Positions 1 through 64,000 of a stretch of DNA of 64,000 nt are shown in pieces. Source of the stretch: Cyanobacteria bacterium P01_D01_bin.156 (lineage in GTDB: Bacteria; Cyanobacteriota; Cyanobacteriia; Phormidesmidales; Phormidesmidaceae); the NCBI GenBank assembly GCA_039024555.1, contig JBCCQQ010000013.1, positions 32,001-96,000 on the forward strand, in the 5' to 3' direction. The notes below the pieces were generated by a model. The model was given only the letters and a program-made list of their open reading frames with translations. It had not been told where the DNA came from and did not search any database. A program made the position numbers and the translations under genes. The stretch's first letter is position 1. Each line of letters opens with the position of its first letter.

Positions 1-387
1 AATCACGTTTCCCCCGTCAAAACCTTTTCTCCTATCCTGTATCTAGATCTGCAATTTCCTAAAGGCGGTAGCTTTACCCTTACAGCTCCTCATACAGAAC
101 GGGCTGTGTACAGTGTGACTCCAGGAATTTCCCTTGATGGCAACCCCATAGAACAGCATCGTCTAGTCACATTAGAACCACAACAGTCAGTAGAGATTTC
201 GGCTGGTTTAGGTGGGAGATGCATTGTCATCGGTGGGGAACCGCTGGGCACACGGCATAAGTGGTGGAATTTTGTCTCTAGCCGTCCCCAGCGTATTGAA
301 CAAGCTAAACAGGACTGGCTTGACTGGAAGTTTGGTCAAGTGCCAGAGGAAACCGAGTTTATCCCGCTACCGGATACGCTCTCTTAA
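1..387 (+). CDS. Pirin family protein, C-terminal part (5' truncated by window edge)
   Basis: Frame open from base 1 (NHVSPVKTFSPILYLD...). The segment GGEPLGTRHKWWNFVSS..RIEQAKQDW...FGQVPEETEFIPLP is typical of the pirin C-terminus. Confidence 0.85.
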   Translation, partial: NHVSPVKTFSPILYLDLQFPKGGSFTLTAPHTERAVYSVTPGISLDGNPIEQHRLVTLEPQQSVEISAGLGGRCIVIGGEPLGTRHKWWNFVSSRPQRIEQAKQDWLDWKFGQVPEETEFIPLPDTLS

Positions 388-505
388 AACCGCAGCATCA
401 GTTTCAACAACAGGCTAACCTAACGTGCTCTGCTCTGCATAGACCTTCCCTAAACAGTTTAGGTAGTGTCTCTCACTTCTGGGGTAGATTAGCCTGTGCC
501 TATTG

Positions 506-1453
506 CTAGCAGGTAGCCGTCTGCACCCACATACGAACCATGGTACGAGGCTGGCTAGGATACTCAGTGTAGGCCCTGCGATCATGGGCTACACATCGAT
601 TATTTACCCAAAGCTGATCGCCTTGTTCCATCCGCAATGTGTGTACATGCTCAGGTATTTCCAATGCCGCATCTAACGCATCGAAGGCCTTTAGCTGCTG
701 CGTAGTAAGGGGTGCCTCGGCACGATGGTGCCCTGTTTCAATCCAATAGCGCATATAGCGAAAGGTGAATTGGCCAGTGGGCGCAAATACAGGAAACGCG
801 TTAGCACGAAGGCAGCTTAAATCTTTTTCTGCTCCGGGTGTAACTACATCGCGGATAAACGGCTGATACAGCTGCTCTAGATGCTGGGGAGCAGTAGCTG
901 CTAAATAGTTGTGCACGGTGACAGCGCTGCATAGGCGACTCTCTCCTCCTGTTTTGCCAGGCTGTAAACACAACAAACTGATAATATCTGGTTGTACCAA
1001 ACGGGCGGAACTATCTGTATGAAACCCCGTGGCTGAGCACGTCATACTAATGGGTACAACTTCCTTTTTATAGCAAACACCCCGATCTCTCACATCATAG
1101 AGACGGCCATAGTTTTCTAACACGTTGCCCAACGCTGTTCCGATGGCTAGATAAACCAATCGCTGCAGTGAGCGTGGCTGCTCTGCCACTAAATCACGGA
1201 CCAAACAAAAACCAGGGCCATGGGTCAATCGTTTATGGATCTCAGTAGCTAAACTGGCTATCCCAGGCAATGAAAGAGTTCCCCACTGCCACGCTTGCTC
1301 AGGATTATCTTGTCCTTTAGCCCAAGCATCTAATTTTTCAATATCTGATCCGATTGCAGCAGATGGCAGACATTGCCACAGAGAATCTGTAGCCAGCTCG
1401 CGTACCGTACAAGCGAGTGGCCTGGAACGCACAGCAGACAATGTACTAATCAT
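506..1453 (-). CDS. TauD/TfdA-like Fe(II)/2-oxoglutarate-dependent dioxygenase
   Basis: HxD motif (GFHTDS), LLCLQPGKTGGES, distal His in NNRCVAHDRRAY, terminal RxxxRxW. Confidence 0.85.
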   Translation of the reverse strand: MISTLSAVRSRPLACTVRELATDSLWQCLPSAAIGSDIEKLDAWAKGQDNPEQAWQWGTLSLPGIASLATEIHKRLTHGPGFCLVRDLVAEQPRSLQRLVYLAIGTALGNVLENYGRLYDVRDRGVCYKKEVVPISMTCSATGFHTDSSARLVQPDIISLLCLQPGKTGGESRLCSAVTVHNYLAATAPQHLEQLYQPFIRDVVTPGAEKDLSCLRANAFPVFAPTGQFTFRYMRYWIETGHHRAEAPLTTQQLKAFDALDAALEIPEHVHTLRMEQGDQLWVNNRCVAHDRRAYTEYPSQPRTMVRMWVQTATC

Positions 1454-1752
1454 GTAGAAATATCCCCTGATGGAAAAGTGTTGAATTAGAAATCAGAACT
1501 GATCATCCCAAAGTAGGTACATTTTTTGATGCGTATATCCTGGTACAGGAAACCAAACAACAAAACACCTGGCATACTGAATATACGCAAATAAGGATTA
1601 TGGGCTTATACATGGGGCAAAATAGCCCACCGTAAGAGCCATATCTGTGCCAGAAAGTCAGGACAACAGGCATTTCTCGAAAGCTTTAGCTGTAGCAAAC
1701 ACACAAACAACAAAATAGGTGTGAGTCGCTACATACCAAAAATTATTTAATG

Positions 1753-1858
1753 CTACCCTCACCAATTCTGGAGAAGACCTAACGACAAGATTCCAGAATT
1801 GGGTCAAGGTAGTATCAAAATTGTTGATTGAGATTATCTACTTAAATGCAGATAATCT
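1753..1858 (-). terminator. Two stem-loops just downstream of the methyltransferase gene
   Basis: CCAATTCTGGA(1762-1772)/TCCAGAATTGG(1792-1802) and AGATTATCT(1831-1839)/AGATAATCT(1850-1858). Confidence 0.45.
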
Positions 1859-1878
1859 ATCAATTGTTTAGCCATTGG

Positions 1879-2628
1879 CTAATGTTCAACCACAAACAAC
1901 ATATGTAAGGGAGTCCCTAGCAACGGCCCAAAGAAATCGGGATCTAGGTCAATATGTTCAGGTTGCACTGCCAGTTCCTTAATGACAGGTAGCTTAGTCC
2001 AACCTGCCGTCCTTAGAGCGACAAAGTAGTCTTCTAGGGTTTTATGAACACAGCGAACCGGCACATCAATGCCATCTCGCCGCCAAATACGACCTTCTAG
2101 AGTGCGATCGCGATCGCTCATATAAAGTGAATTCTCAGGATTAAAGAAAAAAGGATATTCCTGGGGGCGCAACCAGGGTAAGGAGGGATGAGGCACGGTA
2201 AATACGAATTTCCCTCCAGCTTTAAGTAGCCTACGCGCCTGACTTAGAACGGTTGTCATTTCCGCTCGCGTCAAATAGTTAAACAAAAAGATAGCGGCGA
2301 TGCGATCGTAATTACTGCTTTGCAAATGCATTAGATCTGTTGCACTGCCCTGTTGCCAAGAGAGCGCAGTATCATCTGTAGCTATCTGAGCGCGACCAAC
2401 CATCTCTTCTGAGAGCTCTATGCCCAAAACGGCAGAAGCACCACGAGCCCTCATTTGTCTGGCTAAATAGCCTTCTCCACAGCCTAGGTCAAGCACGTTT
2501 GCACCAACCATCGGCTCTAGGGCCTCCAGCGCAAATGGACGAGCTGTAAAGTCAGAAAGTAATACTTTTTCTGTTCTTACCCATTGAGCTGCGGCCTGAT
2601 CATAAATTTGTTGAGTTGTTGTACTCAT
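1879..2628 (-). CDS. Class I SAM-dependent methyltransferase
   Basis: Motif I VLDLGCGEG, acidic motif II (GIELS), LKAGGKFVF. Start overlaps the upstream stop (ATGA) and has a GGAGG RBS. Confidence 0.9.
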   Translation of the reverse strand: MSTTTQQIYDQAAAQWVRTEKVLLSDFTARPFALEALEPMVGANVLDLGCGEGYLARQMRARGASAVLGIELSEEMVGRAQIATDDTALSWQQGSATDLMHLQSSNYDRIAAIFLFNYLTRAEMTTVLSQARRLLKAGGKFVFTVPHPSLPWLRPQEYPFFFNPENSLYMSDRDRTLEGRIWRRDGIDVPVRCVHKTLEDYFVALRTAGWTKLPVIKELAVQPEHIDLDPDFFGPLLGTPLHMLFVVEH

Positions 2629-3440
2629 GCAGTCACACCTCCTTGAGTCAAGGCTCGCTCATACATCCAGTCCCAAAACTTGGCTCGCAAGTCGAGGGCG
2701 GCTAACATCCCTTTTCGAAGGTTAGACTGGCCCTCTGGCGTCACGGCCAGATCGGCAGCTATGTCCAATAGGGTTTCTTGGTGAGCATCGTCTACAAGGG
2801 TGTGCATCGAGAAAAAGACCGTATCTCGTGCGGATAAATTAGGCAATAATGAAAGTGCTTGCAAAATGGGACGATAGCACTGACTAACAATACTTTCTGT
2901 GCCCAATCCAAGGGCGCCAATTGCCTCTTCAATGGAGCCTTGACTTAACACCGTCAACAACTGGTTTCGCCAATAAATAACCTCTAGAGCTGTGCGCTCT
3001 AGATCGGTATCCAACACCCCAATTGCCCGCTGAAAGCGCTGAAATAGCTGAGGATGAGGAATTCCTAAAATCCACTCTGACTCAATTCCAGCTTTCGCGA
3101 GTGTCAGAAGGTCATCATCAGGATAGCTACCTGACTCTTCGTCAAGATTTTGCAACAATGCTTCACGATGATCGGCACAGTCTAACCGAGAGATAACTGC
3201 TTTGAGAAACGTTGGGAAATAGGTTGAATAGCCGTAGTACTGACGGGCAAAATCCGTCATGGCCCACTGCAAATCAGGTACATTTCCCGTCGCCAGCGCC
3301 TTTAGATAAGGATGCTGAAGCGCACAGTGGTGACTAGCTTCTTCGGAAAGTTCTTGCAGATATGCTTGCACACCCATGTATGTGGACAAGACATACTGGT
3401 GACTCACCGTAGAATCATGAGCGATAGAAACAACAGACAT
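2625..3440 (-). CDS. Heme-oxygenase-like diiron oxidase (iron-containing redox enzyme, CADD/PqqC/TenA-like fold)
   Basis: Diiron-type ligand pattern NLDEESG..PHPQLF..LGTE..MHTLVDDAH, plus N-terminal HPYL and C-terminal R..FWD. ATG at 3440 preferred over the longer ORF start. Confidence 0.8.
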   Translation of the reverse strand: MSVVSIAHDSTVSHQYVLSTYMGVQAYLQELSEEASHHCALQHPYLKALATGNVPDLQWAMTDFARQYYGYSTYFPTFLKAVISRLDCADHREALLQNLDEESGSYPDDDLLTLAKAGIESEWILGIPHPQLFQRFQRAIGVLDTDLERTALEVIYWRNQLLTVLSQGSIEEAIGALGLGTESIVSQCYRPILQALSLLPNLSARDTVFFSMHTLVDDAHQETLLDIAADLAVTPEGQSNLRKGMLAALDLRAKFWDWMYERALTQGGVTA

Positions 3441-3544
3441 AGTAGAAAGACCCTGAACAAAATTCAAAGCAACTTCGTAGAGACAGTTCGCAAAGCTTAT
3501 CTAGGACGTAGGCATAACAAACAACTACAACAAAAAAGATGCTA

Positions 3545-3580
3545 CATAGAAATTCTACGCAATTGCATAGAATTTCTATG
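3545..3580. promoter_or_regulatory. Near-perfect 36-bp palindrome upstream of the diiron oxidase gene
   Basis: CATAGAAATTCTA-cGCAATTGCa-TAGAATTTCTATG. Confidence 0.5.
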
Positions 3581-3750
3581 CTAGACAACATTTGCTGTCA
3601 GCCCGTTTCAAGCTTGTTATCTACCCCTAAAGGAAGGATAAACAACAGGCTGTATAACACAAAATTTTCAGCGTGAGTTTTTAGAACTCAGAGGATACTT
3701 ACCTAAATTGACTAGAAACATGCTTAACTCAAGCAATATTTAAGGGATAT

Positions 3751-3776
3751 AGGTACTTCCCGATAATTTCGGTAAA
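3751..3776 (+). promoter_or_regulatory. CGGTA-type repeat array (copy 1)
   Basis: AGGTA 3751, CGATA 3761, CGGTAAA 3770. Confidence 0.4.
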
Positions 3777-4022
3777 TATACTCATTTTAGTCAAAATATC
3801 TTAATTATTGTCCTGGATAATTACACGCAGATTAGCATGCCTACCCCCTAAAGAGATATCCGTATATTCAACTATATGCTATTAAAAATCTGGCACAACA
3901 TGATACGTAACACCTTTTTATTCAGGGGTTTAGCAGTTTTATTAAGAGATTCAGTGCTTTCCCTGATGCAGTATTTTTGTTTGCCAAACAACAAAATCAA
4001 AAGCTCAGAGGTTTTGATTAAC

Positions 4023-4038
4023 TCGGTATTAATACCGA
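4023..4038. promoter_or_regulatory. Perfect 16-bp palindrome made of two CGGTATT half-sites
   Basis: TCGGTATTAATACCGA equals its reverse complement. Confidence 0.55.
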
Positions 4039-4052
4039 ATAATATAAGTTTT

Positions 4053-4095
4053 CCAAACAGTATTTTTTGCCTTGGTGCAAAAAAATACTGTTTGG
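4053..4095. promoter_or_regulatory. Long inverted repeat upstream of H-NOX
   Basis: CCAAACAGTATTTTTTGC...GCAAAAAAATACTGTTTGG (one bulge). Confidence 0.5.
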
Positions 4096-4205
4096 GAATA
4101 CATTCAAGGCAAAAATTGATTTAATACTTAGAAAGTCAGGAGGTAACCTAGCGAAACCGATGTCGTAAGATCAGCCACATAATTTTATATAGAGGCAGCA
4201 ATAAT

Positions 4206-4757
4206 ATGTACGGATTAATTAATCGGGCTATTCAGGACATGGTGTGCGAGCACTACGGTGTTAGCCTATGGGAAGAAGTCAAACTCAGGGCGGACGTTGA
4301 AGAATCACGTTTCTTGGTACTGCACTCGTACCCAGATGATATGACCCATCGGCTCGTTAAAGCGGCTAGTGATGTGTTACAGCTTTCTAGCAGTGAGATT
4401 ATGGCCGCTTTCGGACGCTACTGGGTGGAATATACCGGTAAGGCAGGATATAAAGAGCTAATAGAAATGGCCGGTGATACATTACCTGACTTTTTAAGTA
4501 ACCTCGATGAGCTGCACTCAAGAGTAGGCGTCCAATTCCCGGAACTTAAACCTCCCGAGTTTAGCTGTGACCAAATAGATGGTCAAAATATTGAGCTACA
4601 TTACCAATCAACCCGCGATGGGCTGGCTCCCATGGTCCTTGGTTTACTAGAAGGTGTGGGCGACCGTTTTCATCAATCTGTTCAAGTCACTCAAGTTGAA
4701 GATCGTCAAGATGGTGCAGATCACGACGTTTTTCACGTTAGATACGAATCTGAGTAG
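4206..4757 (+). CDS. H-NOX (heme nitric oxide/oxygen binding, HNOB) protein
   Basis: MYGLIN start, SYPD, FGRYW, proximal His (LDELH), PPEF, YxSxR (YQSTR), final HDVF. Confidence 0.95.
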   Translation: MYGLINRAIQDMVCEHYGVSLWEEVKLRADVEESRFLVLHSYPDDMTHRLVKAASDVLQLSSSEIMAAFGRYWVEYTGKAGYKELIEMAGDTLPDFLSNLDELHSRVGVQFPELKPPEFSCDQIDGQNIELHYQSTRDGLAPMVLGLLEGVGDRFHQSVQVTQVEDRQDGADHDVFHVRYESE

Positions 4758-4760
4758 GTT

Positions 4761-6188
4761 ATGGACTCTTTTTCCTACACATTATCCCCAAAACATTTTA
4801 CTCAAGCGTTTCCATTCCACCTTGTACTAGATTCTTCGCTAAAAATCGTCCAAACTGGCTGTGTTCTGGAGCGTACTCTAGACCGATCATTAATAGGAGA
4901 TAATGTAGAAGACTATTTTGTCATTTCTCGTCCTAAAATCACCTGGGACTTATCTGTTATTAAAAACAAACAGCAATCGCTGTTCGTCCTATCGGTCAAA
5001 GAGTCAAACATGATTCTGAAAGGGCAGATGGTGTGGGATGCATCCATAGAGAAGCTATTTTTTCTATGTTCAGTCTGGGTGCATAAAGCAAATGATCTAA
5101 AAGTTCTAGGTCTCAAATTTCAGGACTTTGCGCTTCATGATACTACATCAGATTTTATAATTTTACAGCGCACTAGCCAGATGGCCTTGGAAGATGCCCA
5201 AGCACTTACTCAAGAAGTACAGCTGCAGAAAGAACAAGTTGAGACACTTTTAAAGCAACAGGAAAAATTGACTAAGGAGGCTCACGAGCGAGCACAAATC
5301 TTAGAAGAAACATTGATAAATTTGCGTAAAACTCAGCTACATCTGGTCCAAGCTGAGAAAATGAGTGCTTTAGGTCAGCTCACAGCTGGTATTGCCCATG
5401 AGATCAATAACCCTCTGGCTTTTATTAGCGGCAATCTTCAGTATCTCGAAGGGGATATTACGAACTTGCTCAAATTTGCAGCAACGTACCAAACCCAAAA
5501 TAATTATTCATCCCCTTCTTTGGAAGAGGCTTTTGCTCAGTTAGATTTTGAGTTTCTAGAAGCAGATTTGCCAAAGCTTTTAAACTCTTTGGAAGCCGGT
5601 AGCGATCGCATCATGGAAATCGTTAATGCACTACGGACATTCTCTCGTCTAGATGAAGCACCTATTAAACAAATAGATATCCATGAAGGACTGGATAGCT
5701 CGCTGCGGCTACTACAGCATCGCTTTAACGAAAAACCGCATCGATCAGAAATTGTTATTCATAAACGCTACTTCAATTCTCTGCCCAGCATTGAATGCTA
5801 TGCCGGGCAGCTCAATCAAGTGTTTATGAATGTGCTGGCAAATGCAGCTGATGCCATAGAAAATTCCTATCAGGAACATCCGATGATTCAGATTGCTACC
5901 GACCAACTTGACAACCATTGGATTCAGGTTTCTATCTTGGACAATGGCTCTGGCATTCCAGAAGAGGTCCAAAATAAAATTTTTGATCCGTTTTTTACCA
6001 CTAAACCAATTGGCAAAGGGACAGGATTAGGTATGTCCATTAGCCGACAAATTGTTACAGAACAGCATAGTGGGCGATTTTATTTTCAAACTCGTAGAAA
6101 TGCAGGCACCCAGTTCTTTATCGAGCTACCAATTAGTCAATCCTTGCCCGCTGCTAATACAGCCAATGAGTCGATGCAAGAAAATTAA
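4761..6188 (+). CDS. HNOBA (H-NOX-associated PAS-like) domain histidine kinase
   Basis: N-terminal [23 protein letters not shown] as in sGC HNOBA domains; H-box AHEINNP, N-box NQVFMN, G boxes DNGSG/GTGLG. Confidence 0.9.
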
Positions 6189-6270
6189 ACATCGCTTTGT
6201 AGAGACTTTCCAAGAGAACATCTGCTAATGCCCATTGACGATGCCTACAGTCGCAGAGAACTATTAGGTT

Positions 6271-6612
6271 CTAAAAAATCAAGAGATTTAACGGTACTGG
6301 ATCTCCAAGCCAGGTCGCATGATCCGTATGATCTGCCAGATCGTTTCCGGTCAATCCATGCACAAGCACAGTAAACTCTCCTCGGTTGTTGTCCAACCAT
6401 GGAATCAGTCGATCAAATTGGGTTTTATCAAAGGCTAATTGACAGCTCCGACAAGGGTGCGGACCCACTGGCTTTTGATGGACTCGACCCACATTTACCC
6501 CAAATAATTCTCCAGCCTGCTGACATAGGGAAGCTGCTTTTTGGGTGGAGTTGCCATCGAAATAAACATGGGCGTGATACTGGTCATAAATGTTGGTGGG
6601 ACGTTTTGTCAT
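6271..6612 (-). CDS. DOPA 4,5-dioxygenase family protein
   Basis: YHAHVYFD, VGRVHQKPVGPHP, VLVHGLTGNDLADHTDHATWLG. Start placed at ATG 6612. Confidence 0.85.
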   Translation of the reverse strand: MTKRPTNIYDQYHAHVYFDGNSTQKAASLCQQAGELFGVNVGRVHQKPVGPHPCRSCQLAFDKTQFDRLIPWLDNNRGEFTVLVHGLTGNDLADHTDHATWLGDPVPLNLLIF

Positions 6613-7009
6613 AGGTGAATCACATAAAATATCAGACATCTTGTTACCAATATAGGATTCGTGGCATTTCAGGCCGAAAATCCCTAGTTCAGCCTGTAGC
6701 ATGGTTATCAAAATACCCCAGAGTACGGGCCGTTTTTAGTCGCGGTTACTTTTTACATAGGTTCAGTTAGAGCTTCTTGGAGGCGGGTCTGAACCAAAAA
6801 CAAGTCGAGCCTATCAGGCAAATTGGAGCAACGCATTTGGCTAGCCTAAACAAAACATAATTTAGGTCCATAACCTAAATCATGACACCCCCGCAGGATG
6901 AAGCTAACTACAGTCTATTGAGTAGGCAAGATAGCCCTGCACCCATACGCTGTGGGGAACAGCATTAAAACACTGTAGCCATTGCTAAAGATTCAGCAGG
7001 CTCTAGTGC

Positions 7010-7762
7010 TTACTTGCTTGGGAACTGGTTAATATGGGCCACGCCGTAGAAAACTAGCTCCTTATTTCGCATCCTCACTTTATCAATGCGTAGCTGGGTG
7101 CCATCCAACGCAAAGGAATCTAGGTCCATTAACGCATTCACATGCTCGACAATGGCCTTAGCAAGGGCAATATCCTGATCGGTACCGCCGCAGCTAACAT
7201 CTACAAATGCCAGCTTCTTGCGCTCGTATACCTCTACGCGGGCCGTCAACGATATAAAGTTGGGTGGCGCTGACGTACTACCTACCCGGACCTGGCTTGT
7301 CAATGCAATGGTCTTATCGTCATTTAGCTCCATTTCAGTCCCACTAAAATAAAGCGCTTGATTGTCAAACTGCATACGCTGCAGCTTTTCCACCACAAAT
7401 GGCGTATTAAAGGATGTGGTCAAATCTTCTTCGGTGAGTACTACCCGCATGGACGCTTGGGTAGGCTGCTTGATCCTCACTTGGCCTTTAAAGATAGCGC
7501 CAAAATCAATAGATACCGCTTGTACAAACAGCTCCATAGCTTTGATGCGTAGGCCGTTGTACATCAGCATGCTGTGGCCTACAAAATCAAAACCGTCCAC
7601 ACTACCCTGGAGCAACTTAGCAACGGGTTCAGCCCGTACATTAGCCTCCAGCTTGCCGGTACGCTTAAACAAAGCGGCAATGGCACTGCTCACTGCCTTG
7701 CTGACCACTTGGTCACCGCCCTGTCCTGGAAATGGTAAATTGCCTAGCACGAAGGATGTCAT
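7010..7762 (-). CDS. DUF2993 / LmeA-like family protein
   Basis: V.AEP..KLLQGSVDG, IDFG, VVLTEEDL..SFN motifs typical of the cyanobacterial family. Confidence 0.7.
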   Translation of the reverse strand: MTSFVLGNLPFPGQGGDQVVSKAVSSAIAALFKRTGKLEANVRAEPVAKLLQGSVDGFDFVGHSMLMYNGLRIKAMELFVQAVSIDFGAIFKGQVRIKQPTQASMRVVLTEEDLTTSFNTPFVVEKLQRMQFDNQALYFSGTEMELNDDKTIALTSQVRVGSTSAPPNFISLTARVEVYERKKLAFVDVSCGGTDQDIALAKAIVEHVNALMDLDSFALDGTQLRIDKVRMRNKELVFYGVAHINQFPSK

Positions 7763-8095
7763 TCCTGATCAATGAGCGATTTCACAGCAACGATAGCCGA
7801 AATCAAACGTATGTGGTCAGCCCTATTATGTACTTATTTTAAGAAATGTAACCAGTGAAAACGATACCTTTCCCTTATCAATGGGATTGAAAGACTAAAA
7901 GGATTGTAATGCAGGTCTTCCCATATCTTCAGACAATCTAGCCGGAATCGTTGATCCTGGCGTTTGCAAGGCTTTGTAATAGAGATGAAAAAACGTCAAA
8001 ACCATTACAGACTAAGATTTTCGAGTTAGTCAGTATAGGGCCAATCATTTTTTACTCACAGAATACTGAACGATGTCGTATAGGTAGATATATCT

Positions 8096-9145
8096 ATGGT
8101 TAGCATAGAGAAAAAGCAATTGCTAAATCACTATCCACGGGGATGCACCTTTGCCAACGACGATTGGGATGCGATCGCACCGTTCTGGTTTCCCGTTGCC
8201 TTTAGCCACGAGGTAAACGATCAACCAGTATCAACCACCTTGCTGGATCAGCGCCTGGTGGTATGGCGCACGAGCCAAGGGGTATCCGTTGCCAATGACC
8301 TATGTCTGCACCGCGGTGTACCCATGAGTATGGGGCAGGTCAAGGGCGATCAGCTAATTTGCAAGTACCACGGCTTTCACTACGATGCCAGCGGCAAATG
8401 CACCCTGATTCCGGCCAATCCCCAAGCAAGTATTCCAGCCCGCCTATGTCTAAAAGCCTATCCTGTCCGTGAAGCCTACGGTCTGGTGTGGACTACCCTG
8501 ACGGGCGATGGCAGTGATTCAAACCTCCCCCAGCTACCAGAATGGGACACCCCAGACTACCAGCCCATATTGCCGAACAGCTTAGATATTAATGCAGCTG
8601 CAGGTCGGCAAATGGAGGGTTTTTTGGATGTGGCCCACTTTGCCTGGGTCCATCATGAAGCGTTTGCCGACCGGGATAAGCCAGAGGTACCCCCCTATAC
8701 CGTTACAACGACACCGATGGGGTTGCGAGCTGAGTATACTAGTAATGTTAGTAATTTCCCTAAGGGATTACAGCATCGGGCACCCGCTGATTTTCAGTGG
8801 CTGCGCGTATTTGATGTGTTTCTACCCTTTGCCGCCATTTTGCGGGTGCATTTTCCAGATGGGGGACGGCTGTGTATTCTCAATGCGCCATCACCTATGT
8901 CCGCTCGAAAAACTCGGTTATTCTCTCCCCTGTGTCGTAATTTTGACCAGGATCAGCCCCTAGAGCCTGTCTACGAATTTAATCGACAAATTTTTACAGA
9001 AGATCAAGAGGTTGTGGAAGCTCAATACCCTGAGGACTTACCTTTGGATTTACGTACTGAGTGCCACATTGAAGCCGATAAAACCTCTATTGCCTATCGC
9101 AAGGGACTGGCACAGCTAGGACTTAGCAAAGTGTACACGGCTTAG
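8096..9145 (+). CDS. Rieske non-heme iron oxygenase, VanA-like (O/N-demethylase or monooxygenase type)
   Basis: Rieske CLHRG / CKYHG; mononuclear Fe site EGFLDVAHFAWVH...FTED. Confidence 0.9.
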   Translation: MVSIEKKQLLNHYPRGCTFANDDWDAIAPFWFPVAFSHEVNDQPVSTTLLDQRLVVWRTSQGVSVANDLCLHRGVPMSMGQVKGDQLICKYHGFHYDASGKCTLIPANPQASIPARLCLKAYPVREAYGLVWTTLTGDGSDSNLPQLPEWDTPDYQPILPNSLDINAAAGRQMEGFLDVAHFAWVHHEAFADRDKPEVPPYTVTTTPMGLRAEYTSNVSNFPKGLQHRAPADFQWLRVFDVFLPFAAILRVHFPDGGRLCILNAPSPMSARKTRLFSPLCRNFDQDQPLEPVYEFNRQIFTEDQEVVEAQYPEDLPLDLRTECHIEADKTSIAYRKGLAQLGLSKVYTA

Positions 9146-9246
9146 GGGTGGGCATACTGGGGGTGCGTCGACGCATTGAGTAACCCTTTAGAGCGCGCTC
9201 AACCCTGTCGGTGGTGCATTCTTATCGTCACATCCTGACTATCAAT

Positions 9247-10401
9247 ATGTTTAAAGTAGCGGTTGGCCATAGCATTGACCCTGATTCTAGTATGGCCATT
9301 GATGAGGCTTTAGGTCAGTGTCAACAACAGCTGGCTGGTATCGTGCCCCAGGCTGGTTTGCTGCTCAGTGCAGTGGATTTTGACCATGGTTTAATTTTGC
9401 GGAAAATTCAAGCCACATTTCCCGGTATGGCGCTGATTGGCGGTACTACCGTTGGGGAAATGTCCTCCGTCCTGGATTTCCAGGAAGATTCTTTAAGCCT
9501 GATGCTGTTTGCATCGGATGAAGTGACGATTCAATCAGGGCTGGGGACTAGGGTTTCTCAAGATGCGATCGCAGCCACTCGACAAGCTATTCCTGACCTC
9601 AACGGTAGACCAGCTAAATTATGCTACACCGTGGGAGAAAGTCTTGGTGTAGATGGTGTTGACATTGTTAACGGCCTCCAGGCCGCCCTAGGTGAAGATG
9701 TAACCATTTTTGGGGGGCTGACAGGAGATGACTGGAAATTCAAACAGACCTATCAGTTCTTTGGTGACCAAGTCCTGAGTGATGCTGTAACTACCCTGGT
9801 TTTTTCCGGTAATCTCATGATTTCCTGCGGTGTTGCCACAGGGCTAAGGCCCATCGGTCGTAAAGGAATTGTTACCAAATCCCAGGGTAATACTGTGCAT
9901 ACTATTGACAATCAATCCGTAAAGCATTTTTATGCTCAGTATATGGGGGATAGTTCCATTGCAGATGTGGGTGGTGCCTGGGGGGGGTCCGTAGCCGTCT
10001 TTGAACCAGGAGAAGAGAATTTTTATGTGCGAGGTCCTAATAGTCAGGATGAAGCTTCCGGTAGTATAGACTACTTTGGCCAGGTTCCAGAACAGGCCCA
10101 TATTCAACTTACTGAATCTAATACTGAAAGTTTGTTAAATGCCGCGTCCCAAGCTCTCAAGAGAGCCCAGGCCGACTATCAAGGCACATCTCCCAGCGTT
10201 GCCCTCATTGTTTCCTGTGCTGCTCGCATGAAATCCCTAGGAACGCGTACTCGCGAGGAATATGCGGTTGCCCAATCCGTATTAGGCAAACTCCCCAATA
10301 TAGGGTTCCATGCCTACGGAGAAATTTGCCCCCTAGGTACAACTGGAAAATCGTTTTATCACAATGAAACGTTCACCACCGTACTGCTAGGTACCCATTA
10401 G
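9247..10401 (+). CDS. FIST (FIST_N + FIST_C) sensory protein, NosP-like
   Basis: [35 protein letters not shown] motifs; ATG at 9247. Confidence 0.9.
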
Positions 10402-10442
10402 TCGTGGCAAGTTCCCATGCAGTCGTTACAGCTACATTAACC

Positions 10443-12086
10443 ATGGAGGATCTGACCCCAGACGAGTTACATCAGCGAATTGCAGACCTGGAACGGAGCA
10501 ATCGCATTTTAGAAAAGAAACTAGCCCGATCAGAAGCCACCAGGGGCGAGTTAGAAACCCTAAGTCAGCGACGTGAACTGATGCTAAAACAGCTGCTGCG
10601 GGAAGTAGAAACGGCCAAAGTAGATCTCGAAACTGCTAAGGAAGTTGCTGATAAAGCCAATCAAGCCAAGAGTGAATTTTTGGCCAACATGAGCCACGAG
10701 CTACGCACTCCCCTAAATGGGATTTTAGGCTACGCTCAAATTTTGCAGCGAGATAGCCAAACCACCCATCAACAAAGAAGCGGTCTGGCCATTGTGCAGC
10801 AGTGTGCCCAGCATCTGTTGACCCTGATCAATGATATTTTAGATCTTTCAAAAATTGAGGCCCGTAAATTAGAGCTACATCCTGAACCTTTGGGGGTGGA
10901 TGATTTTCTCTACGGCATTAAAGAGATTTGTCGGATTAAAGCCGAACAGAAGGATCTCACGTTTCAATATGAAGCGGTCAATCAGCTACCTACTGCCATC
11001 AAAGCAGATGAAAAACGTCTGGGACAGGTGCTCATTAACCTGTTGGGGAATGCTATCAAATTTACGGATCGGGGCCATGTTGTTCTTAAAGTGGGGTCTT
11101 TAGATCCTGCTACCTCCCCTAGGTTGAGTTCCCAGGAATCTTCTAACCAAGTTCGACTCCAGTTTCAGGTAGAAGATACGGGTATTGGTATGACTCCGCC
11201 CCAGCTGGAGAGTATCTTTTTGCCTTTTGAGCAGGTGGGCAGTGCGGAGCGTCAGGCCCAGGGAACTGGCCTAGGGTTAGCCATTAGTCGCCAGATTGTA
11301 GAACTAATGGGTGGTACCTTACAGGTTAAAAGTACCTACGGTGAAGGCAGTACTTTCTGGTTTGATCTAACCTTGACCGTTGCTGACGACTGGCAAGGTC
11401 GCCACAATGAGCCGTCAGTCTTGGATACGATTGTTGGTTATGGGGGCGATCGCAAACGGATTTTAATTGTCGATGACCGTTGGGAAAATAGATCTGTTTT
11501 GCGCAATCTACTCACCCCCCTCGGGTTTGATATCCTCGAAGCCGAAGATGGTAAAGCGGGATTGGAACAGGCAACAACCCAGATACCCGATCTGATTATT
11601 ACCGATCTGGTCATGCCAGAAATGGGCGGCTTTGAAATGACTCAGCAACTCAAACATTCTGACGCTACTAAGGACGTCCCCATTATTGCCTCCTCTGCCA
11701 GCGTGTTTGATTTTGACCGTCAGCAAAGCTATGCCGCGGGCTGTAATGAATTTCTCCCGAAACCCATCCAAATCGATGAACTCTTCGGTTATCTGCAGCA
11801 GCACTTAAATCTAGTGTGGCAGCATAGCGCCGCCGTCGCCGTTGAAGACAATAACCCCACTGGGAAAACCATTACCCTACCCCCCATTGCCATACTCAAA
11901 ACCCTACATGCCACCGCCGAAGCAGGCTATATCCTAGATGTTCAGACCATGGCAGAGCAGCTATTAACGGAACACGAAGCATTTGCTAGAAAAATTTTAG
12001 CCTTTGTGGACGAATTAGACGACGAAGCCGTTGTTGACTATATTGCCCCCCATCTAACAGAGTCTGCAGGAGGTGAAGCCCAATGA
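10443..12086 (+). CDS. Cytoplasmic hybrid histidine kinase (coiled coil-HisKA-HATPase-REC)
   Basis: [35 protein letters not shown]; receiver ILIVDD..TDLVMP..KP. No TM segment or sensor domain. Confidence 0.92.
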
Positions 12087-13360
12087 CACCCCCAAAAATA
12101 ATCGCTAGCTTATCCAGCACCTCCGAGCAAGGCGGCCTCACTTGCAAGACACAAGATAAGCAGTCGATTTTAATTGTTGACGATAACCCCAACAATGTTA
12201 AGGTCCTCTGCGATCTTCTCAATAAAAACAATTACCGCGTTTCCATTGCTAAAAGTGGAGAGAGTGCCCTTAAAAAAGTGGCACGCTCATCTCCAGACTT
12301 GATCTTATTAGACATTATGATGCCCGGTATTGATGGCTTTGAAGTGTGTTCTCGGCTCAAAGCAAATCCGGATACTAAAGATATTCCCATTCTTTTTATG
12401 ACGGCTCTTTCCGATACCCTCAACAGGGTAAAAGGACTCAGCTTAGGCGCTGTTGACTACATTACTAAACCCATTGAACATGAAGAGACCTTAGCCCGTA
12501 TCCAGGTGCACCTGACCCTGCGTCAAACCCAGGCACAGCTGGTACAAGAAGAAAAAATGGCAGCACTAGGTCAGCTGGTGGCCGGTGTCGCCCATGAGAT
12601 TAATAACCCTCTAAACTTTATCTGTGGGAATTTAGAACCTGCTGTAGACTACGCCAAGTCTCTGTTAGAGCTGCTGCGCTTATATGAGGACAATACGACT
12701 TCTCCTTCAGCAGAGATTGCCAACTATGCTGAAGAGATTGAACTGGACTATATTCGCCAAGATTTTTTGCGGTTGCTCAATTCTATGGTGGTAGGTGCAG
12801 AACGCATTGAGAAAATTGTGCGTTCACTGCAGCTGATTTCACGAGTGGATGACTCTGTGCGCAAGCCAGCGGAACTACAGGATGGTTTAGATAGCACCCT
12901 GATGATTTTGCACAATCGCTTAAAAATACAGCCTGGGCGGCCTGCGATTGAAGTGGTTAGAAAGTATGAGCCATTGCCCTTAGTGCAGTGCTATCCTGGC
13001 AAAATCAACCAGGTTTTTATGAATTTGATCGTTAATGCCATCGATGCCATTGATGATAAGTGTTCTACTTTATCTACTGAGGAGCTAGAGACCGTAGAGC
13101 CTTCATTATTGATTTCAACAACTTTGGAAAATGAACAGGCTGTCATTACTATTTCAGATAGTGGAACCGGCATTCCTGCTAATATTCAACAGCGCATTTT
13201 TGATCAGTTTTTTACGACAAAACCAGCTGGAAAAGGAACAGGATTGGGCCTGGCTATTTCCCACGCCATTGTCACCCAAAAACACCGAGGAGAACTTACG
13301 TTTAAGTCTCAGCCAGGTATCGGTACAGACTTCATTATTAAATTACCGCTACTGGTCTAG
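12083..13360 (+). CDS. REC-histidine kinase hybrid
   Basis: ILIVDD..LDIMMP..KP receiver followed by AHEINNP and HATPase boxes; 4-nt overlap with the upstream gene. Confidence 0.92.
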
Positions 13361-13380
13361 GCTGATGCCATCTATAATCT

Positions 13381-13450
13381 TGGTAATTTAACGGTATTTT
13401 AGGTAGTCGTTAATTCTTAAATTCGGTAAAAAGGCGATGGATCCGGTATC
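13381..13450 (+). promoter_or_regulatory. CGGTA-type repeat array (copy 2)
   Basis: TGGTAAT 13381, CGGTATT 13392, AGGTAG 13401, CGGTAAA 13424, CGGTATC 13444. Confidence 0.5.
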
Positions 13451-13551
13451 TGCTGTCGAAAGGTCTTCAAGGGTAGGAAGAGAGCGCTAATCTAGATACG
13501 TACCACAGCGAAAGCTTTGATATCTAAATATTCTTTATTAAGGAGTGAAGG

Positions 13552-13770
13552 ATGTCGTCTAAACCTACTGAAAACAAATTTACTTCCGCAGACAGTACCC
13601 GACTCATTGCTTTGTTAACTCTTTTAGAAGCCAGTGTTGCCATGAAAGTAGACAGCACTATAACTGGCATTCTGTTCGCAATCATTATAGTAGTGAGTAC
13701 GTGCTATCTAGCAGTCGATATTTGGGGCCGAATCGTCAGGTCTGTTAGATCTTTCAAACGGTATCGTTAG
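13552..13770 (+). CDS. Small membrane protein (about 2 TM), hypothetical
   Basis: AAGGAG RBS; two hydrophobic segments; basic C-terminus. Confidence 0.6.
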   Translation: MSSKPTENKFTSADSTRLIALLTLLEASVAMKVDSTITGILFAIIIVVSTCYLAVDIWGRIVRSVRSFKRYR

Positions 13771-13808
13771 AGAGATTGTGAGGTGACTATAGAATCCTAA
13801 AAATACCC

Positions 13809-14753
13809 TTATTCATTGCTAAGTCTCTTTAAAGAGTTGAGGGACTTACGTAGCTCTCTTAAGGATGACCATCTGGCCTGCCCAGTGATAAAACCATCGG
13901 GCATTCTGGTATTGATAAGATTGGCCCCTTTGAGTTGTTTAAAGGTTAAATTAGTAGCACCTGAGAGATCAGCATTTTCCAGGTTTGCCTCCCAAAGAAC
14001 TACATTCTGTAGATTGGTGTCCATAAGCTTAGCTCCCTTTAAGTTAGCGCGCCACATGTAAGTCCTGGTCAAATCTGCATGTTGTAGGTTGGCATTCTCA
14101 AGGTTCGCATAGGACAGTTTGCTTTTGGCAAGATTGGCATACTGCAGATTAGTTTTTGAGAGATTAGCTTTCCACAAATTTGCTTTACTTAGATCGGCAT
14201 TCTGCAAATTAGCTGTACACAAATTTATATTCTGGGCACGAATTTGAGACAGCTTTGCAGATTCTAAGTTAGCACCCTCAAAATTAGAGTCTCTAAGATC
14301 GGCGTTATTTATATTGACACCGACAAGATGTACGTTTGGCAAGACTGCCCGCGTTAAGGAAACGTCTTCGGCTACTAATGTTTCTAACGCCCAGGGACGG
14401 GTTTGGCTGTTAGGAATATGGGCTGTAGTATCGAGCATCTTGAGCAGTTCTTTCTGTCGATGCAGCTTACGATTGGGGGCTTCTTTGTAGAAGAGTATAA
14501 CCACCATGATCGTGGCGATGGATTCGGCTCGGTCAAACAAAATGGCCAAAACTTTACGAGAGAGAAGGTCACTTGGTTGGGTAAGGGTTGGATCGCTGTA
14601 TAGTGCGATCTCACCCAGCAAAGTAACTGAAACACCGCAAACAACCCAGCTAGGTGAACGATGTAGATTTGACATCACACATTGCTTTGTACGACCAAAC
14701 CGCCGTAAGCATCTATTGATAAAGCGTCTAAGCTGAAAGACAGGTGATTTCAT
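13809..14753 (-). CDS. Pentapeptide repeat protein with N-terminal hydrophobic segments
   Basis: Long A(D/N)Lxx repeat tract (ANLQN ADLSK ANLWK ANLSK...); start uncertain. Confidence 0.85.
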   Translation of the reverse strand: MKSPVFQLRRFINRCLRRFGRTKQCVMSNLHRSPSWVVCGVSVTLLGEIALYSDPTLTQPSDLLSRKVLAILFDRAESIATIMVVILFYKEAPNRKLHRQKELLKMLDTTAHIPNSQTRPWALETLVAEDVSLTRAVLPNVHLVGVNINNADLRDSNFEGANLESAKLSQIRAQNINLCTANLQNADLSKANLWKANLSKTNLQYANLAKSKLSYANLENANLQHADLTRTYMWRANLKGAKLMDTNLQNVVLWEANLENADLSGATNLTFKQLKGANLINTRMPDGFITGQARWSSLRELRKSLNSLKRLSNE

Positions 14754-14777
14754 CCTATATTCTCAGTACAACAGCAA

Positions 14778-15167
14778 CTAACTATCCGAGGAGGTAGATG
14801 TCAGATCGACTTCATTAAGAAAGAGATGTAAGGGCTGCTCTTTGTAAACCATCCTATTCAATATGCTCTGGCCGCAAATCTCCTGTAAAAAAAGAGTTTG
14901 AGAGAGACTATTTGCTGACATGATTTGAGCATTCAGTAGCATTTCTAAGACATGTATCTGAGAGCGCAACCTCGACTCATCGTTAGTTTCTTGGTAACTC
15001 TTTGCCATCGTATTGATAGTGGTCTTGTTACCTGTTGGCAGTATGATCAATAGTCCTTTAGTCGCTATTCCCAAAATTCGACTCAGCAAGACGGTAGCCG
15101 TAGCCTGTGCGAAAATATGAGGTAGATCGGTAATCAACCAGGGTTCTGATATTACTAAAATTGCCAT
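14778..15167 (-). CDS. Hypothetical protein
   Basis: 129-aa ATG ORF co-oriented between the NfeD-like and pentapeptide genes; hydrophobic N-terminus. Confidence 0.45.
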   Translation of the reverse strand: MAILVISEPWLITDLPHIFAQATATVLLSRILGIATKGLLIILPTGNKTTINTMAKSYQETNDESRLRSQIHVLEMLLNAQIMSANSLSQTLFLQEICGQSILNRMVYKEQPLHLFLNEVDLTSTSSDS

Positions 15168-15330
15168 AGTGAGATTGTCACAGCTCTTTAAGACTGTGCC
15201 TCATTAGTGTTAATAAAGTAAATAAACCTTGGATATGTCTGAGTTTGTTCTGTGGCGTCGGTAGGCTCTTCTTTTCCTACGACACACCAGTATCATCAAA
15301 CTTTTGAGCTTCTGAGGAAATCATTAGTGG

Positions 15331-15579
15331 CTATACAATTGGCTCTACGATTAACGTATTCCCCTGGCGATCTAGAATCCTTACTTTTTGTCCAGACTTC
15401 AAGATGCTACTACCTTCCTGACAAATTGCTGACCAAAGTACACCTCCATAGCAACGGACACGTCCTGCTCTAAAGGATTTGATTTCATCAGTAACAACTG
15501 CTATCTCAGAACCTAAATATCTACTACTAGCAGCTTTAACTGTTGTTGCTTGTTTGTTGTTGTAAAACAATCCGAACAT
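15331..15579 (-). CDS. Stand-alone NfeD-like C-terminal (OB-fold) protein
   Basis: AVVTDEI...GRV...GVLWSA......GQKVRILDRQGNTLIVEP. Confidence 0.8.
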   Translation of the reverse strand: MFGLFYNNKQATTVKAASSRYLGSEIAVVTDEIKSFRAGRVRCYGGVLWSAICQEGSSILKSGQKVRILDRQGNTLIVEPIV

Positions 15580-15729
15580 AATTCTTACCCCTCTGGTTTC
15601 AGAAGCTGAGTGTTTTATATCGGCAGCAATATCAGCGGAAACTTGTTATAGACGACATTAAAAGACAGCTGATCTGGTGTCGATATAAAAATCGTATCAC
15701 TGAAAACCCTCTCTGAGTAAAGAACACAG

Positions 15730-16230
15730 CGGCTTTATCCGGATAATTGGAGCGAGAAAATCGGTATTAAAGGGTAATTTTTATAACCTGTTTTCTCGTT
15801 GATGTGTGATTTTATGGCCGTAGCCAAACAAAATCAGAAATTCAAGTGTGAGAGAAATCTAAAAAACTTTATAAGGTAAAATTTAAGGCGAAGACATAAC
15901 ATGAGGAACTTATCGGTAAATTTCGGCTTTAAGACTGTTGGTGTTGGCTGATAGTGACAGTGATATTGATGAGAAGGATATTTATTATCAGCATCAAATT
16001 ATATATTATCTCTGTCTGTTAGGAGGAACCAACATAAGCCGTGAAATCCAGATGATGAATAAACTTGAAGCTTAGAACTCGGAATATTAGGTAAGAGGTG
16101 CATTCCGAATTTCAAACTCTAGAGTTCTTGGGAACCCATTCTACGTTGTGTTGATGTCCGGTATTTAGCGGTATTTTGATATCGTTTTCTTCGGTAATTT
16201 AATGAAAAAAGCCGATGTTTCCGGTATTCA
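15730..16230 (+). promoter_or_regulatory. Dense CGGTA-type repeat arrays in the NfeD/NACHT divergent region
   Basis: Units at 15730/15740, 15762/15772, 15914/15924, 16080/16089, 16159/16169, 16192, 16213/16222, mostly paired 9-10 bp apart. Confidence 0.6.
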
Positions 16231-16516
16231 ACTGTTCTGAAAAGTGAGCATACCTGTTCAATAAGTTAAACTGGTCGAACGCGTGAGGGATTTTCTTCTT
16301 GTGCGTAAAATTTGACTAGAGGTTCAGTCTTACCTGCATGAAGACCTGTTGTTAGCAGCTTACAAGCTACTGGGAGCAGGTTAGTAGTGAAGGGACTGTA
16401 CCTGACGACTAGGTAACCCTCATACTCAGCCTATCGTAGCCATAGTATACCATAATAGTTCGTATGAACTATGAGTGGTTCGTGTGGCTGTATAAGCCGT
16501 ATACCGAGCAACCGTT

Positions 16517-18991
16517 ATGGCCGCTAAAGCTTACGAAGTAGATAAGAAGATTTTTCAAGCATTACTGGTAGCATACCAGGAGAAATGTGGTTCTTCGCCT
16601 TCTAACTTGATTGACAGACTCAACCAAGCTTTTCCAGAGGACTTAGACGTTCTTCGTAAGAAGAGAGGGGGGTCTACATCCCGAGATCTGATTTCTGATA
16701 AGACCATCCGTAATTTTTTTAACTCCGATCAGCCTGGCCGTATGGTCGAAAAAAATCTCAACTTTCTGTGTCGCTATCTGCTGAGCTTCTCTAGCTATCG
16801 GGATGCGCTTAATAATTATAAATCAGGTAATACTACACCCCGAGGCAATGAGCTCAAACTCCAGCCTTCAAAGTCTTTGGTTACATCCTGGATCGAGCCC
16901 TATGTTGCGTACTTTATTAAAAAGTATGATCAGGTTCGAATCCCTAATATGACTAGATCTGCTCATATTGACTCTGTTTACACGGAGTCAATGCTATCGG
17001 AGGACCTGCGTATTCGTAGACGTAAGTCTTTTTTAGAACTACAGGCTGAGATGGAGCCAAACTATGTAGAAACTAAATCTCGGACTACTGTTTCTGATGT
17101 GTTTTCCGAGCACGAGCGTCTTATGGTTTGGGGTCCTGCAGGGTCAGGAAAAACCACGTCCCTAAAGTTTTATGCTCTTCGTATTGCTGAGTCTCTTCGT
17201 TCAAAGCCTGATGGTTCATTAGTTCCAATATTTATTGAATGTTCTCGGTTCTCAACGGCTGAAGTTGAGACTGATTTGCTTAAGGTAATTGCTGGCAAGC
17301 TTGAACATGGCGATATGAGTCCTGAAGAGTCTCAGGACATAGCCAAAGACTTGCTCAAGCATGGCCAGTGTATTGTTCTTCTAGATGGACTAGACGAAGT
17401 ACCTAAAGATATTAGACCCAAGGTATCTAGGCAATTTGACATACTGATTAATAAATATCCTAAAAATCGCTTTATTCTCACCTGCCGCTACGGAGCTACG
17501 GAATCTGTACCTGAGAACTTTACTGAAGTCGAGATGACCGACTTCGATCAGAAACAGATCTATACCTTTGTACATTCGTGGTTCAAGGATAACGATGAGA
17601 AAGGGGTTATTCGGAGATTTCTAGCGTATCTAAAAGAACACTCAAACATTGGGAAATTAGCAAAGAATCCTCTTCTGTTGACAATGCTTTGCTCAATTTA
17701 TGAACAGGGATACGAGTTTCCCAAAGGAAAAAGTTCTCTATTTGAAGATGCTACCGATCTCTATTTGCGGAAATGGGATTCTTATCGTCGTATCGATCAT
17801 AGAGACAAGATTTACGATGGTTTGCTATCTAGACCCAAACGACGAGATCTGTTTAGCCGACTCGCTTACGAAGGCATGAATCGTCAAGATATAGCTAAGA
17901 GCTTCTGGCGACGTACAGATCTGCAGAAGTTTATCAGAGAATACATTGAAAATTTGAAGGATGCAAAAGAAAAGTCGTTAGATGATGACGCCCGTCAGAT
18001 TTTGGATGCTCTAGAGTCCCAAGATAGCTTACTAACCCGCTCCGCCCATGAAGTTTATACATTCTCCTATGAGGGCTTTTCAGCCTATTTTACTGCTATG
18101 AAGGTTAAAGAAGAAATGGGAACTGAGCCTAAACATTGGAATCGCTTTCTAAAAGAACATGCTCTACAGCCTGAATGGAGAGAGTCTTTACTGTTTACAG
18201 CTGAGCAGCTTTCAGAAGCTAATACGTTCTTGAAGTGCTTGTTTAAGCTGATGCAGCAGCAGCTTGATGTCTTATCTGATACAAGTAGACAGCGCTTAAT
18301 GGAAGCGTTTGAATGGTTAGAGCAGGCAACCGATGGCGCTAAGGTTAGCTCCAGTGCATGGCGTGCTTGTTTTCTTTCATTCGATTTAGAAACTGACCTG
18401 CGTATTTCTCGTAAAACAAAAGGGATGGATAATCAAACAGCTCAAAGGGTTGCTACAAAGCTACGAGCTGTGAATAAACAAGCAGGAAGTTTGAAATCTA
18501 GAACAGACGCGGCCAAGCTGAGTCTGGATCTGGCTGTTATCCACACACTGGTAATGGATAGGGCTGAGAACTTGCCTACCAAGATTGAAATGCTTGAGCA
18601 CTACGACCCAACCTATCGAGCTGCACAACAAGATATCTCTGATAGATATAAAGACTCAATTGAGCTTGCAGAAAAGCTAAAGCCTGAGTTAGCAGAAGAA
18701 CTACATCAGCTCACAGATTCTATACCAAATCTTGAACAAGCATCCTGTAAAGCTTGTCAAAACTGGGCTGAAGCGCTCCAAGTTCTAATGAAACAGTATC
18801 TATATGAAGGGTATGCCATTGTTCTAGAGCCTCAGGAAGTTGATGCCCTTAACAACTACTTATATCTGTGCGAACTTCTGGTTGATTGTTTACAGGCAGA
18901 CATTTATTGCTCTAAATCTTTACGAGAAGATTTACTTGAGGCTTTGATGCTACCGTCATCCAGTGATAAAATACCTGGAACACTTTTATAA
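16517..18991 (+). CDS. NACHT (STAND) NTPase with putative N-terminal HTH and cyanobacterial C-terminal helical (NCH2-like) domain
   Basis: Walker A GPAGSGKTT, Walker B VLLDGLDEV, ILTCR, NPLLL. N-terminal ISDKTIRNFFN resembles an XRE-type recognition helix. C-terminal YLYLCELLVDCLQ...EALMLP. Confidence 0.88.
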   Translation: MAAKAYEVDKKIFQALLVAYQEKCGSSPSNLIDRLNQAFPEDLDVLRKKRGGSTSRDLISDKTIRNFFNSDQPGRMVEKNLNFLCRYLLSFSSYRDALNNYKSGNTTPRGNELKLQPSKSLVTSWIEPYVAYFIKKYDQVRIPNMTRSAHIDSVYTESMLSEDLRIRRRKSFLELQAEMEPNYVETKSRTTVSDVFSEHERLMVWGPAGSGKTTSLKFYALRIAESLRSKPDGSLVPIFIECSRFSTAEVETDLLKVIAGKLEHGDMSPEESQDIAKDLLKHGQCIVLLDGLDEVPKDIRPKVSRQFDILINKYPKNRFILTCRYGATESVPENFTEVEMTDFDQKQIYTFVHSWFKDNDEKGVIRRFLAYLKEHSNIGKLAKNPLLLTMLCSIYEQGYEFPKGKSSLFEDATDLYLRKWDSYRRIDHRDKIYDGLLSRPKRRDLFSRLAYEGMNRQDIAKSFWRRTDLQKFIREYIENLKDAKEKSLDDDARQILDALESQDSLLTRSAHEVYTFSYEGFSAYFTAMKVKEEMGTEPKHWNRFLKEHALQPEWRESLLFTAEQLSEANTFLKCLFKLMQQQLDVLSDTSRQRLMEAFEWLEQATDGAKVSSSAWRACFLSFDLETDLRISRKTKGMDNQTAQRVATKLRAVNKQAGSLKSRTDAAKLSLDLAVIHTLVMDRAENLPTKIEMLEHYDPTYRAAQQDISDRYKDSIELAEKLKPELAEELHQLTDSIPNLEQASCKACQNWAEALQVLMKQYLYEGYAIVLEPQEVDALNNYLYLCELLVDCLQADIYCSKSLREDLLEALMLPSSSDKIPGTLL

Positions 18992-19060
18992 GTTTGGTAT
19001 CGCTTGCGCTTAGCACCGATGGCTCTGTTTATCTAATAACAAGTCTATAATCTGCTTAAG

Positions 19061-20752
19061 ATGCAGCAGCAGTTTATGAAAATCAAATCTGCAGTTCTCC
19101 CAATTCTTATAGGTATTTGCTCTTACGGAATTTTTCTTGCCCTTTCGAGAGTCTTTGGACCTGATTTTAGTATTCGTAACATTTCTATATTAAATCATTC
19201 TGTACTACAGCCTGCAATGTTTATCGCTGTTGCTGCTGGCTTATATTTGAATGTATCAGAAATTAATACTTCAGAGCTACTCAAAAATAGAGCTGCTATT
19301 TTAGCTGTACTACTTGTTGGTGTTCCCGTAAAAATACTTGTCCCAGGTTTCATATTGTTCGGAGTATCTTCTTTTGGGCTAGGTGTAGCTTTGCTGTGTG
19401 CTACAGTCATTGCTCAAATAGACCCTATCCTTACAGCTCGTAATGTCGATCCCGAACGATTTAGTGAAAAATCTGGAACGATTCTGAGATGCTGGTCCAG
19501 TTTTGATGATCCTATTACGGTCTTATTCGCCTTTTATGTCTTTTTGCCCCTTTTTTTTGAGGCATCGTCAGGCTCGATTGGTAGCTATCTGTTTGGATTA
19601 TGTATAGAAACTTTAGTTTGTGGTAGCACTGCTCGGTTTCTTTATGATGCTAATATTCGCTCCCAAAAGCTAGGGGTGGTTGCTACCTGCTTGAGTAGTG
19701 CCCTACTAGGTAGATTCTTACTACCGGCCGCTCTGGGGCTAGCCGTTCGTCCATTTAGAAATGAAAGGACTAAAACGACGCTTCTGAATTGGATTTTTTG
19801 GTTTAGTGCAGCCGTGATTGGTGGATTAGCCGTTGGTCTAGATATAAATTGGACTGCTGGCCTTGTTTTGGGCGTAAGCACGTTTGCGATCGCGCAGCCC
19901 TTGGTTTCCTTGATGTTTATCCGAGGTGACAGTCCGCCTAACTTTTGGCGTATAGTCTTTGGGCATCAGAATGGTATGACCGCTATTCTGTTGACAATTG
20001 CCATCGAATTACAAACAGGGCAAACACAGCTGATGTCGATTACAATTCCAGCAGTTTTGTTTATTGCTTTGTTTTACGGCTTCTCTAATTGGTGGTTAGA
20101 TAGATATTGGCCCACTCCCAACACTTCAGAAGTAGGCTTCTCTCAGAGAAATATTCAATCCTTGATGGACCAACCAGAGGTAAAATCACTAAGCAATAGC
20201 TCATCATATTCAGCCGTAGACAATACGAAAGAGCTAAATAAAATCGTAAATGAAATAGAAGACTTAACTAAGTTGACCGATGATGCACAGGAGGCCCTAG
20301 CAAATAGCCATCATTACACGGTCACTCAACTAAGGCAGAAATATAGACCCGAACCACTGCTAAAAAATGAGCTTGAGCATGAATTAAAGCAACAGCAGCA
20401 GTGTATCAATAGTTCACTAAATCATCTTGATAATTTAAAAGCATATCTTTTAGACATTCAAAGGCAAATAATCAAACAACAAAAAACTCTTTCTACAGAT
20501 GTGCCTAAGCCACTACGAGTGGATTTTGATGGAGCTCATAGGTTGCTTATGGCTGTAATCAAACCTGGCCATAGACAGTCTATGAACGCCAAATCACCTA
20601 CTACAGATGCAAAACTTGAAAAGCAATCGCTTACATTCAGCAAAGGTCACGAGTCAAGCAAACCAATCGAGGCCTATACAGCAGACATTACAGCCAGACT
20701 AAACAATATAGAGGAACGTTTACAAAAGTTCTGCAACGTATCCAATAAGTAA
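19061..20752 (+). CDS. Cation:proton antiporter-like membrane protein with long soluble C-terminal tail
   Basis: About 11-12 hydrophobic segments with AQIDP and WSSFDDP motifs resembling CPA transporters; ~200-aa hydrophilic, partly coiled-coil tail. Confidence 0.6.
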   Translation: MQQQFMKIKSAVLPILIGICSYGIFLALSRVFGPDFSIRNISILNHSVLQPAMFIAVAAGLYLNVSEINTSELLKNRAAILAVLLVGVPVKILVPGFILFGVSSFGLGVALLCATVIAQIDPILTARNVDPERFSEKSGTILRCWSSFDDPITVLFAFYVFLPLFFEASSGSIGSYLFGLCIETLVCGSTARFLYDANIRSQKLGVVATCLSSALLGRFLLPAALGLAVRPFRNERTKTTLLNWIFWFSAAVIGGLAVGLDINWTAGLVLGVSTFAIAQPLVSLMFIRGDSPPNFWRIVFGHQNGMTAILLTIAIELQTGQTQLMSITIPAVLFIALFYGFSNWWLDRYWPTPNTSEVGFSQRNIQSLMDQPEVKSLSNSSSYSAVDNTKELNKIVNEIEDLTKLTDDAQEALANSHHYTVTQLRQKYRPEPLLKNELEHELKQQQQCINSSLNHLDNLKAYLLDIQRQIIKQQKTLSTDVPKPLRVDFDGAHRLLMAVIKPGHRQSMNAKSPTTDAKLEKQSLTFSKGHESSKPIEAYTADITARLNNIEERLQKFCNVSNK

Positions 20753-20940
20753 CTTTCTATCATCGGCAATACTACAGAGTGCAGATATATCACTTCCCCA
20801 ATAGTTAAACCTCTTGCATATCAAATCTAAGATGCATAATCCCTAGTAATAACTCACTGATAGTAGCTAATATGCAGTATGTAGTCATGTTGTGTGGAAT
20901 GGGGTTCAGCATTCTAAAATCCATTTCAGAATCTAAATAA

Positions 20941-21000
20941 ACCTTTTTTTTCCTTTAAATACCGTTTTTGTACTTAAAATTACCCTAAATTACCGGTTTT
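20941..21000 (-). promoter_or_regulatory. Six-unit 10-bp-period array of the (C/G/A)GGTA-type motif on the minus strand
   Basis: Minus strand reads AACCGGTAAT TTAGGGTAAT TTTAAGTACA AAAACGGTAT TTAAAGGAAA AAAAAGGT. Confidence 0.55.
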
Positions 21001-21046
21001 TGCTGTACTGTTTGAATTGACAAGTTTATTGGAGGACCGGTTTGTT

Positions 21047-21202
21047 ATGGATAACAACCAAACTGATACATCGGCTAAAGTAGTATGCCAACATAAGCCT
21101 GGAGATGTATGGGCAGATGGTTGCTGTACATCACGTTCAAAAGAAACTAACGAGGCAAAAGCGGGCTCGTTAAGTAAATCTCAGAATGCTACACAAGAGT
21201 AA
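21047..21202 (+). CDS. Small hypothetical protein (51 aa, Cys/His-containing)
   Basis: GGAGG at 21031, ATG at 21047; CQHKPGDVWADGCC; directly downstream of the phased array. Confidence 0.5.
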   Translation: MDNNQTDTSAKVVCQHKPGDVWADGCCTSRSKETNEAKAGSLSKSQNATQE

Positions 21203-21353
21203 ATTACTATATTTGTAGCGTTTGTGTGTCTGTAGATGTCTTATATCCGTACGTAGGTCCAGGTGTCTGTTTCTCAGATTTCTGGACCTTTAAGTATGGC
21301 GCGATTGCAAAACCAATGATCAATATTGCTGCAATAATTTGCACCTCACCCTC

Positions 21354-21423
21354 AGGCTCCGCCTGCTGCTAGTCAGGTGGCAGAGCCACCGCACCCGTTT
21401 ACCAGGCAGAGCCTGTGCACCAG
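21354..21423 (+). repeat. Partial cyanobacterial REP/MITE-like element (AGGCTCTGCCT / AGGCAGAGCCT family)
   Basis: AGGCTCCGCCTG..CAGGTGGCAGAGCC..CCAGGCAGAGCCTGTGCACCAG; related copy at 22588-22648. Confidence 0.55.
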
Positions 21424-21473
21424 TTCAGGGGCCTTTCACCTAGATATTAACGTCCAACCACAGCCCGCTAACG

Positions 21474-21580
21474 ATGGCCAGAGATGTTTTCCATAAGCAG
21501 GTCAAAAACGCCCTGATCAAAGATGGATGGCACATTACCCACGCTCAATATCCCATCCGCATCAGCAATGGATAAACTAA
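21474..21580 (+). pseudogene. xisH: xisH remnant (large internal deletion)
   Basis: MARDVFHKQVKNALIKDGWHITH matches the XisH N-terminus; it joins directly to CAA TGG ATA AAC TAA (QWIN*), a typical XisH C-terminus overlapping the xisI ATG. Confidence 0.75.
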
Positions 21581-21903
21581 CTCAGTATCAAAATGCGATC
21601 AAACAAATCTTGAGCGATCATGTCGGCACCTCTCCATCAACCGATACCGTCCAAAACCAGCTTATCTTTGATGATGAAAGAGGACATTACCAGCTAATCT
21701 ACGTTGGCTGGTAAGATAAAAAGAGAGTCTTTGGCCCCGTTTTACACTTTGATATTCAAGACGGCAAAATCTGGGTTCAACACAACGGCACAGAAGACCC
21801 TATTGCCCAGCAGTTACTCGCCTTAGGTGTTCCAGAGTCCGATATTGTTCTCGGCTTCCATTCAGAGTTTAAACGTCAATTCACTCCTTATGCAGTGAGA
21901 TAA
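21568..21903 (+). pseudogene. xisI: xisI with in-frame premature stop (TAA at 21712)
   Basis: MDKLTQYQ..IFDDERGHYQLIYVGW*DKKRVFGPVLHFDIQDGKIWVQHNGTE..GVPESDIVLGFH..TPYAVR*. Confidence 0.85.
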
Positions 21904-21931
21904 TGATCAAACTAGTGAGATAACGATCAAA

Positions 21932-22498
21932 CTAAGGAAACAACCCTTCCAATTCCAAAACACAATCCCCCATCGGCAACGCCACCGTTTCCGTCGCCAA
22001 ATACGTCAGCTTTTGCCGATAGCCATACTCCCCCTGACTATCCCCATAGGGCTCACGGTAAACCTCCAACTGCTGATTCACCAAATTAAAAATCCAATAG
22101 TGCCCCACACCCGACTCCGCATACAGCGATAGCTTTGTCCCCCGGTCATAGGCCAGGGTCGAATCCGAAACCTCCATCACCACCCAACAATCCCCTGGCC
22201 CCGGATGCCCCACCAAATAATCATCTTGCCGATACTGAGCCACCACCACATCCGGTGATGGCTCACTCTGGTCAGATAGCGTAACCGGCTCCTGCCCCCG
22301 TACCGTTACCCGGTCTCCTAGCAACAAAATCAGCCGCCGCACCAACCGCGTATTGCACACAGAATGGGGCGTACGCTTGGGAGACATTTCGATTAGTTCA
22401 CCCCGAATTAACTCAACCGGCCCATCGTCAAAGAAACCCAGCTCACCCAACCGGTGAAACTCGTCCGTTGTAAATCGCTTGACCGATACAGCAACCAT
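21932..22498 (-). CDS. Uma2 family endonuclease (DUF820)
   Basis: RFTTDEFHRL, VELIRGELIEMSP, SEPSPDV, EVSDSTLAYDRGTKLSLYA..G..YWIFNL. Confidence 0.92.
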   Translation of the reverse strand: MVAVSVKRFTTDEFHRLGELGFFDDGPVELIRGELIEMSPKRTPHSVCNTRLVRRLILLLGDRVTVRGQEPVTLSDQSEPSPDVVVAQYRQDDYLVGHPGPGDCWVVMEVSDSTLAYDRGTKLSLYAESGVGHYWIFNLVNQQLEVYREPYGDSQGEYGYRQKLTYLATETVALPMGDCVLELEGLFP

Positions 22499-22587
22499 CT
22501 CTAGACCTTTGACACAGTTCTAATATAGCGTCTCAGATCGCCACAGGATTATCCCCTTGCCTGCACCCTCGATCATCCACACCAACC

Positions 22588-22648
22588 CTGGTGCCCAGTC
22601 TGCGCTTGCGCGCCCCCGCGCTAGGCTCTGCCTGCTAACCAGGTGGCA
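22588..22648 (+). repeat. Partial REP/MITE-like element, complementary half to 21354-21423
   Basis: CTGGTGCCCAG...AGGCTCTGCCTGCTAACCAGGTGGCA. Confidence 0.5.
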
Positions 22649-22674
22649 ATCGGCCCATCGTCATCCCAGATCCC

Positions 22675-22797
22675 GTAGGGGCATCCCCTTGTGGGTGCCC
22701 TCGATAACCAACCCACGCTAACCCATCCGACCATCCATTCAACAATCGGCCTATATCAATCTGATCGAGGGGGTAAGCACAAGGCAATTACCCCTAC
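22675..22797. repeat. GTAG-type REP pair (inverted)
   Basis: GTAGGGGCATCCCCTTGTGGGTGCCC ... GGGGTAAGCACAAGGCAATTACCCCTAC. Confidence 0.6.
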
Positions 22798-22800
22798 ACA

Positions 22801-24594
22801 TCAATACTCCGCCAGCAGCGTCCCCAAATAATCAAACCCATCTACCCCAATCCAATGAATCACCTGCCGCCGCTGCCCCTGTAGCACCCGCTCAAACCCC
22901 TCCTTCCCCAGCTCTCCCGAAATTACCCGCAACAACCCCGCCCCCTGCCGCCATTCCGACGACCCAATCTGATGCAACAAATACATCCCTAACGCCCCGT
23001 ACAGCACTGCCGCCTCTACATTCTCTAACGCCCGCTGCGCCTCCGCCAAATACGTACAGGTCACCCCCTGCAAATACACATTCCCCGCTGCCTGGGTCAG
23101 CGGCAAGGCCTTTTCCAACGTTTCAATTGCCAACCCCGACTGCCCCGAAATACTGTAAGCAATGCCCATACTGTTATAGGCCAACGCCTTGCTCTGAAAA
23201 TCCCCCAGCGTTTCTGCCAGTTCTCGGCCTCGCTCCAAATAGCCAATCGCCTGCTCGTACACCGACAGATCCGGTGTATCCATATCCCGAGCTGCAAACA
23301 CCTCACTGTAGCCATAGTTCACCAGGGCATTGGCCTCCCCCGGCCTATCCCCCTGCTGCCGCGCCATAATCAACGCCCGCTGGCTAAAGTTCTTAGCTTC
23401 GCCATAATTTTTCTGCAGCACATGCACCCGCGCCAGATGGTTAAAGCTGGCAATCACACAGGGCTGGTCCCCTGCTTCCGTAGCAATCTCTAACGCTTCC
23501 TGATGAAACTCTAGAGCCTGCTCGTACCGCCCCAATGTCCGTTGGGAATATCCCAGTAACGTTAGCAGTCGTGCCTTCTCTTGAGTTCCTGGCACTTGCT
23601 TCAGTGGCTCCCCAAAGTAGTCCAGCGTATCCTGCAAATATCCACCATCAAAAGCGGCAAACACACCGCCATACAAGGGAAAATCATCCCGCTGGGCAAA
23701 GCTACGCAGGCTGTGCTGCATCAGCTGAAATGACCCACGACTCAGATAAGGTCGACTAAAGCCCTGGGCTAAGCTGGCCTCAATGCTGGCAAAAATCAAA
23801 AATGTGGAATAGGAAAGTTTTTTACCCAGATTTATGTTGTAAGGCTGTTGATCAAACCACTTCACTAAGCCCTGTTTCAGGTAGTGGAGCAAGATTGCCA
23901 GCTGCACCCAGCTACTCTCATCCAGCCGACTCCAGCCTCTTGCCAGCTCTGTCACCGATTCTCCTTTTGCCAACACATCAAAAAGTTGTTGTGGAACAGC
24001 AAAATCTACCCGCTTTGCCCAATATTGCCAAGGACCTCGTCGCTTTTCTGAGCCAAAGCCAATGTCTCTACCACCGGCTTCGTACATCCAGCTCACTAAC
24101 TCTCCTTCCAAATTTTGAAAAGCGGCTAATCCTGAAACAATACCTTTACTCAAAGTCTCATTACCCTCAGCTTCTAGAGACGTTGCCAACTGTTTCAATT
24201 GGTCTCGCGTGGGTGGCTGTTCTTGATTTGGGTCCAACAGTTTGAGCAGGGTGTCGAGCTGTTCTTCTCCAGTAGCCTCAGAAATTTGAGCCGTTACTGT
24301 CGACACTTTTTCCTCGACCTGCCGTGCCTTTTGCAAGTTGGCCCATTCTCCCTCTACCATTTGTAGGGCACGCACAATACGAGGCCCCTTGAAGGAGGTA
24401 TTCTGCTCCGCTGCCTGCATCCGCTCTGCTAAACAGCGTTCAAAAATTTCTCCTGTACCTGTGGCCAATCCTTGGTCTAGCTGTCGATATACCTGGGCCT
24501 TAGAGCGAATCTTACCTTTGAGGGTGGCCTGGATTAGGCTGTCAATTAGCTCAGAGCATTGGGCTACGACGGAATCGCCAGAATTATGCGCCAT
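22801..24594 (-). CDS. Tetratricopeptide repeat protein (conserved cyanobacterial type)
   Basis: C-terminal TPRs (LGRYEQALEFHQEALEIA..GD, ALAYNSMG); N-terminal LKGKIRSKAQVY. Confidence 0.85.
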   Translation of the reverse strand: MAHNSGDSVVAQCSELIDSLIQATLKGKIRSKAQVYRQLDQGLATGTGEIFERCLAERMQAAEQNTSFKGPRIVRALQMVEGEWANLQKARQVEEKVSTVTAQISEATGEEQLDTLLKLLDPNQEQPPTRDQLKQLATSLEAEGNETLSKGIVSGLAAFQNLEGELVSWMYEAGGRDIGFGSEKRRGPWQYWAKRVDFAVPQQLFDVLAKGESVTELARGWSRLDESSWVQLAILLHYLKQGLVKWFDQQPYNINLGKKLSYSTFLIFASIEASLAQGFSRPYLSRGSFQLMQHSLRSFAQRDDFPLYGGVFAAFDGGYLQDTLDYFGEPLKQVPGTQEKARLLTLLGYSQRTLGRYEQALEFHQEALEIATEAGDQPCVIASFNHLARVHVLQKNYGEAKNFSQRALIMARQQGDRPGEANALVNYGYSEVFAARDMDTPDLSVYEQAIGYLERGRELAETLGDFQSKALAYNSMGIAYSISGQSGLAIETLEKALPLTQAAGNVYLQGVTCTYLAEAQRALENVEAAVLYGALGMYLLHQIGSSEWRQGAGLLRVISGELGKEGFERVLQGQRRQVIHWIGVDGFDYLGTLLAEY

Positions 24595-24683
24595 AGGTCA
24601 GGAAATACAGCAAAGAAAATTCTTTCCTAGGATAGCGATAGAACGACGACCAAGGGTGATTCAACCCCTGTTTTTTAAGCATA

Positions 24684-24699
24684 GGTGATCTGCGTCACA
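24684..24699. promoter_or_regulatory. Possible CRP-family binding site
   Basis: GGTGA-N6-TCACA, one mismatch to TGTGA-N6-TCACA; a weaker site TGTGA-N6-TCGCT lies at 24936-24951. Confidence 0.35.
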
Positions 24700-25437
24700 A
24701 CTTGATTTCTTTTTGGGGTTTAGAAGGCGCTCTCCCTAAAGGTGTGAGCTACGTAGTGTATCGATGTCAAAAAACATACGAGGATCTACGGAGTTTTCTT
24801 AAGGTTGCATACGCTAGCCAAAACATTTGCCTGGAATAAAAACACGGGAGACTTTCGATAATTCTCTAATCTATCTGTCTGTAAGGCTTGCAATTAAATT
24901 CACAAGCACTTTGGTATCAGAAACTACTTAGCCAATGTGATCGAGATCGCTTATGGCCTAGAAGTTTTTCAATATCCCTAAAATTTTCTACATCCTAGAC
25001 AAGGCAATAATCTCAGCCGGATAGGCAGCTATTTTTTGTGGGTAATGTCATGCTCTTCTTAAAAATATGTTGCAGCTATTGTTTCTAATTGCTAAGGTGT
25101 GACCCATGAATTGTTTGTGATGCCGTTTGAAATGATCACCTGCGCATCATGGCAAGAGCATGTCCACGTCAAAGTCTATTGGTATTTTCTGAACGGCTCT
25201 GATTGTTAGTGATAGTCTTCCTGAATGGTCCTGCCGTTGAGCATTGTTCAGGTAATCGCTTCCTTGATTAGGGATTCTATGTTCTGGAGGTTGGGCATGA
25301 AGATCGTTCACTGAACAATTCAGCCACCTCAGTAAAGTCTCATTTCTATTTCAACAGTCATCTGAAGTTTTGTGCAGCTATAGGTTTTGGGCTGATTGGT
25401 ATGGCCCATGGCTAATATTGCCTGGAGATTTTTTACT

Positions 25438-26247
25438 ATGGATATGAAAGGAAAGACAGCCCTGGTTACAGGGGCTTCACGGGGTATTGGCCGTGCGATC
25501 GCAATTGAATTAGCAAGACAAGGAGCCAGCTACATTCTCCTCATTGCTCGCAATCTACAAAACCTACGCGAGGTTGCGACAGAAATTAATCGATATGGTG
25601 CCCAGGCCATACCTCTATCGGTAGATCTCACAGAATCAACGGCAGTCAACATCATTGTTGCCCAAGCCTGGAAAGACTATGGTCCATTTGATCTGTTGGT
25701 AAATTGCGCTGGCATTGCTTACCAATCCAGTTTCCTGAAAACACCTCTAAGAAATGCCCATGCAGAGCTGTCTACCAACCTAATGGGGTTATATACCGTA
25801 ACCTGGCTCGTAGGCCGTCGTATGGCCGCTCGCCGCCAGGGTACCATTGTCAACGTATCTAGCCTAATGGGCAAGATGGCCGCCCCGACAATGGCCACTT
25901 ACTCTGCCACCAAATTTGCCATTGTCGGGTTTACCCAAGCCCTTCGCCATGAGTTAGCACCCCATCGGGTACGTGTGGTAACCCTATTACCATCCCTGAC
26001 CGATACGGATATGGCACAACAGCTTGATCGCTTTCGCTGGGTTCTTCCCCTTACGACTGAACAAGTTGCTCAAGGTCTCATGGTGGGTCTAAAGTCTCGA
26101 CACTCAGAAATAACGATTGGCTGGCAAAGCCATCTAGCTCTGTTGTTTCAACGATTTCTGCCCCAAGCGATGGATAAACTTATTGGTTGGTCTGCTTTAG
26201 GAACTCTGCAGCCAACACCCATAGCTGCATCATCAAAAAACACATAA
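25438..26247 (+). CDS. SDR family NAD(P)-dependent oxidoreductase
   Basis: TGASRGIG, NCAG, catalytic YSATK. Confidence 0.92.
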   Translation: MDMKGKTALVTGASRGIGRAIAIELARQGASYILLIARNLQNLREVATEINRYGAQAIPLSVDLTESTAVNIIVAQAWKDYGPFDLLVNCAGIAYQSSFLKTPLRNAHAELSTNLMGLYTVTWLVGRRMAARRQGTIVNVSSLMGKMAAPTMATYSATKFAIVGFTQALRHELAPHRVRVVTLLPSLTDTDMAQQLDRFRWVLPLTTEQVAQGLMVGLKSRHSEITIGWQSHLALLFQRFLPQAMDKLIGWSALGTLQPTPIAASSKNT

Positions 26248-26958
26248 CAAACCTTACAAAAATAATCTCTTTAAAGCCCTTCTAGAAATTGTTTCTATAT
26301 TTTCTTCTCAAGGCTGGAGCTGCAATCTTGTCTTGAGAAGAAAACACCCTGCTCAGCAATGATTTCAACTTTAGTCAATACCTGAGCCCCTATAGTTTTC
26401 AAAGAGATAATGTATGGGGGCAAAGACACCCGTAAATTCTTGCTGAAAGAGGTAATAATTTGACGTTAAATTAGTTGAGTTAGCAAGGTCTATCAGTGAG
26501 TTTGTTATTACTGCTTAACAACTGTTCTTTTTGATTGATTTAATAGCCGGTTTTTTGATTGATTTTTAACTTATTTAAATAATCGGTAATGACTATAGAG
26601 CATCCTTTTTTACAGTTGGGTGGTTATACTGGTAGGGTATATCACCCCCTGTATAAGGCTTCGTAGTTACGAGCACGAATAGATAATTGATGATAAGGAT
26701 TACAGTCTAAGACTTGCCTAGTAGCCGTCCTGATTCATGAACGTCGATTCGGAAAATCATTATGGGGTTTGGATTGCTCTCTATGAGATAGGAAAAGCGT
26801 TTTTGTGGTTTTCCTGCTGTATGTCTAGAGCGATTCTTACTATCACTTTGATGAAGTGTTCCAAATGTGATGTTGAGGCTACGCTTAGTTTCAATGTTGC
26901 GCATACAGGTCCCATGACCTAATTGAATAGGCTTTATGCCGGGATTGTTGTTAAGTAG

Positions 26959-27654
26959 GTGACGAATGCCATGGTTGATGTGAAAGCTCCTCCTCCGAGG
27001 GATTACATTAACGTCATGGAACTTTTGGTGGCAGAAGAGGTAGAGCAACAGCTGCGCCAGCTACCAACGCGTGTTCTTAAGTATGTTAAAGCTGTTGAGG
27101 TTGAGACCTATGCCTTAAATCGGCTGCCATCGCTGTATGCAGCTAGCGAAAAGGGCTGGCAGTCTCAATATCAAAAGGCCAAACGTGAGCTGCATAAAGA
27201 GATTAGAAGTTCGGTTAGACAAGCGATCGCAGCTGTACAGATAGATCCGCTACGAGCCTCTCAGCCGCTGGCACGTCAGTGGTCGCCTTCTAGCCCGAAT
27301 GGTGCATTGTTAGAACAGTTTCGGGCAGCTTTAGGGCAGCCAAATCTAACGTGGGAATCACTATTGCGCAAATGCAAGCGTGCTGGAGCTGCGCAACAAG
27401 CCACCATGCATCAATCCCATCATCAAAACTCTTCACTGCAATATTCTGCAGGCCATGGGGCGAATGATCACCCGGCAGCAGTATCCGAGACGAGCTATGC
27501 TCAACCCCATCAGCCGGAGCACCATGGCACTGTATGGCGTCCGGGTACTTATGGTGAGACCTCCTGGCATCCCAAGCGAAACCATGGGTATCGAGCACCT
27601 AAGCCGCCCTCGGTTTCGGAGAACTATGACTGGAACGATTCTCGGTATCGATAG
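26959..27654 (+). CDS. Late competence development ComFB family protein
   Basis: YINVMELLVAEEV..YALNRLP.LYA.SEKGW..AIAAVQ.DPLR. Confidence 0.85.
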   Translation: MTNAMVDVKAPPPRDYINVMELLVAEEVEQQLRQLPTRVLKYVKAVEVETYALNRLPSLYAASEKGWQSQYQKAKRELHKEIRSSVRQAIAAVQIDPLRASQPLARQWSPSSPNGALLEQFRAALGQPNLTWESLLRKCKRAGAAQQATMHQSHHQNSSLQYSAGHGANDHPAAVSETSYAQPHQPEHHGTVWRPGTYGETSWHPKRNHGYRAPKPPSVSENYDWNDSRYR

Positions 27655-27766
27655 ACCTCGCTCTACACTGCATAAAATTCTTCTTAAATTCCAGGCCATA
27701 GCCATGAGTCCATCGAATGGATACGCTTATTCGATGGGCTCATAGTTGCTGACTTAGTGACATAAC

Positions 27767-29155
27767 CTAGTCGCCTAACATGGCTTGGGCCTTAGCTAAG
27801 GCCTGTCGAACTTGCTCAAATCCAGTACCACCGAAGCTATTGCGGGCGGCGACCACCTGCTGAGGGGAAATGGCCGTGTAAATGTCCTCTTCAAAAGCAG
27901 GATGCATTGCTTTCCACTCGTCTAAGGTCAAGTCCTTCAGCAGTTTGCCAGCTGCTAGAGATGTTTTCACAACGGGACCCACTAAATTGTAAGCATCCCG
28001 GAATGGAACGCCCTTCGCGGCCAAATAGTCTGCCACATCCGTTGCATTGGACAAGTCACTGGCCACTGCTTCTGCTAGCCGTTGGGGACGAAACTCCATG
28101 CCGTGATTCAGCAAAATGGTCATAGCCTGCACACAGGCTTGCACAGTTTTAACTGTGTCAAACAGGGCTTCTTTGTCTTCTTGTAAATCCTTGTTATAGG
28201 CCAAAGGTAGCCCCTTCATCATGGTCAATAAACCTTGCAAATGGCCAAACACCCGACCGGTCTTACCGCGTACTAACTCAGGAACGTCGGGGTTTTTCTT
28301 TTGGGGCATAATGCTGGAGCCAGTAGAGCAGCTATCGGTGAGGCTCACAAACCGGAATTCTTCTGATGCCCAAAAAATGACTTCCTCTGCTAAGCGCGAC
28401 AGGTGCACCATGATGATGCTGACAGCCCCTGTAAACTCAATGGCAAAGTCGCGATCGCTAACGGCATCTAGACTGTTGGCATAAACTCGCTCAAATCCTA
28501 ACTGCTCTGCCGTGTACTGACGGTCAATGGGGAATGTGGTCCCTGCTAGGGCACCTGCCCCTAAGGGGGAAATATTAACGCGCTTAGCGACATCCTCAAG
28601 ACGTTCATAGTCACGTTGGATCATCTCCACATAGGCCAGCAGATGGTGGGCCAAACTTAACGGCTGGGCCCGCTGCAAGTGGGTATAGCCAGGAATTAGG
28701 GTTTCTACATGATTAGCCGCGTGGGCTAATAGGGCCTTTTGAAACTCCCGCAGTAGTGATTGAGTTATTTGTATTTGCGATCGCAAATACAGCCTAATAT
28801 CTGTCCCGACCTGGTCATTCCGGGAGCGACCTGTATGCAATTTCTTTCCTAAAGGCCCCAACAGCTCCGTCAGCCGGCGCTCTACTGCAAAGTGGACATC
28901 TTCTTGATCCACACCAGGAGTAAATGTTCCCTGTCGATATTCCTGACGAATAGTCTCTAAACCATCCACTAGCTGCTGCCCCTCAGCCGCCGAAATTATC
29001 CCCACTTTGGCGAGCATTTTGGCATGGGCCTGGGACCCAGTCAGATCATATTCAATCAGCGCAATATCAAACCCAATGCTGGCATTGAACTCAGCAATAA
29101 ACGGATGCAAACCAGCATCAAACCGCTGGCTCCATGGTGTGGACGACGTACTCAA
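27767..29155 (-). CDS. argH: Argininosuccinate lyase
   Basis: [21 protein letters not shown], signature [12 protein letters not shown]. Confidence 0.97.
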
Positions 29156-29318
29156 ATTGCAAAGGCTCCTAGCGAATCAAACCACCAGCGTACTAGCATA
29201 AGCGAGTCCAGTGATGAATTAGGCGTTGCTGATTCTCTAAATGACTGTATCGATACTATCCAGACCTACAGATAGTTAAGTTGATCGTTTTATCATCTAG
29301 ATCAGCAACGGTATCAAC

Positions 29319-29552
29319 CTAGTAGGTAGTCATACCTCGAATCGCATAGCCCAAAACGATACCAATCAGCAATGCCCAAACCTGGCCGGACTCAATAAAA
29401 TTTCCGATAATCTCTCCAGACCGATCAAAAAAGCTATTTTCATCTAGCTGCAGCACGACAGGGCTGGTTACTACTGCTGTTTGCTGAGGCAGAAACGAAA
29501 CAGCAGCCACATTAACGTCGCTGGTAGACGTGAAAGACATATCAATATCCAT
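29319..29552 (-). CDS. Small membrane protein, hypothetical
   Basis: NFIESGQVWALLIGIVLGY, a conserved-looking cyanobacterial motif. Confidence 0.6.
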   Translation of the reverse strand: MDIDMSFTSTSDVNVAAVSFLPQQTAVVTSPVVLQLDENSFFDRSGEIIGNFIESGQVWALLIGIVLGYAIRGMTTY

Positions 29553-29677
29553 GAGAGCTATTAAACGTAGTGACTAAATAACGGGGAGCAATCCGATCAT
29601 TGCACTACGACCCAATAACATCAAGCTATGGCTGACTATGTCTGAAGACAATCGTGGCTAATTAAAAGCACAAAGCT

Positions 29678-31150
29678 CTAACGCTCAATAGCAGATAACT
29701 GACGAAACTCCGCTGGTTGAGTCACTTTCATCACGACTAATGTGGTGTCATCATCCTTAGTACGATCCACACCAATAAACTGACGCAACAGATTGAATAG
29801 ATAGTCTAAAATCTCTTGGGAGTTGGCTAGATTGCGACAGGCCCAAGACACGGCCTTGATTAAATTCTCTTCGTCAAATCGTTCACCACGAATATTAGCC
29901 GCATCTGTAAAGCCATCAGTGTAGAAGATAACGATATCCCCTGGATACAGCTGTACCTGCCCTTCATGGTAACGAGTATCAATATCTAACCCCAAGAGCA
30001 TACCATCAGCATCTAATCGATTAATCGTATTAGTGGCTGCCTGCCAAAGCAATGGGGGATTATGGGCAGCGTTGCCGTAGGAAAATAGCTGAGTTTTTGG
30101 GTCGTATTCTGCGTAAAAGAGCGTCACAAACCGATGGGAATTTTCCAAATCGTTGTGCATGACGCAGTTGAGATTCTGCAGAATCTGCCCAGGGGAGTGC
30201 TCATTGAGCACCTCAGCCCGCAACATGCCCCGCAGCATGGTCATAATCAAACCAGCAGGCACGCCTTTACCCATCACATCACCAATGGCAATGCTCCATG
30301 GTTGAGCCGATGAAAGTTGCGTATCAGGTCTACGCAACTGATCGTATGTAGTGGGAATAAAATCGTAGTAATCACCACCAACTTTTTGGGCTGTTTGACA
30401 GCGAGCAGCCAAATCCACACCTTCGATTAGGGGACATTGGCGAGGCAACAGCTTCTCTTGAATTTCTGCCCCCAGTTCCAATTCACGATCCAATCGCTCT
30501 TTCTTACGCAGAGCTAGTGTCAATTCGTCATTTTCGATGGCCACAGCAGTTTGGTCGGCCACTAAACGTACTAGCTTTTGACGTGTTTCCGTCCAAGCAT
30601 AGTCAACATCGTCACTAAAAACATACAGACGACCACGCTCCACATTTTGAACAATGATCGAGGTGCCAAAAAGCTTTAAATCAGGAGATAAGAAATGGTT
30701 GAGCTGCTGGTCTAAGGTGACCATGGCAGTACGGGCCATCTGGTTAGTTAAGTTCTTCTCATCGCTTGGTTTAGTCCCTAAAGAGCCCGATACCGATGAA
30801 GTAATCTGACGTGTAGCCGATTCTAGAGCGTAGCGCACCGTTTGACAGGTATCGTTCGCCGGACAGTAGAGTCGTTCCAGCCGCAGCTGCCCATTCGGGC
30901 GAAAAAGAACCAGAGCTCCTCCGGTTGCATCAGTCACACGACTCGCAATCATGGGAATCAGCTCTAAAAACTGGCTAATATTATTTAGACTTCTAAGCGC
31001 AAACCCCAAAGAACTCAGCAAATCTTGAATTTTGTACTGCTCTCGCTGCAGTCTTGCAACCAATTCTTTAAGGGCAAACACAGGGGTTCCGCCCGGTAAG
31101 GTGCTGCCCTCGGGAAGGGAATTAAAGGGTAGCGAAGGACTGGGCGACAT
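29678..31150 (-). CDS. GAF-like + SpoIIE/PP2C Ser/Thr phosphatase
   Basis: VGGDYYD, IGDVMGKG, NAAH, YTDGFTD, DDTT. Confidence 0.92.
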   Translation of the reverse strand: MSPSPSLPFNSLPEGSTLPGGTPVFALKELVARLQREQYKIQDLLSSLGFALRSLNNISQFLELIPMIASRVTDATGGALVLFRPNGQLRLERLYCPANDTCQTVRYALESATRQITSSVSGSLGTKPSDEKNLTNQMARTAMVTLDQQLNHFLSPDLKLFGTSIIVQNVERGRLYVFSDDVDYAWTETRQKLVRLVADQTAVAIENDELTLALRKKERLDRELELGAEIQEKLLPRQCPLIEGVDLAARCQTAQKVGGDYYDFIPTTYDQLRRPDTQLSSAQPWSIAIGDVMGKGVPAGLIMTMLRGMLRAEVLNEHSPGQILQNLNCVMHNDLENSHRFVTLFYAEYDPKTQLFSYGNAAHNPPLLWQAATNTINRLDADGMLLGLDIDTRYHEGQVQLYPGDIVIFYTDGFTDAANIRGERFDEENLIKAVSWACRNLANSQEILDYLFNLLRQFIGVDRTKDDDTTLVVMKVTQPAEFRQLSAIER

Positions 31151-31400
31151 AGGTACAACCGACAGTATGGTCGATATCTAAAGGCAACAGATAAATAAAA
31201 AGCTACATGTGGTTGGAGGCAATATAGCGGTCTAAGCCATTCTTGGCAACTAAATATTTTATCGACTACTATACGCCCTCAAGAAAAATTGCTAACGCAA
31301 AAATTTAGCCACAAACATAGCACTTTAGCCATATCCGTCAAGGGTACTTTGCCAAAACTGGGAATTTAATCCATGAGCCTAGGGTGTTTTGGCAGAGCCT

Positions 31401-32069
31401 TCATGCCCACTGCACCCGATATAGCTGAAAAACATTGCCAGCGGCCTGTTTTGTTACCTTGGCATCTGCAGATTTAATCAACGAGCGCCATTGAGGCAGC
31501 TCTATCAATTCCACATCAACCCCCAAGTACGTCTCTAGAATGGCCCAATTTTCCGCCAGTTCTTCTGCCGGATTAATGACATCGAATACAAAGGAGCCCC
31601 CAGGTTTCAAACAACGCCTGACTGCTGCCATTACCTGTTCCCAATAATCCAGAGGGTAGTAACAACTCACCCCAGTGGCAATGACCAAATCAAATGTATC
31701 GGGTTCATAATCCAGCTTATGGGCCGGAGCTAACTGCACACCCTTAAATAGCTTAGAGTCTAACTGGGGCCCTCGCTGGTTTAGTGCGGTCTGGGCGACT
31801 TTACTAATATCTTGACCTACAAACCTTGCCTGCCATTGTTTCCAGGGGTAAATGAGAAAGCTCAGACCACAGCCAAGGTCTAAACAGTACTGCCCCTTCT
31901 TAGGTTTCGCTATTTCCCAAAATGGACTACTGATACGAGATGTCAAACTACCTGCTACCCAATCTCGGAATATGGCCAGTTCTTGAACCTCATCAGGCAA
32001 GTCAAACGAATCTCCTCCATACTCCCGATCAAACCGTTGAGCAACTGCCTGTAACTGGCTCACGACCAT
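31401..32069 (-). CDS. Class I SAM-dependent methyltransferase
   Basis: LDLGCG, FDLVIA, LKPGGSFVFD. Confidence 0.88.
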   Translation of the reverse strand: MVVSQLQAVAQRFDREYGGDSFDLPDEVQELAIFRDWVAGSLTSRISSPFWEIAKPKKGQYCLDLGCGLSFLIYPWKQWQARFVGQDISKVAQTALNQRGPQLDSKLFKGVQLAPAHKLDYEPDTFDLVIATGVSCYYPLDYWEQVMAAVRRCLKPGGSFVFDVINPAEELAENWAILETYLGVDVELIELPQWRSLIKSADAKVTKQAAGNVFQLYRVQWA

Positions 32070-32105
32070 GGCTATCCTTACTGTGAAAGTACTCTAGGTA
32101 GTGCT

Positions 32106-32288
32106 CTACCGTCCCTTCAGGGCTTTTGTGAAGTTTTGACGGTACGAAGCATTGATAATAAATACAGGCCACAACAAGGTTAAATATAGGCGACCACTGC
32201 TAAAGTTAGTGCGATTAAATCCGGCCCAGAACTTCCAGGCACCATAGCCGTAACCGCCTAACAGCAGAAAGATTAGTAAAGTTGGCAT
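32106..32288 (-). CDS. Small membrane protein, hypothetical
   Basis: WKFWAGFNRTNF...LTLLWP...SYRQNFTKALKG; GGAG RBS. Confidence 0.7.
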   Translation of the reverse strand: MPTLLIFLLLGGYGYGAWKFWAGFNRTNFSSGRLYLTLLWPVFIINASYRQNFTKALKGR

Positions 32289-32572
32289 GAGTTACTCCTA
32301 TCACTCGTTCGACAAGTTAAGCAATTCATCAAATCCATATACCCATCGTGGGAATACGCTCAATAAACCTGAAAGCGGTATGAACAATTGTGAAGGTCAG
32401 CTTAACAAAGCAAGTACAATTAACACTGCAGATAATTAATAGACAGAGATGGTGGCATCACCTGTTGCTTGCAACAGCGCACAGATGCATTTCAAAGGGT
32501 AACGCTGGAGGCTGACTTCAGATAACCCTAGATAACAATTGTTTTGATTTTCACAAAAACACAGGAGGAATT

Positions 32573-35104
32573 ATGCGCGCAGTACTCATGGCTGGAGGTT
32601 CTGGCACCCGGCTTCGACCCCTGACTTGCGACCTGCCTAAGCCCATGGTTCCTGTGCTCAACCGTCCCATCGCAGAGCATATTGTAAACCTACTTAAACG
32701 GCACGATATTAAGGAAGTCATTGCCACACTGCACTATCTTCCCGATGTTATGAGGGATTATTTCCAGGATGGACGTGACTTTGGGGTGCAGATGACCTAT
32801 GCCGTTGAGGAAGATCAACCCCTTGGCACTGCCGGCTGTGTAAAAAACATTGCTGAATTATTGGATGACACGTTCTTGGTAATCAGCGGGGATAGCATTA
32901 CCGATTTTGACTTGAAGGAAGCTGTTCGTTTCCATAAGGCAAAGGGCTCGAAAGCTACCTTGGTCCTGACTCGTGTCCCTAACCCCATTGAATTTGGTGT
33001 GGTGATTACAGATGACGAGGGACGTATCAAACGGTTTTTAGAGAAACCCTCTACCAGTGAAATTTTCTCGGACACGGTAAATACGGGTACCTACATCCTT
33101 GAACCTGAAGTCCTAGACTATCTGCCCCCAAGCCAGGAGAAAGATTTCTCGAAAGATCTATTTCCCTTGCTATTGGAAAAGGGGGATCCGATGTACGGCT
33201 ATGTCGCTGATGGCTATTGGTGTGATGTGGGCCATCTAGAAGCCTATCGCGAAGCTCAGTACGATGCCTTAGAAGGCAAGGTACTCGTAGATTTTGCGTA
33301 CCCTGAGGTTTCCCCTGGGCTGTACGTAGGCAAAAATACGCACATTGACTCAACAGCCGTGGTCAAACCGCCCGTTTTAATTGGCCGGAACTGTCGTATT
33401 GGGGCACGGGTCACCCTAGAACCTGGCACTGTCATTGGTGACAATGTGACGGTTGGCAGTGATGCAGACTTAAAACGCCCCATTATTTGGAATGGCGCAA
33501 TTATTGGCGATGAGACTCATCTAAGGGCCTGTGTGATCGCACGGGGGACTCGAGCGGATCGTCGGGCCCACGTACTGGAGGGCGCGGTAGTTGGAGCTCT
33601 ATCTACAGTTGGTGAAGAAGCTCAAATCAGCCCAGGTGTTAGGGTTTGGCCTAGTAAACGCATTGAATCTGGCGCTACTCTAAATATCAATTTAATTTGG
33701 GGAAATACGGCCCAGCGTAATTTATTTGGTCAGAGGGGGGTTACCGGTCTAGCGAATATCGATATCACTCCTGAATTTGCGGTTAAGTTGGGGGCTGCTT
33801 ATGGTTCCACCCTCAAGCCAGGAGCTCATGTAACGGTTTCACGGGATCAGCGCAGCATCTCGCGCATGGTGTCGCGATCGCTAATTGCTGGTCTGATGTC
33901 CGTAGGGATTAATATTCAGAACCTCGAAGCTACGGCCATCCCGGTAGCCCGGGCAATTATTCCCACCCTTGGTGTGGCAGGTGGCATACACGTACGTCTC
34001 CACCCAGACCGTGCCGACCAACTCTTGATTGAATTTTTTGATAAAAACGGTATCGATATTCCCAAAGGCAAAGAAAAGAAGATAGAGGGTGCTTACTTCA
34101 AAGAAAACCTTAGACGCTCTCAAATTCATGAGATTGGAGAAGTTTCCTATCCAGCTAATTTGGTCGATACGTATACTACCGAATTTGAAAAGCGACTCAA
34201 TGTAGAAGCCATCCGCTACAGTAAGTCCAAAGTAGTTATCGATTATGCGTACGCAGTTTCTGGCGCAGTGCTGCCTAGGCTGTTGGGTAAATTTGGATGT
34301 GATGCTGTGGTGCTTAACGCTAGCTTGAGCCAAACAGCTCCCTCCAATCCAGAACGGGAAAGTATGCTGGGTCAGCTAGGTCAGGTCGTACAGGCTCTAC
34401 AGGCTACGTTCGGTGTGCAAGTTGCTGCTAACGGCGAACAGCTTGTGTTGATGGATGAAGTAGGCTCACCCATCCGTGGAGAGATGCTAACGGCGTTGAT
34501 GACCCACATGATTCTCACGGCTCATCCCCAGGGTACTGTCGTTGTTCCAGTTCATACTTCTGGAGCGATTGAACAAATAGCCCGGCGCCATGGTGGTAAT
34601 GTGGTGCGCACTAAGGCTAACCCGACAGCTCTGATGGAAGCTTGTCAAGCTAGCAAAAATGTTGTTTTGGGAGGCAGTGGTGATATGGGCTTTATTTTCC
34701 CACAGCTGCATCCTGGCTTTGATGCTATGTTTTGCATTGCTAAATTAATTGAAATGTTAACAATCCAGGAGCAATCCCTTGGAAGGATTTGGGGCGATTT
34801 ACCACGAATTTCCCATCGGGTACAAACTCTGAGATGTCCATGGACTATCAAGGGGGCTCTAATGCGCTATCTTGTTGAGAGTCATACTGCTGATACTCTT
34901 GAACTAGTTGATGGCGTTAAGGTAGTTGACCGTACTAGCGATAGTTGGGTCCTTATCTTGCCAGATGCTGGCGATCCACTGGTTCATATTTTTGCGAACA
35001 GTGCCGATCGTGACTGGGTTGACACTAAGCTCCAGGACTATCGTCAACGAGTTCAAAATTTTATCGAAAAAGAGCAGGGTATTCGAGAGGAACAAGTTGT
35101 ATGA
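32573..35104 (+). CDS. Mannose-1-phosphate guanylyltransferase fused to a phosphohexomutase-like domain
   Basis: MAGGSGTRLRPLT..PKP, hexapeptide repeats, LFGQRGVTG PGM/PMM-like domain. Confidence 0.92.
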   Translation: MRAVLMAGGSGTRLRPLTCDLPKPMVPVLNRPIAEHIVNLLKRHDIKEVIATLHYLPDVMRDYFQDGRDFGVQMTYAVEEDQPLGTAGCVKNIAELLDDTFLVISGDSITDFDLKEAVRFHKAKGSKATLVLTRVPNPIEFGVVITDDEGRIKRFLEKPSTSEIFSDTVNTGTYILEPEVLDYLPPSQEKDFSKDLFPLLLEKGDPMYGYVADGYWCDVGHLEAYREAQYDALEGKVLVDFAYPEVSPGLYVGKNTHIDSTAVVKPPVLIGRNCRIGARVTLEPGTVIGDNVTVGSDADLKRPIIWNGAIIGDETHLRACVIARGTRADRRAHVLEGAVVGALSTVGEEAQISPGVRVWPSKRIESGATLNINLIWGNTAQRNLFGQRGVTGLANIDITPEFAVKLGAAYGSTLKPGAHVTVSRDQRSISRMVSRSLIAGLMSVGINIQNLEATAIPVARAIIPTLGVAGGIHVRLHPDRADQLLIEFFDKNGIDIPKGKEKKIEGAYFKENLRRSQIHEIGEVSYPANLVDTYTTEFEKRLNVEAIRYSKSKVVIDYAYAVSGAVLPRLLGKFGCDAVVLNASLSQTAPSNPERESMLGQLGQVVQALQATFGVQVAANGEQLVLMDEVGSPIRGEMLTALMTHMILTAHPQGTVVVPVHTSGAIEQIARRHGGNVVRTKANPTALMEACQASKNVVLGGSGDMGFIFPQLHPGFDAMFCIAKLIEMLTIQEQSLGRIWGDLPRISHRVQTLRCPWTIKGALMRYLVESHTADTLELVDGVKVVDRTSDSWVLILPDAGDPLVHIFANSADRDWVDTKLQDYRQRVQNFIEKEQGIREEQVV

Positions 35105-35568
35105 ACCATTGCATCCTCATGGGAGAAATTGTCGAGGTCCCACAATTACGGTATACATCCGACAACCAAACGCCCATTGCCGAATTCAAAATCAAAATAG
35201 CGGGTCTCCGCCCAGAGGATAGCCCCTCTCAGTTTAAGGCTGTTGGTTGGGGTAACTTAGCACAGGCCATTCAGGCAGACAGTTACGAACCGGGTGACCG
35301 GGTGGTGCTCGAAGGGCGTATCACGATGAAAACCGTTGATCGTCCCGAGGGCTTTCGCGAAAAACAAGCTGAAATAACCGTCCAGCGAGTTCATCGGATT
35401 GCCGACTTGCAATCCGTGGCTATGGCAGAGGCTCTTCCCATTGTCGAGGGTAGAAGCAGTAGTGCTGGTGCTCCTGGCGGTACTGCTGCCAGCACTTCCA
35501 GTCCATCACCGGCTAGCCAGCCAACAAGTCCCCCAAGTACCCCTGATTATGATGAAATTCCTTTCTAG
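35101..35568 (+). CDS. ssb: Single-stranded DNA-binding protein (cyanobacterial paralog)
   Basis: MNHCILMGEI..PQLRYT, OB fold, acidic tail DEIPF. Confidence 0.85.
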   Translation: MNHCILMGEIVEVPQLRYTSDNQTPIAEFKIKIAGLRPEDSPSQFKAVGWGNLAQAIQADSYEPGDRVVLEGRITMKTVDRPEGFREKQAEITVQRVHRIADLQSVAMAEALPIVEGRSSSAGAPGGTAASTSSPSPASQPTSPPSTPDYDEIPF

Positions 35569-35657
35569 AGTGTTTGCTCGATAACCCCCAGCTGCCCTTC
35601 AAGCCTTAGCGGCCTAATTGAAGGGCAATTTAATTGGGCTACAAAAAGTAGCTCACA

Positions 35658-36026
35658 TTATAAGTAGGATTCTAAGAATTCAAATGGCTCATCTTCCCAG
35701 CAAGGTTCTGGATAGAATTTTGCTAAGCGCTGGTAGACATCATCTACAGCCTCTTCCAAAGTAGAACATTCACCAAAGATTTCATCCAGAGCCAATTCAT
35801 CACGCTGACGTAGCGGAGCTAAAGGGTCTGCATGAACTGTCAATGATGCCAATGAGGTATTAACTACCTCAAACCTGTATTTCTTTAATACCTGATGCTG
35901 AGAATCTTCCCAAGCAGATTCATGAATGGGAGTAAACCCTAGACTTCTCTCAACCTTCAAAAAAGATTGGCCTATCCAATAGCCTCCACGAGGAGGAGGG
36001 ATTTCAGGGACACTGTTATCGGGCAT
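35658..36026 (-). CDS. Hypothetical protein
   Basis: 122-aa ATG ORF convergent with ssb, with a hairpin (TGCCCTTCAA/TTGAAGGGCA) between them. Confidence 0.55.
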   Translation of the reverse strand: MPDNSVPEIPPPRGGYWIGQSFLKVERSLGFTPIHESAWEDSQHQVLKKYRFEVVNTSLASLTVHADPLAPLRQRDELALDEIFGECSTLEEAVDDVYQRLAKFYPEPCWEDEPFEFLESYL

Positions 36027-36507
36027 AGGTTAGATGTCCGGTATCAAACCATTGTATGGGGCTGAAATGTGGTACGCCATTCCAGACAAGGACTTTAAAA
36101 AGTACACCTCTGAGACAAAGACTCCGTCCAAATTGCAGAAATACGCTCAATTTGAAGCACATAAAATCTAGTCATCCCCATAGGCTGCCCCAGCAAACTT
36201 TATTCAGCAGTCATTTCTAAGCTTTTTTCAACCAATGGACAGCAGGAGAAAACCTCGCTTTAGGGATTGATTTTTACAGCATTGCTCTCATCGTTCAGGC
36301 TGTGGTTCCTCGCTGACAGCTCTGGGCAATACGGTCAATATATGTGATTCAATCAGACGAATACATTCATCTGATTGCGATGGTTTGCAAATTTCTAGCT
36401 CCTTAGGAGCTGTTAAGCAACGACTTCACGGTTTAAGTCTGAAAAGCTTGTCAAGCCATGATTGAAATGCACAAGGCCAATGATGCTAATTTTTAACAAG
36501 CCCTTAA

Positions 36508-37179
36508 TCACTCATTCGGGATGAGGGAATTTGATGCCGTAACGTTTAGGTGAAACACCTTAGCAAACTGCTTAACCAGCCGTGATTTCACCTCAGCTAT
36601 CGTAATGTCAGATAAAAATTGAGCCAGGCTTCCCACAGGACGGTCCGCGATACCACAGGGGGTAATGTGCTTAAACCCCTCGAGGTCAGGACATACATTA
36701 ATTGAAAAGCCATGCATGGTAATCCATCGGCTTACCTTAATCCCAATGGCAGCTACCTTGTGTCCATCAACCCAGACGCCTGTCATGCCATCAATACGCT
36801 GTCCTGAGAGGCCATAGCAATCTAAAACCTCAATAATGACTGACTCCAGCTGACGTAGATACCAGTGCAAATCTCGTTGATGACGATTCAAATTTAAAAT
36901 CGGGTATCCCACTAGTTGACCAGGGCAGTGATACGTTACTTCACCACCCCGCTCTACTCGATAGATATCGTATTCAGTATTGTCTAAATCAAAGTGTACA
37001 AACTCAGTTGTGGAGGCAGTTCCTAAGGTGTAAACCGGTAAATGTTCAGTTACTAACAAAACATCATCTAATGCCGGATTATCCTTGCGCATAGATACGA
37101 GCTGCCTTTGATAGTTCCAAACTAATTTATAGGCCGTTAGTCCAGTATCTTGAACAATAAGATTTCTATCTTTAGTCAT
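36508..37179 (-). CDS. lipB: Lipoyl(octanoyl) transferase
   Basis: EHLPVYTLG, RGGEVTYHCPGQLVGYP, KVAAIG, HGFSIN, PCG. Confidence 0.96.
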   Translation of the reverse strand: MTKDRNLIVQDTGLTAYKLVWNYQRQLVSMRKDNPALDDVLLVTEHLPVYTLGTASTTEFVHFDLDNTEYDIYRVERGGEVTYHCPGQLVGYPILNLNRHQRDLHWYLRQLESVIIEVLDCYGLSGQRIDGMTGVWVDGHKVAAIGIKVSRWITMHGFSINVCPDLEGFKHITPCGIADRPVGSLAQFLSDITIAEVKSRLVKQFAKVFHLNVTASNSLIPNE

Positions 37180-37588
37180 TAGAAAAATGTTGACTTTCTT
37201 GGTTAATCTAATTTATATAAGCAATTGCATAATTAACCTGAAAATCCTCAAATCAAGCTTCTAAATATCAAATAAGAGATTAATAGTAATATGTTCATTC
37301 TCGACTGTTTTATTTTATTTTTCTTTCTTGAGAGAACTAAGGGGGATCACTTTAGTAATCTAGCAGTACTCTAGTTGGCATAGCTCAAGAAAATATTCCC
37401 AAACCTAGCAGAGTAAAATCTTACAGGAAAATATACGTTTATATACAAGACTTCTACCTTATATGATCCCAAACCTATCCTAAAGAATTATCAACGGATA
37501 AGAATGTTTTTAAAGAGAAAAACTCTCTCCAAAATTAAAGTGTTAGGGTGAAATTAATCGCTTATCTTTTATCGATGGAGGCAGCTTT

Positions 37589-38281
37589 ATGAAGCTTGTT
37601 ATCCAAGGGAAAAATATTGAAATCACAGAGGCTATTCGCCAGCATGTTTCACACAAACTTGAAAAGTCAGTAAATCATTTTCGACATCTGATTAATAAAG
37701 TGGATGTGTGTTTATCTGTGGCGGGGGGGGTGAAAATGCCAACTCGTCAATGTGCTGAGGTAACCGTTCATGTTAACCGAGCTGTTGTAAGAGCTGAAGA
37801 AAGTAGTGACAGCCTTTACGCGAGTATTGATTTAGTAGCCGATAAAATTAGCCGCCAATTACGTAAATATAAAGAAAAACGTCGTAGTTCTGAGCATGTG
37901 TCGGTACGCTCGATGGATGTTGACGTCGGCTCTCAAGGAGCTGATTTACAGGTTACTGAACTCTTAGAACAGGGAGAGCCAAAGCTACCTGAAGATGTAG
38001 TCAGAACTAAATACTTTGCGATGGCGCCCATGACGCCTGAAGAAGCTTTGGAAAATCTGCAGCTGATTGATCATGATTTTTATGTTTTTCACAACATAGC
38101 AACTAATCAAATCAATGTGATGTATGAGCGAAACCATGGTGGATATGGCCTAATACAGCCGCGACCTGCGGCTGTCGAAAATCACCATAATAGCCACAAT
38201 AATAACCATCATTCCATTAACAATGGTCGTAGTGGTCCCACAATAGGGCGTCATCTAAACTCAGCTCCTACCCGCAAATAA
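37589..38281 (+). CDS. hpf: Ribosome hibernation promoting factor (long HPF / LrtA)
   Basis: MKLVIQGKNIEITEAIR, LYASIDLVADK..RQLRKYKEK, VVRTKYF, DHDFY. Confidence 0.95.
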   Translation: MKLVIQGKNIEITEAIRQHVSHKLEKSVNHFRHLINKVDVCLSVAGGVKMPTRQCAEVTVHVNRAVVRAEESSDSLYASIDLVADKISRQLRKYKEKRRSSEHVSVRSMDVDVGSQGADLQVTELLEQGEPKLPEDVVRTKYFAMAPMTPEEALENLQLIDHDFYVFHNIATNQINVMYERNHGGYGLIQPRPAAVENHHNSHNNNHHSINNGRSGPTIGRHLNSAPTRK

Positions 38282-38386
38282 GGCGCTAATGATGACATTA
38301 CGATTCCTTGGAATGATGAATATTATGGCGCACCCTATGAGGTGATTTGGCCAACTGTTTAAGCCATAAACCTGAGCAGCAAAATT

Positions 38387-38432
38387 AGGCAGCCCCTTGA
38401 ACGCTGAGGATTAGTGTTCAAGGGGCTGCTTA
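38387..38432. terminator. Stem-loop between convergent genes
   Basis: GCAGCCCCTTGAAC...GTTCAAGGGGCTGC. Confidence 0.7.
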
Positions 38433-38493
38433 AATCGATTAAGTTCAAGAAAAAAACATGGCTTTAAGCGCTATGCATGCCCCTTTGAACTTT

Positions 38494-38697
38494 TTACAGC
38501 ATAGTTACAGCATAGATCTTCCCGTCAAAAGTCACTTGATCACCAGCGTATAATTTACGTCCCCGTCGTACCTCTACTTCATTGTTGACTAGTACATAGC
38601 CAGATTGAATCAGGTGTTTGGCTTCTCCACCTGATTGCACGAGGTCATTTAGTTTAAGGAACTGGCTCAATTTAATAAATGGGGTTTCCATAGTCAT
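38494..38697 (-). CDS. RNA-binding S4 domain protein (YaaA/YbcJ-like)
   Basis: IKLSQFLK...SGGEAK..IQSG.V.VNNEVE.RRGRKL. Confidence 0.9.
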   Translation of the reverse strand: MTMETPFIKLSQFLKLNDLVQSGGEAKHLIQSGYVLVNNEVEVRRGRKLYAGDQVTFDGKIYAVTML

Positions 38698-38922
38698 TTA
38701 AGACAACTTAAGCGCGCTAACGGGGACATCATCCCAGGACTCCACTGTGCGCAACCTAGCAAGCCAACCCGCTGCTTTTTGTTCGGGTGTCAATGCTGCT
38801 TTAAAGGTAGCGTGGCACTCTTCTGCAGTAGTGCGATCGCAACAGGCAATAGCAGAATAAACAATGCCAGACGGATCGATGTGTTCGTTTACCCAAATCA
38901 TGCGGACAGCGGCACTAAACAA
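38698..38922 (-). CDS. Conserved small cyanobacterial hypothetical protein
   Basis: IWVNEHIDPSGIVY.AIACCD...WDDVPV.ALKL. Confidence 0.7.
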   Translation of the reverse strand: MFSAAVRMIWVNEHIDPSGIVYSAIACCDRTTAEECHATFKAALTPEQKAAGWLARLRTVESWDDVPVSALKLS

Positions 38923-38938
38923 CTAATGGATAGGCAGA

Positions 38939-40690
38939 TTACACTGCCGCAGGCTCATTGGACAAGCTTTGAATCGTTTGCTGCATGTCAGCAATTGCCT
39001 GCAGTTGATAGTCACTGACTTCCTGAAAGCGAGCTAATGTCCCAAAAACAGTCTCTAGTATTTGTTGGACAGCATGTATTTTTTCCGTTGCTGGTTCCAA
39101 ACAATCGTTGCGAGCTGAGATGGCTTGATCCATGCCAGACCAATCTTTAACAGTCTGCTCCAGCGTTTCTCGTTCATTCTCAAGATTTGCCAACTGATTA
39201 GCCAGGTCGGCTTCCTTGGAATCAACCTGTTGCTGCAACGTATCGCACCGGGTCTGTAGTTGAGAAATTAGTTCTTCTAACTCAGTGGCCTGATTGGCTA
39301 ACTGCTGCCGCACTTGGTCAATGTGATCCAGAACAGGCTCCAAATCAGCAGCATCTGCAATCGGACTTTCTACGGTTGCTTGGCCCTGACGACGCAATAA
39401 GACGGCCCGATGTTGGCTTAAAATTTCTTCACGTTCTAGCAGGTTTCGACGCTGACCCACCAAAGTTTTATTGAGCATATCGTAACGATCTTGCTCGTCT
39501 GTAATCTCAGCTTCAATCTGCAAACGATCGTACTCGCTTGCCGCATCTGCCTTTTGCTTCAGCTCATCAATAGCTTGCTGCTGATACGTCAACTCTTCTT
39601 CTTGATCGCTCACAAATCGTGACATCTTATCCCAGTCAGTTGCCATATTGGCCACCAAAGATTCAAGCTCTTCCAAAGACATTTCTTCGAGCCTGCTGAG
39701 GTCAATTTTTTTGCCTAGCCGGACCTGATCACCGGTATTCAAAAGCTCATAAACCTTTTGATAAACACCGCTTTGCTGATTTAGTTGCTCCGATACCAGC
39801 TGGTTTTGCTGCTTTTTTTGAGTGAGTTCAACTTTGACTTGCTGAAGCTCTAGACATAGCTCTAATAGCGATGTGCGCTCTCGATCAGTAGATTCACATA
39901 ACTGCTTAACAGACTGCTTGTAGCGATTCATATCACCAGCTTTACCCTGCAGCTGATCCTGTAGCTGAGTAACCCGCTCCTGCCAGCTCACTACCAGACC
40001 CTCCTGCTCAGTAAAAGCTTCTCTAGTGCTGAGCAGCTGCTGCCGCATATCCTCCGTAGGCAGCACACTGGTCATTAACTTTTCTACAGACTTCTGCAGT
40101 CTTTGAGCTTGAGAAGCATCTAACCCAGTCTGAGCAGATACGGTTTCACGATGCTCATCAAGCTTTTGCTTTTCCCCATTTAAGTGAGCCCAAGCTCCTT
40201 CCAATTCAGCATTTTTACGCTCATAAGCTTGACGTTGCTCGGCCAACTCAGCACGAGACGCTTCTAGCTCCTGCTGCTGAGCATCTAACTCAGATAGTCC
40301 CTCTTCCGCCTGCTTAATCTCATCTTCACGAGTATCCAGCTCTAACTCACGTTGATTCAGAGCCTGACTCTGATACGTTAGGGACTCTTTCCACTGCTCA
40401 ATCTCGTCTTCTTGAGCCTTGAACTTCTTGTTTAAACTAGAAAAATTTTGCAGGATGCTCACTAACTGCCGACCGGCCTCGTAGTGACGCTGCACTTGAC
40501 GGCCGTTGGAAAGTTCAATCAAGACCAATGTCCCAGCACCATATGCTGCATCATCGGGGGCCGGAATCAATTCGTCCCCTGATACAGCACTCCAGTTCTG
40601 TTCTGACCGCTCGCAGGCCAAAAGCTTAAACTCAGGCCGACTGCCACCCATGAAACCACTTTTTTTCTGAACTTCGGCCAAATAACGCAC
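38939..40690 (-). CDS. hmpF: Pilus motility/taxis coiled-coil protein HmpF
   Basis: (V)RYLAEVQKKSGFMGG, LVSILQNFS, EIEQWKESLTYQSQ; long coiled coil; divergent from the chemosensory cluster. GTG start at 40690 preferred. Confidence 0.85.
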   Translation of the reverse strand: MRYLAEVQKKSGFMGGSRPEFKLLACERSEQNWSAVSGDELIPAPDDAAYGAGTLVLIELSNGRQVQRHYEAGRQLVSILQNFSSLNKKFKAQEDEIEQWKESLTYQSQALNQRELELDTREDEIKQAEEGLSELDAQQQELEASRAELAEQRQAYERKNAELEGAWAHLNGEKQKLDEHRETVSAQTGLDASQAQRLQKSVEKLMTSVLPTEDMRQQLLSTREAFTEQEGLVVSWQERVTQLQDQLQGKAGDMNRYKQSVKQLCESTDRERTSLLELCLELQQVKVELTQKKQQNQLVSEQLNQQSGVYQKVYELLNTGDQVRLGKKIDLSRLEEMSLEELESLVANMATDWDKMSRFVSDQEEELTYQQQAIDELKQKADAASEYDRLQIEAEITDEQDRYDMLNKTLVGQRRNLLEREEILSQHRAVLLRRQGQATVESPIADAADLEPVLDHIDQVRQQLANQATELEELISQLQTRCDTLQQQVDSKEADLANQLANLENERETLEQTVKDWSGMDQAISARNDCLEPATEKIHAVQQILETVFGTLARFQEVSDYQLQAIADMQQTIQSLSNEPAAV

Positions 40691-41184
40691 GCTGGCATCC
40701 CCTTGATTAACCAATAGCCGTAGAGAAGCGATCTCTACCTACAGACTTCTGCATCTCACTAACGAACACATTAAGAACTTAAAGCAACCTGTTTATCAAA
40801 ATATTTGCGTAAAATCAACAACATCACTTTTATAGTCCCCAATAGCTAGCATTACTTCTAAAATCCTATGAGGTAATTACCTGGGTGTTTTTCAGTAAAA
40901 AGCTATCAAGACAGCCTTATTCCCAATCTTTGCTTAGTACACAGACAAAACCATCTCCCATAAGGTATTTACATACCTATATGAATCTGTAAGCGATAAA
41001 CCCGCAATACAACATACCATTCACACAAAAAATATTGATTTATAAACAATCGCTAAACTATTTAGCCCTAGAAAGCTGCTGGAAAGCAACTTTATCGTTA
41101 AAGTTATGCTAATTGATTCTAGCTAATGCCGCCCAGCAATGTAGCCAACCTAGCTACCAAGTGCCAATTCCTTAGGACAAACCT

Positions 41185-42393
41185 ATGCAAGGCCAGTTAA
41201 GCGAACTGGATATTCGCAGTATTTTTCAACTGATTGATATTGGTCAACAGACTGGAGAGCTCTATGTCGATTCCTTCAACGGTCAGGGACATCCCACATC
41301 GTGGTTAATCTTTTTTGCTAATGGTGGCATCTTATATGCGGGACGCACGGATGAACAATTAGAAAGACTGCGAGAAAGTCTGGCCTCCTACAAGCTTTCT
41401 ATTGATTGGAAAAGCATAGATTTGGCTAACTTAGCCCCGCTGCGCCCTCCTGAATATGGTGCTTTGTGGTGGTTATTGGAAAATAATGTAGTTACACCTC
41501 AACAGGCCCGTTCCACTCTCTATCGTCTGGTTGAAGAGACATTATTTGAGGTTGTCAGCTTACATCAGGGGCAATTTTACTTTCACTTTCACGCATCCTT
41601 GAGTCCTCAATTAACAAAATTCAGTATTGCTCCCTTTATCAAGCAAGTCACTCGGCAGCTACAGGGATGGTTAAAACTACAACCCCATATTAGTTCCATA
41701 TATGATTGCCCCGTAGCGACAGAGCGTCTAGCTATGGATAAACCCCTAAGCTCTACATCACTCATGTCTAAAGCAGATGGCAAGACATCTATCCTTAGGC
41801 TTTCCCGTCAATTCCATCGCACAATTTTTAGCATTGCAGAGGAGCTATACCCCCATATTCAGTCAGGAAAGGTTCAGCTAATAAATATCCCTAAACCAGC
41901 TCCCCAGCAAAAAATAAATGGTGCGAGTCATAAAGCAGTGCCACGCATTGTTTGTATTGATGATACGCCAACAATTCGACAAACTATAGAAGCCATACTG
42001 GACACTCATGGCTATGAAGTGACGTCCATAGCTAGACCGAGTAAAGCCCTGAGTTTGTTATTTAGCCTGAAACCAGACCTAATTCTTTGTGATGTCGCAA
42101 TGCCTGAACTTGAAGGGCATCAGCTATGTGCCATGCTACGACAGGCACCCCACTTCCAATCTGTCCCTATCATCATGTTGACTGGAAAAGATAGCTTTGT
42201 TGATCGAGTCAAAGCCAATATGGCAGGCGCAACAGATTACCTTACCAAACCCTTTGATGATCTAGAACTTCTGACACTAGTGGAAAAATATGTGGGTCGA
42301 GGTAATCCTACGCGACTTGCTCCAGAGACTTTACTTGAACAAGAAATCTCTGCCGCTCTTAACCCCGAAAGTTGGAGTGGCTCAGGCACCTGA
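41185..42393 (+). CDS. PatA-family response regulator (HmpA/PilG-like)
   Basis: N-terminal MQGQLSELDIRSI..TGELY (PATAN/DUF4388), C-terminal receiver. Confidence 0.88.
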   Translation: MQGQLSELDIRSIFQLIDIGQQTGELYVDSFNGQGHPTSWLIFFANGGILYAGRTDEQLERLRESLASYKLSIDWKSIDLANLAPLRPPEYGALWWLLENNVVTPQQARSTLYRLVEETLFEVVSLHQGQFYFHFHASLSPQLTKFSIAPFIKQVTRQLQGWLKLQPHISSIYDCPVATERLAMDKPLSSTSLMSKADGKTSILRLSRQFHRTIFSIAEELYPHIQSGKVQLINIPKPAPQQKINGASHKAVPRIVCIDDTPTIRQTIEAILDTHGYEVTSIARPSKALSLLFSLKPDLILCDVAMPELEGHQLCAMLRQAPHFQSVPIIMLTGKDSFVDRVKANMAGATDYLTKPFDDLELLTLVEKYVGRGNPTRLAPETLLEQEISAALNPESWSGSGT

Positions 42394-42715
42394 TCGGTAG
42401 GAGCCTATGGGACTTGTAACCGCTGGAGATATAGTTCGTCACCACTAAACTCTGTAGAGATGTTGCTGAAGTAACAAACAAAAGAATTTTGATGAAAGTT
42501 TAATAAATGAGACATGGACGGGTATTTTATTTGGCACAAGCGATAGGGTGTGCATTAATAGCCCATGGATTCATGGTTTAGCTAACCCGTCGCTCATTGA
42601 CTAATTCAATAGTCAAAAATAACTGGGCATACTCCTCAACTAGCTATTTCCCCCTAGAAGGGCATAATGAGTTGAATCAAGATATGAACCGGTCTTAAAC
42701 GGCGAAATTCAGGTT

Positions 42716-43081
42716 ATGAGTACGGTTTTAGTAGTGGAAGATAGCATTGCCCAGAGAGAGATGATTATTGACTTATTACAGGGCAATGGTCTTGATGTCA
42801 CCACTGCCAGTGACGGTGTTGAAGCGTTAGCACATATCCAAGGTACGTTGCCTGATCTAGTTGTTTTAGATATCGTTATGCCCCGTATGAACGGATATGA
42901 AGTTTGTAGACGAATTAAATCGGATCCGAGCACTCAAAATCTGCCAGTGGTTCTCTGTTCCTCTAAGGGTGAAGAGTTTGATCGATATTGGGGCATGAAA
43001 CAAGGAGCAGATGCCTACATTGCTAAACCCTTTCAACCCACTGAGCTAGTAGGCACCGTTAAACAGCTATTGCGTAATTAA
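42716..43081 (+). CDS. CheY-like response regulator (HmpB/PilH-like)
   Basis: Single receiver domain; DRYWGMKQGADAYIAKPF. Confidence 0.92.
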   Translation: MSTVLVVEDSIAQREMIIDLLQGNGLDVTTASDGVEALAHIQGTLPDLVVLDIVMPRMNGYEVCRRIKSDPSTQNLPVVLCSSKGEEFDRYWGMKQGADAYIAKPFQPTELVGTVKQLLRN

Positions 43082-43113
43082 AATGCCGATGATTTATGAG
43101 GTTACAGGGAACG

Positions 43114-43644
43114 ATGGTAGGTAATCCAGACTTTCAAACCGGAATAGGGCAAGATCAGGCCCCTGAGCTTCAGAAAATTGAAACACCTGATGGCGAGCTT
43201 CATCTGCGTTTTTATGTGGGTACTAATGATGAGTTTGCTCTGCCAGCCATTGGAATTCGACGCATCATTGAAAACCCTCCTGATCGAATTACCCCCGTGC
43301 CTAATGTATCGCCACTGTTATTAGGAACATTAAACGAACAAGGTCGGGTCATTTGGGTGGCTGATTTGGGGCAGTTTCTAGGGTATCCCCAACCAATGAA
43401 CACGGATAGGGCAGAAATTCCAGTAATTGCTGTTGAACATCAGGGGACTATGTTAGGCTTAGCCGTTAATCAGATAGTTGGAACAGATTGGCTAGATGCA
43501 GAGCGAATGAAAATGTCACGAGACTATTCCGATACAATGGCCCCTTTTCTTAAAGGTGAGTGGGTATTGGATGTAAATACGGATCGCTCATTGCGGTTAC
43601 TGGATCATGTTGCAATATTGCGTTCAGCACGCTGGGCGGCTTAG
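43114..43644 (+). CDS. CheW-like adaptor (HmpC/PilI-like)
   Basis: ITPVPNVSPLLLGTLN..GRVIWVADLGQFLG. Confidence 0.9.
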   Translation: MVGNPDFQTGIGQDQAPELQKIETPDGELHLRFYVGTNDEFALPAIGIRRIIENPPDRITPVPNVSPLLLGTLNEQGRVIWVADLGQFLGYPQPMNTDRAEIPVIAVEHQGTMLGLAVNQIVGTDWLDAERMKMSRDYSDTMAPFLKGEWVLDVNTDRSLRLLDHVAILRSARWAA

Positions 43645-43695
43645 CGTCGGCGAATTCGACAAGATGGAGATGTTTAGACTGTCAGGAGAATACGG

Positions 43696-46569
43696 ATGGC
43701 ATCGAGCATAGATTACGCTCAAACCTATCAAGCCGCAGAACGCGCATATATGCAAGGCAGCTACGAAGAAGCGGCCAATATTATTGAGCAACTGGCAGAA
43801 AACTATCCGAGCGATCCCAACGTGCTTTTGCTCAAAGGTCATATCTACTGCTATGGGCTCAGTGCTTATGCTGTTGCCCGAGACCAGTATAAGTCTGTTC
43901 TAGAGTTGACCTCTGATCCCGAATTCGTTAACTACGCTAACAATGGTTTGGCCTATGCAGAACAGATGGATGTAGGCCAGGCACAATCAGATAATAGCGA
44001 CATAGAGGATATTACTGCGGATGGGTTGTTTGATTCCATAGAGCTATATGGGGATATGGGAGAAGATGGCGATGATTTGAGTGCAGGTCTGGACTTATCG
44101 TTTGAAGATGCTGACGGTAGTAGTTTTCAGTCAGCTGGCCCAGAGGTTAATGCCGGACAGTCTCTTGATAATGCTGCTGCTGGTTCTCCAAGTAGTGACG
44201 AAGGCTTCGAGATGGCTGGGGAGGTTACAGGTGACCCATTTGGGGCCGTTACCGATTATGAGAGTACATCCGGTGAAGACGCGAACGATGATCCGTTTGC
44301 CATGGGTGAGTTAGACGGCGATTTTAACAATGCCGGGTTGGTTGATCCATTTGCAGATAGCAGTTTAGAAGGTCTAATTTCGTCGTCTGAAGACGATGAA
44401 ATTACCTTAGGTAGTGTGGTTAATGATGCGGCTGCGCCTCAAGAGCTTTCACAGTTTGATCAAGACGACTTTAATGATGCCTTTCCATCAGAGGAGGTGT
44501 TGGGAGAGGATGCCAGTGTCTTCTCAGATATTGATGATAATTTCCTAATCACAGATAGTACAGCTAATATCGATACTCCTGGTGATCCAAATCTATTTGA
44601 AGAGGCTGAGGATCAGACTCTCTTTATGATGGAACCAGATGCTGTAGTTCCAGAAGAAAACTTACCTGTATCAGATTTTCAAGAAGAGTTTGGTGCTTCC
44701 TCAACCCTGTCAGGTATAGAGCCTGCTATGGAAGGGATGGTTGATGACGAAACAGGTGAGCAGACATTTCCAGGTACTGCTCAAACGTTTCCAGGTGTAG
44801 ACACCATGGATGGAATGGAAAGTCAGCAAGGGGATATTGACTTTCTAGATGAGTTTGATGAATTTGATGATCTTGGCAGTCTCCCTGAATTTGATTTGTC
44901 AGAGGGGTCTACTGAATTTACTGAACCTTCAGCAAGCTCAGATGGCATCTTCTCTCAAGCGCAAGTTCCTAGAGGCAGCTCGGGGTTCAGCATGGTAGAG
45001 GATGACGACCAAGCCATTATTGGAGATGATGACATTTTCAGTATTGAAACTGCTGATCAGCTTCCCTCATTTACCCAAGGAGAAGAAGTACCAGCTGTTG
45101 TTGCGGCAGAAGAAGAGTCAGGCTCGCTAAATATTCTTAGTAATACGTCTCTGGGTACTAAGCGATTGCTGATGGCAGCAGCAGCAGCGCTGGTCTCTGT
45201 GATTTCCGTAACTGCGGTGAATCAGGCGACTCTAGGTCGGCTCGGAAATAATCTTTCGCCGGATGAAAATCGTAATTTGATCGCGCGTGTTCGTCCGGCC
45301 GCTATGGGGGGAGCTGCTGCTGTTTCTAGTTTTCTAGCGGTATTGGGGCTAGGGGTCTTATTTGATCGACAAGCTAAACGCTCCATCGATAACCTGCAGC
45401 AGCAGTTTGACTTAGTTTCCCAAGGCGATTTGAGTGCTAGGGCAACTGTCTATTCGAATGATGATTTGGGGCAACTGGCCACTGGCTTCAATCAGATGGC
45501 AAGGGTTATCCTCACCACGACAAGTGAGGCTCAACGTAAAGCGCAAGAGCAGGAGCAGGCTAAAGAGGACTTGCAGCGTCAGGTAATTCGTTTGCTAGAT
45601 GATGTGGAAGGAGCTGCCCGGGGTGACTTGACCGTACAAGCAGAAGTTACTGCCGACGTTCTGGGCGCAGTTGCTGATTCCTTTAATTTAACCATTCAAA
45701 ATCTGAGGGAAATTGTGCAGCAGGTAAGCGCTGCGGCCTTGCAGGTAACAAAGAGTTCCTCCGATAACGAAATGTTTGCCCGCAGTCTATCGGCCGATGC
45801 CCTAAGGCAGGCGGAAGAATTGGCTGTCACCCTGAATTCTGTCCAGGTGATGACCGAATCGATTCAGCGTGTGGCCGATAGTGCTCAAGAAGCAGAAGAA
45901 GTTGCTCGTTCAGCATCTGCAACTGCCCTGCGAGGCGGGGAGGCTGTAGAACGCACAGTCGCCGGTATTCTCGAAATTCGCGAGACCGTAGCTGAAACTA
46001 CCCGAAAGGTAAAGCGTTTGGCAGAATCGTCTCAGGAAATTTCCAAAATCGTGGCATTAATTTCCCAGATTGCTTCGCGAACAAATCTGTTAGCTCTCAA
46101 CGCTAGTATTGAGGCAGCTCGAGCTGGGGAAGCTGGTCGAGGCTTTGCTATTGTGGCCGACGAAGTACGTCAGCTAGCCGATCGAGCGGCAAAAGCATCT
46201 AAGGAAATTGAGCAAATTGTTTTGCAGATTCAGGGTGAGACTAGCAGTGTAATGACTGCTATGGAAGAAGGTACACAGCAGGTTATTGAGGGTACTCGTC
46301 TAGCGGAGCAAGCAAAGCGATCGCTAGAGGATATCATTCAAGTATCAAATCGTATTGATGTGTTGGTGCGATCGATTACTGCTGATACGGTTGAGCAGAC
46401 TGAAACATCCCGAGCCGTTGCTCAGGTTATGCAATCAGTCGAACTTTCGGCTCAGGAAACATCTCAAGAATCTCAGCGAGTGTCAACATCGCTGCAAAAC
46501 TTAGTGGGTGTCGCCCGTGATCTGCTGACTTCGGTGGAGCGCTTTAAGGTAGAAGGAGAAAATAAATAA
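43696..46569 (+). CDS. Methyl-accepting chemotaxis protein with N-terminal TPR and acidic linker (HmpD/PilJ-like)
   Basis: TPR N-terminus, two TM, HAMP, hairpin tip [34 protein letters not shown]. Confidence 0.95.
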
Positions 46570-46727
46570 TCTGCCGGGGAGCTTAGTAAAGGCGTTGAAG
46601 CTGAGAATGGGTAAGATCGAGCCATGCTATTTCAAGAAATATGTCAGGGAATAACTACTGCTGGTATTACGTACTTCAAATTATTTAAGGACTAACCTAA
46701 TTTTCGGTTCTATTTAGGGAGATAAGG

Positions 46728-49700
46728 GTGATGGTGCCTGAGCAACAGCAACGTATACTGGGCTATTTTATTGAAGAAGCCAAGGACCACCTAAATACTA
46801 TTGAGCAGGGTCTGTTAAATCTTCAGGCAACCATCGGCAATCCAGAGATGGCGAATGAGATTTTCCGAGCTGCCCATTCTGTAAAAGGTGGCGCTGCCAT
46901 GTTGGGTATTGAAAGCATGCAGCGCACGTCTCATCGCCTGGAAGATTATTTTAAGGTACTAAAAGAATCGCCTGTACAGGTAGATCGACCTTTAGAGTCG
47001 ATGTTTTTGCGTATTTTTGATGCTTTGCAGGAGCTCTTAGAGCAGCTTCAAGGCCCCTTTGGGTTGACGGCAGAAAAAGAGCAAAGCATTATGACTGGCG
47101 TAGAGCCGGTATTTCAGCAGCTTGAAGAGCATTTAGAGCAGCTGGTGAAAACGACAGGAGGCTCTATAGCTATACCTGAATCCTCCATCTCTGTAGCCGC
47201 TATTCAAACTCCACAGCCTGTTGAAGAAAGTGCTTTAAAGCTAGTGTTTAGTAGCGATGTCTCAGAAACTCTGAGAGAAATGCTGGCTCGCTTTAAGCAA
47301 GCAGATACGGATGATACTCGCAATGCTTTAAAGACCTGTTGTCAATTATTAGAGCAGTTTGGCGAGCAGTTTAGCTTGCCTGCATGGCTAAACTTATCTA
47401 AGCATGCACGGTGGGCTGTATGCGATCGCAATAACGACTATCGTACACTTGCCCCAGTTTTAATTAAAGAAATCAAAAAAGCTCAAGACTTTGTATTGGC
47501 AGGTCGTGAACCTGAAATCTTAATTTCAGAGACCTTACAAACATTGGCTGCCGATAGCGCAGCTAATGAACATACCGACGATACTGACAACTTCGATGCC
47601 CTATTTACAGATAGCCTATTCGATAGCTCAGATGCATCTCTTGAACTAGGCGACTTAGAGATTGCAGAAGACACCAACTTAAGCTCAGATGCTCTCCAGA
47701 TAGACAGTGTTGCTCCTGATATCAACGGCGATGATCCTATTTCCTTAGATGATTTGCTCAACGAAGCAGCCATATCTCAATCTGGGCCAGAAGTTGGTGC
47801 TGCAGAGTTAATGAGCTTAGCCGATCTCTTTGAAACCAGCAGTGACGAACTCGATAGTGATTGGCAGGAAGAAGATGTTTCTATGTCGAACGATTCGGAC
47901 ATGGAGCAACGCTTAGATGCGGATGTATCTCCTGACTTCGAAGACTTATTAGCTGATGCTACACCTGTGGCGGCGTCAGATGATTTTACATCTGGAAATG
48001 AACTTGCTGACCTATTTGGCGATACCGATATCCCGGACACTGCCAGTCAGTTATCCCCTCTAGATGCTGCCTCCAATCGCCCTTCAGCTGTAGATGCAAG
48101 AAGTGTTGCATCTACAGCACCGTCCGATAATCTTGACTCCATTGATGATTTGTTTATTGAGGCATCTGAGGTTGATGACCCAGCGAGTGTTGATGAACTG
48201 TTCGGAGACCTTGCGCCTGAGACTGAGACCAGTGATGAACTGTTGACAGAGCTAGACACTCCTTCCCCAGAAGAAATCAACATAGACTTGTTGCAAGATA
48301 GTTTGTTTGCTGAGGTTTCTGAGCCTAGCGAGCCAGCAACTATTGATGACATGGCGAGTGTTGATGAACTGTTCGGAGGCCTTGCGCCTGAGACTGAGAC
48401 CAGTGATGAACTGTTGACAGAGCTAGACACTCCTTCCCCAGAAGAAATCAACATAGACTTGTTGCAAGATAGTTTGTTTGCTGAGGTTTCTGAGCCTAGC
48501 GAGCCAGCAGCTATTGATGACATGGCGAGTGTTGATGAACTGTTCGGAGACCTTGTTGCGCCTGAGACTGAGACCAGTGATGAACTGTTGGCGGAGCTAA
48601 ACAATCCTTCCCCAGAAGAAATCGATATAGGCTTTCCAGAAGAGAGTAAGGACTCCTTGGATTTAGATGAGTTAGAGTTGCTGGCAGAGTCAAATGTTGA
48701 AGAGGAAGATAACAGTATTACTCTGACAGCATTGTCACTCGATGAAGTCGGCGCACAAGATAGTGAGCCAATGGACACGCCTGAAACAGATCTTGCTCTA
48801 GACCTTAGTGGTGCGCTTGGCAATGACGTCTTAGATAGTGACACCAGTGATTTTGATGCTGCTCTGAAAAACACTCATGACTCATCGCAAAACGATGAAT
48901 GGTTCAGCAGTGCGTCATTAGAGATAACTGACCAAATTACTTCTGAAGGTTCTTTAGATGGTGGTGATTTTTTCACGGCTGTTAACGAGCCCGAATCAGA
49001 GCAGAGGAGCGTAGCTGAACCGTCCGAATTTGACGATTTCTTCGAAGTTGATGCCTCTACTCAGTCTGCGCAAATAGAGTCTTTGGCAGATGATCTTTGG
49101 GATATCGGTGATAACGCTGCAGTGGTCGATACAGCAGATGATCTATTGACAGATATTTGGGCTGAGAATAGTAGCTCAGATGACTTAACTTTAGAGACCG
49201 CCGAGCCTTCTCCAGAGACGCTTACTACTGACGATTCCAATGCTTTGGACCTAGACGATCTCTGGGCTTCCACTGAAGAGAGCTTGGCGGATGATGGGAC
49301 TTCATCCGACTTATTTGAAGATAGTTCCGATGTATCTACAACACAACCAGACTTAGAAAATCTATTTGGTAGTGAGCCTGATGGGCTCGTTGATGGCTCC
49401 CGGTTCAACTCTCCAGAGGCGTTGGATGCGTCGATGGCTTCTCTGGATGACCGCGAAGAAAGTGGGGTAGATGAATTATTTGGTGATACACCTCTGGAAA
49501 GTTCTGAGATATCTAGCTTAGACGATATTGAGTTGACCACAGAGACCGTTGATACTGCTGAATATAAGGCCAACTTAGATACAGACTTACTCAATACCCC
49601 TCCTTCCAATGATCTGGAATTTGATCTTCTGGACCTAGAAGATGGCGGCATTGTCACAGGTTTTGTTGACGACATGCCTGTAGATAGAGAAGATTTGCCA

Positions 49701-52022
49701 GATAGCGCATTAGAAATTGATTTACTGGCGAATGAATTAAAGGCGTCGCCATCAGGCTTATCTGATTTTGATTTGAGTACAACAACAGATGCAGCTGTTG
49801 ATGCTGAGGCTGTTCCAGAGGCCTATGAGTTCACAACTGCTGATGAGTTTGGCGATCTTGATGCGCTCCTTGACAGTCCCAGTTCTGTGGTCTCAAGTGC
49901 TGCCGAGGCCATCAGTGATCAGTCCCTAGTCAGTCCGGCTGCAAATGTAGATGATGATGAATTTGGTGATCTTGAAGCCTTATTGCAGGACGCTGACCAA
50001 ACATTAACTGCGGGCGCAACTAGCGCTCCTGCTGCCTATCGCCCAAGTGCCAACCGTTTGCCCTCAGGGCGTCGGACGGTAACCGATCAAACCATGCGAG
50101 TATCGGTGGGCCATCTGGATAATCTCAGTAATCTGGTCGGGGAACTGGTGGTTAACCGTAATACCCTTGAGCAGGATCAAGAACGGCTGCGCCAATTCTT
50201 AGATAATCTTTTGTTCCAAGTGCAGCAGCTCAACGATGTAGGTCAACGGATGCGTGACCTTTATGAACGCTCATTATTGGAAAGCTCTTTGATTTCTAGT
50301 CGCCAATCTTATCAAATGGCCAACAGTGGGGGAACACCCATCAGTAGGGCTGGCGATCATGCTACCGGAGAGTCTTTTGATGCTTTAGAAATGGATCGCT
50401 TTACCGGCTTCCATACCTTGTCGCAGGAAATGATCGAGCTAATTGTCAGAGTACGTGAGTCGGCGTCTGACATTGCCTACACTGTTGAGTCCTCGGATCA
50501 GGTCACTCGTCAGTTTAGGCAGGTTACTAACCAGCTGCAAGAAGGGTTAAACAAGGCGAGAATGGTTCCTTTTGCCCAGACAGCTGCCCGCTTACCTCGG
50601 GCTGTGCGGGACATTTCTCTCAAATGTGGCAAGGAAGCTCGTTTGGTTGTTGAGGGGCGGGACATCTTGATTGACAAGATGATTTTAGAACAGCTCTACG
50701 ATCCGATGACTCACTTGGTAAACAATGCTATTACCCATGGCATAGAGTCGCCCGAATATCGGCAGGCTGCTGGTAAGTCCTCAGAAGGTGTCATTACGGT
50801 TCAAGCGTTTTATCAGGGAAACCAAACGGTTATTTCTGTAGGTGACGATGGCGCTGGCATTGATCCCGCTATGGTTAAACAGAAAGCCTTGGAAAAAGGA
50901 TTAATTACGCCCTCAGACGTCCAGTCGATGACCTTGCTGGATGTATATGACCTCCTGTTCCATCCAGGCTTTAGTACCCGCGATCAGGCTGATGATTTCG
51001 CTGGACGTGGATTTGGGATGGATGTGGTCCGTACGTCTTTAGCAGATATTCGAGGCAATATTACGGTTGATTCTGAGCCTGGTCGTGGCACTACGTTTAC
51101 TATTCGCTTGCCGCTTACTCTCAGTATTTCTAAGGCCCTTAGCTGCGTTAGTAATCAGGCGCGGATTGCCTTTCCCATGGATGGTGTAGAGGACATGTTT
51201 GATGTGGCCTGCGATCGCATTCAGAAAAATGATCAGGATCAAGACTGTATCTTGTGGCGTGATAACCTCCTCCCATTCCAGAAACTATCCGACCTACTTT
51301 CCTTTAACCGTACATTAGGTCGTGGGCGCGTATACGGAGGTAACCAGGATGAAAATATCGTATCCATCGTTGTTCTCCGTAGCACCAATAGCTTTATCGC
51401 CCTCCAGGTCGATCAGGTCATGGGTGAACAGGAAATCGTAATTAAACAGCTAGAAGGACCTGTCCCTAAGCCCACGGGCATCGCTGGAGCCACCGTACTC
51501 GGCGATGGTCGTGTTATGCCCATTGCCGATGTACTTGAACTGATTGATTTAGCGATGGGTCGTGTACGGCGTGAGCCCAGCACAGCCATGTGGACACAAG
51601 TTGAAGAGGCTCCCCCGGAATCAATGGGCACTTTGAAATCCGAGCCTACGGTCTTAATTGTGGACGACTCGATTACAGTCCGTGAACTCTTATCCATGAG
51701 CTTTAATAAAGTGGGCTATCGGGTGGAGCAGGCTCGTGATGGCCAAGAGGCTTGGGAAAAACTTCGCTCGGGACTGCCCTGCGATTTAGTTTTCTGTGAT
51801 ATTGAAATGCCTCGCATGGATGGATTAGAGCTATTATCCCGTCTGCAAAAGGACAGTGGATTAAAAGCCATTCCCATTGCTATGCTCACATCTCGCGGTG
51901 CCGATCGACACCGACAAATGGCCGTTGATTTGGGCGCTAGCGGATATTTTACAAAGCCATATCTAGAAGAAGCCTTATTAGATGCAGCGAATAAGATGCT
52001 CCATGGCGAAAGATTGGTTTAG
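46728..52022 (+). CDS. CheA-like hybrid kinase Hpt-acidic linker-HATPase-CheW-REC (HmpE/PilL-like)
   Basis: FRAAHSVKGGA Hpt, HLVNNAITHG, GRGFGMDVV, CheW domain, C-terminal receiver. Confidence 0.95.
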   Translation: MMVPEQQQRILGYFIEEAKDHLNTIEQGLLNLQATIGNPEMANEIFRAAHSVKGGAAMLGIESMQRTSHRLEDYFKVLKESPVQVDRPLESMFLRIFDALQELLEQLQGPFGLTAEKEQSIMTGVEPVFQQLEEHLEQLVKTTGGSIAIPESSISVAAIQTPQPVEESALKLVFSSDVSETLREMLARFKQADTDDTRNALKTCCQLLEQFGEQFSLPAWLNLSKHARWAVCDRNNDYRTLAPVLIKEIKKAQDFVLAGREPEILISETLQTLAADSAANEHTDDTDNFDALFTDSLFDSSDASLELGDLEIAEDTNLSSDALQIDSVAPDINGDDPISLDDLLNEAAISQSGPEVGAAELMSLADLFETSSDELDSDWQEEDVSMSNDSDMEQRLDADVSPDFEDLLADATPVAASDDFTSGNELADLFGDTDIPDTASQLSPLDAASNRPSAVDARSVASTAPSDNLDSIDDLFIEASEVDDPASVDELFGDLAPETETSDELLTELDTPSPEEINIDLLQDSLFAEVSEPSEPATIDDMASVDELFGGLAPETETSDELLTELDTPSPEEINIDLLQDSLFAEVSEPSEPAAIDDMASVDELFGDLVAPETETSDELLAELNNPSPEEIDIGFPEESKDSLDLDELELLAESNVEEEDNSITLTALSLDEVGAQDSEPMDTPETDLALDLSGALGNDVLDSDTSDFDAALKNTHDSSQNDEWFSSASLEITDQITSEGSLDGGDFFTAVNEPESEQRSVAEPSEFDDFFEVDASTQSAQIESLADDLWDIGDNAAVVDTADDLLTDIWAENSSSDDLTLETAEPSPETLTTDDSNALDLDDLWASTEESLADDGTSSDLFEDSSDVSTTQPDLENLFGSEPDGLVDGSRFNSPEALDASMASLDDREESGVDELFGDTPLESSEISSLDDIELTTETVDTAEYKANLDTDLLNTPPSNDLEFDLLDLEDGGIVTGFVDDMPVDREDLPDSALEIDLLANELKASPSGLSDFDLSTTTDAAVDAEAVPEAYEFTTADEFGDLDALLDSPSSVVSSAAEAISDQSLVSPAANVDDDEFGDLEALLQDADQTLTAGATSAPAAYRPSANRLPSGRRTVTDQTMRVSVGHLDNLSNLVGELVVNRNTLEQDQERLRQFLDNLLFQVQQLNDVGQRMRDLYERSLLESSLISSRQSYQMANSGGTPISRAGDHATGESFDALEMDRFTGFHTLSQEMIELIVRVRESASDIAYTVESSDQVTRQFRQVTNQLQEGLNKARMVPFAQTAARLPRAVRDISLKCGKEARLVVEGRDILIDKMILEQLYDPMTHLVNNAITHGIESPEYRQAAGKSSEGVITVQAFYQGNQTVISVGDDGAGIDPAMVKQKALEKGLITPSDVQSMTLLDVYDLLFHPGFSTRDQADDFAGRGFGMDVVRTSLADIRGNITVDSEPGRGTTFTIRLPLTLSISKALSCVSNQARIAFPMDGVEDMFDVACDRIQKNDQDQDCILWRDNLLPFQKLSDLLSFNRTLGRGRVYGGNQDENIVSIVVLRSTNSFIALQVDQVMGEQEIVIKQLEGPVPKPTGIAGATVLGDGRVMPIADVLELIDLAMGRVRREPSTAMWTQVEEAPPESMGTLKSEPTVLIVDDSITVRELLSMSFNKVGYRVEQARDGQEAWEKLRSGLPCDLVFCDIEMPRMDGLELLSRLQKDSGLKAIPIAMLTSRGADRHRQMAVDLGASGYFTKPYLEEALLDAANKMLHGERLV
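48183..48630 (+). repeat. 171-bp (57-codon) tandem repeat, about 2.6 copies, within the CheA linker
   Basis: GCGAGTGTTGATGAACTGTTCGGAG at 48183, 48354 and 48525; near-identical units. Confidence 0.9.
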
Positions 52023-52224
52023 GATCAAGCTAGTAGACGTCAAGCTTTAGAGATTTGGATGAGGCCGGGCAGCCGGTACTGGTGTTGTAATGATGACGCT
52101 TATTGTTCTGGTGATCCTATCCAAAGATTGAGTGCTGACAGGCTACTAGCCGTCTGTAGTGTCGAGTTTTGCAATTTAGAGACTCCGACCGTACAACAGA
52201 TACTAAACTCCGCGGGATCAACTC

Positions 52225-53709
52225 ATGACGTCTGGTGCAACCCTTACAGAAAAAACGACCGAGCAACGGAACTGGCAACCCATTGTTCAGGAATTTATGC
52301 GGGCATTGGGCGAGGATCAGGTGGTTCGCCGTAAGGAAGAACTCTTAGTGTACGAATGCGATGGCTTAACTAGCTATCGTCAACGTCCCGCCTTAGTTGT
52401 GTTGCCTAGAACTACGGAAGAGGTCGCAGCGGCCGTTAAGATTTGCGATCGAAATCAGGTTCCCTTTGTCACACGGGGGGCTGGAACTGGACTTTCTGGT
52501 GGCGCCCTTCCCCTGGAAGATAGCGTACTCATTGTCACCGCCTGTATGCGGCAAATTTTAGATATTGACTACGATAACCAGCGCATCGTCGTCCAACCCG
52601 GTGTAATCAACAACTGGGTCACCCAGGCTGTCAGTGGTGCTGGTTTTTATTATGCGCCCGATCCATCTAGCCAGTCCGTCTGCTCCATTGGCGGCAACAT
52701 TGCAGAAAACTCGGGTGGTGTTCACTGTCTAAAATATGGGGTAACGACTAACCATGTGCTGGGCCTTAAACTAGTCCTCCCCAACGGGGATATCGTAGAC
52801 GTCGGTAACATATCAGAAACGCCAGGCTACGATTTAACCGGTATCTTTGTTGGCTCCGAAGGCACCCTGGGTATCGCTACCGAGATTACCCTACGCATTC
52901 TTAAATCTCCAGAGAGTGTCCAAACCCTCCTGGCTGACTTCGATAGCGTTGAAGCTGCTGCTAACAGCGTGTCCGACATTATCGGAGCCGGGATCATTCC
53001 AGCTGGGATGGAAATGATGGATAACTTTAGCATCAATGCGGTAGAAGAAGTCGTGGCCATGGACTGCTACCCCCGAGATGCTACTGCCATCTTGTTGGTG
53101 GAAGTGGATGGTTCCCCAGCTGACGTGAAGGCCAGTGCTAATAAAGTTAGCGAAATTGTTAAGGAAAATGGCGCCAGGGACGTTGCGATCGCAACCACGG
53201 CAGAAGAACGCTTACGCCTTTGGAAAGGCCGCAAAGCTGCCTTTGCCGCCATGGGTAAACTTAGCCCAGACTACTATGTCCAAGATGGTGTCATTCCTCG
53301 GTCTGAGCTCCCACAGGTTCTCAATGACATCGAAACCCTTAGCCAAAAATACGGTTATCGGGTGGCTAACGTCTTCCACGCCGGAGACGGCAACTTACAC
53401 CCGCTTATTCTCTATAACAATTCCATTCCCGGGCAGCTGGAAACGGTTGAAGCCTTGGGAGGAGATATCCTTAAACTTTGCGTTGAAGCAGGCGGCAGCA
53501 TTTCTGGAGAACATGGCATCGGAGCCGATAAACGCTGCTACATGCCCCAAATGTTTACCTCAGCAGATTTAGACACGATGACCTGGGTCCGTCAAGCTAT
53601 CAATACCCAAGGACTGGCCAACCCTACAAAGCTATTTCCCACCCCGAAAACCTGTGGAGAAGCTGCCACAGCTCAATCTACTAAGTTTGAAACTGTAGAC
53701 CGCTTTTAG
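52225..53709 (+). CDS. glcD: Glycolate oxidase subunit GlcD (FAD-linked oxidase)
   Basis: YECDGL, RGAGTGLSGG, APDPSS, GSEGTLG, HAGDGNLHP, GEHGIG. Confidence 0.92.
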   Translation: MTSGATLTEKTTEQRNWQPIVQEFMRALGEDQVVRRKEELLVYECDGLTSYRQRPALVVLPRTTEEVAAAVKICDRNQVPFVTRGAGTGLSGGALPLEDSVLIVTACMRQILDIDYDNQRIVVQPGVINNWVTQAVSGAGFYYAPDPSSQSVCSIGGNIAENSGGVHCLKYGVTTNHVLGLKLVLPNGDIVDVGNISETPGYDLTGIFVGSEGTLGIATEITLRILKSPESVQTLLADFDSVEAAANSVSDIIGAGIIPAGMEMMDNFSINAVEEVVAMDCYPRDATAILLVEVDGSPADVKASANKVSEIVKENGARDVAIATTAEERLRLWKGRKAAFAAMGKLSPDYYVQDGVIPRSELPQVLNDIETLSQKYGYRVANVFHAGDGNLHPLILYNNSIPGQLETVEALGGDILKLCVEAGGSISGEHGIGADKRCYMPQMFTSADLDTMTWVRQAINTQGLANPTKLFPTPKTCGEAATAQSTKFETVDRF

Positions 53710-53974
53710 CATTTGAGTAATACAAAACGGCCTTTTTTTACCCAACTTCTCCGCATTTATACGTAGAGATCACTCCAACTATTTGTACAAGTTCTGTACA
53801 TTAGCTGATAGCTCTACCAAGGTATAAGGGTAGGTTAAAACCGTAGCGCTAATCAAGCAAGACCAAAGCTTTTCAGGTTTTCACCCCAGATGATAATAGA
53901 TCTGATAGCCATGGGTAGCTTAGAAGCTAGGAGCTAGACGCTACATCCCAAACCTCAAGGAGACACTTTCCATA

Positions 53975-54580
53975 ATGAAGACAACTCTACGTGCAAAGCT
54001 ACTGCAGCACCTAGTCAGCAAGAAAAAAGCTAACGAAGGTTTTACCCTAATTGAGCTACTGGTAGTAATCATCATCATCGGTATTCTAGCTGCGATCGCT
54101 CTACCGTCCTTCCTCAACCAGGCAAACAAAGCCAGACAGACAGAAGCCGTTACTAATGTTGGTGCCATCAATCGTGGCCAGCAAGCATACGTACTTGAAA
54201 AAGCTAAATTTTCTGACTCAATTAGTGCACTAGGTATAGGTATTAAAGTGCAGTCAGAAAATTACCTTTTCGGCGATGGTACTAATCAAAACGATCTTGT
54301 TGGCATGACTGCAAGCGCCACATCTGCCACTGACTTTAGTAAAGGTGGAGTTGTCGTTGCTAATCCTGTGACGGCTCAATCTTCTAACTTGAAGTCTTAT
54401 ATTGGAGCCGCCTATCTGCTGTCTGAGGCGGTTACTAGCGAGGTTACATCAACTACGCTTTTATGTGAGAAAAATGACCCTGGTGTAGCACCTGCAGTAG
54501 CTAGTTTGTTTTCCACAATTAGCAATATTGGCTCAACCGGTACCCAACTAGAATGTGCTACTGGTTTTACGGCGAAGTAG
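53975..54580 (+). CDS. Type IV pilin (PilA-like)
   Basis: Basic leader with cleavage site NEG|FTLIELLVVIIIIGILAAIALP; two C-terminal Cys; AAGGAG RBS. Confidence 0.92.
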   Translation: MKTTLRAKLLQHLVSKKKANEGFTLIELLVVIIIIGILAAIALPSFLNQANKARQTEAVTNVGAINRGQQAYVLEKAKFSDSISALGIGIKVQSENYLFGDGTNQNDLVGMTASATSATDFSKGGVVVANPVTAQSSNLKSYIGAAYLLSEAVTSEVTSTTLLCEKNDPGVAPAVASLFSTISNIGSTGTQLECATGFTAK

Positions 54581-54583
54581 TTT

Positions 54584-54714
54584 GTTATCTAGCTTTGCAA
54601 AAAGCTAGATAACGCAGTGACTTAAAAGCTGAGTACGATAGTTATTGCTTTCGTACTCAGCTTTTGTTTAGATGAAAGCGTCTGACAGTTCACCAAATCT
54701 GTTAGACGCTTTCA
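54584..54714 (+). terminator. Three consecutive stem-loops after the pilin gene
   Basis: GTTATCTAGCTTT/AAAGCTAGATAAC (54584-54613); AAAAGCTGAGTACGA/TCGTACTCAGCTTTT (54624-54665); TGAAAGCGTCT/AGACGCTTTCA (54673-54714). Confidence 0.75.
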
Positions 54715-54960
54715 ATGTTAGGACGAGCCAAGCCAACTGGGGGCTGTAGTTTTTGGAAAAATTAAGGCAAGCAAGCATTTTATTCATCAGGTCTTCAAGT
54801 CATTGAACTCCATCTAAACCAGACATTTTGTTGGCGTAAACCTTAAGTTAAGGAGGCTTTGTTTGCTTGGATGCTTTTGGAAGCCACTAAAGATAGTGGT
54901 AAAAGGCTAACTCTTTGTTCTGTTTTGATTGTAGTGAGCTTGCAATAGGTCAAGCTTGAT

Positions 54961-55749
54961 GTGTTTATGAATTTGTTTCCCATTTTCAAATTCCTGTTAC
55001 CACTAAGTTTGCTATTGGGGATAGGGCTCTTTCAGAGAGCTAATCTAACCAGTATTAAAGGTGATAGCTTAGAAGAAATATCTGAGTTTGATATGCAGCA
55101 GCAAAGTGAAGCTTCCGCCTTGCGTTTTCAGCTTTTATCAAACTTACCTGATTTTGGCTTTAGCAATCTTGTTAGTAGTTGGACGTTTCTAAACTTTTTA
55201 CAGTACTTTGGTGATTCTGAGATGCGCGAGCAAACAGGCTACCTTCTCAGTCCAAGTTTTTTTGAGATAATTACAGACCGCGATCCTGGTTTTATTGATA
55301 GCTATATCTACCTTGCCAACAGCATCTCAATGTATGCAGGGCAACCACGCGAATCGATTCGCTTAATGGAGCAAGGCCTATCAGAACTGTCCCCTGAAAC
55401 AGTGCCAAGATCTTACCTGGTCTGGCGTCACAAAGCGACTGACGAGCTATTGTTTGTTAGGGATACACAAGCCGCACAAATATCCTATGCAACAGCTGCT
55501 GATTGGGCAGAGCGTTCAGCTGATCCAGATGCGGCAAATATTGCGGCAGCGTCAAACCAGACCGCTGTATTTCTAGCCAATGAACCTAACAGCAAACCTG
55601 CTCAGATTAGTGCCTGGTCACAGGTTTTACTAAGAGCTACAGATGATACTATCCGAGAGGCAGCCATATCTAACATTGAGGCCTTAGGAGGTAGAGTTTT
55701 GCTTGCTGAAAATGGTCAAGTAACGGTTAGATATCGCAGTGAGGAGTAA
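54961..55749 (+). CDS. Membrane-anchored pilin-associated hypothetical protein (helical/TPR-like)
   Basis: N-terminal hydrophobic helix; P.FGF.NL...W.FL.FLQYFGD...TGY motif; follows the pilin gene. Confidence 0.65.
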   Translation: MFMNLFPIFKFLLPLSLLLGIGLFQRANLTSIKGDSLEEISEFDMQQQSEASALRFQLLSNLPDFGFSNLVSSWTFLNFLQYFGDSEMREQTGYLLSPSFFEIITDRDPGFIDSYIYLANSISMYAGQPRESIRLMEQGLSELSPETVPRSYLVWRHKATDELLFVRDTQAAQISYATAADWAERSADPDAANIAAASNQTAVFLANEPNSKPAQISAWSQVLLRATDDTIREAAISNIEALGGRVLLAENGQVTVRYRSEE

Positions 55750-55867
55750 AACTTAGGAGCAAGTGAGAAAGCCTGAGTTAGCTACCTATAGGGTGCGAAG
55801 AAAAGTAAGAAGTTGATAGATGCTACTCGATTACCGATTAACTTCTTGCTCCTTACGCTGGATTTTG

Positions 55868-58447
55868 TTAGGTAGTGTTCGATGATTCAAGCTTGGATAT
55901 GAGTCTTTGACGACGTGGCTGAAGAAACCTTTCAAGTTCTGGGAAGAAAGTAGGTGTAGAGAAGAGAGTTGTTAAAGTAGCTCTCACAGGTTGATTAACA
56001 ATTTGAGGAGCATAATCGATTGGGAAAGGTCCGTCGATATGTCGGTTTAGGATACCGAAGCCAATTCTTTCACTACGGGGTTGAAGAATCAGGCCACTAT
56101 TTTTTAACCAATCATCAAAACTCGTTGCCTGTCTCATCGTTCTCGCAAACTGGTCAACTTGTTCCGAGGTAGGCAGTGCGATATTAAATTGTGGCAAATC
56201 ATTTCTAGGTTCAATTAGAAGTTGCTCTAACAGAACTTGTCGTTTTTCTGGTTGCAACCAAGCTAGAAATGCTTGGTTGCCAGTCATATTCTTTGGTATG
56301 TCGCTCAGCTGGAGACGTTTCCCCTGTGCTAGTTGCAATACAATCTCTCCTGTCGGAAAATTATGCCAATCTTCAGCCGCTTTGCTGTAACTGCCTTGCC
56401 ACCAATGTAGAGCACCTCTTTGACGTTCTATGTGAGCTCTGAGCAAGGGATCTGTAGTTTTGAGAGATTGAATATCTGTTACGTATACTTTCTCCAGTTC
56501 TTTAAATACGTCCTCCTTAACAGTATCAAGCTCTCCCAGTTGCCAAATCGGACTAGTAAGTACTGTGGGGAAGCGTAAAAGCTCTATGACCAAAGCTTCA
56601 ATAGCCAATGAAGGCTGTTCACTACGCAATAGGGAAAGACCTAGACCTAGGAAAACACCTTGCTTTGCAGGAATGAGAGCAGCAGAGTTAGTAAAAACAC
56701 GAACGGCATCATGGGGGCTAGTCTGGGTTAATAACCAACCTAGATTAGACTGACCAAATTCTTGGTAAGGAGCGATTTCATTAGCTTTCTGAAACCATGT
56801 AATGGCATTCTCCCGAAGTCGAGCACTTGATTCTCCGCTAACCTGAAAACTAAAGTCTCCTAAAGTCCAAGCGAGCATAGATGGGTAGTACGGTTCCCAA
56901 GGGGCTAACTGATGAGCTTGGGTTAAAGCTGTTTCAAAATTGTCAAAGTTACCGAGCTCTAGCTGATCAAAGCCTTGTTTTGATAAAGCCCAGGCTCGAT
57001 GAATGGGGACCAACCATAAAGTAATAACCAGCATTAAACCAAGGCCAGAACATACCCGGAGGTATGACAAGACTCTCTTAGCTGGAATATGGCCTCTAGT
57101 CGATGGACTTTGAAACACCCTTGCTAAAATGACAAAATTTATTATCAGAACACCGCTGATGGCTGGAGTATCTAACTGATAGTCCGTTAACCCCATGAGG
57201 CCATAAGCCAACAGGCTGGCTAGTAGGCTCCAGACTAACACTGGAGGGATAAACGATTCAGTTTTTCTTTGCTGGCTCCAACCCCAGGTTCGCCAAACAA
57301 GAAGGCTTATCAGGGTTATCATAGCTCCCACACCCCAAATACCCAGTTCCGCCCATAGCTGGGCTGGGGTGCTATGGAGCTGAAAGTGTAGTTCTGCCTC
57401 GCGTCCGGCCCAATAGGGGCGATATTTTTGGTAAAGCTGAAATACACCACCAGGGCCAACACCAGTCAGTGGATGGTCTAGGCCCATATGCCAACCAATG
57501 GTATTTGTAATAATACGATACCCGAGCTCACTATTATTGGTTTTACCCTGTAAAAGAGCTAGCAATGGTCGCCGAACACGACCGTTAGCCAAGGTAATGG
57601 CAACTAGGGCACATAGCATTAAGCTGCCCGTAGGTAAGACTAAACGATGAGGGAGAGAGCTGCGAAAGAGAGTAATAGTAAGCGCGATCGCAATAGTCAC
57701 AATCAGCGCCAGTAGTCCACCCCGAGAACTTGCTGTGTATAAATCGATCAGCCCCAAACCACAGCCAGCTATCCATAGCCAACGCTGCCAGCTTTTTTCG
57801 ATAACGGCTAGCCCAAACAACAAAGGCAAAATTAAAACCAGATAGCCTGCTACGTAGTTTTGATGCCCAAGAGGGTACCAGTTACGCAGGCTGGTCACGC
57901 CAAAGTTGAACTGTTGGGAGACTCCATAGGGTTCGAGCCCAGCCAAGCGCTCCAATTCGGGAAAGTAGGTTCGCGATAACCATAGACCCAAACTAACAAG
58001 AATAAAAGCAACACCCAGAACAGCCTGAAACTTGAGAAGTAGAATCGTTTGTTTTGGCGTTTTTACCCAACCGGATAGAGCATACATAGCTGCAATACCT
58101 CCTAGGGCTGCCCAAGAGTACCAAATCGCTTGGTTAGGAAACTCTGCAAATAGGGTGGAAACGCCTAGACCGATTACCAAAAGAGCCATGGGCCAATCCA
58201 ACCCTGAACCCAATTTAAAGGCAGATAGCGGCTTAAACCAAAGCTGCCACAACAACCAAATAATGGGCAACATCAGGGTCACCTGCCACACTGCCACCCA
58301 AGGCCACGAAACCATCAGGGAATGGCTACTGGGCAATAGGGTAAACAACACATAAAACCCAACTGTTAGCAGTCCGATTAGATTGCCATTCGCGGTTCCT
58401 GGAGAGACGGGTGCTGTTAGAGGGGATTCTGAGGCTGGCAGAGACAT
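55868..58447 (-). CDS. O-antigen ligase (Wzy_C) family membrane protein with TPR extension
   Basis: Multi-TM; PLGHQNYVAGY, SSRGG, HPLTGVGPG, HSTPAQLWAELG. Confidence 0.82.
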   Translation of the reverse strand: MSLPASESPLTAPVSPGTANGNLIGLLTVGFYVLFTLLPSSHSLMVSWPWVAVWQVTLMLPIIWLLWQLWFKPLSAFKLGSGLDWPMALLVIGLGVSTLFAEFPNQAIWYSWAALGGIAAMYALSGWVKTPKQTILLLKFQAVLGVAFILVSLGLWLSRTYFPELERLAGLEPYGVSQQFNFGVTSLRNWYPLGHQNYVAGYLVLILPLLFGLAVIEKSWQRWLWIAGCGLGLIDLYTASSRGGLLALIVTIAIALTITLFRSSLPHRLVLPTGSLMLCALVAITLANGRVRRPLLALLQGKTNNSELGYRIITNTIGWHMGLDHPLTGVGPGGVFQLYQKYRPYWAGREAELHFQLHSTPAQLWAELGIWGVGAMITLISLLVWRTWGWSQQRKTESFIPPVLVWSLLASLLAYGLMGLTDYQLDTPAISGVLIINFVILARVFQSPSTRGHIPAKRVLSYLRVCSGLGLMLVITLWLVPIHRAWALSKQGFDQLELGNFDNFETALTQAHQLAPWEPYYPSMLAWTLGDFSFQVSGESSARLRENAITWFQKANEIAPYQEFGQSNLGWLLTQTSPHDAVRVFTNSAALIPAKQGVFLGLGLSLLRSEQPSLAIEALVIELLRFPTVLTSPIWQLGELDTVKEDVFKELEKVYVTDIQSLKTTDPLLRAHIERQRGALHWWQGSYSKAAEDWHNFPTGEIVLQLAQGKRLQLSDIPKNMTGNQAFLAWLQPEKRQVLLEQLLIEPRNDLPQFNIALPTSEQVDQFARTMRQATSFDDWLKNSGLILQPRSERIGFGILNRHIDGPFPIDYAPQIVNQPVRATLTTLFSTPTFFPELERFLQPRRQRLISKLESSNTT

Positions 58448-58523
58448 GGAGAAGAAGGAGGGATGGTATGCTGTGATAGTGAGCGAAAACGCACGGATAA
58501 AATCAAAGGGTTATCATTACGGC

Positions 58524-61046
58524 TTAAGCTGCTTCAATATATTGTGGCTCAGTCAGTTTGAAGTTGTTGCGCGTGGGATGGGGTAATCCTAACTCGTTAG
58601 CTCGAATACTCTCTACTAAGTGGTCTAACAGGATAAACTCTCTTGGCCATGTGAGCGTAAACAGCTTTAGTGTAGAGGGTAACGAAAACTGACGAAGATT
58701 GTCAGGCAGTAGGATAGACGATATTTTCTGGGCATAGTGATTGCGATAGAGTAGTCCTAGAGCTACCCGCTGACTGTTAGAAACAGGTTGTGTGGTAGAG
58801 CGGAGCCAAGATTGCATTGTGCGATGTTCCAGAATGTGAACTCGTAACACATCCTCTTCCAGAGAATCCAGACTACTTGTATCTAAGTACTGATCTAGCT
58901 TTTCGGGCCTCAGCCAAGCATTAACTAAATCGCAGGCTGATGAGTCTTTTGGGACGTCTGTTGTACATTGCTCTAACAACATTGCAGCCTGTTCTGGGGT
59001 TTTTTCAATTGTGAACAATGCCTGTAGTAAAAGGCGCTCCGATGACAGATTGTTTTCTTGACCGGACCACCAGCGTAGGGTGGTTATATGGTTTTCCAGA
59101 TCGTGGCGTAGGGGATGTGCTGATGGTAAACCTGATAGCACTGTTTGATAGTGCTGTAAGGTTCGGGCAAACACGGCCTCCCGAAAATCTGCCAGTTCTT
59201 CGTACCAGCTGGTAAACAGAAATGCTTGGGGATTAATCAAGCATTCCAAGGCCCAAGCATCAATAGCCCTATTCATATCACCTAGGGACTCAGCTGTTAG
59301 ACCTAGCAAATAGTAGCTGTGGTTTTTGCTCCTGGGGCTAAGCTGCACCACTTTTGTAATAGCCTGCTGGGCTGTGGCTACATCGCCCGTTTGCCAAGTG
59401 AGCACTGCCAGATTTTGATTAAACCAAATGTCATTAGGTGCTGTTTGGAGGGCTTGTTGATAAAGTTGAATAGCCTCTTGCCGTAAAATCTCCCGGTTCT
59501 CATCATTAGCAGTGAGGGCAATTTCAGTCAGTTGTTGTGCTCCTAACGCACTAGGAGTTGGGTCCCAAGGCGTTAAACTACTCGCAGTATAAAATTTATT
59601 ATCAGACTGAATAAGATTTCCTTGACTAATGGATGCTAACCCTTGATGAGTCATCAACAGGGATAAATCTGCACGTAGCCAAAACTGCCCTATTAGGGCT
59701 AAGAACATCAGTATCAATAAACTGCTCCATCGCCTAATGTGCAGAGAAACTTGTAATTCAGCAGAGTCTGCCCAGCTCAACTTAGCTAGGGATACTACAA
59801 GCACAGTCAATGTAACAGCAATAGGAATATTCTCTAACTGATAGTCACTCAGGCTAGAAATACTGTACCCAAACAATCCCATGGCAGCGGCTAAACCAAT
59901 TTTCTGTTCCAGAGTAGAAGAGCATGGTGTTTGTAGATAGCAGATTAATCTCACTAAACAAACCATGAGAGATATGTACCAGAGAGCCCCTAGCCATCCC
60001 ATCTCAGCCACAAGCTGGAGTGGCGTATTGTGTACTTGTTGTACTTGGTTTAATCCAGTTCCTGCTTCTAAAGGGCGATAGTTCTCATAAAGGCGTCCTA
60101 AATTACCTGGCCCTAGACCCAAGGGACGATGCTGAACAACATTCTTAACGGCATGGGCCATAAATACACGATCGACTGTTGGACCATCGTTTAGAATGGC
60201 TGGACCGCTGAAAGCTGGAGGACTTTGAAAATCCATCACTAGGGAACGTACTCGCGGATTGCTTCCCAGGAGTCCCAAGACTAAGCACAAGGCTACTCCA
60301 GCAAATGCGATCGCACTCAAACGAGCTTTGCCACGACGACGAAAAATGCTCAAAACCAGGGTCAGCAATAGTACGGCGACTCCCCCTAGCCAAGCACCCC
60401 GCGACCCTGATGCATAGAGTGCCGCTGTAATAACTGCCCCCAATCCACCATAGACCCACCGCCAGTATCCTTTATGGACCCATGCTGAGCCAAAAGCCAC
60501 AGGCATGACTAGTACAAAGTAGCCACCAGCAAAGTTATGATGGCCAAGGGGAAACCGATTACGAATTGCCTCATAAAAATTCTCTGAAAGCCACATCTCT
60601 GGTGTGGGTTGCCACAGAGCAAGACTAATAATGGCGGCAATAGCGCCTACCCAAACAACTCCTTGGCATAGCCATTGCACGCTCCAGCGAATATTGTGCA
60701 ATCCATAGAGCAGTATTCCGTAACACACCACCATCAGCAGGTTTTGTAGTGCCAAGAGTGGAAACTGAGCCCCTAAACTACTGATTGCCAAACTTATGAG
60801 TAGCCCCAGAACTAACCAATCAACGCCAAAACCTAGCCAATAAAACGGCTGTTTGAACTGCCGAAGTTTCCAGAAACAGGCTGTTGTAATCGTTAAAAAT
60901 GCTCCCTGCCAAACCAGAATCCAGGGCCAGCTCACCATGCGAAAGTAGCTATCTGGTAACCAGGCAAATATGGCTAGGCATAGCAGTCCCAGCCCCATTA
61001 AACCTTCGAATACAATTAATCGGTTTATTCTCAACTCACTCTTCAT
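58524..61046 (-). CDS. O-antigen ligase (Wzy_C) family membrane protein with TPR extension (paralog)
   Basis: PLGHHNFAGGY, GSRGAW, GLGPGN, HNTPLQLVAEMG; TPR segment AIQLYQQALQTAP. Confidence 0.82.
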   Translation of the reverse strand: MKSELRINRLIVFEGLMGLGLLCLAIFAWLPDSYFRMVSWPWILVWQGAFLTITTACFWKLRQFKQPFYWLGFGVDWLVLGLLISLAISSLGAQFPLLALQNLLMVVCYGILLYGLHNIRWSVQWLCQGVVWVGAIAAIISLALWQPTPEMWLSENFYEAIRNRFPLGHHNFAGGYFVLVMPVAFGSAWVHKGYWRWVYGGLGAVITAALYASGSRGAWLGGVAVLLLTLVLSIFRRRGKARLSAIAFAGVALCLVLGLLGSNPRVRSLVMDFQSPPAFSGPAILNDGPTVDRVFMAHAVKNVVQHRPLGLGPGNLGRLYENYRPLEAGTGLNQVQQVHNTPLQLVAEMGWLGALWYISLMVCLVRLICYLQTPCSSTLEQKIGLAAAMGLFGYSISSLSDYQLENIPIAVTLTVLVVSLAKLSWADSAELQVSLHIRRWSSLLILMFLALIGQFWLRADLSLLMTHQGLASISQGNLIQSDNKFYTASSLTPWDPTPSALGAQQLTEIALTANDENREILRQEAIQLYQQALQTAPNDIWFNQNLAVLTWQTGDVATAQQAITKVVQLSPRSKNHSYYLLGLTAESLGDMNRAIDAWALECLINPQAFLFTSWYEELADFREAVFARTLQHYQTVLSGLPSAHPLRHDLENHITTLRWWSGQENNLSSERLLLQALFTIEKTPEQAAMLLEQCTTDVPKDSSACDLVNAWLRPEKLDQYLDTSSLDSLEEDVLRVHILEHRTMQSWLRSTTQPVSNSQRVALGLLYRNHYAQKISSILLPDNLRQFSLPSTLKLFTLTWPREFILLDHLVESIRANELGLPHPTRNNFKLTEPQYIEAA

Positions 61047-61064
61047 GAATCACGACTCATCAGA

Positions 61065-62561
61065 TTAATAAGCCCCTAATCCCGTCAAAATGATCCGCAA
61101 GGTAGCTACCATTATTTCTAAATCTAGATTTAGAGACCAGTTATCGATGTAGTGCAAATCCAGTCTGGCCACATCGTCAAAAGTTTCGATATTAGAGCGG
61201 CCTGATACTTGCCACAACCCGGTAATTCCTGGTAACACCTGATGGCGCATGTGGTGCCAAGGTTCAAACTGCTCTATGTCTCTTAGGGGCAGAGGACGCG
61301 GGCCCACCAAACTCATCTGACCTCGTAATACATTAAATAGCTGAGGTAGCTCATCTAAACTACTACGACGCAAAAACTTGCCAACCTTGGTCACTCGTGG
61401 GTCATGGCGTAGTTTGAATAAAATGCCGTCAGCACTCTGGTTTTGTTGCTCTAGTTGAAACTGCTGTTGAGGGGCATTAACAGTCATGGTGCGAAACTTC
61501 CATACTTTGAAAACCTGCCCTCGCAACCCAATCCGTTCCTGTCGAAAAAAGACTGGACCAGGAGAGGTGAGACGAATTGAGATCGCAATCCCCAAAAATA
61601 TCGGACTGAGCATCAGCACAGCACACAAAGACAGGCCATAGTCCACCCATCGCTTAATACGATAGTCTATGCTCTGAAAGATGGAGCTTTCAATCATTAA
61701 TGTGGGTAGACCGGCTACAACTTCAGGCACTCCACGTCGATAAAGCATTTCTCGGCTTGATGGCAGTAACCGTAAAGGGATATTTGCCCGACGCAGTCGC
61801 CAATATAATCCTGACGCTAATTCCACATTAGGCACATCTTCTGCCAGCACCTCGTCCGGTTTAGTGGCCAAAATGCGCTGAAAAGTCGCTTCTGTATTTG
61901 CCATGGAAGCCATCGCTGCTCCGACCACTTGATAGGGAGAACGTCGCTCCAGTGTTTTTGCTAGTTGCCGCAATCGATGGGGTTGAGTAATTAAAAACAC
62001 TTGTATCGGTGCCCTCATTCCTTGCCAATGACTCAATAGACTATTCGCCAATAACCGAAATGCTGAAACCGACACCACACTGCTACCCCAAGCACTAAAA
62101 AACAAGGATCGAGGTGCATCGAGCTTGGGATCGTAAAAATACGCTAGTACCAAAGAGACAAAGTAAACACTGCTAACGAGCTGAGTCGCTCGTAGATAAT
62201 CTCGTGCCCGAACAGTCTTTCCATATAGACCGTAATGGCCAAACAGCAATAGCGTACTACCTGCAAATAACCAAAATAAGCTCGGTAATCCCAACCAATT
62301 CCACCACAATAGCTGTGGTGGAATTGGTGAATAAAACTGGTTTAGATACCTTGCCAACCACCAGGCTAAGGCTAGCGATAGGGTATCGCTAAGGAGCAGA
62401 ACACATGTTCTCAGACCGTTCCACCCAAACCAATGCTTTGGCGCTATTGCTCGTGTGGCTCGAATATCAGCCCCCACGGTCATCAGAAAATTTTGCTTGT
62501 GACCTGTTTTTTCTGACCCTAACTCTTTCATGCAGTGCCCTGGGAAATGGGCAGACGTCAA
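61065..62561 (-). CDS. Polyprenyl-phosphate sugar (phospho)transferase, WcaJ/WbaP-like
   Basis: KFRTM, DPRVTKVG.FLR.SSLDELPQL.NVL.G.MSLVGPRP, PGITGLWQVSGR. Confidence 0.93.
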   Translation of the reverse strand: MTSAHFPGHCMKELGSEKTGHKQNFLMTVGADIRATRAIAPKHWFGWNGLRTCVLLLSDTLSLALAWWLARYLNQFYSPIPPQLLWWNWLGLPSLFWLFAGSTLLLFGHYGLYGKTVRARDYLRATQLVSSVYFVSLVLAYFYDPKLDAPRSLFFSAWGSSVVSVSAFRLLANSLLSHWQGMRAPIQVFLITQPHRLRQLAKTLERRSPYQVVGAAMASMANTEATFQRILATKPDEVLAEDVPNVELASGLYWRLRRANIPLRLLPSSREMLYRRGVPEVVAGLPTLMIESSIFQSIDYRIKRWVDYGLSLCAVLMLSPIFLGIAISIRLTSPGPVFFRQERIGLRGQVFKVWKFRTMTVNAPQQQFQLEQQNQSADGILFKLRHDPRVTKVGKFLRRSSLDELPQLFNVLRGQMSLVGPRPLPLRDIEQFEPWHHMRHQVLPGITGLWQVSGRSNIETFDDVARLDLHYIDNWSLNLDLEIMVATLRIILTGLGAY

Positions 62562-63349
62562 CTAGAAGAATGCCCCATGTATGGACCTAGGATAGACCGC
62601 ATTGCTCGATTCATTAACTGCAGTCCAAATAACAATAGAAATGCCGTATTGTGGATGACATAACGTCGCCATAATCGTCGCGGTTCCTGACATAGACGAT
62701 AGAGCCATTCTAAACCCCATGCCATCATCCATCGGGGCGCTTGAGAAACGCTACCACTGTGAAACGCAAAAGCAGCACCTACACCAACCATGACTGCGTT
62801 CGCTTGGCCCTGCTGGCGAGCCATCCATTCTTCCTGCTTTGGGCATCCCAAACCCACAAATACCACAGCAGCTCCTGATTGATTAATGGCTTCCACATCT
62901 GCGGCTTCTTCAGCTGGACTTAAATCCCGAAAAGGAGGTGCATAGGCACCTGCGATTTTTAGGGTAGGGAACTGTTTCTGGAGATTTTGTACCAGTGTCT
63001 GCACCATGATGTGGGTGCCACCATAAAAATAGACAGACAGCTGTTCTTGAGCAGCACGTTCACACCACGCCAGCATCAGGTCTGGACCGTACACTCGCGA
63101 TTGATGTTTGATACCTAATCGCCTTAATCCCCACACTAAAGGCATGCCATCCGGTGTGACCAAGGCTGCATGGTTCACAACGTTACGATAGTCAGGATTC
63201 CAGTAGGCGGTCATGACAACATGAACATTGGCCGCAACAATATAGCAAGATTCCTGAGTTTGAGCCCAATGGGAGATGCGATCGCAAGCATCTCCATAGC
63301 TCGTCGCATATATGTGAGTACCTAAAATCAGAACATGCCTCTTCTGCAT
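62558..63349 (-). CDS. WecB/TagA/CpsF family glycosyltransferase
   Basis: TPDGMPLVW, RVYGPDL, VFVGLGCPKQE, GVGAAF, GLEWLYRL.QEPRRLW.RY. Confidence 0.93.
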   Translation of the reverse strand: MQKRHVLILGTHIYATSYGDACDRISHWAQTQESCYIVAANVHVVMTAYWNPDYRNVVNHAALVTPDGMPLVWGLRRLGIKHQSRVYGPDLMLAWCERAAQEQLSVYFYGGTHIMVQTLVQNLQKQFPTLKIAGAYAPPFRDLSPAEEAADVEAINQSGAAVVFVGLGCPKQEEWMARQQGQANAVMVGVGAAFAFHSGSVSQAPRWMMAWGLEWLYRLCQEPRRLWRRYVIHNTAFLLLFGLQLMNRAMRSILGPYMGHSSS

Positions 63350-63382
63350 AATGTGGCTTACAAATATCACACACAACATAAT

Positions 63383-64000
63383 TTACTTTGTAGCGACAAA
63401 GCAAAATTGCCCACAAAACATAAGTTTTGCAAAATTTATCTGACTACTATTTTTATGCGTTAATCGCCCAACTAATTCAATGAATAAATTCAAGGGAGAT
63501 TCTTTTTCCCAACATCTTGAAAAAAAGGCCGGTCGGCCTAAGCCGGCTCTAATAATGAGTGTTAGCGCATCTATACTCGGTCTGACTTCCTGAAGATTCA
63601 TTCCAGCATCCGTCAATAAGCAGTGAAAACCATAGGGCGTATAATTCCAAGTACTAAATGAATGATACGGTTCAAGTTGCGATGTTGATCCAAGAAAATA
63701 ACCACCAGGCTTAAGGACTCTTACAACCTCTTTCAAAAGCATGCTTGGGTGCCTGACATGCTCTAGAACTTGTTGGCAAAAAATAATATCAAAGTAATTT
63801 TCATTAAAGGGGATGTTGATGCCATCAAAACATAAGAAAGTAGCATCTTGTCTTTCACGTCTATTAACTTCTGGTGAAGACTCTAAATCTAAACCAAACC
63901 ATTGAATATCAGGATCTATGTTTCGAAAAAAATCGATTGAATCACCTTCGCCACAGCCTAAATCTAAAACTATGTTCGACTTATCACCATAATTGCCTAA
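63383..64000 (-). CDS. Class I SAM-dependent methyltransferase (5' truncated by window edge)
   Basis: Frame open to base 64000; VLDLGCGEG, QVLEHV, LKPGG. Confidence 0.85.
   Translation of the reverse strand, partial: LGNYGDKSNIVLDLGCGEGDSIDFFRNIDPDIQWFGLDLESSPEVNRRERQDATFLCFDGINIPFNENYFDIIFCQQVLEHVRHPSMLLKEVVRVLKPGGYFLGSTSQLEPYHSFSTWNYTPYGFHCLLTDAGMNLQEVRPSIDALTLIIRAGLGRPAFFSRCWEKESPLNLFIELVGRLTHKNSSQINFAKLMFCGQFCFVATK

Follow-up and report, generated by a model that had tools for sequence, protein, structure and literature searches.

A heme-oxygenase-like oxidase, methyltransferase and TauD gene trio linked to an H-NOX/histidine kinase pair in cyanobacteria as a candidate source of a heme-binding signal

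RESULTS

The window analyzed here is a stretch of 64,000 nt (positions 32,001 to 96,000 of JBCCQQ010000013.1, GCA_039024555.1), and all coordinates are positions within it. The real unit in its left part is a block at 506-6188, in which genes for a heme-oxygenase-like dimetal oxidase (HDO), a methyltransferase (MT) and a TauD-family dioxygenase lie head to head with an H-NOX/HNOBA-kinase pair. The neighboring FIST, Rieske, DOPA dioxygenase and pirin genes are bystanders. Our proposal, which we regard as evenly balanced between right and wrong, is that the trio is a regulated synthase and that H-NOX reads its product, a small heme ligand that is either NO or a different gas.

Every gene named in the original prediction was found, each with a Pfam score above cut-off, and a motif check on the sequence found all metal and catalytic motifs of the named enzymes intact. 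Right of the pirin C terminus (Pfam; plus strand, to 387), the minus strand carries the TauD-family Fe(II)/2-oxoglutarate (2OG) dioxygenase (506-1453; PF02668, 108.6 bits), the class I SAM methyltransferase (1879-2628; Pfam Methyltransf_25/11, DLGCGEG motif) and the HDO (2625-3440; PF14518, 61.9 bits, cut-off 28.9), the MT start overlapping the HDO stop (ATGA). A putative AT-rich divergent control region of 765 bp (3441-4205; GC 0.345), with inverted repeats at 3544-3581 and 4050-4098, precedes the plus-strand genes for a stand-alone H-NOX (4206-4757; PF07700, 176 bits) and a histidine kinase with the Pfam domain order HNOBA-coiled coil-HisKA-HATPase (4761-6188). The five genes of the block have dN values of 0.11-0.24, with synonymous sites saturated or close to saturation.

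Outside the module, Pfam identified a DOPA 4,5-dioxygenase-family gene (6271-6639) and an LmeA/DUF2993 gene (7010-7762; PF11209) on the minus strand, followed on the plus strand by a Rieske/VanA_C oxygenase alpha subunit (8096-9145), a FIST/FIST_C protein (9247-10401), a hybrid kinase (10404-12086) and a REC-kinase (12083-13360). The view of these 13 kb as a self-contained island gave way to that of a mosaic. Genome G021 (locus L174) retains the order pirin ... DOPA dioxygenase, lmeA, Rieske, FIST and two histidine kinases, with a single porin gene in place of the trio and the sensor pair, and so keeps the right half without the left. This indicates that 506-6188 is one variable block, 6271-9145 backbone, and 9247-13360 a second insert.

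Within the backbone, lmeA, present in the window though absent from the original prediction, adjoins the Rieske gene in 17 of 18 genus loci; on gene order, the two form a conserved backbone of the genus. The DOPA dioxygenase gene lies at or near lmeA in 6 of 18 genus loci without the cassette. The Rieske gene is flanked by lmeA and the FIST gene. Its product had been called VanA-like, a label that holds for the Rieske/VanA_C domains and metal motifs but not beyond, as the nearest solved chains are SxtDIOX, SxtT and NdmA (E values of 1e-40 to 4e-39, against 3e-16 for DdmC) rather than O-demethylases, and no VanB-type reductase gene is adjacent. Orthologues often adjoin purine-catabolism genes, and the enzyme probably acts in purine or methylxanthine catabolism. 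The FIST gene and its kinases are an insert of their own, patchy in distribution and also present in G021. The review PMC8846402 goes no further than stating that FIST "may bind NO and/or heme". In having a stand-alone FIST/FIST_C gene with the gene for a cytoplasmic hybrid kinase behind it, the insert resembles NosP-NahK; however, the proteins fall far below both profile cut-offs (70.9 of 450 bits for NosP, NCBIfam NF041558; 161 of 400 bits for NahK) and their genes are unlinked to the cassette, which leaves the FIST protein unsupported as a second reader.

The H-NOX is of the Nostoc Alr2278 type (E value of 6e-66 to Alr2278 structures), with proximal His104, YxSxR at 133-137 (Y133-S135-R137), Trp73 and Pro117. 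A column check found no distal Tyr at positions 143-148; H-NOX proteins without this residue are of the NO-selective type. The HNOBA kinase gene starts 3 bp downstream of the H-NOX stop in the same operon, the pair recurs at most H-NOX loci examined, and the kinase is, as judged from this arrangement, the cognate partner of the H-NOX. The expected absence of NO synthase was confirmed: PF02898 gave no match in this 99% complete genome, and matched in 2 of 14 genomes as a positive control.

The modeled HDO (271 aa, single domain; pLDDT 91.4) adopts the seven-helix heme-oxygenase fold, with a Z-score of 25.1 against CADD (rmsd 1.9, 211 residues aligned), 24.7 against HrmI and 23.4 against BesC; Foldseek placed CADD, BesC and UndA on top. 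The putative 3-His/3-carboxylate ligands are E102, H129, E182, H213, D217 and H220, roles assigned from alignment and invariance rather than from a metal-bound structure. D217 is present in 174 of 175 clade sequences and the other five in all 175. CADD/CT610, BesC, HrmI and UndA have this fold (Z 21-25, rmsd 1.9-2.9 Å) and ligand set in common with the window's HDO, which differs from them in its low identity (16-21%), a 17-residue insertion between E102 and H129, and other partner genes. It was rejected as an equivalog of CADD or BesC, with 56.9 of 200 and 29 of 500 bits of the NCBIfam cut-offs. Position 77 is Thr in the window and Arg in 170 of 175 clade sequences, which counts against a ligand synthase. 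In sequence columns, the clade holds no further invariant Glu beyond the E101/D beside E102, and hence no evident counterpart of the extra glutamate of SznF, which has a fourth carboxylate ligand. About a dozen reactions are known among more than 10,000 HDOs (PMC13108848).

The MT belongs to a tight, functionally uncharacterized family (73 representatives at E ≤ 1e-30), and its nearest solved chains, 3BKW and ToxA, are generic. The TauD protein has the HxD...H triad H145/D147/H290 and is closest to 7N7V, a "predicted hydroxylase", and FrbJ. Among long relatives, 21 of 37 have the HDO-MT-TauD architecture, with TauD at the C-terminal end; the occurrence of all three in the same order in a single polypeptide in many organisms shows the trio to be one functional unit. 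The N-terminal domains of such relatives are regulatory: EF-hands in 13 of 22 longer MT relatives, cNMP-binding domains in 52 of 120 among the HDO relatives listed (hand count), and the fusions EF-hand-globin-HDO-MT-TauD (P0137), REC-MT (P0123) and REC-Hpt-HDO-MT (P0199). One related cassette (L224) lies directly upstream of an ETR1-type ethylene-receptor kinase with an intact CxxxH motif, and one further cassette upstream of hypF. Both contexts are single loci, and the sister cassettes L214 and L223 have no adjoining ethylene receptor.

Linkage of the cassette to H-NOX in other genomes, the refutation test set by the original prediction, was borne out. An MT query that knew nothing of H-NOX, run over 401 genomes of the class, found window-type MT genes in 20 genomes, 19 of which also carry H-NOX (base rate, 51/401); 17 of the 20 MT genes, spread over six families, have an H-NOX gene no more than 6 kb away. 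In the HDO clade, 19 of 26 genes adjoin H-NOX, versus none of 79 control HDOs, though 16 of these are in H-NOX genomes. As 16 of the 17 adjacent MT genes fall in one clade, their adjacency may reflect a single event that was then inherited. Outside the sample, the full operon was found at two of four MT loci, and a third has a decayed copy with the kinase.

Four layouts occur beside H-NOX. At most linked loci, the MT and HDO genes share the orientation of the sensor pair and often precede it by 0.1-0.4 kb. At L217-L219 and L221, TauD, HDO and MT are divergent from H-NOX, which reproduces the gene set of the window with another HDO subtype, and at three loci a pirin/quercetinase gene precedes H-NOX. 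The MT tree forces two junction changes and the HDO tree three; on these phylogenies, HDO-H-NOX junctions arose at least three separate times, that of the window being one. In keeping with an independent junction, the window's H-NOX falls in a starred clade of eight, the other seven without the cassette.

Other counts speak against the trio making the ligand of H-NOX. While 19 of 57 H-NOX matches in the class-wide sample adjoin the three-enzyme unit, 38 have no full clade HDO alongside; among these 38 are four orthologues from the genus, 75-78% identical to the H-NOX of the window. The HDO subtype of the window was examined at 160 further loci, many of them on short contigs and most of them non-cyanobacterial, and H-NOX, HNOBA and FIST genes were absent from all. 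None of the three cassettes closest to the window's (L013-L015) was seen beside H-NOX; the H-NOX gene of G064 is on another contig.

DISCUSSION

We propose that the MT and 2OG dioxygenase would prepare a small amino-acid-like substrate, which the O2-activating diiron HDO would convert to a small heme-binding gas or to a compound that gives one off. By binding to the ferrous H-NOX heme, this gas would modulate autophosphorylation of the HNOBA kinase, so that a signal would be both made and sensed in one O2-dependent loop that needs no NO synthase. The single likeliest ligand is NO, formed by SznE/SznF- or HrmI-like N-oxygenation, although in absolute terms we hold even this to be somewhat unlikely.

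The nearest precedent is the NOS, H-NOX and histidine kinase of Silicibacter sp. TrichCH4B, by which, in the section of PMC4436077 concerned, one bacterium makes a gas and senses it via H-NOX and kinase; that section calls the NO source unknown for most H-NOX bacteria. The window genome has no NOS, and its predicted source is the heme-free trio. In Nostoc sp. PCC 7120, Alr2278 shares the His, YxSxR and Trp and has an HNOBA kinase downstream; the relevant part of PMC12267927 lists alr2278-2280 as a two-component operon only and mentions no enzyme partner. The streptozotocin enzymes SznE/SznF (StzE/StzF) likewise combine an MT, an HDO and a mononuclear-iron beta-barrel enzyme (PMC13108848 and a portion of PMC11705231), the latter portion stating that the product of SznF decays to NO. 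In relatives of the window's HDO, a C-terminal cupin is paired with the enzyme or fused to it in the SznF domain order. The SznE/SznF analogy drawn in the original prediction stands for architecture only. SznF gives no sequence match to the window's HDO, which counts against a ligand synthase, and is 3H/4C where the window's HDO is putatively 3H/3C. The partner cupin, found at 98 of 160 related HDO loci, has no tblastn match in the genome (best profile score, 22.6 bits) and is replaced by TauD. The module has no sugar-transfer or carrier genes, and its genomic partner is a sensor instead of an antibiotic pathway. Our literature search found no paper on an HDO-MT-TauD/H-NOX module.

Adjacency does not give the direction of effect between cassette and sensor. 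The cassette could be the output, with H-NOX and kinase sensing outside NO, or redox, and controlling an O2-consuming, NO-sensitive non-heme-iron pathway for a methylated, oxidized metabolite. We consider this rather unlikely. It accounts for the same linkage, for most cassettes occurring without H-NOX and for the divergent arrangement in the window, L217-L219 and L221, as is often seen with regulated targets; most characterized HDOs modify amino acids or fatty acids during natural-product biosynthesis (PMC13108848). However, the co-directional layout predominates at linked loci, no transporter, carrier protein or ligase recurs beside the cassette across lineages, and EF-hand, cNMP and receiver domains on the enzymes suggest fast activity control, which fits a signal.

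If the trio does make a ligand, this might be not NO but a gas released by cleaving a C-C bond (CO, cyanide, an isocyanide, ethylene or another small alkene), an unlikely variant whose probability is part of that given to the ligand synthase as a whole. Quercetinases release CO, and H-NOX binds CO. The 3-His/3-carboxylate site, the Foldseek ranking, the ETR1 and hypF contexts and the pirin/quercetinase genes before H-NOX favor such a gas. Against it, the N-oxygenase HrmI ties with CADD by Z-score and is also 3H/3C (PMC13108848), and the ETR1 and hypF contexts stand alone.

Coincidence is quite unlikely: the family-wide link would be real, but here the type-1 cassette and the H-NOX-kinase pair, both mobile, would have landed separately in one site, between the pirin and DOPA dioxygenase genes. 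The porin gene of G021 marks this site as variable, the two halves of the block differ in GC (0.47 versus 0.42) and have separate histories, H-NOX is absent from the 160 same-subtype loci, and the window was chosen because of the adjacency. Yet, with two H-NOX genes and one cassette in 6.6 Mb, a chance meeting of precisely those two partners found linked elsewhere would occur about once in 1000 (an estimate), and L217-L219 and L221 match the layout and gene set while using another HDO subtype. Most improbable, and largely refuted by synteny, is the full 13-kb write/read/erase island of the original prediction, in which H-NOX and FIST read the product and the Rieske enzyme demethylates it: all genes do lie inside 13 kb, the Rieske protein resembles the N-demethylases NdmA/NdmB, and the G007 cassette is two genes from an 8-oxoguanine deaminase gene, a neighbor of the Rieske gene elsewhere, but FIST occurs at none of 64 H-NOX, none of the 160 HDO and 1 of 30 Rieske loci, the Rieske gene is in 65 of 121 family genomes versus 5 of 121 for the HDO subtype, its orthologues keep company with purine catabolism, and lmeA lies between the halves.

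Through the trio, a gas signal may be produced independently of NO synthase. It is cheap to test, with three small soluble enzymes and a colored reporter protein in one 5.7-kb block, and whichever product emerged, be it NO, CO, an alkene or a regulated metabolite, both the HDO reaction and the signaling input would be new. More broadly, HDO-MT-TauD could do the work of NO synthase without heme, as a gas-messenger synthase that depends on O2, is wired to H-NOX/HNOBA receivers much as Ca-calmodulin NOS is to soluble guanylate cyclase, and is gated by Ca2+ (EF-hand), cyclic nucleotides or phosphorylation depending on lineage. We regard this extension as doubtful; if true, it would give roughly one in three cyanobacterial H-NOX genes a ligand made by the cell itself.

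Gene content of the window

The genes named in the original prediction were all present, each above its Pfam cut-off; the ORF list and Pfam scan also yielded one overlooked gene, coding for an LmeA/DUF2993 protein (7010 to 7762). On the minus strand lie genes for a TauD protein (506 to 1453), a SAM methyltransferase (MT; 1879 to 2628) and a haem-oxygenase-like dimetal oxidase (HDO, PF14518; 2625 to 3440), hereafter the cassette, divergent from those for an H-NOX protein (4206 to 4757) and an HNOBA kinase (4761 to 6188). H-NOX and its kinase are a textbook pair. The best start of the HDO gene is position 3440, and its stop codon overlaps the MT start. The six metal ligands of the HDO, HxD...H of TauD, the SAM motif of the MT, His104 and YxSxR of the H-NOX and the Rieske motifs of the Rieske protein are intact, and the module is under purifying selection. 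Residue 77 of the HDO is Thr, as in its G007 orthologue, and Arg in 170 of 175 clade members; this may reflect an altered substrate or be a sign of decay.

Two near-perfect inverted repeats lie in the divergent region. The one at 3544 to 3581, some 100 bp upstream of the HDO start, is a 17- to 18-bp hairpin with a T-run and resembles a minus-strand terminator; the one at 4050 to 4098 has arms of 19 bp and lies some 110 bp upstream of H-NOX. They are a possible attenuator or operator. Promoter and terminator counts were no higher than chance level. At 16517 to 20752, a low-GC pair codes for an NTPase of the NACHT/STAND type (824 aa) and a membrane protein of 563 aa lacking Pfam matches, possibly involved in defence or regulation.

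The genome, 99% complete, has two H-NOX genes, three FIST genes and one cassette; no NO synthase was found in it. The partner of the second H-NOX (L009:4397-9808, contig C31) is an HNOBA-GAF-kinase-2xREC-Hpt protein; this H-NOX is divergent from another Rieske gene, and the locus has no cassette. Two ethylene-receptor-like N-terminal domains are encoded away from the window (C11:33935 and C11:61434).

Reduction of the 13-kb region to a 5.7-kb unit

The original prediction joined these genes to their neighbours up to position 13360 as one island, in which H-NOX and FIST would read a cassette product and the Rieske enzyme would erase it. Synteny across family genomes led us to reject this. Among 121 genomes, a Rieske orthologue was present in 65, FIST in 113, H-NOX in 9 and the window's HDO subtype in 5. 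The Rieske gene (8096 to 9145) has orthologues in 18 of the 21 other genus members; in a sample of 30 Rieske loci, 18 of them from the genus, lmeA was its divergent neighbour in 17 genus loci, and in the 18th the contig ends there. The Rieske gene was followed by FIST and two kinases (9247 to 13360 in the window) in 1 of the 30 loci (L174 in genome G021); H-NOX or the cassette was present in none of the 30. Genome G021 has pirin, DOPA dioxygenase (6271 to 6639 in the window), lmeA, Rieske, FIST and the kinase pair, ordered as in the window, with a porin gene in place of the TauD-MT-HDO/H-NOX-kinase block. Pirin, at the window's left edge, was rejected as a module member because G021 keeps it at the same place with neither cassette nor H-NOX.

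A FIST gene was found in none of 64 H-NOX loci and none of 160 HDO loci. In the 12 Rieske loci outside the genus, the gene adjoins an 8-oxoguanine deaminase gene in four, a guanine deaminase gene in one and urate-pathway genes in one, and the nearest solved relatives of the protein are SxtT-type and NdmA-type oxygenases; we infer a probable role in purine catabolism. Given the synteny, the locus counts and these neighbourhoods, together with an orthologue as common as 65 genomes versus 5 for the HDO subtype, FIST as second reader and Rieske as eraser were dropped. The finding thus contracts from 13 kb to 5.7 kb (506 to 6188), and is stronger within that stretch.

Recurrent linkage of the cassette to H-NOX

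The first test ran contrary to the predicted link: neither H-NOX nor HNOBA occurred in 160 loci of the window's own HDO subtype (the best 80 of 210 plus the best 80 of 200 confirmed matches). At locus L196 (G059, same family), however, an MT and an HDO 47% and 29% identical to the window's lie directly upstream of H-NOX, and we therefore extended the test to 401 genomes of the class, using the window's MT alone as query (E ≤ 1e-45) and scoring six candidates per genome. H-NOX was present in 51 of the 401 genomes (57 matches). The MT was found in at least 20, of which 19 also carry H-NOX; in 17 the two genes lie no more than 6 kb apart (16 of 19 without the window's genome), across six families. 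The predicted co-occurrence thus held.

An HDO profile built from three subtypes detected 26 genes, spread over 25 genomes, with scores of ≥272 bits (next match, 122 bits), 19 of them adjacent to H-NOX; as the profile was partly seeded with H-NOX-linked sequences, the MT count is the cleaner one. None of 79 lower-scoring control HDOs, 16 of them within H-NOX genomes, adjoined H-NOX. A truncated HDO adjoining H-NOX (L233, G299) was excluded from both counts. Fisher's test gave p = 6e-18 for linkage, overstated since kin are not independent. Four more MT loci, sampled separately, comprised two full operons, a decayed copy (kinase, no H-NOX) and a cassette without H-NOX in 13 kb.

Pocket residues were alike in 21 linked and 39 unlinked H-NOX sequences, giving no sign of a special ligand pocket. 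No HDO-H-NOX fusion was seen; one search scored 8000 candidates of 768 to 2190 aa, which is weak evidence. Among 52 scanned of 76 listed ORFs upstream of cassette-free H-NOX genes, no other recurrent gas source was found except pirin, in one genus. There, a second H-NOX-kinase pair is immediately preceded by a pirin/quercetinase gene and accompanied by a divergent LysR gene (L236, L253, L254). Apparent stages of loss were also observed: a truncated HDO beside H-NOX, MT absent (L233); MT, truncated HDO and kinase, H-NOX absent (L278); and an H-NOX-kinase pair alone at an apcEAB site where relatives carry the full operon (L235).

Four layouts and at least three junctions

Cassette and H-NOX occur in four layouts: (i) OX2 divergent from MT-HDO-[HNOBA-GAF-PAS-GGDEF-EAL]-H-NOX-kinase; (ii) TauD, HDO and MT, the window's gene set, divergent from H-NOX-kinase; (iii) an HDO-cupin fusion divergent from H-NOX (L237, L242); and (iv) the window. 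OX2 (L196:6378-7391 and orthologues) is conserved, with 330 to 350 aa, an HxD...H motif and no Pfam match; with a PhyH lead at 13% of a cluster, it is probably a 2OG-type oxygenase. In the main H-NOX-linked operon it stands in for TauD, and in protein P0122 it is fused to an MT.

In a 65-row MT tree, which forced two changes, the 16 other linked enzymes formed one clade (100/99) and the window's lay elsewhere; because of that single clade, most of the linkage count may represent one old operon retained by descent. A 59-row FastTree of HDOs, 25 rows being a random draw from non-focal loci, forced three changes, with a long-branch warning. The window's H-NOX falls in a starred clade of eight, the other seven without a cassette. 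The HDO-H-NOX junction, involving HDOs only 25 to 30% identical, was made at least three times, the window being one of these. Alternatively, an ancestral link may have been lost in all kin of the window.

One enzyme unit with regulatory fusions

The cassette enzymes form one unit, with regulatory fusions. HDO, MT and TauD are fused, in the window's gene order, in 21 of 37 long MT relatives (selected by length), on which N-terminal regulatory parts are frequent. Among the matches listed, EF-hands are annotated in 13 of 22 longer MT relatives and a cNMP-binding domain, counted by hand, on 52 of 120 HDO relatives. Examples are P0127 (four EF-hands, HDO, MT, TauD), P0137 (an EF-hand fusion with an additional globin), P0123 (receiver-MT) and P0199 (receiver-Hpt-HDO-MT).

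The 160 HDO-subtype loci, from cyanobacteria, Myxococcota, Planctomycetota and Alphaproteobacteria, held MT and TauD homologues in 45, a small cupin with HxHxHE in 98, all three in 11 and none in 23, many of the last on short contigs. Crp/Fnr, GGDEF-EAL and cyclase genes flank some cassettes of this subtype; among 105 flanking ORFs, no transporter or biosynthetic partner recurred across lineages. In seven picocyanobacterial loci (L023, L038, L045, L053, L058, L103, L118), a regulator of the Crp/Fnr family is transcribed divergently from HDO and cupin. P0143 (822 aa) is a triple HDO-cupin-cytochrome P450 fusion. On an alphaproteobacterial plasmid (L280:6192-11870), an HDO-MT pair occurs with ATP-grasp, 2OG-like and aminotransferase ORFs, by eye with no H-NOX-like ORF; the region, also judged by eye, resembles a flagellar glycosylation locus, a further use of the pair.

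Candidate chemistry and direction of signalling

The predicted HDO model (pLDDT 91) has the seven-helix HDO fold. Its closest matches are CADD (Z 25.1) and the N-oxygenase HrmI (24.7), a tie, followed by BesC and UndA; SznF is absent from the matches listed in two fold tables. The modelled fold would fit N-oxygenation and C-C cleavage alike. By the features tested, the HDO lies outside the CADD, BesC and SznF families. In the SznE/SznF system, as PMC11705231 describes it, NO arises from an MT, an HDO and a mono-iron cupin via nitrosourea decay. The domain order of SznF recurs in the clade's HDO-cupin forms, but it has no sequence match to the window's HDO, and the window's genome lacks that cupin.

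In genome G436, a related MT-TauD-HDO cassette is directly followed by the gene of an ETR1_N-GAF-kinase-3xREC ethylene receptor that carries the CxxxH motif (L224:9243-15183); non-NO gases therefore remain candidates. In G251, such a cassette lies upstream of, and co-directional with, the hydrogenase maturation gene hypF (L214:2916-8650).

The best reading, to which we give an about even chance, is that the cassette would synthesize, under regulatory control, a small haem ligand, which the adjacent H-NOX would read; substrate, product and direction of signalling we infer. The opposite direction, with the sensor controlling the enzyme pathway, draws on the same adjacency and seems rather unlikely. 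Chance adjacency in the window's genome is more doubtful still, with the empty survey of its own subtype on one side and the class-wide linkage on the other. The full 13-kb island, present in gene order in the window, can hardly be right after the synteny results.

Relation to known systems

The proposed synthase-to-H-NOX loop would work as NOS, H-NOX and kinase do in Silicibacter TrichCH4B (PMC4436077), but without a NOS. The window's H-NOX is an ordinary protein of the Alr2278 type, and its FIST protein falls below the NosP family cut-off. In the literature searched, mostly outside subscription journals, no paper on the cassette or its H-NOX link was found; the HDO network in the supplement of PMC11363339 may include the clade. 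The 5.7-kb enzyme-sensor module is undescribed; its candidate function lends itself to testing and may be important. Its proposed kind, make-and-sense gas signalling, is already known; if its ligand or chemistry were other than the known ones, it would be categorically new.

Follow-up and report, generated by a model that had tools for sequence, protein, structure and literature searches.

Phased repeats of the motif CGGTAW, found between 13.4 and 21.0 kb of the window (the whole stretch of 64,000 nucleotides from Cyanobacteria bacterium P01_D01_bin.156), are probably operators of the adjacent NACHT protein, which would act as a STAND transcription factor and activate a neighbouring cysteine-peptide gene. 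This reading is built on the conservation of the repeats, their 10-bp period and strand bias, the fixed spacing to a -10 box, and the co-occurrence of peptide and regulator.

The intergenic DNA of 13361–21046 (1692 bp) holds 12 exact sites, against 1.11 ± 1.06 expected from 2000 dinucleotide shuffles (maximum 6, p = 0.0005), and in the 4698 bp of remaining intergenic DNA up to 30 kb there are 5, with 2.35 expected (p = 0.08). Motif-like units occur at all the coordinates listed in the original prediction, but the exact motif is present at only some of them: 11 of the 19 plus-strand positions are exact (3770, 4024, 13392, 13424, 13444, 15762, 15914, 16159, 16169, 16192, and 16222), eight are degenerate (3751, 3761, 13381, 13401, 15730, 15740, 15772, and 15924), and two of the six minus-strand units placed at 20941–21000 are exact (20959 and 20990). 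On the plus strand, array A (13379–13451; units at 13381, 13392, 13401, 13424, and 13444) is followed after ∼100 bp by a 72-aa ORF, at the left end of an island of low GC content (0.408 vs. 0.458 and 0.464), array B (15728–15781; units at 15730, 15740, 15762, and 15772) lies ∼150 bp upstream of an NfeD-like gene, and array C (16157–16230; units at 16159, 16169, 16192, and 16222) lies upstream of the NACHT gene, with a two-unit array at 15912–15933 (units at 15914 and 15924). Array D (20945–21005, minus strand; units at 21005, 20995, 20985, 20964, and 20954) reads as TTRCCG repeats on the strand of the peptide gene and covers the -35/spacer region of its predicted promoter. With a matrix trained on homologues alone, arrays C, D, and A rank 1, 3, and 4 among 50 intergenic hits in the 6.6-Mb genome, the two-unit array ranks 7 and array B ranks 12, with equally high scores also being reached in coding DNA. 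At the genome-scan cut-off of 14, the window has no array after 22 kb, which agrees with the original prediction; the shared array ending CCGG..(G/A)CTGT that it had proposed is not conserved in homologous promoters.

The upstream regions of orthologous NACHT genes, which the original prediction had named as a place to look, carry a motif that is conserved, strand-specific and paired at 10 bp. In the 900 bp upstream of 45 homologues, with the window left out and the motif set in advance, CGGTAW occurs 62 times in sense and 10 times in antisense orientation (8.5 in shuffles) and forms 13 pairs, all at a distance of 10 bp (0.01 expected), while the relaxed form CGGHAW gives 38 pairs at 10, 19 at 20, 8 at 30 and none at 9 or 11 bp; since a single family supplies more than half of the homologues, these counts overstate independence. 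The spacing of one helical turn that had been claimed is thus exact in the homologues, but within the window it is irregular (9, 10, 11, 20–23, and 30 bp). A CGGHAW pair is present upstream of 25 of the 45 homologues and of none of 15 NACHT genes without the N-terminal domain; the strict pair is missing from 20 of the 45 regions and from all eight distant homologues. Matrix scores of at least 20 are reached upstream of NACHT genes in 36 of 49 cases, a circular figure because the matrix was trained there. No fixed distance to a -10 box is found for these arrays (antisense, 1/35 at a spacer of 6–10; sense, no clear peak), and the array that precedes the regulator on its own strand is likely to be autoregulatory or to control the divergent gene.

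The predicted main target is a gene for a 51-aa cysteine peptide (21047–21202, plus strand), preceded by GGAGGA at 21031–21036. The original prediction had overlooked this gene. Its product has the core C-x-H-K-x-G-x-x-W-x-D-G-C-C (the residue after K being P in the core listed for the window gene), and conservation by codon position is 0.84/0.90/0.57 in 39 distinct cores. Among 351 genomes, 53 have the regulator, 52 have the peptide, and 51 have both. An antisense array with the geometry of array D lies within 200 bp of the peptide gene in 40 of 43 cases, and in 32 of these 40 promoters, a TAnnnT -10 box follows the last repeat at a spacer of 7–9 bp (mode 8; mean 4.7 and maximum 11 in 1000 shuffles), most often as TATACT (14), TATGAT (8), or TATAAT (6), with a repeat occupying the -35 position. 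Array and peptide also move jointly, being placed upstream of NACHT in loci L121, L122, L123, and L125 and inverted in L110. The window promoter has no canonical -10 at a spacer of 7–9 (TGTACT is found at 8 and TACTGT at 10), and a sigma70 scan of 13.3–21.5 kb returns fewer sites than shuffles; since this -10 is non-canonical and the repeats are irregular, the window copy may be weakened. SigF/DIF1-type promoter motifs and NtcA sites fail to explain a canonical -10 that comes after three to four repeats in phase. The peptide has no Pfam or NCBIfam family, its homologues are named only "hypothetical" or "uncharacterized," its best Atlas match (0.81) is uninformative, and viral contigs searched with one homologue gave no match. 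It is likely to be a metal- or thiol-binding output.

The predicted regulator (16517–18991, plus strand) is an HTH-NACHT-NCH2 STAND protein of 824 aa (PF05729 and PF22727) with intact Walker A/B motifs, Walker motifs being present across the family, and PADLOC matches its NACHT part alone (PDC-S60, E 9e-14). Its 106-aa head (16517–16834, plus strand; AlphaFold2 pLDDT 84.6) is modelled with five long helices directly followed by the NACHT module, and it is predicted to fold as an XRE-like (cro/C1-type) helix-turn-helix with SDKTIRNFF as the recognition helix. Nearly all of the top 50 structural matches are XRE HTH domains, the first being 3f6w (Z 6.3, rmsd 3.1, 71 aligned), a middling value in a range (Z below 8, or below ∼13 for helical domains) that according to the tool's own warning may reflect a common arrangement. 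By sequence, the head has no Pfam family, no BTAD family appears in Pfam scans of the protein, and a PDB search with the head profile gives nothing significant; hhalign yields 0.2% and no alignment with the XssQ HTH and 2.4% (E 0.019) with an eight-row XRE group over the recognition helix, and Atlas matches ("hypothetical" at 0.89, the best, and RcgA-like at 0.87) are leads only. The variable base of the motif appears to track the helix: in loci with K, T predominates over C in 26 of 29 (the reverse in 1), and in loci with R, C predominates over T in 16 of 20 (the reverse in 0), which makes this a candidate specificity residue, with two to three independent K/R pairs that all change in the same direction (p 0.25–0.5).

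An XRE-like head also suggests that the same NACHT protein might sit on the arrays as a repressor and, by occupying the -35/spacer, silence both the peptide gene and its own operon until released by a signal. Most proteins with an XRE fold are repressors, the structural matches of the head include SinR, CapH, and phage repressors, and the arrays overlap the region bound by RNA polymerase. However, the tightly fixed -10 spacer, the fixed orientation and the filling of the -35 by a repeat give a geometry that is the one described for SARP activators, and XssQ activates; repression is accordingly unlikely.

The "hidden regulon" of the original prediction does not extend over the genome. CGGTAW shows no 10-bp period genome-wide, a check that the prediction itself had proposed, and a global regulon is therefore rejected; 92 clusters of the motif exist in the genome, six pass the filter for AT-rich, not-in-frame DNA, and three of these are the window arrays. 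The 13.4–21.0 kb arrays form a local module. The proposed operators linking an enzyme/H-NOX promoter to the NACHT locus are supported in their NACHT-tied half: homologues have conserved phased operators in their upstream regions, and the locus itself encodes a candidate binder, the NACHT protein with its XRE-like head. The link to the H-NOX/enzyme promoter is not supported. In this divergent promoter (3751–4038), the motif occurs in isolated copies and there is a 16-bp palindrome that is perfect (4023–4038), with matrix scores of 10.9 at 3751–3775 and 9.0/10.4 at the palindrome, all below the cut-off of 14. Three exact sites occur there in 738 bp against 0.40 expected (p = 0.006, for a region picked post hoc), no array lies upstream of H-NOX matches in four same-genus genomes (L140–L143, the L141 stretch being coding DNA), and tblastn finds no H-NOX in 55 homologous stretches. 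The palindrome is one of three perfect 16-bp palindromes in the genome, and because it is unusual, the H-NOX promoter may still be weakly linked to the module.

A separate chromosomal regulator, for instance one of the OmpR type, could bind the arrays and have the NACHT gene as one target among others. A tandem arrangement of 10-bp repeats is characteristic of winged-helix regulators, the H-NOX promoter has its mild excess of sites, and the triple-repeat pattern is found in 18 of 116 genomes without the NACHT regulator (4/116 for the reversed control). Yet of 20 stretches around such extra matches, 10 are coding and five carry one common, unrelated repeated element, and under a global regulator, arrays would be expected in other places too, whereas in this genome they cluster here. 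The motif variant, moreover, follows the NACHT helix residue, and no gene besides regulator and peptide is common to more than 12 of 50 loci, which leaves the NACHT protein as the sole constant DNA-binding candidate and makes a separate regulator quite improbable.

The remaining neighbours appear to be accessory. The 72-aa ORF (13552–13770, plus strand), with a hydrophobic C-terminal half, is a possible accessory target with no Pfam match below E 0.06, no NCBIfam match and a homologue in none of 55 related stretches. The NfeD-like small gene (15331–15579, minus strand; PF01957, E 1e-12) is divergent from the NACHT gene, as are similar genes in L009 (tblastn) and L011 (pattern), and a membrane protein (19061–20752, plus strand), only weakly similar to CPA1 cation/proton antiporters (TIGR00831, E 0.068), has counterparts in 12 of 50 loci by neighbourhood clustering. 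An Rfam gathering scan of the window gives no match, and pattern-based locus searches returned 0 and 1 relatives from genome contigs and 6 from a metagenome scan.

The module is patchily distributed, its neighbours change and plasmid copies exist, which, together with the low-GC island and arrays in opposing orientation on either side of the NACHT operon, could suggest that the inverted arrays are transposase or recombinase sites at the ends of a mobile element with an island as cargo. Even where the peptide gene is relocated upstream or inverted, however, the second array accompanies its promoter. The ends proposed for such an element do not enclose the peptide, the distance to a -10 box is fixed and no recombinase is conserved; transposon ends are rejected because the arrays follow the peptide promoter, and this origin is very improbable. 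A chance origin in AT-rich DNA, for which the lack of genome-wide periodicity and the many degenerate units could speak, has a negligible probability overall, being refuted for 13.4–21 kb by the local enrichment and by exact 10-bp phasing in independent genomes, although for the sites at 3751–4038 it is possible.

Under activation by the adjacent NACHT protein, the XRE-like head would read 10-bp direct repeats of CGG[T/C/A]AW-N4. By analogy with the STAND proteins MalT, AfsR, and XssQ, the C-terminal helical/NCH2 region would sense an inducer that leads to ATP-dependent oligomerisation, so that several heads would align head-to-tail on one face of the DNA over the -35/spacer and recruit sigma70 RNA polymerase, and the peptide gene would be switched on as a dedicated output. 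That the peptide feeds back on the NACHT receptor is a guess with a minority chance of being right; if true, its binding would mean that a STAND protein is switched by a self-encoded peptide. Rather doubtful, too, is a complete two-gene NLR circuit with a transcriptional output, in which the NACHT protein would sense an intruder or stress, oligomerise on the 10-bp ladder and induce the peptide, which in turn would either carry out a response, in the form of inducible immunity or of growth arrest, or bind the receptor as a feedback ligand.

No description of this operator or peptide was found in the literature, covered mostly as open-access main texts. The peptide family defined here, in ∼15% of the sampled genomes of one family, is conserved and has no Pfam or NCBIfam model. 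The locus makes NLR-like, oligomer-driven transcription and its inducers testable in two genes and a few hundred base pairs, and the promoter–regulator pair, if confirmed, could provide cyanobacteria with an orthogonal inducible part.

Among known systems, MalT of E. coli binds arrays of boxes and is controlled by small partner proteins, and it differs from the present protein in its C-terminal LuxR-type head, its maltotriose inducer and its lack of a NACHT module. It is described as a STAND transcription factor whose activation depends on multimerisation in response to an inducer (PMC4381067). The antiphage bNACHT proteins share the NACHT module, the C-terminal helical domain and a patchy, island-borne distribution, and the portion of the bNACHT preprint available names HTH/wHTH among "transcription regulatory" effectors and remarks on abundance in cyanobacteria, with no mention of binding sites, of targets or of a peptide partner (10.1101/2022.07.19.500537). 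Unlike them, the NACHT protein here has no enzymatic effector. The AfsR-afsS pair of Streptomyces is also of STAND type, has as its target a small adjacent gene (afsS) and places the last repeat ∼8 bp before the -10, as do the homologous promoters here, although the window's own copy does not fit. SARP direct repeats have their last copy 8 bp before the -10 and over a poor -35 (PMC10936776). They differ in a period of 11 bp, against 10 bp with three to four copies here (38 CGGHAW pairs at 10, 0 at 11), and in an OmpR-type + BTA head with a TPR sensor in place of the predicted XRE-like head with NACHT/NCH2. Many cyanobacterial NACHT proteins have no assigned output, and XssQ is the one found with a demonstrated DNA site; the present locus would add a second NACHT subfamily with a predicted operator, promoter geometry, candidate specificity residue, and obligate target gene. 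XssQ (Slr5058) of Synechocystis sp. PCC 6803 is reported to bind single or tandem upstream sites (AAGTTXXAC, with spacings of 12 and 23 bp in xssE and xssL) and to activate nearby genes (EMSA, mutants; PMC8205485). Both are cyanobacterial STAND proteins with an N-terminal HTH (predicted here), NACHT + NCH2 and intact Walker A/B motifs, and they share 25% identity over 656 aa (E 7e-41). No XssR/XssS pair or sulfated-EPS cluster is among the conserved neighbours of 50 loci, the operator here is TTRCCG at a 10-bp period and not AAGTTXXAC, and instead of polysaccharide genes, the regulator here is predicted to target a small cysteine peptide. By analogy, XssQ-like activation by the NACHT protein is the best reading of the locus.

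The exact CGGTAW motif occurs 63 times in the whole window, and its units are clustered in arrays at 13379..13451, 15728..15781, 15912..15933 (two units) and 16157..16230 on the plus strand and at 20945..21005 on the minus strand. The local clustering reported in the original prediction stands, with 12 exact sites in the intergenic DNA of 13361-21046 vs. 1.11 expected (p = 0.0005), and 5 vs. 2.35 (p = 0.08) in the remaining intergenic DNA below 30 kb, but many of the units named there are degenerate, with 11 exact and 8 degenerate among 19 plus-strand positions and only two exact among six minus-strand units. The arrays are located within a low-GC stretch (13361-21300; GC 0.408 vs. 0.458 and 0.464). 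The genome as a whole (6.6 Mb, with relatives of its proteins annotated in cyanobacteria) did not show the 10-bp periodicity of CGGTAW for which a check had been proposed, and a filter for AT-rich clusters that are not in frame kept 6 of 92 genome clusters, three of them in the window. A scoring matrix built from 62 distinct homologue units ranked the window arrays 1 (16159), 3 (20995, minus strand), 4 (13424), 7 (15914), and 12 (15762) among 50 intergenic hits, out of 349 genome-wide, and coding-DNA matches score as high as intergenic ones with this matrix.

Conservation of the phased arrays upstream of NACHT orthologues, another check proposed, was borne out. The motif, set in advance, was sought in 900-bp stretches preceding the genes of 45 distinct homologues, taken from 55 distinct loci with the window left out, 8 weak homologues scored separately, and one locus lacking upstream DNA. 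It occurs 62 times in sense and 10 times in antisense orientation (8.5 in shuffles), and all 13 pairs 9-11 bp apart are spaced by exactly 10 bp (0.01 expected), although these counts are not independent, as more than half of the homologues belong to one family. Pairs of CGG[TCA]AW number 38 at 10 bp, 19 at 20 bp, and 8 at 30 bp, with none at 9 or 11 bp; a pair is present in 25/45 regions, in 0/15 upstream of NACHT genes with other N-termini, and in 0/8 upstream of the weak homologues. Some of the control NACHT genes (L030, L033, L035, and L044) have short tandem repeats of their own upstream, and paralogue-specific operators may therefore be general. In the same genome as the window, 12 NACHT paralogues match the activator XssQ; their N-termini are of four or more kinds, and one paralogue (C2) has a canonical XRE-type head.

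The minus-strand array precedes a 51-aa ORF (21047-21202), overlooked in the original prediction, with the core C-x-H-K-x-G-x-x-W-x-D-G-C-C. A strict pattern finds this peptide in 43/56 stretches, and four further copies (L046, L114, L126, and L135) were recognized on inspection or after relaxing the pattern. Codon-position conservation in 39 cores is 0.84/0.90/0.57; residues are kept while third positions vary, and the peptide is therefore under selection as a protein. Pfam and NCBIfam contain no family for it, and its 55 database matches are all unnamed or "hypothetical." In one set of 351 genomes, 53 encode the NACHT regulator and 52 the peptide, with 51 encoding both, the exceptions being a locus near a contig end (G685), a 1,410-contig assembly (G799), and a near-complete genome (G608). 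Other neighbors are variable among 50 loci, including an antiporter-like membrane protein (12), a divergent 170-180-aa protein (12), and a WD40 protein (10).

An antisense array lies within 200 bp of the peptide gene in 40/43 cases (the exceptions are L014, L109, and L128), and on the peptide strand it reads as three to four TTRCCG units with a 10-bp period. A TAnnnT box follows the last unit by 7-9 bp in 32/40 (shuffles 4.7, maximum 11), with spacer counts of 8, 21, and 8 for 7, 8, and 9 bp, and the start codon is mostly 40-80 bp beyond the last unit. The window's own peptide promoter is non-canonical, with TGTACT at spacer 8 and TACTGT at 10. Array and peptide relocate and invert jointly between loci, so the array is to be read as part of a promoter rather than as the end of an element. 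At L109, array and peptide are ∼500 bp apart, and at L127 and L129 the downstream array, located 2.8-2.9 kb past the start of the NACHT gene, faces, instead of the cysteine peptide, another small ORF, whose product has a hydrophobic N-terminus and, close to its end, a PGGxGR motif, and which we take to resemble cyanobacterial RGSGR signaling peptides. Upstream of the NACHT gene, a fixed -10 was seen on neither side of the arrays, and their role, which may be autoregulation or control of divergent genes, is less clear than that of the peptide array. A divergent 160-180-aa protein (L018, L046, L099, L101, L104-L109, L111, and L112) contains a helical repeat in two similar copies, which on inspection look like histidine-kinase dimerization helices; in the loci measured, only 16-44 bp separate the upstream array from its start codon, and the array may therefore overlap its promoter.

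The gene at 16517..18991 encodes an 824-aa protein with NACHT and NCH2 domains, and the Walker motifs are intact in 35 aligned homologues. Its ∼105-aa N-terminal head (16517..16834) matched no Pfam family, is single-copy in its own genome, and was found in 7/151 genomes of its own family (own genome counted), 53/351 of another family, and 16/401 across the class. An AlphaFold2 model of the head is mostly helical (pLDDT 84.6), and when it was compared with 48,161 chains, almost all of the top-ranking structures were XRE/cro-C1 helix-turn-helix domains, including SinR, CapH, ImmR, and the 434 repressor. Z values are middling (top match 3f6w: Z 6.3, rmsd 3.1, 71 aligned), and the predicted XRE-type fold is based on the uniformity of the match list rather than on these values. 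In one locus (L014), a transposase-like ORF splits the NACHT gene; named cyanobacterial plasmids (H1-H3) also carry full-length homologues, and one plasmid copy (L147) bears both array and peptide.

Where the predicted recognition helix has a lysine (S-D/E-K-T; 29 loci), the motif is mostly CGGTA (106 T, 32 C, 28 A), and where it has an arginine (20 loci), mostly CGGCA (11 T, 77 C, 16 A), with L115 not parsed and coding-repeat hits in L019 set aside. Mapped on a tree of 48 proteins, the residue switches six times and the motif five times, but only two to three independent pairs have good support (all concordant, p 0.25-0.5), and the covariation is no more than suggestive of specificity. A triple-repeat pattern matches 22/25 regulator-positive genomes (20 at the locus), and also 18/116 regulator-negative ones (reversed control 4/116). 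Twenty stretches around extra matches comprise 10 coding sequences, five with one common repeated element, and five other intergenic tandems, with the head domain near none of the 20. The common element (L152, in two copies, and L153-L156) is intergenic, at least 120 bp long with CCG units spaced 10 bp, and lies in unrelated gene contexts in genomes where HTH-NACHT was not found; it is possibly a mobile-element end.

The proposed regulon joining the H-NOX/enzyme promoter to the NACHT locus was not supported, and such a link is unlikely. That promoter has three exact sites vs. 0.40 expected (p = 0.006; region picked after the fact), but the sites at 3751-4038 fall under the homologue-matrix cut-off, no arrays were found in the upstream DNA of the H-NOX matches from four genomes of the same genus (one stretch being coding DNA), and H-NOX was not found in 55 homologous stretches. 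The genome has 14 inverted CGGTAW pairs and three perfect CGGHAW palindromes, and the palindrome at 4023-4038 belongs to both sets; directly after it lies a near-perfect hairpin (4051-4098, 19-bp stem), with a partial extra copy of one arm at 3969-3987. In the low-GC island, the antiporter-like protein carries a ∼210-aa coiled-coil-like C-terminal extension (20120-20752) that is unmatched in related loci, whose versions of the protein stop at ∼350 aa. The right edge of the island contains a stop-interrupted XisI gene (21571-21910; PF08869 on the first 47 aa), a Uma2 gene (21932-22498), and a GC-rich inverted repeat pair (21392-21414/22623-22645).

The analysis establishes how the arrays are conserved, arranged, and linked, and the fold of the head is a prediction; DNA binding, the sign of control, an inducer, and a role for the peptide are inferred. 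The NACHT protein is probably a STAND transcription activator, in which an inducer would trigger ATP-dependent oligomerization; the XRE heads would sit turn after turn along the helix across the -35/spacer region and bring RNA polymerase to the peptide promoter. The arrays in front of the NACHT gene would serve in autoregulation or in the control of divergent genes. An NLR circuit with the dedicated peptide as effector or feedback ligand is a more doubtful, tentative extension. No description of the TTRCCG operator or the cysteine peptide was found in the literature covered, and supplementary material outside this scope may list the NACHT protein. In the excerpts available, a bNACHT preprint lists HTH effectors without binding sites, and defense STANDs are set apart from transcriptional regulators (PMC13581612). 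XssQ of Synechocystis is a proven HTH-STAND activator (PMC8205485; PMC13125312) with Anabaena homologues (PMC12267927); NACHT and NCH2 are common to XssQ and the protein at 16517..18991 (25% identity over 656 aa), whereas the head, site, and targets of XssQ differ. Similarly, SARP/AfsR promoters (PMC10936776) have a repeat-to--10 distance of 8 bp, as between the last repeat and the -10 in the peptide promoters, but an 11-bp rather than a 10-bp period, and another head. The window's NACHT system would work like XssQ and AfsR and is neither an XssQ orthologue nor a SARP.
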